Shown one piece after another: positions 1-64,000 of a stretch of DNA of 64,000 nucleotides. The notes beneath the pieces were generated by a model. The model was not told where the DNA came from, searched no databases, and saw only the letters and a list, made by a program, of their open reading frames with translations. The first letter of the stretch is position 1, and each line of letters opens with the position of its first letter. The position numbers and the translations under genes were made by a program. Source of the DNA: Callorhinchus milii (taxonomy: Eukaryota); NCBI RefSeq assembly GCF_018977255.1, contig NW_024704742.1:80850001-80914000 (forward strand). The letters run 5' to 3'.

Positions 1-3000
1 GTACTTCATACAATCAGAATCCTTTTCATTGTTCTGCCATAGGAAATTGAAATGTTTGTAATGTGGTACAGATGGAAATAATTGTCCAGCATTTTCAAAC
101 TAAAATGGAAGCTGACGATTTTTTTCCATTTTTCCTAACATTTTTCCCTCTCAATTTTCTAACTGATGACTGCTCCTGTCAGGGTTCATGATCATGGTGT
201 CTATTGGAGTCTATTATAATGCTGTGCGTAAGCCATGTGTAAGTGCAGGTGTTCTTAGATATGAAATGCAAAAGCAAATCCCGTTCCTTACTTGATTATA
301 TAATTATCAGCATTTGTAGGCATATTTAGACATGGTTTGCACATATATCTGTTTTTCAACGTGGGTTTCACATGACACACCAATAATGAGGAGTAAGGGA
401 ATAGAACACAGAGGGGCCTGTACAAATGAGATCATTAAGTTGAAAAGTGGCAAATATCTATTTTTGTTTACAAAGTTTAATGTTTCCAATGATATCCCTT
501 TTGGCACATGCCTCTGTGCCAGGTCCACATCTTCCTCATGCTGGGGTGCAGTTCTACACGTGCTGGTTGCCCTCCAGTAGTTCCCTGCCCAAGCGGCCAA
601 TGTTCATCAGGGTGTGAACGTTGATCATGAATATTGATAGGCTACTCAACCATACAGGGCTGAACCTCACCTCTCTTCAGCCAAACATGTGCACTACCAG
701 TAAATGCTGCCAAGAAGGGACTGGGACTAGGAACAGGAAACCTGTCTGACTTGAACCTCCCTAACGCAGGGTAGGCCAGGGCTGGTTTTGCCTCTCCATG
801 CAGCACTGGTTGAGATCAGTAGATCGAATGCAAAACGTAATTCAAATCAATGAGCTTGGAGTTCATAAACTACATCTTTATGCACTGCACAATCATAATG
901 CAGGCTTATTTTAATATACCCAAAAACTGCATTATAGCAGAGTCTGAATGTATAGAGCAACAACTTCAGGAACAGAGTTATGAAAAGAAGGATATGGGGT
1001 GGTGTTATATTAAAGGGAAGCATTTTTGTGGGAATATGTCAGATTTTTTGATCAAGAGAGATTAATCAAAAGCATCTTTTGAAAGTTTCTTTTGAATTGT
1101 CTCGTAAGAAAGATATGTTGATAGCGATCACACCCATGGTTTAATGTTTTTATAACTGTTTGGATGTGCTCTCAATAATTTGCCGGTCAACCCTGCAAAT
1201 AGCACAATTGTTCATCCTTGAATGTAGCTCCTATGAATATTCAACTATGCAAATTCCACAAAATCGTACGGGTGACATTGAATCCATCCTACAGAAGTCA
1301 TCTTCTTACAACCGCGGTTTTCAACAGTTGTATGTTGCAATTAAAAAACAGCAGATTTGTTGTTACTGATACTTTTCCTTCAGTTCACTCATCAATTTAT
1401 AAACAAATGGTTGAAGCAATGCGGCAAGGCAACAGTGAGCTTGTTATTTTCAGGCAAAATAGAAACAAAATAGCTTGTGAATTCTATTTTGCAGTGTTGC
1501 TGAGTAAAAATAATTGGGTAACTATCTATCTATGTATTCGCTGGCCAATGAAATAACAACACCAGTGGTTTCAAGAGTCTTTATGAAAAATCTAATAGAT
1601 TAGCATTAGCATGCTGGAAGGACGCATCCTATTTACCTAATTCTGGAAGAATTAGGTGCACATTGGCAAGAGCCAAGGCTTGGGGACCCCAGAGTGTGCG
1701 TTGGGGTACTGCGGGAGTCTAATCAGCTAAATCCACATAACTTGGCATCCTTGCCAAATAAAAATAATAATAATTTAGTCACTGCTGTGCGCAATAGATT
1801 GCCATATTTCGCCCATAAAATATACAGTCAATTCATTTTACAATATATTCTGTGAAGTGCTTTGAGGTATCTCGAAGACTTGATAATGCGCTGTATCAGA
1901 TGCAAAAATTATTATTATTATTGATATTGCTTTTTGGCAAGCTTTCTCATTGCTTGTCCAGCTAGGACCATCCTACCCATTGGAGCTTTGGTTTGCAGGG
2001 TTAACAGGAGCTGAGTAGGATGATTCCCTGCCTCCAGTGACTGGTCTTCCCTTCCAGATACTGCCGATGAGCCAGGCTAGATGTGCTGTCATCAGCAAGG
2101 CCCTGGAATACTGCAGACGTACCTGGCTCAAGAACTGGCCAATGTGGCTGGGGTCCTCCTTTCCCTCCCTGCAGTCATTTCCCCTTTTCCATCAATTCAT
2201 CTGACCACTTGGTCCTAGATCTTGCAAATGGGTTGAAGGAAATCCTTGGTATAACTGCCGATATGCAGATAAAACAGGAACATTTTGACTATATCTATAC
2301 ATCAAGGATGTACATGCACCAAAGTATAATTTGCAGATTGTTGTTGTTCCGACAAATCAACAGAGAGAATCACCAATATATAATCATCCTACTCAAATGT
2401 CTCTCCACAGGAAATATCATTATACACCACTTATATCTGTTTTAGATGGCAGTTTTCCCATTTGTGTGTAAGTTGGGTGTTCTTTTGTTTAATATAAAGT
2501 ACTATATATATGTAACTATATCCATCCGGTTAAGGGTCTCCATCTAGTTAGAAATAGCTGGGGACACTGGGGAGCACTGCATTGCCGGGGTTGCCATCTT
2601 TCAGATGAAATGCTAATGTCTGGTCATCCTATTCTTCATGGGGACAGTAAAGATCCCATGTCACAAATCAAAAGGATGTGGCTGTTTCTTCCAGGGTCCT
2701 GGCCAGCAATCCTCCAGATAAATTGATCATTCATCTCAAGGCTGTCAATAGGACTTTGCTGCACATTAAATAGCTTCTACGTTTGGGTACAAAACATTCA
2801 ATCCGCTTGACAATAATTATCATAAAGTGCTTTGAGGCTTCTGACATAAATGGCATTATAAAAATGCAAGTTTCTTTCTTGGGTAAATGCAGTTAATCAG
2901 AAAGCTTTGAAAACTGTGGGAAATTAGGTTTGAAATCATCCTGCTTGTGGTTATGTTTTACCCTCATTAGCACCTTTCAGTAATTAGGTTTTGAGAAGAC

Positions 3001-3821
3001 AAATCTGCTTCTTTATTACTACAGCCTGCCGAGAGGCACTTTGCATTGTGAAATTAATTTCAAATATAAAACGGCATAGCCCAAGTAGAAAATCATCAAT
3101 CTAATCTACAACCAAAGGGTAGAAATGATTGAAATAACATAGTCCCTATTTTGTTTCTAGGTGAAAATTATGCCTGCAGTTCAGGCGCATTTGAATCTTT
3201 GTTTTATATCTCTAATGTGCAAGGTCAAAAAGTAGTTGTCATAAATTTGCCGAAAAAAAATTCTACAACAGATCAAAATACTGTGAATACCAGAACTGTT
3301 GGAATTAATTAACCATGCCCATCACAAAAGAGCTTCAGCATTTTTTTAAGCAATCTGTTTCTTTACAGATTTGCCACAAAGGTCAAAGCATATTATATTC
3401 CGTACTTAGCGGTCAGAAATATCATATAGCTGAAAATAGGCTTTGTGTACTAGTTTGAAGAATTGCCTGGGAGAAAGCAAGCCACCTTCTGACATATTTA
3501 TATTAAAGAAATAAAGAATAAAAATACTGAATAAAATATGACAGTTTGTAAAGAAATTTAATCCTCAGGCAGCTGCGCTTCCTTGGAACACAAGTCCACA
3601 ATAGATTATTTTACCTTCAAATAGTTACTGAATAAAAAAATAATTAAAATATAAACTCAGAACTACTTAATGATATGCATAAATCTATTACATTGATGAG
3701 TTTCAGCCACCTGAATGTTAAACTCTTCTGAAAATGTTAACATCATTTAAAGTAATGCTTCTACAGTGACTTAAAACTGCCTGATAGTGTATAACCAGCT
3801 GAAAATCATAGGCCTGTATTA

Positions 3822-4177
3822 GTAATAATCATAATTCTTGCATTTGATATAGCAGCTTATCATGTCTTCGACACGTGTCAAAGTGCTCCACAAAATATAC
3901 TGTAGTGAATTGACTGTATATTTCTATGGGTGAAACTCGGCAGCTAAACGCACATAGAGGTGTCCCACAAACAGTCATGGATTGAGTGACCAAATTATTC
4001 TTTTTTTACCTGGAAAAGGGATCCGCCAATCAACTAACAACCAGGTTCCTACTTACTGCTATATAAACAGAGGAGTGCGGAGTAAGGAAACTTGCCTAAG
4101 GTTTTCCCTAGCCTGGGAATCAAACACAGGTCCTCTCATTTCCAAAGATAGCGCTCTAACCAATACACTACAGGACT
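3822..4177 (-). mobile_element. older, longer variant of the same SINE
   Basis: Same head and tail plus an extra internal block near 4005-4075 that is also present near 26520-26575. Confidence 0.8.
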
Positions 4178-4584
4178 CCACATTGACTGCTCCCTGCATT
4201 ATGGAGGGAGAAGGGGACAGGCAGCTATATACTTACATAGAGTGCAATTCACTGGCCTCCTGCCCTGCCAATCTCGTCACTACAGAGGTGACAGGGCAGC
4301 AGAAATAGTTCACTGAGGATTTGGATGGAACTAAATCAAAGGCAGGTAGAGTTAAATTGCAGCCAGCCACTTCAAAGCAAAACTGATGCAAAGAATAAAA
4401 CACACACATATATGTGAACACATGCACCTCTTGGAGGCAAGTATTATAGAATTTGAGTCTGGCTGGTTGGCTTTAAGCCCGCAGCATTGGACTGCACTTT
4501 GGCGCTCAATTAACAATACTTCAGAAACATTAGGGCTCGTGTTCGAACACTGGTCCTATTTCCATAAAGATCTATGAAAAAGGT

Positions 4585-6890
4585 ATTGCGCTTCAAGTGA
4601 GGAGGATTGTAGCAGACTGCAGGAGGACATAGACAGGCTGGTGAACAGGGCAGACACGTGGCAGATGGAATTGAAACCAGAGAATTGTGAATTGATGCAT
4701 TTTGGTAGCATTAATGAGGAAAGGCAATATAAGTAAATGGTATAATCTTAAGGGTGTTGCAGGAACAGAAAGGCCTGGGGGTTCACATGAACAAATCTTT
4801 GAAGATGGCAGGATAAGTTGACAAAGCTGTTAAAAAAAATGGGATCCTTGGCTTTATAAATAGAGGCATAAAATAAAATAAATGCAAGTAAGTTATGTTG
4901 AACCTTTACAAATTGCTGGTTGAGCCTCAGCTGGAGTATTGTGTCTAATTTAGGAAGGATGTCAGGGCCTTGGAGAGGGTGTAGATAAGATTTACCAGAA
5001 TGATACCAGGGATGAGGGATTTCAGTTATGTGGAGAGATAAGAGAGGCTGGGATTATACTCCTTGGAGAAAAGGTTGAGGGGAGATTTAATAGAGAGAGG
5101 TGTTCAAAATTATGAGGGGTTTTGATAGAGTAGATAGGGAGAAACTGGTTCCTCTAGTGGGTGGGTTAGAAACCAGAGGCCACGGATTTAAGATAAATGG
5201 CAGAAGAAACAGAAAGGAGATTCATAGATTCATAGAATGTTATGGCACAGAAGGAGGCCATTCGGCCCATCGAGTCTGTACCGGCTCTTTGACAGAGCAA
5301 GTCACTTTCACTCACCCCACTCACCAGCTTTCTCCCTATAACCCTGCAAACCCGTCTTCCCCAGATACCTATCCAGTTCTCTCTTAAAAGCTGTTATCGA
5401 ATCGGACTTCACTACCCTTTCAGGCAGATCATTCCAAATTCAAACAACTCGCTGAGTGAAAAAATTTCTTCTAACCTCCCCTCTGCTTCTTTTGGTAGAT
5501 ATCTTAAGACTGTGACCACGGGTCACAGACAAACCTACAGCGGAAACAGCTTTTCCTTATCTAGCCTGTCGAAACCTTTCATGATCTTGAAGACCTCTAT
5601 CAGGTCCCCGCGTAACCTTCTCTGCTCGAATAGGAAAAGTCCTAACTTCTCCAGCCTGTCCTCATAACTAAGGTTCTCCATTCCTGGTATCATTCTCGTG
5701 AATCTCCTCTGCACCCTTTCCAGTGCCTTAATGTCCTTCCTGAAGTAAGGTGCCCAGAACTGGACGCAGTACTCCAGCTGAGGCCTAACCAGTGTTTTGT
5801 ATAGATTAACCATAACCTCCCTGCTCTTATACTCTATGCCCCTACTAATAAAGCTCAGTACACCAAATGCCTTTTTTACTGCCTTATCTACCTGTCCCGC
5901 TACCTTTAATGATTCGCTTACTTGAACACCCAGATCTCTTTGTGCATTCACCCCCCTTAAGATTGAGCTACCAAGTCTATATTGCTTCCTATCATTTTTC
6001 CTATCTAAGTGTATCACCTCACACTTATCCACATTGAAATTCATCTGCCACATGTCAGCCCATTCCACCATTCTGTGTATGTCTGCTTGCAGTTGGTTAC
6101 AGTCCTCCTCACTATTTACTACCATACCTAACGTTGTATCATCTGCAAACTTGAAAATAGTGCTCTCTGTGCCCAAGTCCAGATCATTAATATATATTAG
6201 AAAGAGCAGTGGTCCCAATACCGATCCCTGGGGGACACCCCTGCACACCTCCTTCCATTTTGAGAAACAGCAATTAACCACCACCCTCTGCTTTCTGTCA
6301 CTCAGCCAGTTCCTAATCCAAACTGCCACTGTCCCCTTAATACTGTGGGCCTCTAATTTTTTTATTAATCTCTTACGCGGTATTGTGTCAAAAGCCTTTT
6401 TGAAATCCATGTAAATAACATCCACCGCATTTCCCTCATCAACCCTCGCAGTCACCTCTTCAAAAAATTCTATTAGATTTGTTAGGCAAGATTTGCCTTT
6501 AACAAATCCATGTTGGCTGTCTCTAATTACCTCATGTTCCTCTAAGTAGAGATTTATTCTGTCCCGGATAAAAAAAAAAATTACCAAGTGAGTTGTTACG
6601 GTCTGGAATGCACTGCCTGTAAAGGCGGTATAACAACAACTTGCACTTATATAGCATCCTCCATGCAGGGTAGCGTCTCAGAGCACTTAACAGTGGCGGA
6701 GGCTGGGGGAGAGGGAGGTAGCATAACCAGTTCCGTTGGTAGATTTCAAAAGGGATTGGAAGAGGCATTTGAAAAGGAAAGAATTGCAGGGCTATGGGGT
6801 AAGAGTGAGGAGTGGGACTAGTTGGTAGCTCTTTCAAAGAGCTGGAACAAGCATGATGGGCCAAGTGGCCTTCTTCTACGCTGTAAGATT
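4585..6890 (+). mobile_element. older CR1 LINE 3' part, split by later insertions
   Basis: Degenerate RT C-terminus (LQEDIDRL, FKIMRGFDRVDREKL) at 4585-5220; resumes near 6571 and runs to the CR1 3' end gatgggccaagtggccttcttctacgctgtaagattc. Confidence 0.85.
5221..6570 (-). mobile_element. young 5'-truncated CR1 LINE with uninterrupted RT frame
   Basis: ORF 5535-6587: SQHGFVKGKSCLTNL, GVPQGSVLGPLLFLIYINDL, KFADD; 3' UTR and ATTCTATG-type tail near 5221-5240. Confidence 0.95.
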
Positions 6891-7060
6891 CAATCCAGCT
6901 GATTTGGGCTGGCTGGGTTTTGGACTGCTACTTGTGGTCAGCTGTTGGAATCTCCTGATAAAGAACAACTTGCAACTGGAACAATAATTCACATTTGTAT
7001 TGCGCTGTTCATTATTATTCATAACTGTACCTATCTTGGGGATATTATGGTGAAATTTAA

Positions 7061-7252
<192 letters not shown>

Positions 7253-8820
7253 TAAGTGGTGATTCCTGTTTGCGCATTGTCAGATCCATGTATTTCTTAA
7301 TACCCAACATTGACAGCTCCTCTCAGGTTTGCTCCTTGCATGATTAGCCAGGTACCTATCCGGTTTTGTCAGATTGCAAATCTTGAAATGTGCAATGTTC
7401 AGTCCATCACGTGTGTCACATGTACAGTCAGTCCCAGTAAGTGAATGACCTCCACAAGATTATACGGTGACAATACCCTGTTGTTTTCAGTGGCAGCTCA
7501 TTCCTCTTCTTGAGTTGTTTTCCCTTCCCCCCAAACTGTTGCCAATTTATATTTCATGAGAAATGGTGCCAGTTAATTGTTTGTGGCATCATTCATGGAT
7601 GATGGAATAGGGCAGTGAAGTCTAAGCTGTTCTACAGTGATGTAATATCAGGTACGAACGTGGAAATTCACTGCACTATTTACAGAAGCAGTTTCGTTAA
7701 ATTAGAGTTTAAAGCTGTTTTTCTACCTTATTCTTCTTCTGAAGGTAACAGGCCTGTGTCAAGTTACAGAATAATAAATAATCCTTCCACTTAGTACTGC
7801 GCCTTTTATATCAGGGAAACGTCCCAAAGTGCTTCAAAGGTTATTCCGTAAAGTGCAGATACTATGTGTTTTGTGGGCGATTACAGCAGCCAAATTAGTG
7901 CACAGCAATGTCCCACAAACAGCCATGAAGTGAATGACCAATTTTATCTTGGGGATTGTTGGCCAGGAAACTGGGAGAAACTCCCTTGTCCATATTCAGG
8001 AATCGTTTTCGCACTTCTCCCAAGTACCTATTTTAATGTGTTAAGATTAAGTACAGGGCATGTTTTTCAAACTTTTAAGGGCTTGGTTGACAAAAACCAC
8101 TGAGTGACTAGCAGGCTTGAGCAGAAATCCAAATTTATGAAGCTTCAATGAAAACAAAGTATCGGCCCAATTGCCTGAAAGTTCACCCTCCGCTTTTCTG
8201 AAGCAACTAAATAGCCACTTGAGTCCGATAAATGTTAAGAAGTTCGAGAGTTGTACCTTACAGATTGTGGTGGAAAATGGCTTCACAACAGCAGAGCAAA
8301 ACCTGTTCCAGTGAGGAGTCTCTGCAAGGTTTGATGGACATGGTTCAGAAAAGACGAGAGTATGTTGGTGAAGGAGGACAGCCCAGCATGCAAAGGGCAT
8401 TGAACGTGGCAGTTTTACTTTTCCAAAAAGTACTGTTGGTTTAAAAAACAGAAGTGTACTTTTTTTATGGATTAAAAAAACGAATCATACAATTTTGAGA
8501 GATTGGTGAAATTTAAATACTGCGAAGGAAAGATATCTCAAATTGACATTGAGGATTCCTGCACCTATTCCACATCCTTGGATTATGCAGGGTACAGCAG
8601 TGTTACATAATAATTTGATATACTGACCTGTGTTTAGCTGTGCAAAGCATACATACATTTGGAAAATGTACAAATGCGTGCCTTATTTAGTGAACCGGGA
8701 TCCTGAAAACTGCTATCTGTGTAGTAGTTCTCAAATGTTTCAACACTGTTATTAAGGATTATATCATCCTAAGGGAGCATGTGCTGTAAAGTAGTTATGA
8801 AATTGGAAAATGAAATCTGA

Positions 8821-9069
<249 letters not shown>

Positions 9070-10164
9070 TAAGAAACAATTTAATAGTGTAACATTAGGC
9101 TTGCTTTTCAAGTAACATGAGATCAAATGTTTCAACACTGTTATTAAGGATAGTCTTGGTTCCTTAAATCGGTTTATTTTATTTCTACGGATCCAACTGT
9201 TAGCAGAATATCTGCTTAACCCCAGTCACAAATACTCTTGGCTCATGTTCTTTGTGTTCTTCATATTGGTTTCATTCCCTTAGCTTTCCCGAGCATCTGC
9301 ACCTGCTGACCACCCTGAGATCTGATATCATTCTTTATGCTATAACCACTTTAATTCATTTATTTGATGCATGGACGCTTCAATTCATTGATGGAATCCA
9401 ATGGAATATTTTGGTTTGAAATCCCTGCAGCCTTCATCATTTTCATTCCTTTGTGTCTCCTGCCATATTCCAATCTGGAGACTGCCGGAATTGAATCTCA
9501 ATAGTACAATATAGGTGATGTTACCAGCCCTGTAGATTTTGTTTTGCAAATTAGTAAATGCTACTCACTGCCAGTTATTATTCCCTTTTTTAATTTCCTC
9601 TGAGAAGTTCTTAATTTGATTGCAGAATTATACACTTAGGAATATACTAATGCAAAGCTGACTAAACAACAGTACCAATCATAATAGCATTTCAGTTTGC
9701 AATGTTTAATTCCATCATAGGTAACAATCAATAATGCCACATTTTGGAGGTTAGGTGTACACGTGTGCTTCATTAATTTTGTATAGTTCAGAAATTTAAA
9801 TGCTCACGTTTTGTATCATTTCACTGGGTATAATTTGTAAATTTGTTGCGTTAAATGAACTGCTTGCTCAGCTGGATGCTGAGACATGTCAGATGATTTA
9901 GTTGTCAATTTTAAAACACAGAGACTTGCTTAAAGCTAAACCAGGTGTTCAAGTCAAAGCAGCACTAATCTTTTATGTAATTATGTATTGATAGATTTCA
10001 GAGAAAAATTGTAATGAGGTCAACACAGAGTACAAAATGAATAAAGTGAAAGTGTTAACAATATATGCATTGCAGTTTTATGTCAAAAACAAGGTAATAT
10101 CAACAAATGTTAACATTGCTGTAGATTAAATTGTGTCCAGAGTTTTGAAATTACCCGATCCATT

Positions 10165-11450
10165 CAACAACAACAAAATTATATTTATAGAGCGCCTCTC
10201 ACATCGGGAGGACGTCCCAAAGCACTGAAGAGTCAGATGTCAGGGTCCGAGCATGGGGGAGGGGTGGTGTAGGGGTGAAGGAAGGCAGAGAAGTGGGAGG
10301 CAGACCAAAGGTACGGTCAAAGGGAAGGGTTTCAGACCAGCCTTGAAGGAGGCAAGGGAGGAAGCGAGGTAAAGGGACCATGGGATGGAGTTCCAGAGTG
10401 TGGGGGCAGAGAGGCTGAAAGCCCGGCCACCGATGGTAGGGTGGGTCGGGGGGAGACATGGAGCAGGCCGGAGCCTGATGAACGGAGGGAGTGGGCAAGT
10501 TGGTAGGGAGTCAGCAGGTCAGAGAGGTAAGAGGGGGCAAGGCCATGGATGGCCTTAAAGGTGAGGACGAGGATCTTGAACTCGATCCTCTGGGGGATGG
10601 GGAGCCAGTGGAGTTGGGAGAGAGTGGGAGTGATGGGGTCACGGAGCCTGGGGCGCGAGAGTACATGAGCTGCAGAATTTTGGATGATCTGCAGCTTGTG
10701 AAGGGAAGAGTTGGGAAGGCTAATGAGGAGGGAGTTCCCATAATCGAGCCTTGAGGTGTCAAATGCGTGGGTGAGGGTTTGGGCAGCCTGAGGGATGAGG
10801 CAGTGGCAGAGTCTGGCAATTTCACGGAGGTGGTGGTAGGCAGAGCCGGTCATGGCGCGAATGTGGGGGAGAAAGGACAGTTCAGGGTCAAACAAGATAC
10901 CCAGGTTGCTGACTGGCTTAGTGAGGTTGAATGTGCAGCCATGGAGGCTGATGCTGCCAGCGCCTGAGGTGTGGAGGCGCTGGTACGAGCTAATCAGGAG
11001 GGCCTCGGTCTTGCTGACGTTGAGCTGGAGAAAGTTGTCCCTCATCCAGGACTTGATGTCGGACAGGCAGTCGGTCAAGACCTCAGTAGTCCTGGAGTTC
11101 AGGGTGGAGGCAGAGAGGTAGAGTTGGGTGTCATCCGCATACATGTGGAAATTCACCCCATGTCTGCGAATGCCGTCACCAAGGGGAAGCATATAGTGGG
11201 TGAAGAGGAGGGAACCGAAGACAGAGCCCTGAGGAACACTGCACAAGACAGTTCGGGGGCTGGAGGAGAAACCGTTTGCTGCGACAAAGTGGAGGCAGTG
11301 TGAAAGGTAGGACTTGAACCAGTCAAGGACAGCACCTTGAAGGTTGAAGTGGGAGGAGAGGAGGTGGAGGAGGATTGAATAGTCCACGGTGTCAAAGGCC
11401 GCGGAGAGGTTGAGGAGCATGAGGAGGCAGAGGGAGCCCTGGTCACACAT
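10165..11450 (-). mobile_element. L2-clade LINE, 5'-truncated, 372-aa open RT frame
   Basis: LSAAFDTVD, VPQGSVFG, MYADDTQLY, SRLDYGNSLL, LHWLPIPQRIEFKIL; (TTG)n tail at about 10165. Confidence 0.93.
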
Positions 11451-13241
11451 GATGAAAGTCTGACTTTATTGCATTAACTATTAAATTATGATCAGCAGCA
11501 TTTCAAGAAATGTGTTTCTATTTGTTGATAGGTTATTATTAATAATAATCATTATTGTATTTGATTCACCAAACTTATCACACCAAAGACATTTCTCAAA
11601 GCGCTCTACCAGATTTAATGTAAAGTGAAGTCACTGTATTTGTAGGCAAAACGGCAGCTAATTGCACTCAACAATGTCCCACAAACAGCCATGAAGTGAA
11701 TGGCCAATTTTTATCTGGAGGATTGTTGGCTCAGTCACTGATAAAAACTACCTTCTCTTTTCAAATAATGCCATGGGTTCTTTAACGTCCATATGAACAG
11801 GCAGCTTGGACCTCATCTTAACATCTGAAGCACAGAATCCCAAACAATGCAGTGTTTCCCAGTTAGAGTATCAACCCAGATTATTAGCTCAAAATCCCAA
11901 CATGGGCCTTGAACCCACAACCTTCTGACTCAGAGGTGAGAGCAAGGTTGATGAATTGCAACTGAGACCAACTGAGCAAGATTGATGAATTGCAGCAACA
12001 TTACAATCTGATTTGCTTGTCAGTAAGAATGGGTGAGGTCTAAGTATGTTGATGTCTTTCAAAAAAGTATTTGAAACAACTTTAGTGACACAGTGACAGT
12101 TGATGAATCCAGGTTGCTTCTCGTGCTCTCTAAATTTGATGAACAGAGCATATGCAAAAAACATTCAACTTGTGCCATTGGGACGTAACCTACTGGATGC
12201 TTGAGCTGTATACTTCTTGGCACCACTCTTTATTACATACCTTTATTTTTCTTTTCCTGTTGACTTGGTAACTGTTTTGGGCAATCGACCAATGATGTGT
12301 ATAGATAGTGACATTACCTGGTAATACACTGCTATTTATCAGTCAAGACACTTGCAGTGTTTGCCTTTCTGTTGTCAATCCTTCAGGGTTGACATCATTA
12401 CATGTCAGCTACCTGGAGCATACTGATTGTCGGTGTCCAGCATGACAGCCTGTACAACAAAGACAAGAAGATAAGGTTCTGAATGGAATAAAAGTCTACA
12501 GTAGATGTTGAAATGAAAGACAATACTCTCAAGTGATTTGAAGCCTGTAATTTCCACCTCTGGGTTCATATAACTCTACAGGCTAAGGTTTGTTCTCACA
12601 GTTTTACAATCTCCTCTGAGTACCTTTATCCAATTGCTGCCTTGTAATAAGTCTAGGATATCAATACTTTCCTGGATGATGAACAAGATGTTCACGCCAC
12701 ATAAATGGCAGTGTGTCAGCCTGGCTCATTTGATTGCACTGTTGACTCTGAGTCAGAAGGTTGTAGGTCCAAACCTCACATTGGTACTTTGAACTCATTG
12801 TGGCTTTGATAGTGCAGTGTAGAACTACAGGTGTACTGCCTTGTCAGAGTTGCTGTCCTTCAATGAGACAAGATCTCTTTTGCCTGTTCGGGTGAACATT
12901 AAAGATCCCGTGGGATTTTCCGTAAAGAGAAGGGAGTTTCTTCCGATGACATGCCCCACGGAAAATCCTGGGATCCTACTACCTCACTCCCACCTTTCAA
13001 GCCTTGTCTTAATATCTGCCATTTAGACAGTGCTTTCTGTCAACTCCCCCTCCTCCCCCATCAATCCTCTGCAGCCTGCCACCTCCAGCTTGAGCTCACA
13101 GTTACTTATGTGAAGCACTTTGAGATGTTATGCTGACGCAAACAATCCTATATAAATGTAAACTATTGTCTGTTGTTGTTATGTTCACCTACAAATGCAC
13201 TGTCAATATACTTTACATCAGTATCCTGCGAAATGCTTTGA

Positions 13242-13571
<330 letters not shown>

Positions 13572-13574
13572 TAA

Positions 13575-13830
13575 GGATGTACCAAGACAGCAGAACAAGA
13601 GGACATAAGTTTAAAATTACAAAGAGCAATTTTAGGACAGACACTGGACGTTTTTCATTACATAGAGGATAATTAACAACTGGAACAGGTTGTCAGGAAG
13701 GGTGGTTGAGGCAAAGACATTGGACTCATTTAAAAAGCAGCTTTGTGCTGTGATGGGAGGTTGGATATACTGAAAAGATGAGATTAGATGGGCCAAAAGT
13801 TCTTCTTTATCCAAATAAACTTTGTGAACT
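13575..13830 (+). mobile_element. CR1-type 3' end fragment (related copies about 35850-36180 and 50700-50950)
   Basis: RTRGHKFKITK-like ORF end and tagatgggccaaaa 3' hairpin region shared by three copies. Confidence 0.65.
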
Positions 13831-15779
13831 AAGGTAAGTATTAAAAAGACAGTAGTTGACCTACTTAATGAGGGAGCTTTGCTATTTGTGGTTTGTGGTG
13901 ATGCTCTTTGAAGCTATTAAATTGAAAGAAATGCATAATATTTGCGTAATACACAGCCATATTTTTTATCTGACTTGGAACGTTTCCCCTAATTTGGATT
14001 AGGGGACTGTGGTTAAAGTTTAATGCATAGTCTTTAATCATTCAATTGTAAACACACCAATTTCAAACAAAATTCCTTCTGTGAGCATATTTTAAATATT
14101 TTCTCTGGTATTTTGGTGCATTTTGAGAATGTTAACTAAAAACACAAACTTGAAATAAGTACAAAGTATTCTACAAACCATAAATAAGATGAAAGTAGTT
14201 CAGTCATTTAAGTAAGTTTATTTTGTTACTCAGTGTTGCTGCCCCTTTAGGCCATCACAATCATGTGAATCTTGTTAAATACTTAGTTTACAGCCAGTGA
14301 AGAAAAAGAGACTGTTTTCTATTGAATATCTCTACCCATCGCATGGTTAGTAAAGAGTCGACTGGTAGCATTGGAAAATAGCCTTTGGTGTGGTTTAAAG
14401 TCCGCCACACAGAGTTGCGGAGCACAAACAAACAAAAAATATTTTTATATAGCACCTTTCACATCAGGCTGACATCCTACAGCACCACAGCACAACACAT
14501 TCCATTTATAACCCTTTAATGTTCAGTTTGCTTAATTCTTGAACAACCTAATCACAAGTGAAAGAACACTGATCTAGTACATTGTCCTACGCTTTCCTTT
14601 GGACCTTTGAAACTATGCCTGGTAAGCTTGCTTAGGATATTGTTTTGTCACTAAATCAATGTGTTATTAAGCCTAAAGAATTATAGAGTATTTAAACGTT
14701 TTCCTGTCATCCACCCTCTCTTGCCTCCATTTAAGCAACTTCAGCTCAGATGAGCTACATTCTCCTCCACGCTGCTTCAAAACTAGTATCCGGAGTGAAA
14801 AAGTTCTGTTGCTGTGAGCTTTTCAGCTAGCATATCTCATTACAGGCTCAGCTGGCAAATTCTAATACGAGCAATTGCAAGGGCATGAACTTGAAATTGC
14901 TCAGTTTTTACAAGTTTTCAACAGTACTCTCTTGTCGTCTGTGTCAGACTTTAGAGGCAACTTGGAATTACACTGCAAGAGCGATACACCCAGTGGTGAT
15001 CCCAATTTCAATGTAACTTCTGTGCCCAACAGTTTGAAGAAGCTGAATTGACACACACAGCTGAAACACTTTGCGATATTGACTATATCTTTACTGATGC
15101 TAATCCAGTTACTTTATACTACTTTGTAGCAAATTCCTTTAAATTATAGTGCACGTTAACTGAAATAACTCTCTTGGGATAACTAACAAAGCTTCATGCC
15201 CACCACCATACTACAAAAGTGTAATACATTTTACCCAATGATTTAAATGATCTGACCAATTCAAGTTTCAATGATTAGAGGTTTTAAATCTGGCATTGAA
15301 GCCAGTTTTTAGCAAATTGATGATCATATTGTTCAAATACTTTCCAGTCAGGCACAGGATAGCAACAAGTATTGTTTTGAATGTTTTGAAACTGAAAAAA
15401 GTAAAGTTACTAAATGCATTTAATATATTTAAGAAAAAAAATATAAAATACAAGTTCCAACTTTTACTTTTATGGGGCAAGTAAAACTGCACTAATCTCC
15501 GAGGAGCCTCTCCGGAACTCAATCTGGCTTCACCATTCACCATGCTTTCCTCACTAAAATGAGACAAACTATTTCAGGACAGATCGCGATTGTCGATTGA
15601 TTCCCATATGAAAATCCTATGTTTAGAATAGAAAACTGCATACTAATGAACCTTGAGATTAATTTGAGCATTCCCCTGCACACTTTGGTCTCCTGGCAGC
15701 TGTCCAAAGTGGAAGATGAATCGAAGCATAGAAGGGAAGTGGGACAAAGCCATGCAATAAGGCTTAAATCATCTTCCTT

Positions 15780-16485
15780 TTACAGGAGAACACAGGTTTC
15801 ACATACACAGGACTTTGAAGGCGGCAGAAGAAGTTGATATAGCTGTTAAAAACCATATGGGATCCTTGGCTTTATATATAGAGTGCAAAAGCAAGCAAGT
15901 TCTGCTAAACCTTTATAAGTCACTGGTTAGGCATCAGCTGGAATATTTGTCCAATTCTGAGTAACACACTTTAGGAAGGATATCAAGACCTTGGAGAGGG
16001 TGCAGAGGAGATTTACCAGAATGGTTCCAGGGATGAGGGACTTTAGTGAAGAGACTAGAGAAGCTGGGATTGTTCTCCTTAGAGCAGAGAAGGTTAAGGG
16101 GAGATTTGACAGAGGTATTCAAGATTATGAGGGGGTTTGATAGAGTAGATAGGGAGAAACTGTTTCCAATGGCAGGTGGGTTGGTAACCAGAGCACATAA
16201 GTTCAATATATTTGGAAAAAGAACCAAAGGACAGATGAGGAGAATTTTTTTACACAGGGATTTGTTAACGTCTGGAATGCACTGCCTGAAAGAGTGAGGG
16301 AAACAGATTCAATAACAACTTTCAAAAGGGAATTGGATAGGAAATTAAAAAGGAAAAACATACAAGGCTATTGGGAAAGAGCGGGGGAGTGGGACTGATT
16401 GGATAGCTCTTCCAAAGAACCAGCACTGGCACGGTGGACCGAATGGCCTCTTTCTGTGCTGTAATTCTTTGATTCTATGAATCTA
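15780..16485 (+). mobile_element. CR1 LINE 3' fragment
   Basis: RLEKLGLFSLEQRRLRGDLTEVFKIMRGFDRVD; tail gattctatgaatc. Confidence 0.9.
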
Positions 16486-17594
16486 GGGTAGTAAAAGTAA
16501 AGGAAATATTTGTGCACAAAAAGCCTCAGAAGTTATTCTGCTCCTTAATGAAAATGATTGCTTATCCATGGAACCCAAGAGAATCTGGAGTAACTTAAAA
16601 TACAGTGTTAAATAAAAACTAATTGTAAATAATGATGATAATGATCTGTTGTCAACCCGAGGAATTAGATTTGGAAAAACATCACATAACCTTTTCACAT
16701 TTGCTGCCATTCCCTTTCAGTTCTGATGATGATTATTTTGATAAGCATAGTAGTGCTGGAAAAAGGCTCCACTGTTTTTCAATGTCTGTAAAAACAAAAC
16801 AGCCACAATGGCTCATATCTTTCATCAATGTCTGTCAGAAATGATAAGGTTGAAAGCTCCTTTTAAGCATGCTCCAGGATGAGATGATTGTTGGAATAAA
16901 AGCCCCACCAGCAGCCTCATGTCGTCTGAGACACAGCCCCATGTGAAGGGTGCAATATAAATGCAAGTTGTTTTGTTATAATGCCAATTCCACAGCAATT
17001 CCACAGCTTTAAGACAAGAATCCCTGATGGGTTTGGCCTATTTGTGCTTGTGAGAGTCTGAGATTAGAAATAACCAGGTCGTCAGTGATGAGAGCCTCTG
17101 CTGCCACCTCTTGAAAGCACTGAACAAGGCAGACAAAATCTAAAATAAGCACTTATAAGACAAATAGGCACTTCATCCATTCAAACAATCTATATTTATT
17201 ATGAACATTTTACTTGCAACATTACAGCTAACCTTCTAATTATGGCAGAAACAGGTCTGTAGTCTTGTAGTTAACACTGAGATGGTGGTACATGGATACT
17301 GAGATTACTGACTGATACGACAGCAACAACTTGCATTTATATAGTGCCCTTCATACAGACTTGCGCTTCGAAGCGCTGTACAATTCTTGTATCTCAAGAC
17401 AAAGTGTGGGTTATGAACTGGCATACTCATTAATAGCTCCCAAAACCTATTGGTATTCACATGAGGCATTTCAATGAAGATTAGCTCAGCACTCAGCTAA
17501 GCTAATGACTTATCTTATAACACAATTACATTGTCCCCCTTCCATTCTGAGAACCAAGTTTCAATCATATTTTTAATTCTCTCTATATTCACAG

Positions 17595-17759
17595 ACTTTA
17601 CAAATGGGTATCATGCACTTCTCAGGACTCTTTGTGATGCTCTGTGTTGGAATCATTGGTTCTCTCCTCGCAACAGTTGGTGAGCACATCATCTATAGAC
17701 TGGTGCTTCCGAGAATCAAAAGAAAACCTAAACTGACGTATTGGCTCCATACAAGTCAG
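17595..17759 (+). CDS. GRIN3A: GluN3A coding exon (M4 helix and proximal C-tail with YWL motif)
   Basis: tcacag|ACT...CAG|gtatga; [55 protein letters not shown]; 165 bp; not in the ORF track, translated by hand. Confidence 0.95.
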
Positions 17760-20104
17760 GTATGAGTGCATATGAGGACATAAAATAACTTGAATACATC
17801 AACATTCAAGCACTGCAATGTAAAATAACTCTGTACATTTATTAATGGATATATTTAGATTTTAACTTTAAACAATTAAAAATGACCTTTATCATCCTTA
17901 ACAATGTTACGATCAATGTACGCTCACAGAAAAAGACTGTAAGATATAATACGAAGAGCAATCAGAATCCTATAGAAGCTAGTCAAACTAACTCAGAAAT
18001 ATTCCTATCACAACATGAAATGGGGAGGACACAGAAAATGAATCCCTTATCCATTCTTTTGTGTATCAATTCCATGAGATTAGTAAAATGTGGCAAAGAA
18101 GCTTCCAACATCACCTTTATCAGCTGCTGGATTTTCCAATTTCCTTGTTTTATTTCATTTAGTGATTGGAAATACATCACTGCATGTTTTTTTTTAATTC
18201 TCAAGTAAACATTTGACTACCTGGAACATGTTTTGAAGCAATTCAAAGTGATAAGACGCTGTAAAATTGCAAGTTTTTTTTTATAAATAAGAGTGTTTCA
18301 AGATATTTACCAGACACTTTTGTACAGACAGCTCCATTACTGTTGAACAACCCCATGTGCTGCATGCAAATATGTGCATACTCTGCATTCACAATTTAAC
18401 AATTTAACCTTTTCAGAAAAGTTGTAAGAACTGCTGTTGTAGGAAATGGAAAAGTCACACTGATACAGTAAAGGGTATTTCCTGACCTTGGGATTAACGT
18501 AGATTGTTTTGGACAGTGTAGGTAAAGTTGTGCTTACTAACAACAATAGTAATCATCCTTGTATTTGATATAGTGTCTTTCCTGTCAGGGGGTCGTCTCA
18601 AAGCACTTCACAGGACGTACTGTAAATAGTACTGATTGTGTATTTTGTAGAGGTTGGCAACAGATTGTTTATATTCTGGGTCATGTAAAAAAACTTCTCC
18701 AAGCATTTCACAAAATTAGATTAATTCAAAATTAAACAAATGTTTTGTATGCAGACAGGAGAGCTAATTTGACCCAGCTCTGTGACTAGTGATAGGGCAC
18801 ACAATGCAGGGTTGCTCAATGCTGACCTTTTGCAAAAGTGTGAATTTGCTCCATTAACCAGATTGCCTTGATAATAACCTGTCACCAGAAAACTTCACAA
18901 TGCAAAACATTGCTTGCGCGTATAAATTGGAGATTTATTGCAGACAGGCACAAGAGTGGTATACTCAGCACATCTCTGGCAATAATCCATTCTAGTTAAC
19001 GTTCCTGGTGAAGATTGTGACATCTGCATTTTAAGTACAGTGAAAAGCAATGGAAACTGCATGAAACTTGCGCACATCAGAATAAGGATTCAATATCGGA
19101 TTAATGTTATTCAAATGTTCATGCAGAGCTCCATCTGGTTTGGATATTCTTGAGCAAGTCTATACAGTACTGTGATTCTGCAGGTTTCTGCATGTGTCAG
19201 ATAAAAACACTTACACAAAGTAGCTATGGGGAGGAATATTCCACTTACTTAATTTGCATAACCAAACTGTTCTGAAAATTGCCATGTGTATTCACAACCC
19301 TTTCAAAATCAGATTTCGTTAGATCCACATTTTGAATTCATAATGTACACATGCAGTGCGATAGGAATTGTCAGCCCAGCAGATTCTTGGGCCTCTGTCA
19401 CATTGTGAGCTGAAAAGATGATTGGAGTTGACTGCAACATGGAATTTACAAGTTGTCTGCATTTCCTGATATTCCTTTTACAGTGATTGAGCACAGTCAC
19501 AGGCCACTCAACTGGTTCAGCAAAGAAGCACAGAAAGTTCTGAGTTTGAAGGTTCTGATGGGGATGTCCTCTCAGCTCTTTGCCAATTCACATTATTTCA
19601 GATCAGTTAACATGTCTCATAGACATCTTATAAATGACGTCGGGGTCAGGAGGAAAGCGGCGTGTCCTTGAGATTAAACTGGAATCAAAGAGATGTGCCC
19701 TCTATAGAAGTAAAAAAAACGAGTCTCAACCTTAATCAATGGAGTAGATGGAGTTGCACAAGTACAATGAGCTAACATTAAAAAAAATCTAATCCTTGAA
19801 TTTGATAGAGAGTGTTTCACATCAGGAAGGCGTTTCAATGCGCCTCACAGAATTTTACTGCAAAATTAAGTGTTTGTGTATTTTGTAGGTGATTACTTGA
19901 AAAAAATCTGTTAAATTGGTAAATCTGGTAAATTGATATTGTTGTGCCACAAAAATGTGTTGACAATGAAATCTCATTTAGAAAATGAATTCACGTTATG
20001 TATTTTGAGTTGAACAAGTAAGGACAGAGCTTCATAAATGTTTAATGAAATCTAAAGTTTTATTCACTAGATATGACTAAAACTGTTTGTGTATTCGTTT
20101 CCAG

Positions 20105-20178
20105 AGATTTCACCGGGCTTTAAATGCATCTATCGCTGATGAAAAATTTCAGCAGAAAGTAAATAGACTGGAAAAGAG
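20105..20178 (+). CDS. GRIN3A: GluN3A coding exon (C-tail)
   Basis: tttccag|AGA...AG|gtaagg; RFHRALNASIADEKFQQKVNRLEK(R), like mammalian RLHRAINTSFIEEK; 74 bp, phase 0 to 2. Confidence 0.93.
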
Positions 20179-21516
20179 GTAAGGAAGCTTGATTGCCATA
20201 TAAATGTTGCAAACCTTTTTAGTAGCTAAATAAATAATTCAACCTTTCTGCCCAATTTTATCTGCCAGTAACTCCACAGTAAGCTAACAAAGTATCTCAA
20301 CAATATCCCCGTCATCCTCACTGTACCATAAGAAGTGACATTGGCAGTAACCTTATGTCCCAGAAGTTGGCGACCTTGGCCTCCCATGTGTCAGCTGGTG
20401 TTTTGTCTGGATGCACCAGCCTTGTGGGGAAGCACTGACCAGCAATCGAGCCCTGTTATAAAGCTGGTTGGGATTTTCTGGATTGCCCTTTTCCCCCTAC
20501 CCCCAACTACTATGTTATAACAGGCTACCCAATGGAGTTCTGCTTTATTTGAATGCACAAAAGAAACAGAACAAGAACACATTTGAGACACTTTTAAGAC
20601 ATGTCCTGCAAATCTATAACATCATACACTGCTCGTGTGAATGTGTGGGGGTGGGGCGTTGGGAGGGGGGGTGGTGGTGTGGTGCACACATGTTGTAAGA
20701 CTATAAAAAAAAGTCTAGAACAAGGAGAGATCTTTGGTTCCATTGAACCAAATCATAATAATCCTTGCATTTGATATAACGCCTTATCATTCGAGATGTC
20801 TCAATGCGCTTTGTAGAATATACTGTAAAGTGAATTGACTGTATATTTAGTGGGCTAAGTTCATGAAACAATCCATGCATCAGACCCTCCCCCCATCCCA
20901 TACTACACACATGCACAGGTGCACAATCTATGCCTTCTACATATCTGTTGAGCGGAAGCCAAGTGTTCATCTCTCATTCCCAGGTGCCTCCGATTTGCCT
21001 CCTCATCTCTCCTCTTTCAGAATACATCTGAAAACATACATCTTTGGTCATTCTTTCAGTTATCCTTCTCTTCACTTTCCTCAGCTCTTGCCAAGCACTT
21101 TCAGACATTTCCTGTGGCTTGTCCAACTAGACCTACCAGTTAGGGCTTTGGGCTATGGAGTGTTATTTAGAGCTGAGTAGGATGACTCCCTATCCCCAGT
21201 GATTGGTCTGCCCATCCAGGTACTGTCATTAAATTGGCTGTGCTGTCATCAGCAGTACCCTGGAATACTAGGACCCACCTGGCTCAGGAACTAGACTACC
21301 AAAACCGCTACAGAGGGCTCCTGACATGAAAGATGCTATAGAAATGTAATTTATAATGTATTATACCTCTGCTTGTACAATTACTATTTCAAGTAAAGGA
21401 AGAAATACATTAATGTGAATAGCACACTCTTTTCTATAGGAGCATAACCATCCAGAAAAGAATGACAGTGTCCAGTTTAAACAAAATTATGTAACTCCAT
21501 CTTCTTTTGTTATCAG

Positions 21517-21853
21517 ATGCAATGTAGGAAATAACCAGCAGGTTGTGTGGAATACTGCCAGTCAAGTAAACTGGAGCAAACGAAAATGCATTTTCCAAGA
21601 GGAACAGCAATCTGAAATTGATTTCAAGCACTGCAAGGATGAACACCTACCCCAAATGGCGAAGGAGCTCCCTGTAGCCATCAATTCCAACGGGAAATCT
21701 GAACCACTTACTAAAGCCCGGAATTCAGTCATTCACGAGCTATCAGAACTGGAGAAACAGATTCAGTTTATTAAGCAGGAACTGCAGAAAGCTATGAGCA
21801 GGAAAAACGAGTTGGAAGAGTATCAGAGAACAGTCAAAAAAACAGAATCATAA
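21517..21853 (+). CDS. GRIN3A: GluN3A last coding exon (C-terminal coiled coil, stop TAA)
   Basis: tttgttatcag|A; (R)CNVGNNQQVVWNTASQ...RNSVIHELSELEKQIQFIKQELQKAMSRKNELEEYQRTVKKTES*; the tail resembles GluN3A rather than GluN3B. Confidence 0.95.
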
Positions 21854-23266
21854 AGGTATTACCGACACTTTGTAGGGAAAAAAGCAAAAGAAATAGTTTG
21901 GTTGGAAATACTTCATTTCATCTCTTGCCTTCACTTGCCTTCTTTTTAACATTGAAGAATTAATGTGAAGATGACCTCGCCCCCCCCACCCACCTTCCCC
22001 CATTCTCTCCGAACTATTTGGTTTCTATCGTGTTTCATCCCCGCTGAGAAAGATGAATTCTGCACAGATTTGGGCTAAGTCTGAACTAGCTTTTTTTGGT
22101 TGGTTGTTTATATTTCTTAATACAACAGATGATGTGCAGTGATCTCAGCTATAGATAAAACAAAGGCAGTACTATTTAAAGGGAACCATTGAGATTTGTT
22201 CAGTAGTATTGATGTTAAAGTTGTTCATTTAGCTGACTCAAGAATTGTTGTTGTCTTTCCTGAACTCCTTCCTACAACGTTGTACGCATCAACACACATG
22301 GACACACAGGCGGAGAATGACCCCAGAACTAAACCTAAGATCTCAATAAAAATAATAATAACCCTTGCATTTCACATATCGCCTTTCACGTCGTCTCAAA
22401 GCGATTCACAGAATTCACTGTAAAGTGTAGTCACTGTGTATTTTTTGTAGGTGAACACTGTAGCTAATTTGTGCACAGCAATGTCCCATGAATAGCCAAG
22501 AAATGAATATTCAATTTTATTTGGGGATTGTTGACCAAGACAAGGGGAGGAACTCTCTTCTCTTTTTGATCTTTAACATTCACGTGAACAAGCAGACCTC
22601 GTGTTAACATTTCATCCAGAGGATGCCACCCACAAGACTACATTGGAGTATTAGCTGAGACAACATGAGTTCAAAGTCCTGACGTGGGGCTTGACATGGA
22701 AGCAAGAGCGCTAGCAACTGAGAAAGGCTGACATTGAATTTTACAATCACCATGGACTGTTTCATGGTATGTAGCAAATGACGACAGATTTGTGCACCTC
22801 AGTCTTAACTGAGGACACTACAACAGCCTGCAAGTTGGGTTAGAGAACCTTATTTTTGGAGATACACCAGAGAGAAGGGGATGGAACTAATGAACGAGTT
22901 CAAGATTTTGTACAGAATATTCTGTTTTGAAGAGTGGAAGTGTTCCATCTAAAGTGTTCCAGAGTTGTTTTTTTATAGACCTACCCCATGGTGGGGGTAT
23001 AGATAGCTTAAATGTTAATTCCTTTTGTGATATTTAGCCCGTTAATGTTTTTGCAGTTACTTTGTAATACAACAGGATACTCTCCAGAGTCTTATTTGAA
23101 ACCATAACTTACACTGTGCCATCTGTAAATTCTTGTGAAAGTAAACTCAATTCGTAATGCACAGTTGTCCCAGAAGTGACTTGCAACAGATCGGTTGAGG
23201 TGTAGATTAGGTAATTGCCATGAATTCAAGAACTGGAAATCTTTTAATCTACAGCCCAGTACTTAT

Positions 23267-23575
23267 AATAATAATAATAATTCTTGCATTTGATTTAGCG
23301 CTTTTCACATCTTCTTGACATCTCAAAGCGCTTCACAGAATAGACTGTAAAGTGAATTGACTGTATATTTGTGGGCGGAACGCGGCAGCCAATTGCGCAC
23401 AGCAGTGTCCCACAAACAGTCGTGGATTGAAATGACCAATTTATTATTTTTTTTGAGGGATTATTATCAGGCGTGTGGAGCAAGGAAACTTGCCCAAGGT
23501 TTCAACCTGCCGGGAATCGAACCCAGGTCTCTCGCTTGCAAAGCAAGTGCTCTAATCACTGAGCTACAGGACTCC
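23267..23575 (-). mobile_element. full-length copy of the same SINE, in probable GRIN3A 3' UTR
   Basis: B box GGTTCGATTCC, same body and tail. Confidence 0.9.
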
Positions 23576-25948
23576 ATGTACAGAGTACAGAGCTGCTTTA
23601 GGTCCACCATCACCTATATGCTGGTCTCAGAGCATCTGCTGCAATTTGAGTGATGCTGCAAAGAGAAAACTTTATTTGCTGACTTTTGAACACAGGTTAT
23701 GCTTCTGATATTTTTTCACCTGATATCTTATCTCAAAAAGATAAGCTGTGACAGTGTATATGAGGTGGTGCAGAAAGAAGCACTATGCTGGTCTCACTTT
23801 TAATTCTTTGAAACATGGAATCCAGTTATTATGTTTATTTCAAGGTTATTGTGAATGAAAAGAACTTTTTATAGTTCGGTACTTTTCTGTAACTCTGTTA
23901 TAGCACTTAATGTTAAATGTTCAGCTCTCCACACAGACCGAATGGTTAAAAGATTGAATCTCGCCCTATGATGAGTTCGCTGATAGGAACATAAGAATTG
24001 CTAGACGAAAAAAGACCTAGGTCCATTGAGTTTGCCTTCTACCGTCCTGGTATTTGCATGTTGCAATAATTGAGATGTTGATAGCAATTAATTCTGCATG
24101 GAATTAATCAGCCATTAATTCTGATCACAGCCAAGGCAGCGGTTAGGGCAATACCATTGGCCTCAGCACCATAGCTTTAAAGAGGAGAAAATCAGCCAGG
24201 TTTCCCTCCTTTTGATGGTTGTCCAGAGTTCCCTGCAGCAAGGTGGGGTCACGTAGATGTTGGGTTTGGACAGGTTCATGCTCAAGCTGGCTTGCCTTAC
24301 CGGAAACATGTAGTATCAAAGCTCCCACATAAAGAATGGCCCTTGAGGCAAACAGCACTGGATGTTTACCAGTGCTTTAGGAACTGTGTCAAAAAAGAGT
24401 CAAAACCTTCTGGGGGATGGGAGAGGGAGATTTAAAAAATTCAAACATTTTAGGAAAAGAACTCCATTTGAAAGCAACAATCAAAACCCATTGCTCTAAG
24501 TGCTTATGCAATGGGAAATAATGGTCTGGATATCTCAGTGAGTTAGAACAGTGTCTTTCATTTCTGGGATTTCAGTCCAGCCCAGAATGACAGAACTCCC
24601 TCTCTCTCTTTCTCACTCTGTTCTGATTTTCTCTGGATCTTAAAATTACATGAATTTTAAGCCATCAGCTCAGCCTCCAGTGAGCATGTATCTCCACTAC
24701 TAAACTTCCTGTCAACTGACATGAACGGGCTGATACAGACTCAAACTGAATATGCTGAGCAGGGCAGATAAGAACATCTGAATCCTGAATTGGTTGGGTT
24801 TTCTTTCACATTTAGCTGACAACAGCAAGATAAGTGTATTCATCGGCTGAGACAAATGTGACTCTTCCACCAAGTCTGTAAATTCATGATGAATGAAGGG
24901 TTGTCCCAAAATCAGTAAGACCAGCTGGTGCAAGAATTTGAATTCTCATAAACAAATGCCTTTATCCATGATGACAATATAAAAGCAAATTTATATAGCG
25001 TCTTTCAGGTTGGGAGAATATCATAAGGCGCTCATGTCTTGGCACCCGAGCTGGAGGGGAAGGCCAGAGTGAAGACACAAGATGATCAAAAGCACGCTCA
25101 AAGAGATAGGTCTTGAGATAGACCTTGAATGAGGTAAGGGAGGAAGGAAATCGGAGGGAGACTCCAGAATGGAGTTCCTAAGAATAGGGGTGGATGGGCT
25201 GAAAGCCTGCCCGCTACTGGTGGGGTGGGTAGGGTGGGGGGCATGAAGCAGGTTGGTGCCAGCTGAGCGGATTGGAAACAAGTGGAGCTCAAGAATCTGT
25301 AGCTTTCTCCATTGTGCTGAAGACCGACCCCAATCTCGGCATAATGGTTGTGGCCCGAGATTTCAGATTTCCGTTTCTTGTTTTCAAACACAAGGAATGG
25401 TGTTTACGTGCAGTGAAAAATTGGGCACCTGCTTAACTCAACCAGTATTCATTGCCTGCTATCGTGAATCGAGAATTCAAGATGACAGATGAACTATTTT
25501 GAAAAGTGGCTTTGTTAAAAACCATTGTGTTGAACTTGGGAAGTGTTTAATCACAAATTGTTAAAGGCAGGTGGCAATTGTCAACCAGTCAATAAGTAAC
25601 ACCAGCGATAGTTTATCGTCGATGATCATTGTGACACTGTTATGTTTTTCTCCATGTGATCTTTTAGTAGTGTTAAAGAATATACCAGGAACCCTTGTTA
25701 GACTGGTAAATGCACGAGCCACAGCAGAACATCTATTTGTATCTTTGAACAGGAGGACATTAAAAATTCAATGGAAAGTCATATTTGAATTGTGCATACT
25801 TTTTTTAATAAGACAGATATGTCTGCCCAAAGCATACGATTTGACTTAACGGCCTGAACTATGTAATAATGTGCAAACAGTATCCCTCGCTTCTCAGGAT
25901 AGAAACACTTCCAACAATCTTTGGTAAAAAAAATGTCTTTATGTCTCT

Positions 25949-25954
25949 ATTAAA
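25949..25954 (+). terminator. candidate GRIN3A polyadenylation signal (ATTAAA)
   Basis: ATTAAA followed by GT-rich ttgttgttgtgtg about 4.1 kb after the stop; motif evidence only. Confidence 0.3.
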
Positions 25955-26107
25955 TGTAAATGCATTGTTGTTGTGTGATAACATGGTGTCTCCTGCATTT
26001 CATTTTCACTTAGTGATATGAGGACTTTTTCTTCCTTTGTTCTTTGATGATAACCAATCCATTTTTAAAACTTACTTTTGTAGGATTTTACATTGTCATT
26101 TTAATGA

Positions 26108-26605
26108 TGATAAATAAAATAATCCTTGCATTTGATATAGCACATATCACGTCTTCGAGAAGTCTCAAAGCAATTCACAGAATATACTGTAAAGTGAATT
26201 GACTGCATATTTTGTGGGTGAAACGCAGCAGCCAAATATGTACAGCAGTGTAGCATAAAGAATAATAATAACAATAACAACCAAAAACAATGATAAATTG
26301 GTCATTTTCAATCTACGACTGTTTGTGGGACATTGCTGTGCCAATTGGCTGCCGCGTTCGCCCACAAATATACAGTCAATTCACTTTACAGTGTGTTCTG
26401 TGAAGCGCTTTGGGACGTCCTCCCGTCATGAAAAGCGCTATATCAAATGCAAGGATTATTATTATTATTATTAAACAGTCGTGGATTGGGTAACCAATGT
26501 ATTTTTTTGAAGGAATTCTTTACCCTGGAAAAGCAATCCGCCAATCGACTAACAACTGGATTCCCATTTACTGCTAGGAATCGAACCCAGGTATCTCACT
26601 TGCAT
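26108..26605. mobile_element. young SINE (+, 26262-26472) nested in older SINE (-)
   Basis: Minus copy stops near 26255 and resumes at aacagtcgtggattgg (26474). Confidence 0.85.
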
Positions 26606-27877
26606 TCATTTTGTACATAAAGTTTGGCACTACTCTCTTCCCCATTATAGCAATGCTTGTACACCCTATGTGAGTGTAGTGGCACTACTCTACGCATGGT
26701 CATTTGGACCCTCTTGCACAAGAGGGCCTTTGTGAGGGAGAATGTTGATCATTCACAATTTGTTTCCCCTTAAATAGTGATGTTGACCTAAATAAGTCAC
26801 ATTACAGTGTCTGCAGGTTCCGTTTCCTGTAATATTCAGAGGTAATCAATACCTGCTGTACAATTATTGATTGTGATATGCCTTCTGCTTGTGATATATA
26901 TACTGCTGACCATTTTGTTTATTTTCTCTCATGAAATATTATTCATGTGGGCAGTGGGAAAATTTCCGTCAGCTTCCATAAGTGGACAATTAGGCAGAGG
27001 ATCAATTGCTTGTGGGACACTTTGATATTGATCAAACTGTCAACTGGAGCCATTCACAAAATACTGATCTGGATTTACCTGCTGCAATAAATCCGGAATG
27101 AAAGATGATGTGAGTTCTGGTGACAACACATCATCCTGATATATGATAATAATCCTTGCTCTGTTATAATAATAAATAATAATCCTTGCATTTGATATAG
27201 AGCCTTACCATATTTTGTGGGCGAAACGTGGCAGCCAATTGGGCACACTAGTCTCCCATAAACATTCATGTATTGAGTGACCAAATTATTATAGCACCTT
27301 AATATGTCGTAAAGATGTCTCCAAGTGCTTTATAGGATTTTACTGTAATGTGCTGTGACTGTGTTTTTGAAGGCAAATGTGGCAACCAAATTGCACACAT
27401 CAATGTCCCATAAAAACCATGAAGTGAGTGACCAATTTTATTTGGGGGAATTGCTGGCCCTTACACCGGGACAAACTCCCCTATCTTTTCGAATAGTGGC
27501 ATGTGATCTTTAATTTGAACAGGTAGATGGGATCTCTGTTAAACCTATCATCCAAGGGACACACTTCCAATATTGCAGCACACCCCCAGCACTAGATTGG
27601 AGCATCAGCCAAGACAGTAAGTTCAAAGACCTGGTATGGGGCTCAAACCCATAACTGTCTGAGCCAGGCTGACATGGATGTTGTGTCACGTGTATATTGT
27701 GCCAACAAGAAGCATGTTGCTCAATGCATACTTTCAGCCACCTATTTGCAGCCACCTATTCGCTTCCATGTTATAGGGTTGTTAAATTTCCTGTCTTCTG
27801 AGTCCCTTTTGTCTGAACAATTTTATCTTGACAAAGATGAGGTTTGAGTTATGAATTTGGATGCAGCATTTGATGTA

Positions 27878-28191
27878 ATAATAATAATAATCCTTCCATT
27901 TGATATAGCGCTTTTCACGTTTTCTAGACGTCTCAAAGCGCTTCACAGAATAGATTGTAAAGTGAATTGACTGTATATATGTGGGCAAAACACGACAGCC
28001 AATTGCGCACAGAAGTGTCCCACAAACAGTCATGGATTGAAAATGATCAATTTATTATTGTGTTTTTTTGGAGGGATTATTATTAGGCATGTGGAGTAAA
28101 GAAACTTGCCCAAGGTTTCGCCCTCTGCCTGGAATTGAACCCAGGTCTCTCACTTGCAAAGCGAGTGCTCTAACCACTGAGCTACAGGACT
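27878..28191 (-). mobile_element. full-length copy of the same SINE
   Basis: A box TAGCTCAGTGG, B box GGTTCAATTCC, same body and (att)n tail. Confidence 0.9.
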
Positions 28192-28835
28192 GTACCAGAT
28201 TATTGACATTCTGCCTGAGAAGCTTTCACAATCTGATATTTTATCCTGAAACAAATTTATTTTAAAACCCAAATTGGTACTATTTTAAGGGAAAGATTAA
28301 TATGTAGAATTCCTGAAAACTTTCAGACCTCTGGAACCAGTCATTCAGGAGAGGTAGATGAGAATAGCTGAAGATCGTACTTTCATAGAATTCAATTACA
28401 TCAACCTGATACATGGTTTTGTAAAGCAGCACCTTTTAGATGTAATCTAGACTTGATGTGATCTGTGTCGGTACATTAGCAGAGGATAGTTCTCCACCAC
28501 TGTGCTTGCCTTTCAGCTGAAAACAGCTTGATCTTGCTGACAGCTGGCCTGGGCAAGTCACTGTAGCTTTGGAAAGTGAAACAGATGAAGCCAGTCCTGA
28601 GTAGATATAATCATACTGGTGTATGGCAATTTTCTTTTATAGATAAGTTTTAAGGATTCACAACAAATTTTATGAAGTTACATTCAGAAGTAAAATTTCA
28701 TCCATAACTGACATGGACATTAAAATTGAGATTCCAAGCCAATAAGTCCATAAAAATGACACAATTTCATATTTGAAAACAGTCAGGGAGTGCCATTGGT
28801 TCATTCAGTGGGTGAGCATTTACCTAACGCAATTC

Positions 28836-29650
28836 ACAACAAGCACTTATATAGTGCCCTTCACAGAGGTAGGGTCTCAGAGCTGCTTAACCCTGGCGGA
28901 GCCTGACTCTGAGCGAGGGGGGAAGTGGCCATGAGATCAAAGAGGAAGGTGAGGACTGGTGAGAGGTGGGTACGGAGTTTGGTCTGGATACATATGCGGG
29001 CAGCAGAGTTCTGAATGAGCTGGATCTTTTGAATAATGGAACTGGGGAGACTGGCAAGGAGTGCTTTTGAGTAATCCAGGCATGAGGTAACAAACGCATG
29101 CACGAGGATTTTGGCTATATTTGCGGTAAGGTACGGTTGGAGGTGGGCAATGTGGCGGAGATGGAAAAAGGCGGTGCTGGTCAGGGACCGGATGTGGGGA
29201 AGGAGAGAGAGTTGGGAGTCGAACCGGACACCTAGATTGCGCACTGGTTCAGTGAGCGTGAGGGAAAGCCCAGGGAAGTTAAGCGGTTCACAACCGTAGG
29301 AGTGAAGACATTGACGGTAGCCAAGGAGTTTGGCTTCTGTCTTGTCACATTCAGCTGCAGGAAGTTTGCACTCATCCAGGCTCTGATGTCTGCCAGACAA
29401 GCTGATAGATCATCAGCGGACCTGGAGTTGGTAATAAAGGAGGCAAAGTAGATTTGTGTGTCATCCACATACATGTAGAAGTTTACCCCATGTCTGCGGA
29501 TGACATTGCCCAGAGGGAGCATATAGATAAGGAAAAGAAGAGGGCCAAGGATAGAGCCCTGGGCTACCCTGCAGGTGACCGGGTGGAGGCGGGAGGAGAA
29601 ACCATTTGCCAACATGAAATGGAGGGCAGTGTGGAATCAGGTTGGAATTG
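28836..29650 (-). mobile_element. L2 LINE fragment, internally deleted
   Basis: QGSILGPLLFLIYMLPLG, MYVDDTQIY, HAFVTSCLDYS; L2 tail near 28840. Confidence 0.9.
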
Positions 29651-30289
29651 AGCTGAGATACAATTCCGCAAAATTATTGAACTGGCAACTTATCAGAAAG
29701 CAGCTGTAGTTGATTCAGACACATTTTTCCCACAATATTTCCCTCTCCTTTTCAGAAGCCAGGGACTCAAGTTGAGATAGGTTTCCAAAGGTCATTGCAG
29801 CCCCTCGATATTGATTCTCAGTGGACTACTTTACATATGGAAAAGTCAGTCTGGTTTGGATACCTTTAAGCAAGATGATGGTTTTCTAGGTGTCAACCAG
29901 CTGACCAAAATATAAAGCGGGTTATTCTACAGTCTGTGTGATACGTTTGGGGGGAAGGGGGAGGAAACATTACAGTTGATCCGCTGTTTATTTCAAACTT
30001 AACTTCTCTTGTGTCCACCGATTCTCGAGTCACACGTTTAGTTTTCATTGCCTTGAAATTTTGATCATATCAGTGTCAACATAAAAATGGGAAAGAAAGC
30101 AAAATCCTACACAATTGGAAGTTTATTCATTGGGATCAGTAAGGGTTTTGTACATTTAACATTCTTATAGAATCTTATTCAATTGTAATAGACTATCCAA
30201 TGGAATAGGTAGATGAGGGGAAAACATATTTTTTTAAAAACTTGGTTGTTCAGTTTAGATAATTAAATGTCATTGTGTCCATACATGGT

Positions 30290-31060
30290 CACATATATCC
30301 TGGAAAATAAAAACCTAAATGGGGTAGTGGAGCAAAGGGATCTTGGGGTACACATATACAATTCACTAAAAGTAGCAACACAGGTTAATAAAGCTATAAA
30401 AAAGGCAAACCAGGTATTGTGGTTCATTTCTAGAGGGATAGAAATGAAAAGCAGGGAAGTTATGGTAAACTTCTATAGAGCCTCGGTTAGACCACACTTA
30501 GAATACTGTGTGCAGTTCTGGTCCCCACATTATAAAAGGGATGAGGAGGCACTGGAGAGGGTGCAAAGGAGATTCACAAGGATGATCCCAGAACTGAGAG
30601 GTTATACCTATCAGGAAAGGCTGAACATGCTTGGACTCTTCTCTTGAAAAGAGGAGATTAAGGGGAGACCTGATAGATGGCTTTAAAATGATGAAAGGTT
30701 TTGATAGGGTAGACATAGGGAAGATGTTTCCACTTGTTGGGAAGACCAAGACCAGGTGCCATCAATATAAAATAGTCACAAATAGATCAAATAGGGAAGT
30801 TAGAAGAAATTCTTCACACAGAGAGTAGTGGGAATGTGGAACATGTTACCACAGGGAGTTGTTGAGGCAAATAGCATAGATGTATTTATGGGAAAGCTAG
30901 ATAGGTACATGAGTGAGTAAGGAATAGAAGGTTATGCTTGAAGGCTTAGTTGAGGAAGGGCAGGAGGAGGCTAATGTGCAGCATTAACACCGGCATAGAC
31001 CAGTTGGGCCGAAAGGCCAGTTTCTATGCTGTGTATTCTAATGTATTCTAATGTAATGTA
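30290..31060 (+). mobile_element. CR1 LINE 3' fragment
   Basis: QRDLGVHI, VRPHLEYCVQFWSPHY, LERVQRRFTRMIP; tail gtattctaatgtattctaatg. Confidence 0.9.
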
Positions 31061-31404
31061 CCCCTTGCAAATACTATACAAGTATATTCCAGATACCCCA
31101 AACTATATAATATGATTGATGAACACACTAATTCATGTGCAGTATGTTTCAAATATACAAAATGTGTTTGTCCAGAATGCTATCTAAAAGGAAACTTATC
31201 ACCTGGTTAGTTATGGACACACATTCATGGTTTATTATAAGTTTTTGGTTTCTGTCTTTCAAAGAGTGATTTGTTGTTAAATACTAGAAATGAAACATAG
31301 TTGTTTTAAGGAATGCTGTGTCTTTTGGATTTCTTAAGCTAAATGGCAAACAGATCTTTTCTAAACTTTTGATATTCAATAATAATAATCCTTGCATTCG
31401 ATAT

Positions 31405-32890
31405 ACAACAAAATCAATAAGATTACATTTGTAAAGCGCATTTCACGTTGGGAGGATGTCCCAAGGCGCTGGACAGACAGAATTACGGACCCAAGCTAGG
31501 GTCGGAGTTTGGGAGGGTGGAGAGCAGTGGGGGATGCAGGGAGATCGAAAGCAGGTTGAAGAGGAGGGTCTTAAGGTGGGTCTTGAAGGTGGCCAGTGAG
31601 GGGGTGAGGCGAAGGGACTACAGGATGGAGTTCCAGAGGGTGGGGGCAGAATGGTGGCAGGCCCACCCCCCAATAGTGGGGTGAGCAAGACGGGGGACGT
31701 GAAGGAGGCTGGAGCCCGCTGAGCGGAGGGAGCGAACAGGGTGGTAGGGGGTTAGGAGGTCGCAGAGGTAGGGGGGAGCAAGATTGTTGAAGGCGTTGAA
31801 GGTGTGGAACAGGATCTTGAACTGTATCCTCTGTGTGATGGGAAGCCAGTGGATTTGGGCAAGGATGGGGATGACAAGGTCGTGGAGCCTATTGCAGGAG
31901 AGGACACGGGCTACAGAGTTCTGGATGATCTGCAGCCTGTGAGGGAGGAGTTGGGGAGGCTGACAAGCAATGAGTTTGCATAGTCAAGCTTCAATGTAAT
32001 GAAACCATGCATGAGGGTTTCGTCAGGCTGCGGTGTGATAGTAGTGGAGCTGTGCGGAGGTGGGGGAAGCCAGAGCGGGTCATGGCACAGATGTGGAGTA
32101 GAAAGAATAGTTGAGGGTCAAACAAGATTCCAAGGTTCTGGACTTAGCATGGTGGGGTGTGCAACCATGGATGGTGATGCTGTCAGTGCCTGAGGTGAGG
32201 AGGCGCTGACAGGAGTTAATCAGGAGAGCCTCGGTCTTGTTGATGTTTAACTGAAGAAAGTTACCTCTCATCCAGGACTTGATGTCTGACAGACATTCTG
32301 TCAGGACAGCAGCGGTCCTGGAGTCAAGGGTGGAAGCAAAGAGGTAGATTTGGGTGTCATCCGCATACATGTGGAAGTTGACCTCATGTCTGCGGATGAT
32401 GTCACCAAGAGGGAGTATATAGATATTGAAGAGGAGAGGGCCAAGGACAAAGACCTGAAGAACGCCGCACAAGACAGTGCGGGGGCTAGAGGAGAAGCCG
32501 TTTGTGGGTATGAAGTGCAGGTGGTGTGAGAGGTACGATCTGAACCAGTCAAGGGCAGCGCCGTTGAGGTGAGAGAGGCGGTGGATGAGATTACAGTGAT
32601 TGACGGTGTCAAAAGCAGCAGAGAGGTCAACTAGGATCAGAAGGCAAATGGAGCCCTGCTCACAGATGGACAGAATGTCATTTGTCACTTTGACCAGGGC
32701 TGTTTCTGTGTTGTTGGCAGCACGGAAACCCAATTGGAGGGGTTCGAGAACGGAGTGGCGGGAGAGGAAGGAGCGAATCTGAGAAACAACAACTCATTCC
32801 AGTACGTTGGAGAGGAAGGGGAGTTTAGAGTTGGGGCGGTAGTTAAGGAGTAGAGAAGCGTCCAGGGAGAGTTTTTTAAAGATAGGCGTG
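31405..32890 (-). mobile_element. L2 LINE (RT to 3' tail)
   Basis: TETALVKVTNDIL, DLSAAFDTVNH, MYADDTQIY (ORF 32080-32733). Confidence 0.9.
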
Positions 32891-32899
32891 ATCTAAAAT

Positions 32900-33497
32900 C
32901 ACATGGTTCTCACCTCCTCCACCTACCCGACCTCCACCTAAAACTCTCCAATCCCGTATGCAACCTAGGTGTCAGGTTTGACCCCCAATTATCCTTCTTC
33001 CCCCACATCCAATCCCTCACCAGCACCGTGTTCTTCCACCTCCGACGCATCACCTGTCTTTGCCAATACCTCACTCCAAAAGCAACTGAAACCCTAGTCC
33101 ATGCCTTTGTTACCTCTCGGCTGGACTATTCAAATGCCCTCCTTGCCGGTCTCCCCTCCACTACCATCCATAAAATCCAGGTCATACAAAACTCTGCCAC
33201 CTGCATTCTTACCCGCACCAAACTCCGATTCCCAATTACCTCATCCTTGCCAGACTGCACTGACTGCCTGTCCCAGAGAGGATTGGCTTCAAGATCCTCA
33301 CCCTTGTCTTCAAATCCCTCCACTCATCTCTCATCTGCACCCCCCTACCTCTCTGACTTCCTCTCTCCTCACAACAGTACCTGTTGCCTTCGTTCCACTG
33401 GGTCTGGCCTCCTCCTTGTCCCCCAAGTCCTCCGCTCCACCATCGGCGGCTGTGCCTTCAGCCACTATGCCCCGAGGCTCTGGAACTCCGTTTGTAA
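32900..33497 (+). mobile_element. L2 LINE fragment in opposite orientation
   Basis: ORF 33028-33501: HAFVTSRLDYSNALLAGLP...AFSHYAPRLWNS. Confidence 0.88.
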
Positions 33498-34032
33498 TTG
33501 AGGATGTCCAGCATCCCCTCGCATTTGGCATTTGAGGTGAGGCTGGGTGAGTCGTGAGAGGGTGGCTGAAGGAGCCATTTTGTGATGAAGAGGAGCCTGG
33601 GGTTGTCCTTTGCATTCAAGATTGTCTTGGAGTGGAATGACGATTTAGCAAAGGTGAGAGCAGAGCAGTAGAATTTGATATGGTCCAGCCAGATCTGCTG
33701 CTGGACAGTTATGTTTGATTTAAGCCAGGTTTGCTCAGCGGAGTGCACGTCAACTTTAAGGGAGCAGAGGTGGCTGGTGTACCAGGGTGACTTACATGAA
33801 TAGGAGACGGTTCAGAAAGAGAGGGGAGTGAGGGAATTAAGAGTGGAGGAGAGGGAGCTGTGGAGAAGGGTAACCGATGAGGATAGTTCATTGCAGGAGG
33901 ACGCCCAGAGAGGAAGGAGTTCAGGAGTTCCAAGGCAGCTGAGAGGGAGGGGAGCATATTTTTTTCCAGAGGCCGTATGAGATGGAGTTGGCTTGGGTGG
34001 CGGTGGGGAGAGGGATTGAGGAGTTAAGGGAG
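33498..34032 (-). mobile_element. L2 LINE upstream ORF2 fragment
   Basis: SALTFAKSSFHSKTILNAKDNPRLLF; homologous to about 61250-61780. Confidence 0.75.
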
Positions 34033-34952
34033 ATTAAGTGATATAGTGCCTTATCGTGTCTTTGATCTGTCTCAAAAGTGCTTCACAGAGTACACTGTAA
34101 AGTGAATTGACTGTTTTCTGGAGCAAGGAAAAAAATATTACAGGCCAGTGGGGTTTGTTAGCAATATTCACAAGATCACGAGATTGGTCTGGATGTAGAA
34201 TACTTTGCATATTCAATCTCATCCCTCCACAACACTGATCATACCATCATTGCCTCCAGCTATTTTTTAATTAAGTCTAGTGTCCTGGCTCCAATTTTCT
34301 GTCCTTGCAATTTGTTCCAATTATTGATTCCCCTCTACGTGAAGAAAACACTTTCCCTTCAGATCTTACTGATTCAATGTCCATATCTTACCCTTGATAT
34401 CCAGCAACCACTGTTTATTGAGGAGATTTTGATGTGGTACTTAGTTAAACACCTTTTGGAAGTATGCTACGTTATCTGCTTCCCAAAGTTAATTTGGGCT
34501 ATCACCTCCTCAAAAAAGTCTATGTGATTGCTCTGGTCTGATAAAGACCTACTCTTTCTGAACCTGTGTTGACTGTAAATGATTAGCTTATTTTTTATAG
34601 CTAATCTTCCACTTCCTTTCTGGTGATTGACTCCATAATTGTTCCTATTATCCAGACTGATACATGGTGTTCCTGTTTTGAAGTCACGTTAATGTTTCTG
34701 TAGTTGCCAGGTTTATTTTGTCACCCTTCTTAAAAACTAAAATCTAGAAAGACTTAACCTTCTTATGTTATCATTTTGAATTATGGTTGAAATTACGGTT
34801 TTCAACTAACGATATATCTGGCCTTGTACACAATTCTCCCACAAATTTGTGCTAACTTCCCAATTTACAAATGTTCCCAATTTTTCTGCAGTTTGTCTGA
34901 ATGAGACCTTTCCCCATTCTGTTAAGTACGAACACATTTAAAGTGTATTAAC

Positions 34953-35118
34953 AAAAACAGAAATCACTGGGAACATTCAGCAAGTTAGGCTGTGGAAAAA
35001 GGAAAGTGAGTCAACATTTCAGGTCCATGACCCTATGCTGCCTGACCTGCTGAGTGTTCCCAGCAACTTCTGTTTCTGTTTTCAGATTTCCAGCATCTGC
35101 AGTGTTTTGCATTTTGTT
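34953..35118. repeat. fold-back Penelope-type terminal repeat
   Basis: aaacagaaatcactgggaacattcagcaagttaggc pairs with gcctgacctgctgagtgttcccagcaacttctgttt. Confidence 0.65.
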
Positions 35119-36461
35119 TAGTTTATTATCGTTACGTGCTACTTTACAGGCTATTTTTTAATCAAATTTGCACTGCAACATGGCTACAGACAAATGCTTA
35201 ACCCCTCTCCCCCAACTCTTCAGTGTTATTTACTACATTACTCAGCTACATGTGTTCTGTGTTATTCCTCCGTGCTCAAATAGTAGCTCCTTCTCTCACC
35301 AACCACAAGAAGTAGAATCGCTTACACTGGAAGTGGAATATTAAAGGATAGGGGAAAGAGCAGAGGAATGGTATTATAGTAGGTAATTGCAGTGAGGGAG
35401 GTAATACCATCTTAGCTGTAATAAGATGCATTTTATTCTTTGTGCAATTTTGTCTGTAACTGAAGCCACATTGTATGTAAAGAATTAATTCTGGGCATTT
35501 AGCACTGGTAAGTGGACACAATTTCAGGCTGGAATTCACTATCATTTCAAGCATTCCCAAGTCTGGTTTAGCACAAGTAGATGCAGATCAAAGCTGCACT
35601 GATTAACACTCTACAACAGTGCAAAACAGTCAACTGCAATCAGTGCCTCTTGCTCTGCTACATTTCTCACTCTTGCCACTCATCCTTCCAGCCTCTTTGA
35701 ATGAAGTGATCATTTTGTGCTGAATTGTACTTGCCTTCATAGGAATCTGGCAATTAAAATACAAGAGATTTTAAATTCAATCAATTCAGGCTGGAACACA
35801 AATCAGCTATGAGCACTAATTAGACAAGCTTGGACTCAAGTCTTGAAAAAATGCACCCAAGAAAGGACCGTGTAGAAGTATATAAGTTTTAAATGCAATT
35901 GAGAAAGTAAACCCAGACCGACACTTAGGATGCACTAACGCAGCAGACACCAGGAAACAAGTTTAGGGTTGCAAAAGACAATTTCAGAACAGATACCAGG
36001 AAGTATTTATTTCTCCGTAGGATTGTTAAAGACAAGAAGAGGTTATGAGGAAGGGTGATTGAGGCTTTAAAAACAGTTTGATGCTACAGTGGAAGGCCAC
36101 TAGAGTATGTTTTCTGGAAGCATTAATCAAATTTACCAAAGGGCTTCCTTCATTCAAATTTTTCTTGTAATCTTGTAATAAGAATACAGGTCCCAAAGGT
36201 GAAAGCAGAAAGGTTCAGCTCGGGTGCTGTCCAGCTCCATGAAACATGCTTCCAACATGAAAGGAACTATATAAATGTAATTTTGTTGTTGTTGTTCAGC
36301 CCACTCTGACAAGTTTCTTGATCATATTTTATTTACTGAGTATCCTTCAGCAAGGTAGTTGACCAAAACACATTTTAGGTAGTTGTCTCATTAATATTTA
36401 TTTAAAAAAAGATGCATGGAATTTCAACACCTATTGTGTGTATGTAAACCAGACAACGCAC

Positions 36462-36467
36462 TTTATT
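36462..36467 (-). terminator. candidate PLPPR1 polyadenylation signal (AATAAA)
   Basis: minus strand tgtacAATAAAgtgcgttgtctgg about 250 nt after the stop. Confidence 0.5.
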
Positions 36468-36719
36468 GTACAAATACCACGGAACACCAACTGCATTTAC
36501 ATTAGAAATCAGAAACTTTTACATGGAATGCTTTAATTCTGGGAGAGACATACCAAAACAGGCAAAAAGTCAAGGTAAGCTACAGCACTTTCTCATACAA
36601 AATGTACAAAACATCTGATGCTAACTAGACAAGTTCCTGTGTTGCTCTTTCCACAGTTTTAACACTTATTATAAAAGTACCAATTTGTGTTTTATTTTAA
36701 ACGGAAAAGGTTTTTCTCT

Positions 36720-36752
36720 TCAGGTCACTTCTGTCATTGATGCGGAGTGGTT
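36720..36752 (-). CDS. PLPPR1: PLPPR1 last coding exon
   Basis: tcttacag|AAC CAC TCC GCA TCA ATG ACA GAA GTG ACC TGA = NHSASMTEVT*, the PLPPR1-type C-terminus. Confidence 0.94.
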   Translation of the reverse strand, partial: NHSASMTEVT

Positions 36753-37987
36753 CTGTAAGAGGACAAAAGAAGAGATCATGTAAAGAACATTACAGATGAT
36801 TCACAAAAACAAAAACACAGACGTGGGGATAACACACACACTGCAAAATAATGCAACTTCATTGGGATTTCAATGTAATTATTTGTAAGCATTAAAACAA
36901 CATCCAAGTTAAGTCCAATTCTTACCTCACTTTGCTTTGGTTTTTAGATTTTTAAAAACAATCCAAATGAATTAAATTTCAATTGTCAGTTCAATGTTGT
37001 GTACAACTGAGATGCAACTCCAATGTACAATTGCATTGTTTGTTAACAGTGACAATCACACTGCCAGCAGACAAGAGTCCCCATTGAATGCATCAGTTGC
37101 AGTGTGCAGGTGAAAAAAAGGTTGTAGTTGTTCAGACATATAGTGCACCGAACAGCCTGTAAAGGGGGAGTAGGTGTGGGGAATGGGTAAGGGATCACGG
37201 TATACTGTACAATACAATAACAGACAGGTCAGGTGTTTGTAACAAAAATGACAACAGAATCGAGCAAGTTATTAAGAAGACGAACGACATGAAATCAAGC
37301 GGTTTCACAGTAAATTGCATGGTGTGTGTCATCAGTAACCCCAGCACCAGCGGCTCCAACCAATGCAAGTACATGTAAGCAAATCAGACACAAGTGGGAC
37401 GAGAAGAGGTGAGACTTTTGCCGAGGTGTCAAACTGAGCTCAGGAAAAGAATCCAGCAAAGACAAACCAGGTAGACATTTTCTTAACCCCTGGAGTGCCA
37501 CAGGCATGTTTATAAGTTCCTCTCTTAGACTCAGGCAGTCCATCAATTGATTAACAGGGCGGCAATTATTTTCCACAGCCCTGTCAATCATCCATCTCTC
37601 GCCCCTCTTTGGTTGGCTGCCTGTCCTGCCCATTTGGAGCTAGTGATAAATCACTGAAAAGAAAAGTTGTTCCCACCTTCCAAAGCGGAGGGTGGAAGCT
37701 GGAAGGAAGAAGAGCAAAAGTAAGGCAATGAACTTCAAATTAGAAATAGTTAGAAAAACAGAACAGGTTAGAAATTAGTAGTTAAAAAAAAGTACAAATC
37801 AAACAGTGACCAAGAGGAAAGATGTGAAGAAAGCCACAGCAGGGAAGGAAACATTTATTTTTAAATAATTTGGATTTATTCAAAATGTATTTATTAATTG
37901 ATTTTAGCAGCTTAAGGTTAATATTAGAATAATAAATGCATTTTGTCATTTTATGCAGTTTATCAGTTGGAAATGTACAGGAACTGT

Positions 37988-38345
37988 TCAGAAGGTTGTT
38001 GGTTCAAGCTCTCATTGGGATTGGAATCACATAGTCTAATCTGACACTCCAATATAGGGCGTGTGTTGCATTGTCCTTCGGATAAAATGTTAAACAGAGG
38101 TCCAGTCTGCCTGTTCAGGTTGACGTTAAAGATCCCGTGACACTATTCGAAAAGAGAAGAGAGTTTCTCCCAGTGTTCTGGCCAACAATCCACCAAATAA
38201 AATTGTTGACTCACTCCTCGGCTGTTTGTGGGAGAAAATTGAGCGCAGACTGTCTGCCGCTTTTCACCCCCAAAATTATACAGCCAATCGACTTTACACT
38301 TTATCCTGTGAAGCGCTTTCAGATATCTCAAAGACAAAGAATGAC
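37988..38345 (+). mobile_element. older Deu-type SINE (further copies about 2560-2880 +, 11545-11960 -, 12712-13300 +, 22350-22735 -, 27290-27675 -, 59060-59260 +)
   Basis: Shared ttaaagatcccgtgacactattcgaaaagagaagagagtttctcccagtgttctggccaacaat block, resembling the AmnSINE1/SacSINE1 Deu domain as recalled. Confidence 0.75.
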
Positions 38346-41300
38346 TAACTAGTCAAAGGCACAAAGGAATGGGTGCTGGTCATTGTTCTATATCAGAAAA
38401 GTGAGGCTCGAGCATTTTATTATCACTGGGCTATAACTATCAAACAGCTTATAGTCATGGCGTAATAGGCAATTTTATCACATTGAATTGATTCGGATAT
38501 CTTGAATATTTTACCCCACAGTCCCAGGTGTATTTTTAAAGAATAAGTATAATCTCGCATGTTGTCATTCAGCCAGTGCTACCCAGGTTATTGTGTAATG
38601 GGGGAATGGGGAAGAAAGGAATACGAGCAGGAAGGCTATAACTACTGAGCATCGCACCACCGGGTGAACGGGAAGGCACTTCCAAGAGAATTTGTCATTG
38701 GGTTGCTGGGAATTTCTACCCATACGTCAACCTGGCACATGCTCCCATGGACTAATGTGAACTCCAAAAAGGGCCAGGGTGGGTGGGAGGGATAAGTAAA
38801 AAATAATGCATCTTGCCCAACTGGGGCAACATGTCATTCCATGCACACTCACGCTCCCTCTGTTTTCATTGGGAGAAGAAAGTAGCCATGCAGGTCACCT
38901 CTGCGACCTAATCACCTGAAACAGAAAAAGTTCCTGCCTCAAATATGAAAAAGAAAAAGTCAAAACGATGAAACGCAAGATGAGTTGGTTAACCACTTAC
39001 CTGATTTTTCACTTTTATGTGTGTTTCTCATTTAGAAGAACGGTTTTAGTGTAGAACTTTTGCGTATACGTATGGGAAAAATGTGACATTTCATAACAGA
39101 TTCAATGGGATAACATTAAATATTATAAGAAACATCACATTTATCACCCCTATTTGTTTTTTAAGGTGCAGGATAATAATAATTATTCTTACATTTGATA
39201 TAGTACCTTTCACGTCAGGAGGACATCTCAAAGCGCTTCACAGCAATTACTGTAAAATGATTTTTAGTGATTTTTTAGCACCAACATGTTGGCTACAAAT
39301 AACAGAGTTCCAATTTCCAGTATTTCATCACTGCAATGTGCCTTGGCCCCTATTCTCTGTTGAGCATCCTGCACTGCATTTGTTTGAATTTCCATTCCCA
39401 CACTAGCTAAGCTTTTGAAGGTGTTCGCCACATTAGTGCCAATTTCTGGGAAGTTTTGTGGTATAGAAATTGTGTTTTAGATTACCCCAATTCATTTCAC
39501 ATTGGATTCCTACACCAGCAGAGAGAAGTGACCTTCATCCCATCAGTCTGGGTCAGGTTGAAGTCTCACTTCCAATGGTTCAAAGACAGTGTGTTGGCCT
39601 AATATACTGCCTACTTCTCTTGTTGAACTACGTTTACTTTTTTAAAATGATCAATCCAAAATAATGTAGCGCAAAGAATTACAATAGATTTGCTGGCAAT
39701 CTGAACTGAGTTTGCTCCCTCTGCTCGGCAAAATCAGATCTGCTCCCACCTGATCCACCTAATGGGTGAGCTTTCAGCCATTCTCCCCACCTTCGAATCC
39801 TGTGTTAAGACTTATTTTTCTAGATCACTCATTGGGTCATCTTCCCCTTCCCCCGCAACCTCCTGAGTGCCTCCCCCACCCACCTTCCCATAGCTCAGTT
39901 GCCTGAAGTGCTTTAAGACATCCTCCCAATATGAAATGTTCCTTATAAATGTATATTGTTGTACTTGCAGTTGAGTTTAGAAGCTTCCACTCAGTCCAGA
40001 GTCTTGCGTGGATCAGGGTTTGGGTTTCACTATGTTTATTCACCAAAGTCCCAGTAAGAAATCATTTTACAAAACCATGGTGACACCACTGAGCTTTAAA
40101 TGCAACTTGACTGCAACATTGCTCCAGTATACTTTGAATTGCAGGAACTTTGCTGAATTGAATACTGGGTAGACACTATTCACTAAACCTTTGGCAGAGA
40201 TAAAGCACATTTGTAGATCGGAAAGTGTGCTGAAACACAACATTCAGAGGGAGGGCGACATCATGAAAACCATAGAGTGCAGATTCCCTGTGAACACTGA
40301 ACATCAACCATTTTCCCATATAATGTTTAGGTGTTGTCCAATTTTACCTCAACAGTGATGGTTTATAACAGGGCCCTTCTGGCATGTTACAAACAAAACA
40401 GTACACAAAAAAATAAGGCGATGCTAGTAAAGCACGAATGAAACAAAGTTTTAAAGCATGGACAATGCACATTTGTGGATTGCCGCTTCCTTGTCTAGTG
40501 TTGTCTGGGGACACTCGAAGGGGAATCGAGAGGCAGTTCTGAGCAGAAACAAATGAACACAAACACCAAAAAAAAGAGGTCCACCACAAACATCAACTAA
40601 ACTGGGACGACCTGAAGTGGAGAAATAAAAATGCGACATGAATGTTACACTATTGCCAGATTAACGTGGGCGACTGGAGGAAACCATGCACCTAGGAGTA
40701 ACAGAGGGAGCAGAGGCAGCTCAAGCTGTGACAGTGTTAGACTCATCATCCCCCTTTAGCTCGTGAGCGAGGTCCATCCTTGCACGGTGATTGAGTGTGT
40801 ACCTCCTGGTGAGTTGGGTGTCTGTCTGGTCCTGAAATATTACCCTGGGACGAAACACCCTCTCTCGGGGGGTTTGACGACGTCTCCCACTTTGCTGTCA
40901 TGCAGGCATTAAGGAAAGAAGAGCCATGTTGTGAAAAAACTGTAATCAGCATGAACATAGCATGGTACTTATACTGTTTGTGAATCAACACCAGGAGGTT
41001 CAAGGTTTGCCAGTTCAATTATGGCAGATCGATCAACAATTATGTTCAAATTCCACTCAGAGCCGTTCACGCCTCCGTCTGTGATCGGCAACGTTCTGCA
41101 AACTGGCAACAACACAATACACCGGTACCACAGCACTGGGCTTAGCAAAATCCAAACAATGTCAATCAGCGTAACATATTCACAGTAGCTTTGTTATACA
41201 TCTGCAGGGAAATACGAGAGTGTGGATCCACTAAAGCTTCATGAATTGAGTCTAAAGCATAAAAGGCACAGTTGTTCGAAGAGAAGCAAGGAGTCATTCA

Positions 41301-43511
41301 CAGCAAATACAGCTGTCACCGCTGTATAACTTATGCTTGGTGGGAATTGACTGCAACGTGAATGGCATTTCAAGTAAATGTATAACTTTAGGTTTGGTCT
41401 GCCTCATGTGGACGTAAAGGGATTTCTCAACCATTGCTGCTGGAAAGAAATGTAGAATCGTACTCCCAGTTATCCCGTATGAAAATTCTCCTCATCGTAC
41501 AAATTTAACCCAAATCCAAATGAATTGGCTTCTGCCCTCAATGTTGTTTACTGGACGACACTGATATAGATTTGCAGAGAGCCCAGCAAAGTGAAGAAGG
41601 AACTAAATGAGGTGGAACAGAATGAGAATTCTGTTAGAGAATTAGGTGAGAGTGGGAATTTGGTGCAGAGGGGGAAGGAGGTGCAGGTGAGAACTTGTTT
41701 CGATCTCTTTGTAAAGGAGAAACAGAACCAATGAGAGAGCTCAGTGCGGGAGTCTTTTCTGGGCCTGCGGGAGATCGGAGAGTGAAGTCAGGAGTAGAAA
41801 ACAGGACCTTGAAGATGGTAATCTTCGGATTGCTACCCAAGCCACGTGCAAATTGGCAGAGATAAAGTTTGATGTGAGAAGGAGGTGATCCATTTCATGG
41901 GACACTGGCACTAGTACTGGGACAGGAATGAGCTGTACTGCTGGGATGGGCTGCACATGAACAGGGCTGGGACTAAGGAACTAGAAGAACCTCAGGTAGT
42001 AAAGGCAACACATTTCTAGACTGTATTCAGGACAGCTTTTTGGAACAATATGTTTTAGAACCAACAAGGGAATAAGCCATACTGCATTTGATGAGTAATG
42101 AGCCAGAACGAGTTAACAATCCAACAGTAAGAGAACATCTTGCAAATAGTGATCATATATTAGATTTGAGAGGGAGAAGGGAGAGTCCCAAACTAAGGTT
42201 TTAAATTTAAGTCAGGCAAATTTCAATGGGATGAGAAATATATTGACCAAGGTAAACTGGGCTGAATTGTTAGTGAGTAAACCTGCAGATGAACAATGCA
42301 AAGTATTCAAAAAAGTATTTGATACAATACAGAACAAGTACATAGTCCTAAAATGCAAAAGCTCCAATAGTGTAGTTAAGCAACCATAGTGGACAAAAGA
42401 GGTTAGAGACTGTATCAAGCTAAAAGAAAAGGCTTACTCAAATGCAAGAAAAAGTGGGAATGCAGAGAACTGGGAGAACTGCAAAAGGCATCAAAGGAAT
42501 ACAAAGAAAGTAATAAGAGGAGCAAAAAGGGAGTCTGAAAAAAAACTTGCAAGGGATATTAAATCCAATAGCAAAAGCTTTTATAAATATACCAAAAGAA
42601 AGAGAATGAATGGTCAAGGGGAACGTGGGTTAAAGACAGATGTAGGTGAGACTATAACGGAAAATAAGGAAATGGCCGACTTGTTAATTAATATTCGCTA
42701 TTATTTTTACAGTAGAGGATGAGGACAAGTCAAAGAGAAATGCTTAATAAAATTTATATAAATAAAAAAAGGAAATGGAGAAAATAATCAGACTCAAGAT
42801 AGACAAATCTCCAAGACCTGATTGTTTCCACCTGTTAAAGGAATTATGAGACGAATTAGGAGAGGAAATTGCGGATGCATTCGTAATAATTTTCCAAATC
42901 TCACTAGATTCGGGAATTATGCCCTTAGCTTGGAAAATTGCGAATGTCACCCCTTTATTTAAGAAGAGAGGGAGACAGCAACCAGGAAACTACAGACCTG
43001 TCAGCTTAACGTTGGTTGTAGGGAAAATACTGGAATCCATCGTCAGGGACGATGAACAGGGAGTGACTGAACACTTGGACAGGTATGAGCTAGTCAAAGA
43101 GAATCAGCATGGGTTTGCGAAGGATAGGTCATGTCTGACTAATCTTGTTGAATTTTTTGAGGAGGTCACTAAAATGGTGGATAAAAGGGTATCTATGGAT
43201 ATTGGTTATAAGGATTTTCAGAAGGCATTTAATAACATTCCAAACAAAAGATTATAAACGAAAATGGAAGTGCATCAAGTCGATGGTAACCTTATGGTGT
43301 TGCTTGGTAATTAGTTGGGAGACAGGAATCAGAGAGTAGGGATAAAGGGACCATTCTCTGATTAGTAGATGTGACAAGTGGTGACCCCAGGGGTCTGTAC
43401 TGGGACCTCAGCTATTCGCCATATATAAATGACTTGGATGAAGGAATAGAAAGTTTTATATCCAAGTTTGCAGACAACACTAAGCTAGGAGGCTCAGTAA
43501 GTTGTGTAGAT

Positions 43512-43717
43512 CTAATAATAATCCCTCCAAAACAAAACAATAATAAATTGGTCATTTTCAATCTACGACTGTTTGTGGGACATTGCTGTGCGCAATTGGC
43601 TGCCGCGTTCGCCCACAAATATACAGTCAATTCACTTTACAGTGTGTTCTGTGAAGCGCTTTGGGACGTCCTCCCGACGTGAAAAGCGCTATATCAAATG
43701 CAAGGATTATTATTATT
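43512..43717 (+). mobile_element. 5'-truncated young SINE in CR1, TAGAT target-site duplication
   Basis: TAGAT at 43507-43511 and 43718-43722; body almost identical to 60004-60212. Confidence 0.9.
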
Positions 43718-44340
43718 TAGATGGGAGTAGGACGTTACAAAGGGACTTGGACAGATTAAGTGAGTGGGAAAAGCTGTGGCAGATGGGAGCTCAATGTAGG
43801 GAAGTGTGAAGTTACCCACTATGGACAAAAAAAATAAAGCAGAATATTTTCTTAATGGGGTGAAGTTAAGAACTGTGGAGGAGCAAAGGGATTTGGGTGC
43901 CCATATCCACAAATCACTAAAAACTAGTTCCCGGGTGCAAAAGTAATCAAAAAGGTGAATGGAATGTTTGCCTTTATCTCAAGAGGTCTGGAATACAAAG
44001 GGGAAGAAATGATGCTTCAGCCGTAGAGAGCGTTAGTCAGACCCCATCTGGAGACTGCGTTCAGTTTTGGGCACCACACCTGAAGAAAAATATATGGGCT
44101 CTGGAGGGGGTGCACCGCAGGTTCACCAGAATGTTACCAGGCCTAAAAGGGTTGTTACGAGGAAAGGCTGCGTAAACTTAGATTGTATTCCCTTGAGTTT
44201 AGAAAGTTCAGGGGTGATTTGATTGAGGTATTTAAGATAATAAAGGGATTTGATAGGGTAGATACAGAGAAGCAATTTCCTCTTGTGGGGGGAATCCGAA
44301 ATGAGGGGCATAGTCTTAAAACTAGAACCAGGCCATTTAG

Positions 44341-44690
44341 CAACAACAAGATTACATTTGTATGGTGCTTTTCATGTTGGGAGGACGTCCCAAGGCGCTG
44401 GAAAGAGTACAACATTTCAGACCCGAGCTGGGGTCAGGGGGGAGAAGGGAGGGGAGGGGAAGGGGGGTGACCAATGGCATGGTTGAAGAGGAGGGTCTTG
44501 AGGCAGGACTTGAAGGAGCCTAAGGAGGGGGCGAGGTGGAGTGATTGGGGGATGGAGTTCCAGAGGTTGGGGGCAGAGTGGCTGAAGGCTCTCCCACCAA
44601 TGGTGGGGCGGGTGGGTCGCGGGATGTGAAGCAGGCCAGAGCCAGCTGAGCAGAGGGAATGGGCGGGTTGGTAGAGGGTAAGGAGTGATT
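44341..44690 (-). mobile_element. L2 3' fragment inserted in CR1
   Basis: caacaacaagattacatttgtat tail; closely related to 49786-50150. Confidence 0.85.
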
Positions 44691-45955
44691 TTTACGATTT
44701 TAAGAGTGAAATCGGGAAGCATTTTTTCGCTCAAAGGGTGGTAGAAATCTGGAATTCTCACCTTGAAAAGGCCGTGGATGCTGGATCCATCCACACCTTC
44801 AAGAGTGTGGTTGATAGATTTTTGGTAGGTCAGGGTATTAAGGGATATGGGGAGAAAGTGGGAAATTGGAATTTAAAAGATTAGTTGAGGTACAGATCAG
44901 CCATGATCTAATTAAACGGTGGAACAGGCTCGATGGCCAACTCAATAGGTTCAGCATTGCCGACAGACAGTGAAGTAATAAACCCTAACATAGCAAGGTA
45001 GGAAAAAGGAAAACATAGTATAAAGCGTGCAACACTTTGGGGCCTTTCCTTTTAAGTTTTTACTTTATTTTAATTTTCTCGTGAAAAAAATTAAAAACCA
45101 TGAATTGAATTAGGAATTGAGGGGGTAAAACAGTCTACTATTTTTAAGGTGAACTCAGAGACCTCCATAATAATAATAAAACTTAAGTAAATAAATTTGC
45201 ATATTGATTTTGGAAAATGTTCACCTGGGTCTGAATTTACTTCATTCACATGGTATTTCAGAGCGTACAGAATTTGGCAAATTGTTGTATTCAGTCTTAA
45301 CTTTGAAGTCGGGTGCCTGAAGTTTATAATACAAACTTACAACAATCCAGCTATGAAATTAAGGTTGCCCTTAAGAATTTACCAAATCTTGAATTCAAAA
45401 ATGTGACACAAATGCAAAGTGCAAGTTGCTGCTGTTGTTTTTGTTATGTCTCACACAGGGTATCAATGGTTGATGTCAATAGAAATCTCTCACCTGGTTA
45501 TTAATAGATATCGCTCACACTGGATATTATTCAATATCAGTCTCAAGCCAGTCAGTATCATTCAGATACCCAGATTTTAGTTACTGCGCTATCAGGGTAA
45601 CTCACTTTCAGCTGAAGTCTACCTGAAATCATTCATTTTTAAACCCAATAAAGATCAGATGTTGGACAAAACTTTCAGTTTGGCCCTTTATGGGACTTCT
45701 CTCTTAATGGGCAATCAAGCCTTTGATAACGTTAGAGCAAGGAGTACCCACACTCACAGACATGGTGGGCTGAATGGTCTGCTTATGTGCTAAAGTTTCT
45801 ATGTGATCATATTTAGTGTTGTGAGAATTTCTAGTTGTCTTAACTGTTACTCAGCTGTATAGAGTTTGTATGTAAGTGCTTGGACATCAAGAATAAAGGC
45901 ATCTTTGCAGTGTTAATACAGGACCACAAAGTGGAGGTGAGATTCAGTGGCTTAC

Positions 45956-46087
45956 CTGAGCACTCAACGTTTCAAGTGGGCTTTCCACCCGAGGGAATGT
46001 CATCAATGGTAGTCCATGGGGGTCTTCAGGTTTAGGTTTAGGCGCGGTGGTCTGCAATCCTTTGAAGTTGTGAACAACACATATTCC
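45956..46087 (-). CDS. PLPPR1: PLPPR1 coding exon (C-tail)
   Basis: gtgccag|GGA...CAG|gtaagc; GICVVHNFKGLQTTAPKPKPEDPHGLPLMTFPRVESPLETLSAQ; 132 bp; translated by hand. Confidence 0.95.
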
Positions 46088-46294
46088 CTGGCACAAATGG
46101 GACATTTATGATAGCATTGGACTAAAAATATTTTGATTGCAAGTGAGGGGTGGGGAGGAAGGAAGGAAGAGGCAATCATTTTCCTAAGAAGGACCCTTGC
46201 AAGTCATAATGATTAATGACTTTATACAGTATATCTTGTGAAATGTGCTAGACTAAATGCAAAGATTATTATAATTATTATTATAATTAATTGT

Positions 46295-46726
46295 GTCCCC
46301 CATTCCACTAGCCGCTGTCTCTGCTCGGCTGTCTGGCCTCCTGCTCGGCCCTCTACTCGACCATCAGCAGCCATGCTTTCAGCTGCTTCACCCCAAAGCT
46401 TTAGAACTCTCTCCCCCAATCCCTCTGCCTTGCCCTCACTTTTCCTTCTTTTAAGTGACGAATGAAGGCCTTCCTCTTTGACTCTGTTTAAGGTCACCTC
46501 TTCCCTCCCCAGCGCTCTGAGACTCTGCCCTGCATGAATGGCACTATATAACAACAACAACAAACTTAACATTTGTATAGCGCCTTTCATGTCTGGAAGT
46601 CGTCCCAAAGCACTGGACAGTCAGGGATTCGCACCTGAGCTGGTGGTTGGCGTCAGGTGGGGTGCAGGGCGGGGATGGTAGGGGTAAAAGGGTGACCAAA
46701 GGCACGATCGAAGAGGAGGGTCTTGA
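46295..46726. mobile_element. two L2 3' fragments tail-to-tail (+ 46295-46548, - 46549-46726)
   Basis: L2 3' UTR motifs on both strands meeting at acaacaacaacaa. Confidence 0.7.
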
Positions 46727-47124
46727 AGTTATTGATGTTGGAGCTACTGTGCTTGAACATGGGAGGCAGGTGCACAAGGTCTCACAGTCTAGGCTGACAA
46801 TCCAGTGCATTACTAGACAGCACTGCATTCTCAGAGATGCTGCCTTTAGGATAGGATGTTAAACCGATCTACCATCTGCCTATATTTAGATTGAGATTGC
46901 AGCTCAATGGTGAAGCCAAAGGCTGTAGAGCTCATAAGGGACATGGAGAAGGCAGGTCAAGGCGTCTGAGAATCTGAAAGGGGACAGTAAATACATTTTT
47001 CTGCTCCTAAAATTTTGATGTTTGTACTTGCAATTTAAATTATTTGATCTAATTGACCTGTGTTTCTTTAATCTTTGACAGACTAGATCCAAGTCGCGTC
47101 ACACTTAAGTTGCAACAGACTTAC

Positions 47125-47301
47125 CAAAAACAGAGCTACTGTGGTGCCCAGGACAAAGCCTGCAATCACATCAGAGCAGTGGTTCCGGTACTCAGAGACG
47201 CGGTTTAGTCCTGTTAAAAAGGCAGCACAGAGTGCTCCCAAGCACAGGACCGGCTTTGCTAACCTGCTGCTTTTAGTCTTTATTGTGCTTGTGATGTACA
47301 T
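47125..47301 (-). CDS. PLPPR1: PLPPR1 coding exon (C3 region)
   Basis: tgtttcag|ATG...TTG|gtaagt; MYITSTIKTKSSRLAKPVLCLGALCAAFLTGLNRVSEYRNHCSDVIAGFVLGTTVALFL; 177 bp. Confidence 0.97.
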
Positions 47302-49785
47302 CTGAAACAGAACAGAGACACATCAGAAATTAACTGGATGGACATGTGTCCTGTAAGAAATAAATAACATGGCAATATGCAAGCAACATTAGGGAGGTTC
47401 GTGGAACCCTGATCTGGCTATTCGTCACTCACTCTATGGTTGTTTGTTGGTCATTCACTGGACCAACAGAAAAGTGCGGCTGCAGTTTTTCCACGGAAAA
47501 AACACCCCCTCCACTACTAACCTGTCCACAGTGTGCTAGGCCCTGTACCTCTCGCGCTGTTTGCTCGACGCTGCTACCGTGGGTGGAGCAGCTCTGGTTC
47601 CCCATGCGCGGCAGGGGGAGTGTTGAAATCGACTTTGCCCGGCGTCCGAGGCCTAAACTGGGCTCCTGCGACCAATTCTTGGTAAGTGCTGTACTATTCA
47701 AATTAACATTTTTATTATTTTAAACATAGCTACATGTTCAGGAAATATATGCCTATAGTTTTAATCTGAGTTGTTTCACAAAATGCGTCTCTCCGTAGCA
47801 TCAATCAATCCTCCACAATTAACTGGAAAATTTCTCCCCAATTCTCCGCAAAATTTGTCAAATGCCCCGCAATGTTTGGCAAATATTTCCACACTTTTTC
47901 TTTGGTCCAGATCATTGCTCTGCACAACGGGCTGTCGGGTTTCACCCACAAAAGGCACAGTCAATCCACTTTGCAGGATATTCTGTGAAGCGCTTTGAGA
48001 CATCTCAACAACGTGATAAGGCGCTATATTAAATGCAAGGATTATTATTTATTATTATTATCTGAGACTCAATAATCCTCCTTTGGAACACTCACTTACT
48101 CTAATTGTAAGGTGGATATAAAGGATAGCAGATATTATTCTACAAATACACTGTTCATCTTTTGTTTGGATCTTTTACTCAAATATTGTGATCCAGTGAA
48201 AAGTACAGTCGTACAATAAGAAGTGAACTTTGCATTCATATTAAGAAACAAACACAAGTTGACCGCTAGCGGGCACTAAGCACATACAGTTTGATCATTT
48301 CCCAACAGAGCTTCTGAAAATTGTTAGTGTGAGCATCTTTGAAGTATAAATATGAACTCTGCCCCAAGGGATCTAAGGATTGAAATTCCAGTGTTTTTAC
48401 CTGGAAGGCACTGATGATTTTTTAAGTAAAGAGTGTGATTTTTTTTTAACATGGGAATATTAAGGCAACCCCGGTTCACCACATGAATACTCGTTTCTGG
48501 AGTGTGCATAAGTCAACACCAAAGAACAGCCTCCAATACATTCAAACATTTTGCAATGCTGATGTAACACCAGAATTTTGATCTGTTATATTTACTAATT
48601 CGCTAACAGTGATGTTTGGAGACGTCTGAAAATGCAGGAAGTCCATGACATGTTCATGAGGACAGCAAGGATGTGGAGTTTAACCTCATAGAAAGAAACT
48701 TGTTTAAGTCCACATCATAAATATTAAAGTAAAACCTTAAACTGCAATTTGTTTATTAATCCATCTCCAAGATATATTTTAGTCTAATTATTTTCAAATA
48801 CAGACATCATTTTATCAATGGCTCTTCTGTGCTCTTTTAGCGTTAATCATGTCATTGCAGCACAGTGAGATGAAGCGAGATTATCAGTTGGGTTTATCTT
48901 GATCCAATTGATTCACTGAAGGATGCAATTTGTCCTCAAGGTTACACCTATTTACTGTATAGAAACATTGGATTGTCTCCCAAAGTCTACAGTAAGACAG
49001 GCATCACTCATCAAGTGAGGGCATGAGAAGGAAATGACTTCATGAAAAGTAAGGTTTAAAACAGTAATTGTTTCACAACCAAATCAAAACCATTTCATTA
49101 AATGTCAAACATTCATTTAAACCACGGTCATGAGCAGCAAAATCAATCTTATACTGCCTGACGTTCCAATAACATGCTTGTGTTTAATTCTGAGTGTGAT
49201 TCTAACTGGGGTTTATTAATGTAGAATGCAAAAAGGAGAAACATGAGTTTCTCTGCACTGCCTCCAGGATGCGTGTTAAATATTAAATATTGCTGTGTTT
49301 CCATTTAATATGAAACAATATATTCTCTACCACGTGACATGCCTCTGAATGATGAATAAATGAAATAATTAGCTGAGACAAGACTTTGGTAATATTATTC
49401 CACCAAGCTGTAGAAGTTATACACTGCTGTGAGGATTTTGAAATCCAATAAAATATGTGGAAACTAATATTTTCCATTAATTCCTGTCATCCCTCTTTAT
49501 TGTCCTCTGCTACCTTTTTACTCTGTAGGTTTGCCATTCATAGACGGACCACAGTGTGAAAGGAGAGTCTTATCCCTCTTGGATCACTTCCTCCACTGGA
49601 TTGACCTCTGGTGTTGCCAATGCTGCGGGGAGTAAATGTCTAACAGTGAAAACAACAATGTGATGAATGTGTAGAACTTTCTGTAATTTGTTCCCGGCAT
49701 TCCCGCCACCACGTCCCCCACTCCTGATTCTGCTACTTTTGTTTAAGTAGCGCAAACTTAGGAAAAGACTGTTTCAAATGTATTG

Positions 49786-50150
49786 CAGCTCTGCGACCTC
49801 CTAACCCCCTATCAACCCGCCCGTTTCCTCCGCACAACCGGCTCTGGCCTGCTCCACGTCCCGACCCACCAGCCCCATCATTGGCGGGAGAGCCTTCAGC
49901 CACTCTGCCCCCAACCTCTGGAATTCCATCCCCCAATCACTCCTCCTCGTCCCCTCCTTAGCCTCCCTCAAGTCCCGCCTCAAAACCCTCCTCTTCGACC
50001 ATGCCATCGGCCACCCCCCTTCCCCTCCCCTCCCTTCTCCCCCCCTGAACCCTGGTCGGGTTTGAAATGCTGTTCACTGTCCAGCTCCTTGGGACATCCT
50101 CTCGATGTGAAAGGTGCTGTACAAATGTAATCTTGTCGTTGCTGTTGCAG
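49786..50150 (+). mobile_element. L2 3' fragment
   Basis: LCDLLTPYQPARFLRTTGSGLLHVP and gggacatcctctcgatgtgaaaggtgctgtacaaatgtaa tail. Confidence 0.85.
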
Positions 50151-51072
50151 CTACACCGAATTCAGCATTATTGTATACTGATATCTTTCCTTACATCACA
50201 CTCAATGTATTATACTCTGTTATTCCGCCACTTACACCACACTTCCCTCTGATACAAGTTGTTGTTTACCTTACTTTACCTGCCACTCTGAGCTCATCCT
50301 CACTCTGGAACCTTTTTCTATTTCATGAGTTATTTGATGAAGTGTTACACTGCACTTGGGGCCCTCAGTTATGTCAGTTATGTTAGAACCTTGTTAATTT
50401 TCTTATGTTTCAGCGTTCAAGTTCCCCCTATGATCTCACCCCATTTAAACTCTGCAACTTCCTACAACCCTCCCGACACAGTTGCTCCTTTTGCTCAACA
50501 AGCACCGGCTCCCACCTCCCATCTTCTCACCCACAACGGTGGGCAACATTTTCAACCTCTCTCTTCTTCCATCTTTCCTCTCCTCACGCCCTTCAGCTCC
50601 CACCGTCTTTATGGTCGGCCAACAAAATAAATTTCTTGATTGAATATTTCTTGATATATTCCATAAATAAATGCAGCACTGCTTTAAAACTATGCCTGCT
50701 TATTCTACTGTCTTGGTGCAACCTACAGTTGCAAGAGATAATTTCAGGAGACACCAGGAAGTTTTCCTTTACCCGGGGGATAATTCTCGAATGGAACAGG
50801 TTGTGAGTAAGGGTAGTTAAAACCAGGATATTTAATTCATTTAAAAAAGCAGCTTGAAGCTGAGATGATACGATGGTCTGGTGGGTTTTCTGGAGGGATA
50901 CGATCAGATGGGCCGAAACATACGCTTCATCCAAACTAATCTTGTGATCCTAAAGAGTGACCTGATGTGAGAAGCACAGCCAAAAGGCTATGATGGCATA
51001 GCAATGTGGGTTAATTAGTGAGAAGGTGGCTTTGTATATTTGAGCCCTGTTATGGTGAAACAGAGCACCTAC

Positions 51073-51323
51073 CGTCGCATACAGAGCAGAGTACACGCTC
51101 AACGCCGCATCCTTGGATGGAAAGGATCGTCGAGCCAATGCAACAACATCAGGATCCCCAGTGCAAATGGTTTCACCAGTTATGAAGCGAGTGTGGGAAC
51201 GGCAGTCAGATCCTGTGTAATTGGGTTTGCAAACAGTAATGAAGTACGGTGTCAGGCTTCCTGTGACCACTTGGCCTGCGTTCACAAATATGTCGGTAGC
51301 AAACAAGCCGAAGGCAAATACAC
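51073..51323 (-). CDS. PLPPR1: PLPPR1 coding exon (PAP2-like C1/C2 region)
   Basis: ccgacag|GT...ACG|gtaggt; GVFAFGLFATDIFVNAGQVVTGSLTPYFITVCKPNY...RRSFPSKDAALSVYSALYAT; 251 bp. Confidence 0.97.
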
Positions 51324-51717
51324 CTGTCGGAATGAAGAAGAAAAACATTTAGGAATAGACGACTTGTAGTGTTGTCTGTAGTTTCAGATATAACTGCAAC
51401 AACTGCTCTCCAAACATGAAACATGCCATATAATTGTAAAATTGTTGTACAGTAAAACTCACATAAGTTATCTTTATAAATCGTACAATCACCTAAGAAG
51501 TACCTGCAACCGAATCCCATTCAGTTTTCTATCAAAACCACTCACATTTCTTTGCACTAGTTGTACTAATCCTCTCCTAACTTGTAACACCGCTACTTTA
51601 TCCTTCATTACTCCTGCACTTATCTATTGAGTCACAGGAAACAGAGTCTTGATCCGTCAGGACATGTGTACTTACTGACTGCAGTGACAAACTACCTCGT
51701 GCACTTACCAGCTTCAT

Positions 51718-52197
51718 TCCTGATACCAGGAATGGGGAAGCTTAGCTATGAGGACAGGCTGGAAAAGTTAGGACTTTTCCCATTAGAGCAGAGAAGGTTA
51801 CGCGGGGACCTGATAGAGGTCTTCAAGATCATGAAAGGTTTCGACAGGCTAGATAAGGGAAAAGCTGTTTCCGCTGGTAGGTGTGTCTGTGACTCGTGGT
51901 CATAGTCTTAAGATATCTACCAAAAGAAGCAGAGGGGAGGTTAGAATTTTTTTTTACACTCAGTGAGTTGTTAGAATTTGTAATGATCTGCCTGAAAGGG
52001 CAGTGAAGTCCGATTCGATAACAGCTTTTAAGAGAGAACTGGATAGGTATCTGGAGAAGACAGGTTTGCAGGGTTATGGGGAGAAAGCTGGTGAGTGGGG
52101 TTAATAAAAGTCAGTTGCTCTGTCGAAGAGCCGGCACAGACTCGATGGGCCGAATGGCCTCCTTCTGTGCCGTAACATTCTATGATTCTATGATTCA
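51718..52197 (+). mobile_element. young CR1 3' fragment, same subfamily as 5221-6570
   Basis: Very close reverse-complement match to 5225-5690; tail attctatgattctatgattc. Confidence 0.92.
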
Positions 52198-54619
52198 TTG
52201 AATTACACATGTGGAGTGTAGATTATTGATTAAATTGGATTTTATACGATTTATACAGTTTGCCTGCAACTCAGACTTCACTTAAGTCATATTAAAATTA
52301 TTAAATGTTATGTTCCCGACTGATACAACTTATGGTGAGTTTTACTGTCTTGGGGAGTTCTGGATTGTCGGAGCTTCAGTGTTTCGGATGAAATTCTTGA
52401 GAAATCTACTTTAAGTGCAAGTGCAAGATGCAACCAAGTTGAGTTGGCAGGACGAGATTAATAAAGAAGTAGTGTTGGGTGTTTTGCCAGGGCAGAGCCT
52501 CTCCGTGTCGTAGATTGGAATGGGAAGTCATCCAGGCAGGTTCTGACTGCTGCTGACTGCTACAACAAGCCTGAGTGCTACTTAGCCGGTTTCACCCATC
52601 TGCCCAAAGTGGATGTCGGGATGACACAAGATTTCATTTTAAACACAGGAACAGATTTCTCAATTCAGCTGCAACAATCATCCCACTGAGAGCAGTCCGA
52701 CAGTCACCAGTACAGCTACCAACACGGACCGTGTGACAGGCAAGCCCAATTACACACTGTTGATTCTAATGTAACTCCAAGCCTATCAGTAACCTGATAA
52801 ACAAACACTGACCTCAAGGTTGCTAATATGAAGTCATGTGCAGCCAACGCTACCTAATAGTCTGCTAAATCCCATCAGATATCAGCCACAACCTGTCCAC
52901 AGCAAATTGAACAGCCTGTGGCATCAAGCACTCATGCAACATTCATCAAAAGGCATAAAACAGAGGTAACAATCTAGTGCTGCAAACATCCGAAGCAAAA
53001 ATCTGGTTCTTCTGGTTGGTTTACACTGAGGAAATGGTTCCTGTAGTAATTTGGAAAAATTGTAATATCTTTTGAAAGACTTATTTTTCCCAATTAAAAT
53101 AACAGAAGAACAATAATGTGAACATCAGTGAAGTCTCAACACTGATATTCTCGGAAGTGAGGTGCCCTGAATACTCGTGTGAGGATTCAGGCAAAGAGTT
53201 CCCCCTGACATGAAAGGCATTGTATCAAAGGCAAGTTTTTTTTTCTGTCACGTTCAAATACCCCAGTGGCTGTTCCTGGCCATTCACCTACACACAGCAC
53301 AATGATTCAGTTAGCAGTGCAGGGGCTGCTCTCCTGCTCTGGAAACCACAACCCAGTGCCTTCATTGCAAGCTTTGCAACAGCTAAGCCTTCTCTAACCT
53401 CCAGTAGCTTCATAATATTGATGCAGCTAAGAGCAGGAGAGACCCAGGGGTAAGAGTGTCACTTTTTATTTGGGCTTAGCTGCAGCAACTTGGCTCTGGC
53501 TGAATGGTTAGATGCTTATGCCACAAATCCTTTTAGAACAGTTGAATTAACAATGTAAGATCCCACTTTAATGAAAATAATTCAGCACTGCTCTCATGGG
53601 AAATGTAGCCAAAGTTTCATAGAACACACTGACGTAAACCACATCAAGTACTGAAAGGCCTTTAGCTGACAACATTAAGATGTCACTTAAGCAAACAAAC
53701 GCAGAGTTCTGAGAATGGGGAATTGGAAGATAAATTAGTAATCTACAGGGTACGGCATTATGAAAAGGATCTGGTTAAAAAGAGTAAAAACATGATCACT
53801 GATGTATAGCTTAAACCTACAACCATTCTGCCTTCCGCTCTGTAACTCCATGTCAGATTCCCTCTGAATCGCTCTCTCTCCTCTTTCAAGGTATATCTGA
53901 AAAGATATCTCTTATTATTCCCCTCCCACCACTCTCAGTTCCTACCCTGAACTCGGGTGCCCCATTCAGCACTGTGAAGCTCTTTGAGATGACCCCGATC
54001 GCCCCCCCACCACCCAACGTAAAAGACACCATATCAATTATGCTGTATGGTATTGTGAAGGGATAGAGCAGAAGTCACAATAAGCGATAGTCAGCTTCCA
54101 ACTAATGCTTTCCCCCACCTGTGTTAGTTCTTTCTGAAAGCACCGTCAACGAGATACACTTTAAAATGTACCTGAAAAGAGGCAAGAAGGTAAGGAGCAA
54201 ATCAGAGGAACCTGAGAATGGTGTTTATAACTCCAGTTCTCCCAGTCGCTCATCAAGATAAGCCCTTCTCCCAAGGTATTAATCTCGTGAACCATCACTG
54301 GACACTCTCCAAGGCTAGTATAATAAAAACTATCATTAAGACACTCTACTCATGTGAACCACGATTGATTCTTTCATTACATGATCATTCTTCCCGAGAG
54401 ACAGATAAAGTTTCTGAAGGAACATTACATTCACTATCTTTATGTAAGATCTCTCGTTGATTTATATAGTAGGGTCAGAAGTGTGGTGTGCTGTTCTCAT
54501 CCTGCCACTGAAAGAATTCTCCGTACCCTCACCATCCAATTAACACTTCCCCTCCAAATACATGTACTTGTGAACTGTTTACCACCCAAAAATCAAGGCA
54601 AGTTTTTAAAATAACTCAC

Positions 54620-54752
54620 CAATAAATCTAATTATTCTTCGGAAAAGTGGGCTCAGGTAACAGCACTCTCCTGTTACGATTGTCTTCTCTTGAAGGAGGA
54701 GGTTTTCCCTGGTTGTTTTTATAAAATACATCGATATCTCACCAATAAAAAT
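54620..54752 (-). CDS. PLPPR1: PLPPR1 coding exon
   Basis: ttttgcag|ATT...ATTG|gtgagt; IFIGEISMYFIKTTRENLLLQEKTIVTGECCYLSPLFRRIIRFI(G); 133 bp. Confidence 0.96.
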
Positions 54753-54782
54753 CTGCAAAAAATTAAAAAATACATATGATGC

Positions 54783-54840
54783 ATACACATACATAAAACA
54801 AACACACACACAAACACACACCAACACATGGACACGCACA
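54783..54840. repeat. imperfect (CA)n/(TG)n microsatellite
   Basis: acacacacacaaacacacaccaacacatggacacgcaca. Confidence 0.75.
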
Positions 54841-56689
54841 TAGAGCAACCTAACATACAGGATTGGCAAAATAATGCAAATACTGAACAAAGCTGCAGAT
54901 TCCTTGATGTGTCTTAGGCCAACACTGGAGCTCTGCTTTGTTTCTTTTCTTGGTTTTGAATTCCATGAAGATTGATGCAGACAGAAGAAGATTGTGCCAG
55001 AAATTTTTTTAATTCTTTGCAAATCTTAAAAATTGGTCTGAAAAGTGCCACAGTAGCACTCTTTGCAGGTTTGTTGAATGGAAGTTGAGAATGACACTTA
55101 TCTTGTTGGTGATAGATCAAATAACAAAATAACAGCTGAGCTGCAGAGCTCCAAGTGCTTCTCAATGAGCCAAGAGACTGAAGAGTGACAGCAGCTTTAC
55201 GAAAAAATGTCTTTTTTAAGTGAAATCAATTCAAGAGTTTGCAAGACCTCTAACCAACACATTCACCCATAAAATATATAGTCACTGCACTCTACAGTGT
55301 AGTAGATCCTGAGAGGCGCTTTGCGACACTCGAATTCATGATAAAATACAATGACAACATCAAAATGATTCTTATTAATAATCACTTGTGTATACACACA
55401 AATAGATACAATATGGACATTGAGTTGTGCTCCTCATGGTTAAATGTTAACCAGATCAGGGAGAGTGACATTCAACTTGCCACTAAGTTGAGCAATGTTG
55501 ACAATGGTACTGAAAATCCTATTGTTTGCAAGCTGGACATCAGTGGGTAAACAGTGACTTTACAGTTTGTAAATGAAATTGCAAGTTCAGTTTCAACAAA
55601 AGAGGAAAACAATCCCAATTCCAAAGATCTGGGATCCCAAAGACCCACACGCATCATTTTGCTCCCGACCAGAAAAATCTGGGGAAAATATTCATCCTTT
55701 CAATTGAATCTCAGAGAATTAGTATTGCAACAGGTATCTTACTTTATTTTGTCTCAAAGATGTCCTGGATATTTTATGACTTTATGATTGAGTGGAGTAT
55801 AGTTACCAGTCATACACATTGTCAGGGAGCAGGTCATAATCATAGATTTTTCGATATAGATATTGTCCGACATCAGTAGTACACTGTATGCATGGAGTCA
55901 CAATCTACCACTGTCAGTTAAGAATGATTGGCATAAATTGCCAAATGTGTAAATTATTTTCTTAAGCAATCTAAAAGATACCCTAGAGTGAATACAAAAC
56001 AATAATTGAGATTGATATGACAGCTATACACCTCTCAAGAGCTCGCTCTTATGGATTCTGTCTCGATGAAATTACTATCTTGGAATGAGTCCCGAGGAAT
56101 CAGAATGCTCGCTTAACAGAGCATTTGTTTCAACATGTGCACTGCACAAGAACATCATCACCACAGTATTAACTATTCCACATTCTAGTTACTGCACTTG
56201 CATGAACATTTGTAATCTAGTCCAACGTGCAGCTGAATAATTTTTTTTAAAAAATTTCTTCTGATCAGCAAAGACGCAGTCCAAATCACACTTGCAAGGT
56301 ATGTTCTTTTACAGAACTACCCATCCTAAGGCATCTGTTACTTCATTCACACGACAAAGTGTTTTTCCTGTTATCCAAGAGACATAGCAATTTGAAGGAG
56401 ACATGCAATTCCAGGCGAGAATAGTTAAGAGTGTCTTGAGACCTTGGCTGTAGCAAACAATAGAGACCCAGAGTATCCTTTCATTCTTTGACATTCATGA
56501 CATTTTTACATCTCCAGAATCTTGGCAACTCTTGCCTTTGGCAACCTTTGTCATCCTGCCAGCAGCACAGAACAAACGTGTTCACCTCAGCCGTGAAAAC
56601 CTTCACAATATCACAAGAGAAGTCAGATGAATAAGGCCTTTTGGGAACAGATGGGCCATGCGTATGCTCTTATTTTGCTTGAGTCCAAA

Positions 56690-57788
56690 TACCTGACTGT
56701 CCAGTGCCTTGGGACATCCTCCCAACTTGAAAGGTGCTATACAAATGGAATCGTTGATGGTGGTGTTAAGTCAATTGGGTGACATCTTCCGCAGACATGG
56801 GGTAAATTTCCACATGTATGCTGATGACCCCCATCTCTACCTTTCCTCCTCTACCCTCAACTCCCCGACCACCGATATCCTGACAGCCTGCCTGTCCGAC
56901 ATCGAGTCCTGGATGAGGGCAAACTTTCTCCAATTGAACGTCAGCAAGACCGACAGCCACCTGATTGGCTCACGTAGCCCTCCGCACCTCAGGCGCTGGC
57001 AGCATCAGCATCCACAGCTGCACACTCAACCTAAGCCAGTCAAGAACCTGGGAGTCTTGTTTGACCCTGAATTGTCCTTTCTCCCCCACATCCGCGCCAT
57101 GACCGGCACTGCCTACCACCACCTCCGCAACATTGCCAGACGCCGCCACTGCCTCACCCCTCAGGCTGCCAAAACCCTCACCCACGCATTCGACACATCA
57201 AGGCTCGATTATGGAAACTCTTTCCTCATTGGCCTTCCCAACTCTTTCCTTCACAAACCGCAGATCAACCAAAACTCATGTACTCTCGCTCACCAGGCTC
57301 CATGACCCAATCACTCCCACCCTCGCTCGACTCCACTCGCTCCCCATCCCACAGAGGATAGAATTCAAGATCCTCGTCCTCACTTTCAAGGCCATCCATG
57401 GCTTTGCCCCCTCCTACCTCTCTGACCTGCTGACTCCCTACCAACTTGCCCACTCCCTCCGTTCAGCAGGCTCCGGCCTGCTCCATGTCTCCCGCCCGAC
57501 CTGCCCTGCCATCGGTGGCCGAGCTTTCAGCCTGTCTGCCCCCACACTCTGGAACTCCGTCCCTCGGTCCCTTTGCCACGCTTCCTCCCTTGCCTCCTTC
57601 AAGGCCAGTCTCAAGACCCTCTTCTCCGATTGTGCCTTCGGTCGCCCTCCCACCTCTCTGCCTTTATTCACCCCTATACCACCCCTCCCCCATGCTTGGG
57701 CCTTGATACCTGACTGTTCAGCGCTTTGGGACATCTTTCAGACGTGAAAAGCACTCTCTGAATTAATTTTGTGGTGGTTGTTATTGTT
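56690..57788 (+). mobile_element. L2 LINE, same subfamily as 10165-11450, preceded by an isolated L2 tail
   Basis: RRHGVNFHMYADDPHLY, HAFDTSRLDYGNS, PIPQRIEFKILVLTFK, LWNSVP. Confidence 0.92.
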
Positions 57789-59975
57789 GAAGGCCTGACC
57801 GCCAATGGTGGGGCGGGCCAGGCTGGGTTAATGGAGCAGGCCAGAGTCTGCTGAGTGGAGGGAATGGACAGGTTGATAAGGAGTTAACTGTTCAGAGAGG
57901 TAGGAGGAGACAAGGCCATGGAGGACCTTGAAGGTGAGGATGATAATTTTTAACTCGATAGAGACCATGAGTATTCTTTGTTCGAGCGCCTCGGGACATC
58001 CTCCCGACTTGAAAGGCGTGATACAAATGTAATTTTGATGTTGTTGTTGGTGTTCACCTACCTATTCATTCTTTGATAGCGCTGGAAATCTCCGTGTGAT
58101 GTGGCAAAGGCAAGCATCCTCGCTGCAACTGTGTCCAGGATCAATGGTTTCTTGTGAGGCGAGGAAGTACCCCTTACAATTGCCTTATGAAAAGAATCCT
58201 TGTATTTGATATAGAGCCTAATTACACCATGCAGACATTTCAAAGCGCTTCACAGAATATACTGTAAAGTGAATTGTCTGTATATTATTATTGTAATTAT
58301 TACACATTTCCACTAACCGGTGCTCTGTCCTACCTGTGTTTGAGGAAGATGCTTTACTGTTACAGAAGATGATGTGTATAAGACATTTTACAAATTGAAT
58401 GCTCAAAGCTGATTAAATCACACAAAATCAATGATACTGGAGTCTGTTCACCACAGATAAGCAATCCTATTGCATACTTATGGTGTTTATTGGAGCACTG
58501 CCCAAGTTACGGGAATCAACACTAAGTGAACAGCTGTGGATTTTATTTGCCTTCAGGATATTGGCACTATATGAATACAGGTGGTTGTTGTTGTTGTTGT
58601 GGTGGTGGAGTCCCAGGCTGAACGACATTTGTGTTGTATCTCTCCGCTGCAGCCTGTCATTCAGCAGTGACAGAACTGGCAAATTTGGTCAGTGCTTCAA
58701 TTCCAGCATCTGTGGAGTTCATGTGCTTGAAGCAGATTGTCACTGACAGGAGAAACTAATGGCACAAAGGCATTCCCAATGAGACAGTGATTGGGGAGGT
58801 GTCACTATGAATTTTTTTGGGGAGGGGGCGAGAAATTAAATGATGATGTTACAAAGAACAAATGCAAACTGTCTCAAGAAATAGTGACTTTGTAGAACTT
58901 TCACTGAGAGAAAATTAGAATCAAGGAGTCAGAACAGAGAGTTGTGTTATCTGCAATGATAAAAGGAGGAAGTAAACCACACAAACTCCATATATCACTA
59001 CAGCTTTACTTTCGAGTTGGCTCCAGAACTTGCATTCTGCTCATATCATCAGTTCAGAGAACGGAATTTCTCCTGGTGTCCTGGTTAACAATGCCCCCAA
59101 ATAAAATTGATCTTCACTTTATGGCTGTTTGTAGGACATTGCTGTGCACATACTTCAGCTGTGTTTGCCTACAAAACACACAGTAATTACACTTTCAATA
59201 AGTCCTGCTCCTGATGTGAAAAGTGCTATATCAAATACATGTATAAGAATTATTATTATTCATTCTTCTTCTGAAAAAGCTAGATGGTAACAATTTTTAT
59301 ATAACAAAAATGAATACATGCCAGATATGTGATTGCAAATCTATTGCTAAGTGATCTGAGTGACCAAAATACCCTTATATCAAGAGACTTGAGGACAACG
59401 GCACATATTCTCCCTATAAACAAAGCTGAGTACCAGCAATGTGTATGTAGACATAAGGACATCACCTGTCAAAGCACCTGTTGATGTCAAAGGACATTTA
59501 ACAATAGAATTGCAGTTGCCTTACACAAGTTTTCAGCATTCTACCCATCACTCTTTCCTTAACAAAGGCTCAAGCTTACTTTGTTCGAGACTGGATTATG
59601 CTGGACAACTCACAATTTACCCCTTTTGTTTTAAAAAACCTTTTGTTTCATCTCAACGATAGACACATTACCAAAGGACATGTTTCCATGAGAAAGTCAA
59701 ATTTTGTCTTGTTACCTTGAAAGGGTCATAAAGTATGTAGCAGCTACACCAGTGCCATGGAGGTAGAAATAGATCCAGCCAAGAATACGGATGAAACAAT
59801 CATCTTTAATCAAACAAAGCCCATAAAAACAAACTGCAAGAAGAGTAGAGGACACCAATGGTTGCGACAGGTGTCCTCCATTTGGTTCTCTCCATAATTA
59901 GCATTCTCACCATCATTGTGTTGTCCCAATTGTTATTGTAACTGACCTTTAGTACTGGAGAGTGGGTCGGGGAGA

Positions 59976-61890
59976 CAACAACAACAAAATTACATTAATA
60001 ATCCTAATAATAATAATCCTTGCATTTGATATAGCGCTTTTCACGTCGGGAGGACGTCCCAAAGCGCTTCACAGAACACACTGTAAAGTGAATTGACTGT
60101 ATATTTGTGGGCGAACGCGGCAGCCGATTGTGCACAGCAATGTACCACAAACAGTCGTAGATTGAAAATGACCAATTTATTATTGTTTTGGGTTTTGGAG
60201 GGATTATTATTAGGCGTGTGGAGTAAGGAAACTTGCCCAAGTTTTCACCCTGCCTGGAATTGAATACAGATCTCTTGCTTGCAAAGCGAGTACTCTAACC
60301 ACTGAGCTACAGGACTGCATTTGTATAGTACCTTTCACTTCGGGGGACATCCCAAGGTGCTGGACAATCAGTGTTTCGGACCTGAGCTGGGGATCGGGGA
60401 GGGTGGATGGCAGTGGGGGAAGGAAGGTGATCGAAGGCACGGTCGCAGAGGAGTGTCTTGAGATGGGTCTTGAAGGAGGCAAGGGAGGTAGAGGGACTGT
60501 GGAATGGAGTTCAAGAAGGTGGGGGCAGAGTGACAAAAGACTCACTGTCGATGATGGGGAGGTCGAGGCGGGACGCGTGAAGCAGGCTGAGCGGAGGGAG
60601 CGGGCAGGATGGTAGGGGGTTACGAGGTTGCAAAGGTAGGGTGGAACAAGGCCATGGAGGATTTTGAAGGTGGTCAACGGTATTAAAGGCAGCAGAGAGG
60701 TCAAGGAGGACGAGTGAGCCCTGGTCGCAGATGGACAAAATGTCTTTAGTCACTTTGAGCAAAGCTGTTTCTGTGCTGCGGGTGGTACGGAAACCCAAAT
60801 AGAGGGGTTTGTGAAGGGAGTGGCAGGAGAGGAAGGATCGAAGCTGGGAAGCAATGAGTTGTTCCAAGACCTTGGAAAGGAAAGGCAGGTTGGAGATGGG
60901 GCAGTAGTTTGATAGTAGGGAAGGATCCAGGGCGGGTTTTTTAAGGATAGTTGTGATGATCACCGTTTTTAAAAGGGAATGGTGCCAATGGGCAGGGAGA
61001 GGTTTATGGTGTCTGTGAGTAAGGGGGGTAAGTAGGTAGAGCTGGAAGGTTAGGAGAAAGGTAGGGTTAGGGTTGAGGGAGTGGGTGGTTGGTTTCATGA
61101 GGGTTGTAGAAGTGGTGAGAGAGGAGTAGGAGAGGTTCAAAGGTGTGGAGGGTGGGATGCGTAGGGGGTGGGGTGTGAAGGGGAGATGTGGAGGGGGTAG
61201 TATTCAGAATGGCAGAGGTAACTGAGCAGATCGCCTCAACTTTGGTTTCGGAAGTCCAGCATCTCTTCGCAGTTGGCATTGGAGGAGAGGTTGGGCGAGA
61301 TAAGAGAGGGTAGGCAGAGGAAGCGGCTGGTGATGGAGAAGAGGAGCCTTAGGTTGTCCTTGGCCTCCAAGATTGTCTTGGAGTAGAAGGACGAATTTAG
61401 CGGAAGTGAGGGCAGAGCAGTAATTCTGATAAGGTCCATCCAGATTTGCCAATGGGACTGTTAAGTTAGATTTGAGCCTGGTGCGTACAGTGGCATGCAC
61501 CTGTGCCTTGAGGGAGCGGAGGTGGTGTATCAGGGTGACTTCCGTGAGTAGCAGACTGTTCGGGATATGAGGGGAGCAAGGGCATTGAGAATGGTGGAGA
61601 GGGAGTTGTGGAGGAGAGTGACCGAGGATAGGTAATTGCAAGAGGAAGCCCAGAGGGGGAGGAGTTCAGATGACTCCAAGGTAGGGAAAAGGGAGGGGGG
61701 GGAGATTTTTTTCCAGGAGCGGTAGGAGATGGAGGTGGGTTGGGTGTTGGTCGGGAGAGGGATTGAGGAGTTAAGGGAGATGAAGTAATGGTCCGAGATT
61801 GGTTTGTCGTTGATGGTGAGATCCGAGATGCTGAGGCCCCATGTGGATGTGGAGGGAGAGGTTGTAAGAGGAGAGGAGAGAGGAGAAATG
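59976..61890 (-). mobile_element. L2 LINE with internal deletions, tail interrupted by a SINE
   Basis: LKKPALDPSLLSNYCPISNLPFLSKVLE, STETALLKVTKDIL, LLDLSAAFNTVD. Confidence 0.85.
60004..60316 (-). mobile_element. young full-length tRNA-headed SINE with L2-like tail
   Basis: Head agtcctgTAGCTCAGTGGttagag...ttcaattcc (pol III A/B boxes, TGC anticodon-like loop); tail gggacgtcctcccgacgtgaaaagcgctatatcaaatgcaagg(att)n. Confidence 0.9.
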
Positions 61891-62859
61891 TTAAAGTGTA
61901 TAGGTAGACATGGCTTGTCCAGTTTACCCTGTTACCAAAATAATATGCATCACAACAATATACTATAAGTGGAAGAGAATCACATTGGAGCAAAACCTTT
62001 CGCTCGTCAGTAGTTACCAACCTTGGCAGTTTCGCTACTATAACTGGAGCGATGTCCCCATTTATAAGAGTACCCTGGTATGGATGGTAACTTTATCATC
62101 CTGTAACTTTTTAACTTGGAACACGCACCATGCACTAAACTGGTAAATTACTCAATCCCTTATCTGTATTTGCAAAGTTAACAGGCAAACCAATTCAGGA
62201 ACCAACCAATTCATAGTTCGGGGGAAAAATCCTCAATCTGATATTTGAGGTGTCACTCTGTTTCTAATACTCTGACACTTACTGATACCATTGATTCCAT
62301 AAACAAATGAAACATTGACAAAGAAGCTATGATAAGCCTCATAATAGTGTTAAAATGGTATTAATTTTGCATGGCATCCTTCTGTAATAAAAAAGGTACG
62401 GAGCCCTAATTAAATTTTTAAACAGTTTAATATTTAATTATATGTTAATATGTTTTTGGATGGTATCCAACATAATGTATTATGCAAAACTATGTAAAGT
62501 TATACATGAAGTGGTCCAAAGTCTATTTGATAAAATGTTAATGAAGTAGCAAATTCCTTCCCACAGGGAAGACAAAGACCTGCTTCTTAATCGTGAAAGA
62601 GTCTCGGTTTGCAGTAAAGCTAATGTAGGTCAATCATAATGTTCAGCTAGGAGTATTGAAAGCAAATAAAGGCAACAGGAATGCCCATTCTCCAATATGG
62701 TTGCGTTCAAAGCACGACAAAGTCATGCTTTCGGGATACTTAACGATAACCAAGATATTGGGTTAGTCCTTTCCAATCTGCGTTAGCAAATCCCATTCCT
62801 TGCCCGGTTGCGTTCCCTTCTCTTTTGAAGGTAGTTCTGAGGATGCTATTAGCCTTACC

Positions 62860-63330
62860 CAAACTTAAATTTTAATAAAGCTTTAATCTCTAGGACCTGA
62901 ATTTGAATCCAGTCCAGATTTTTGGATGAAACTCTCCTCTGTCTGTTTACTGTAAAAGTCTTCATGCCAAGTGAGTCTGACCCACATCCTTGTGGGTGTG
63001 AGCTCACAGCATAAATTTGCTCTTAATTTGACACCAACTTGGCATTCTTATTCAGAGTCGAAGAATGTAGAAAGTATTAAAAGTTAAAGAGGTGCAGTGG
63101 GGAAACTCTACTGAGAATTGGGCTTAAAGGCATTATTGGAATCAAGTGGGGGAGCATTACTCTTCATCTAACTGGGCTATACCTGAAACAAAAACAGAAG
63201 TCTCTGGGAAAAAAAAAGCAGGTCGGCCGCATCTATGGAGAAAGGAAAGTAAGTCAACATTTCGGGTCCATGACCCTTCATCAGAACTGGGCTATATCTG
63301 TCCTGGGAGTTTTTATTGCTGACACTAGGC
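62860..63330 (+). mobile_element. ancient LF-SINE-like element (second partial copy about 24530-24725)
   Basis: ctctaggacctgaatttgaatccagtccag, aatttgacaccaacttggcattc and agtgggggagcattactc...gctatacctg are collinear with the LF-SINE consensus as recalled. Confidence 0.5.
63186..63288 (-). mobile_element. Penelope-type terminal fragment carrying a minimal hammerhead motif
   Basis: Related to 34953-35030; minus strand CTGATGA-A-GGGTC-ATG-GACCC-GAAA; flanked by a 16-bp near-perfect direct repeat. Confidence 0.6.
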
Positions 63331-63469
63331 ATCCAAACTGATGAAATGTTCCATTTTCCAGCAATAACAAAATTTCCCTGAAAAAGGAAAGAGAAACAAT
63401 TTTTTTGTTTTTGACAGCTCTTTCATACAGACTCGGGAGAACAATGTGAAAGCTGGGGATCATTCAGCT

Positions 63470-64000
63470 CACTGAGTCCACATCAGCTCACAGAATAAAG
63501 ATTTCAATTAAATGTCACTGCCCTGCCTTCTACCCATACCCCTTCAATCCCCTCGCTTTCATATGCCTGTCTACTTCCCTCTTGAAAACTACAATATACT
63601 CCGCCCTCACCAACAACAACAACAACAAAATTACCTTTGCATAGCGTCTTTCATTTCGGGAGGACATCCCAAGGCAGGGAGTTCCACACCGCAACAACTC
63701 TCTGTGTAAAAAAAAATCCTCCTAAGTTCTCCTTTCGCTATTCTTGTTGCTATCTTATAACTATGTCCCCTAGTTACTGATTCCCTATCAATTGAAATAA
63801 CTTATCCCTTTTTACCCTAACAAAACCTCTCAGAATTGTCTACACCTCTATCAGATCCCTCCTCAGCTACAATGTAAACAGACCCAGCTTTTCTAATCTC
63901 TTCTCATAACTGTAGCCCTTCATGCCCAGAATTATTGTCTATGAACCTCCTCTGCACCTCCCCTAAGGACTATTTCTTGGTGAGGTGCCCATAACTGGAT
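63470..64000 (-). mobile_element. CR1 3' fragment with short L2-tail insertion (about 63610-63675)
   Basis: Reverse complement reads gggatctgatagaggtgtagacaattctgagaggttttgttagggtaaaaagggataagttattt, typical of the CR1 ORF2 end. Confidence 0.75.

Follow-up and report, generated by a model that had tools for sequence, protein, structure and literature searches.

A minimal hammerhead motif of very probable Penelope-like origin, most likely inert, in sense orientation within a PLPPR1 intron of Callorhinchus milii

Hammerhead ribozymes of Penelope-like elements (PLEs) are said, after Lunse et al., to cleave as dimers. The minimal hammerhead ribozyme (min-HHR) of these elements, according to the available text of Cervera and de la Pena (2014; PMC4209133), combines a CUGANGAH box, a stem II closed by G10.1-C11.1, a GAAANNUH segment without helix III and a short stem I; it occurs mostly as solo copies, thousands per genome (about 4,000 in coelacanth and 9,000 in Xenopus), and in the same account single min-HHRs show no cleavage and dimers show low cleavage. 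Poseidon PAc of Anolis carolinensis is an active tandem element whose open reading frame begins at stem II; the accessible sections of Frangieh et al. (2024; PMC11167929) place its hammerhead about 110-140 nt upstream of insertion 3′ ends and describe two 3′ end classes set apart by a tail, attributed there to two start sites of reverse transcription and said to occur in PLEs alone. In that work the PAc hammerhead was cut only with the element's protein, cleavage was unnecessary for insertion and inserted copies retain the hammerhead uncleaved. Insertions of endonuclease-bearing PLEs are described with inverted 5′-truncated partners, a one-ended tail of 30-40 bp and target-site duplications of variable length (Craig et al. 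2021; 10.1101/2021.04.23.441226). Two further systems hold related ribozymes. Non-LTR retrozymes, as set out in the accessible part of a preprint (bioRxiv 10.64898/2026.07.22.740005), are short non-coding repeats in which two or more units stand in tandem and every unit holds a complete type I hammerhead related to PLE terminal repeats, and their chondrichthyan consensus averages 363 bp; the hammerheads of amniote introns, RECK among them, are type I ribozymes on the intron sense strand, conserved and canonical, with helix III and tertiary contacts (PMC6155905). Hammerhead repeats and PLEs have been reported in one chondrichthyan species (bioRxiv 10.64898/2026.07.22.740005), and the species in Fig. 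S3 of Cervera and de la Pena (PMC4209133) include no cartilaginous fish. We found no published description of the cartilaginous-fish family described below, in a search that took in neither most subscription journals nor the repeat databases, and no match in one supplement of PMC8557442.

We analysed a stretch of 64,000 nucleotides of the C. milii genome, here called the window, for which a preliminary description had proposed a PLE-type minimal type I hammerhead within PLPPR1. The minus-strand letters from 63288 to 63252 read as claimed there, with both core boxes, stem II and a stem I holding one wobble (Table 1), and they fit the published min-HHR descriptor: the CUGANGA box is followed by one extra nucleotide, stem II lies within the allowed 3-7 bp with a loop of 3-10 nt and is closed by G10.1-C11.1, and a GAAANNUH segment (GAAA-U-G-U-U) without helix III precedes the 3′ strand of a stem I that falls within 3-7 bp. 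All core nucleotides of this copy are intact. The sole wobble of stem I is a U.G pair adjoining the predicted cleavage site, which lies between 63256 and 63255 on the minus strand. Our own descriptor matched this motif once and nothing else in 64 kb on both strands; among 1,000 null windows matched in local composition (first-order Markov by 2-kb block), 3 held any match and 0 an equally good one. A published RNAmotif descriptor, re-coded by us from the text of Cervera and de la Pena 2014, likewise gave 63252-63288 as its single match in the window and matched 4 of 500 null windows. The preliminary description had named two motif searches as checks, and they diverged: the RNAmotif descriptor matched, whereas the Rfam hammerhead covariance models returned 0 matches in 64 kb at the gathering score and 0 matches at E<=10 on 62800-63700 (901 nt). 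The folding energy of the 37-mer is unremarkable (z -1.29). A weak Rfam IS009 match at 63310-63425 was dismissed, at 26.5 bits against a cut-off of 117.

The palindromic pairing expected at 15.2/16.2 is reduced in this copy to a U.G wobble, whereas the Fig. S3 rows without a helix III insert carry Watson-Crick pairs there, as far as the figure is readable (PMC4209133). We read this loss as probable decay of a family member, not as non-membership; by all testable sequence features except the wobble, the motif appears to belong to the PLE minimal hammerheads, a known kind.

Table 1. Coordinates of the hammerhead motif, its insert, the fold-back copy and PLPPR1 exons in the window
Feature	Position	Strand	Remarks
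Minimal type I hammerhead, without helix III	63252-63288	minus	sequence and descriptor scans
Stem I, 4 bp	5′ strand 63288-63285; 3′ strand 63255-63252	minus	
First core box CUGAUGA	63284-63278	minus	extra A at 63277
Stem II, 5 bp, 3-nt loop	63276-63272 paired with 63268-63264	minus	
GAAA box	63263-63260	minus	
U15.2, G16.2, U16.1, U17	63259, 63258, 63257, 63256	minus	
Position 15.2	63259	minus	U in this copy; ACGU palindrome to AUGU
Insert body, 99 bp	63186-63284	minus	hammerhead and about 70 nt of high-copy repeat; depth, loose ends, alignment
5′ copy of 16-bp direct repeat	63285-63300	minus	probable target-site duplication; 15/16 identical
3′ copy of 16-bp direct repeat	63170-63185	minus	
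Flank resembling element start	63149-63169	minus	15/21; directly past 3′ repeat
Fold-back copy, left arm (head-to-head)	34950-35034	minus	5′-truncated, begins at A9, without CUGAUGA box
Fold-back copy, right arm	35035-35116	plus	5′-truncated downstream of hammerhead
PLPPR1 coding exon nearest downstream of motif	54618-54767	minus	residues 86-130 of shark homolog
Further PLPPR1 exons	51324-51070, 47301-47125, 46141-45956, 40897-40802, 36755-36723	minus	homolog mapping

Contigs from 4 of 24 public sequencing runs (X1, X3, X9 and X11), aligned to 62800-63600 at 80% likeness, describe the family behind this copy. Summed depth over the motif was 60,000-214,000 in X1 and 84,000-303,000 in X3, and unique flanks stood at 8.65 and 11.1, giving a rough motif-to-flank ratio of about 7,000-27,000; summed contig depth is no copy number and yields an order of magnitude, on which the family holds roughly 10^4 copies. 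The RNA status of X9 and X11 is a guess, and the flanks have no cover in these two runs, so they provide no measure of expression. Position 15.2 is C in 66% of depth in X1, 67% in X3, 81% in X9 and 71% in X11, no change at 16.2 appears among the rows listed, and the family as a whole thus carries the palindromic pair. This majority supports the decay proposed in the preliminary description: the ATGT of this copy most likely derives from ACGT. T at 15.2 possibly makes up about a third of depth and is common to the second copy in the window, which may reflect reference bias or an ATGT subfamily; its share (up to about 1/3) exceeds the 12-15% change at the other CpG, C11.1-G12. G12 is the general base of the hammerhead according to the available text of PMC6155905, and C11.1 serves as a tolerated comparison site, since its change still leaves a G.U pair. 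G12 is changed in 14.0, 14.7, 13.9 and 13.1% of depth in X1, X3, X9 and X11, and C11.1 in 12.0, 12.0, 18.0 and 11.7%; catalytic G12 is therefore not spared relative to C11.1, which argues that most copies decay neutrally.

The 5′ ends of family members cluster just upstream of the core. Depth is about 25-fold lower in the next bin, and the best-supported 5′ loose ends among those listed lie behind 63286, 63287 and 63291, with none at the cleavage site. Ends behind 63287 occur in 4 of 4 runs (70, 72, 13 and 19 contigs) with unrelated flanks, and ends behind 63286 in 35 contigs of X1 and 40 of X3, the agreement among flanks for 63286/63287 being 0.36-0.45. Behind 63291 (67, 56, 19 and 16 contigs) agreement is 0.61-0.69; longer family contigs align as far as this point and run past it into common upstream sequence, so longer family forms exist. 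That upstream sequence is pyrimidine-rich, with CAG at 63289-63287 where many copies begin, and resembles a splice acceptor at helix I, such as has been reported for Drosophila virilis Penelope in the available text of PMC4209133. The upstream segment of longer members has 0 matches in the window at <=3 mismatches. One X9 contig (depth 28.4) switches strand exactly at the predicted cleavage site, 63255/63289, a single observation.

The preliminary description had missed that the motif heads a 99-bp solo insert, that a 16-bp target-site-like duplication surrounds it, that the family numbers about 10^4 copies and that there is no intact dimer partner. The direct repeat, with 1 mismatch, has a chance of about 2e-5 by arithmetic; at 16 bp it agrees with the variable-length target-site duplications of PLEs and is not PLE-specific. 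Because the 5′ repeat contains the 5′ strand of stem I, this strand could be host or element sequence. The 99-bp body stops short of the family's tail segment, differs at many points from the family sequence in its 3′ half and carries, at 63251 and 63228, letters not shared by 98-99% of the family. Likeness to the element start appears again downstream at a 115-nt period, in the segment directly past the 3′ repeat, with a score equalled in 2 of 2000 random segments. This segment may be an older decayed relic of the family, or a target picked for its homology to the element; with both the first core box and GAAA broken, it is of no use as a dimer partner. No empty-site joint was found in X1 or X3 contigs, and, because contigs drop rare variants, this is no proof of fixation. 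Two other multi-copy segments lie near the insert, at 63484-63600 (X1 depth to about 4,800 against 8 on unique flanks) and at 62881-62961 (about 50 against 8).

Searches for element coding sequence and for relatives elsewhere were negative within their scope. Among 19 ORFs near both copies, 0 gave a reverse transcriptase (RT) or GIY-YIG Pfam match; an ORF from the ATG within the first core box was set aside as short and without a Pfam match. Two scans each of viral and metagenome contigs with the family pattern gave 0 matches, and a genome-contig scan gave 4 single matches in bacterial MAGs, which we took as chance. The window does hold broken reverse-transcriptase frames with Pfam RVT_1 (5538-6677, 10335-11465, 42850-43254 and 60514-61203); these presumably come from CR1/L2-group LINEs, not from Penelope. 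Three tRNA-like Rfam matches, the only ones at the gathering score (23502-23573, 28125-28187 and 60245-60316, minus strand), head a many-copy repeat of the window that is probably a tRNA-derived SINE.

A second copy of the family lies in the window as a fold-back (34950-35116), and 34945-35125 folds as a long hairpin at -64 kcal/mol. Its left arm likewise carries U at 15.2. A tail of about 30 nt (35086-35116) is present on the right arm alone, absent from the left arm and from the 63186-63284 copy, and is consistent with an X9 loose end before 63183. This copy thus combines a 5′-truncated inverted partner with a tail at one end, as PLE insertions do, and by analogy with them the one-sided tail is what we would call a Penelope-like signature. 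No convincing target-site duplication was found around it. Its location, about 1.6 kb downstream of the last coding exon of PLPPR1, would allow it to be part of the 3′ UTR. It was rejected as a dimer partner for the hammerhead, since it is 28 kb off, past the final coding exon, and has no first core box.

Set beside the described systems, the family resembles PAc in a hammerhead about 110-140 nt upstream of insertion 3′ ends, in two 3′ end classes set apart by a tail and in inserted copies that retain an uncleaved hammerhead. Unlike PAc, as described in the accessible sections of PMC11167929, an active tandem element with a frame starting at stem II, the locus here has no long frame and no Pfam match nearby. 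The head-to-head pair with a tail on one arm and the 16-bp duplication at the 63186-63284 insert are as in the endonuclease-bearing PLE insertions of Craig et al. 2021 (10.1101/2021.04.23.441226, in its accessible part), from which both window copies differ in being tiny and without an ORF remnant. With non-LTR retrozymes the family shares a short non-coding repeat and a type I hammerhead related to PLE terminal repeats; by the tandem criterion of the preprint, in the part available, a retrozyme is out, the locus having one complete motif and a neighbour at 115 nt with broken core boxes, and the 363-bp chondrichthyan average differs as well. The resemblance to amniote intronic hammerheads ends at class and orientation, for the motif here is minimal and part of a decaying high-copy repeat.

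The host gene was identified through exon 51324-51070, for which the best 8 of 120 matches are shark/ray PLPPR1 at 83-87% identity, and five PLPPR1 homologs aligned to the window gave the minus-strand exon map of Table 1. No exon of the window matches residues 1-85 of full-length homologs, and the exon closest to the motif begins at about 54767, so that the motif would be intronic; the sense-strand placement put forward earlier agrees with this map, and we infer an intron that spans about 54768 to beyond the window end, with the motif on its sense strand. The exons at 40897-40802 and 36755-36723 (minus strand) are alternative last coding exons that match different shark/ray isoforms. On the plus strand, exon-like frames at 8821-9069, 13242-13571 and 21440-21850, for which Pfam gave no match, are what we take to be the C-terminal part of NMDA receptor subunit 3 (GRIN3), convergent with PLPPR1. 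As a solo insert, one of about 10^4 copies and without an intact dimer partner, the motif has an incidental location in PLPPR1.

We consider it very probable that the motif is of PLE origin, that it arrived by target-primed insertion from uncleaved RNA and that it is inactive in PLPPR1 pre-mRNA. An autonomous PLE would have supplied the RT and the GIY-YIG endonuclease, which would have made a staggered cut at the target and reverse-transcribed, by target priming, an uncleaved template taken from the 3′ end region of the family sequence; synthesis would have halted just 5′ of the hammerhead core, at a site with 7 nt common to the element. That none of the listed major 5′ ends falls at the cleavage site is consistent with uncleaved RNA as the insertion substrate. 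Cleavage in the parent element would require a dimer, held together by a self-complementary 4-bp ACGU helix III, and probably also the element's protein. The inserted copy would then have decayed through the CpG change at 15.2 and would now be an inert passenger of PLPPR1 pre-mRNA. The impairment suggested in the preliminary description is supported by predicted folding: the 4-bp duplex has an energy of +2.6 kcal/mol for AUGU against -1.7 kcal/mol for ACGU, that is, 4.3 kcal/mol weaker. Predicted pairing of stem I has a probability of 0.09 in 61 nt and <=0.01 in contexts of 97-437 nt, and that of stem II ranges from 0.4 to 1.0, depending on context. No intact hammerhead partner exists in the 64-kb window by either descriptor; given also its weakened dimer helix and rarely formed stem I, this copy is most likely inert. 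Among Xenopus dimer elements, only 1 of 9 cleaved, according to the available part of the preprint (bioRxiv 10.64898/2026.07.22.740005).

The alternatives differ in how much of this reading they would replace. A hammerhead look arising by chance in a repeat of other origin, such as a piece of a LINE or SINE with no ribozyme history, would agree with the missing Rfam match, the ordinary folding energy and the lack of an RT or GIY-YIG match among the ORFs near the copies; we hold it to be very improbable, because descriptor matches are so rare in null windows (3/1000 and 4/500), because the extra A past CUGANGA, the G10.1-C11.1 pair and the family's C-G at 15.2/16.2 fit outside the descriptor, and because the fold-back of the second copy, tailed on one side, is of PLE type. 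At the other extreme stands a working, possibly co-opted ribozyme that cuts PLPPR1 pre-mRNA, with 63149-63185 as its tandem partner or family RNA acting in trans. The sense orientation and intact core suit it, two G.U wobbles would still let AUGU self-pair, likeness to the element start recurs in the downstream flank at a 115-nt period, family sequence is abundant in the runs guessed to be RNA, and intronic hammerheads have been domesticated in amniotes, RECK being an example in the available text of PMC6155905. This reading is nonetheless extremely improbable: the motif has no helix III, the 64 kb hold no intact partner, neither the first core box nor GAAA survives in the neighbour, the dimer helix is weakened and stem I seldom forms, the 3′ half of the insert is much changed, the share of depth with G12 changed is equal in RNA-guessed and DNA-like runs at 13-15%, and a family of about 10^4 copies would be expected to place intact cores in sense introns anyway.

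Closer to the preferred PLE reading is a discrete non-autonomous mini-retroelement of about 100-135 nt, a SINE-like derivative of a PLE terminal repeat with a unit that starts at the hammerhead and transcripts that would borrow PLE protein, in place of random 5′-truncation debris of full elements. It overlaps with the preferred reading and fits the clustering of 5′ ends: loose ends that lead into unrelated flanks gather just 5′ of the core (63287 in all runs, 63286 in X1 and X3), depth falls there, and the 63186-63284 copy begins at that point too, with a target-site-like duplication. PLE-derived non-autonomous hammerhead repeats have moreover been proposed in the accessible part of bioRxiv 10.64898/2026.07.22.740005. 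Against it, a comparable contig group runs upstream past 63291, the truncation points in both arms of the second copy lie elsewhere, a mixture of upstream subfamilies could pass for unrelated flanks, and solo truncated min-HHR copies are the published norm in the available text of PMC4209133, so that we regard it as possible but doubtful. A fuller version is unlikely: a hammerhead-headed mini-retroelement in tens of thousands of copies, its 5′ end set by a splice-acceptor-like processing site, inserting by microhomology and sometimes perhaps into older relics of itself. Some fold-back copies may start exactly at the ribozyme cleavage site, as one X9 contig possibly does.

On the PLE reading we prefer, the finding extends a ribozyme class known since 2014 by one cartilaginous-fish example and does little else, and the 63252-63288 copy is uninformative on PLPPR1 regulation. 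The family offers more as a natural experiment. Decay of the C11.1-G12 CpG over thousands of copies tests for selection on catalysis, and the placement of 5′ ends with respect to the cleavage site tests whether insertion is ever templated by cleaved RNA, a point left open by the in vitro work on the lizard element in the sections of PMC11167929 available. Fold-back starts at the cleavage site, if true, would be a genomic footprint of cleavage in vivo, and the mini-retroelement reading, if true, would give a genome-scale record from which to ask when PLE hammerheads cut.
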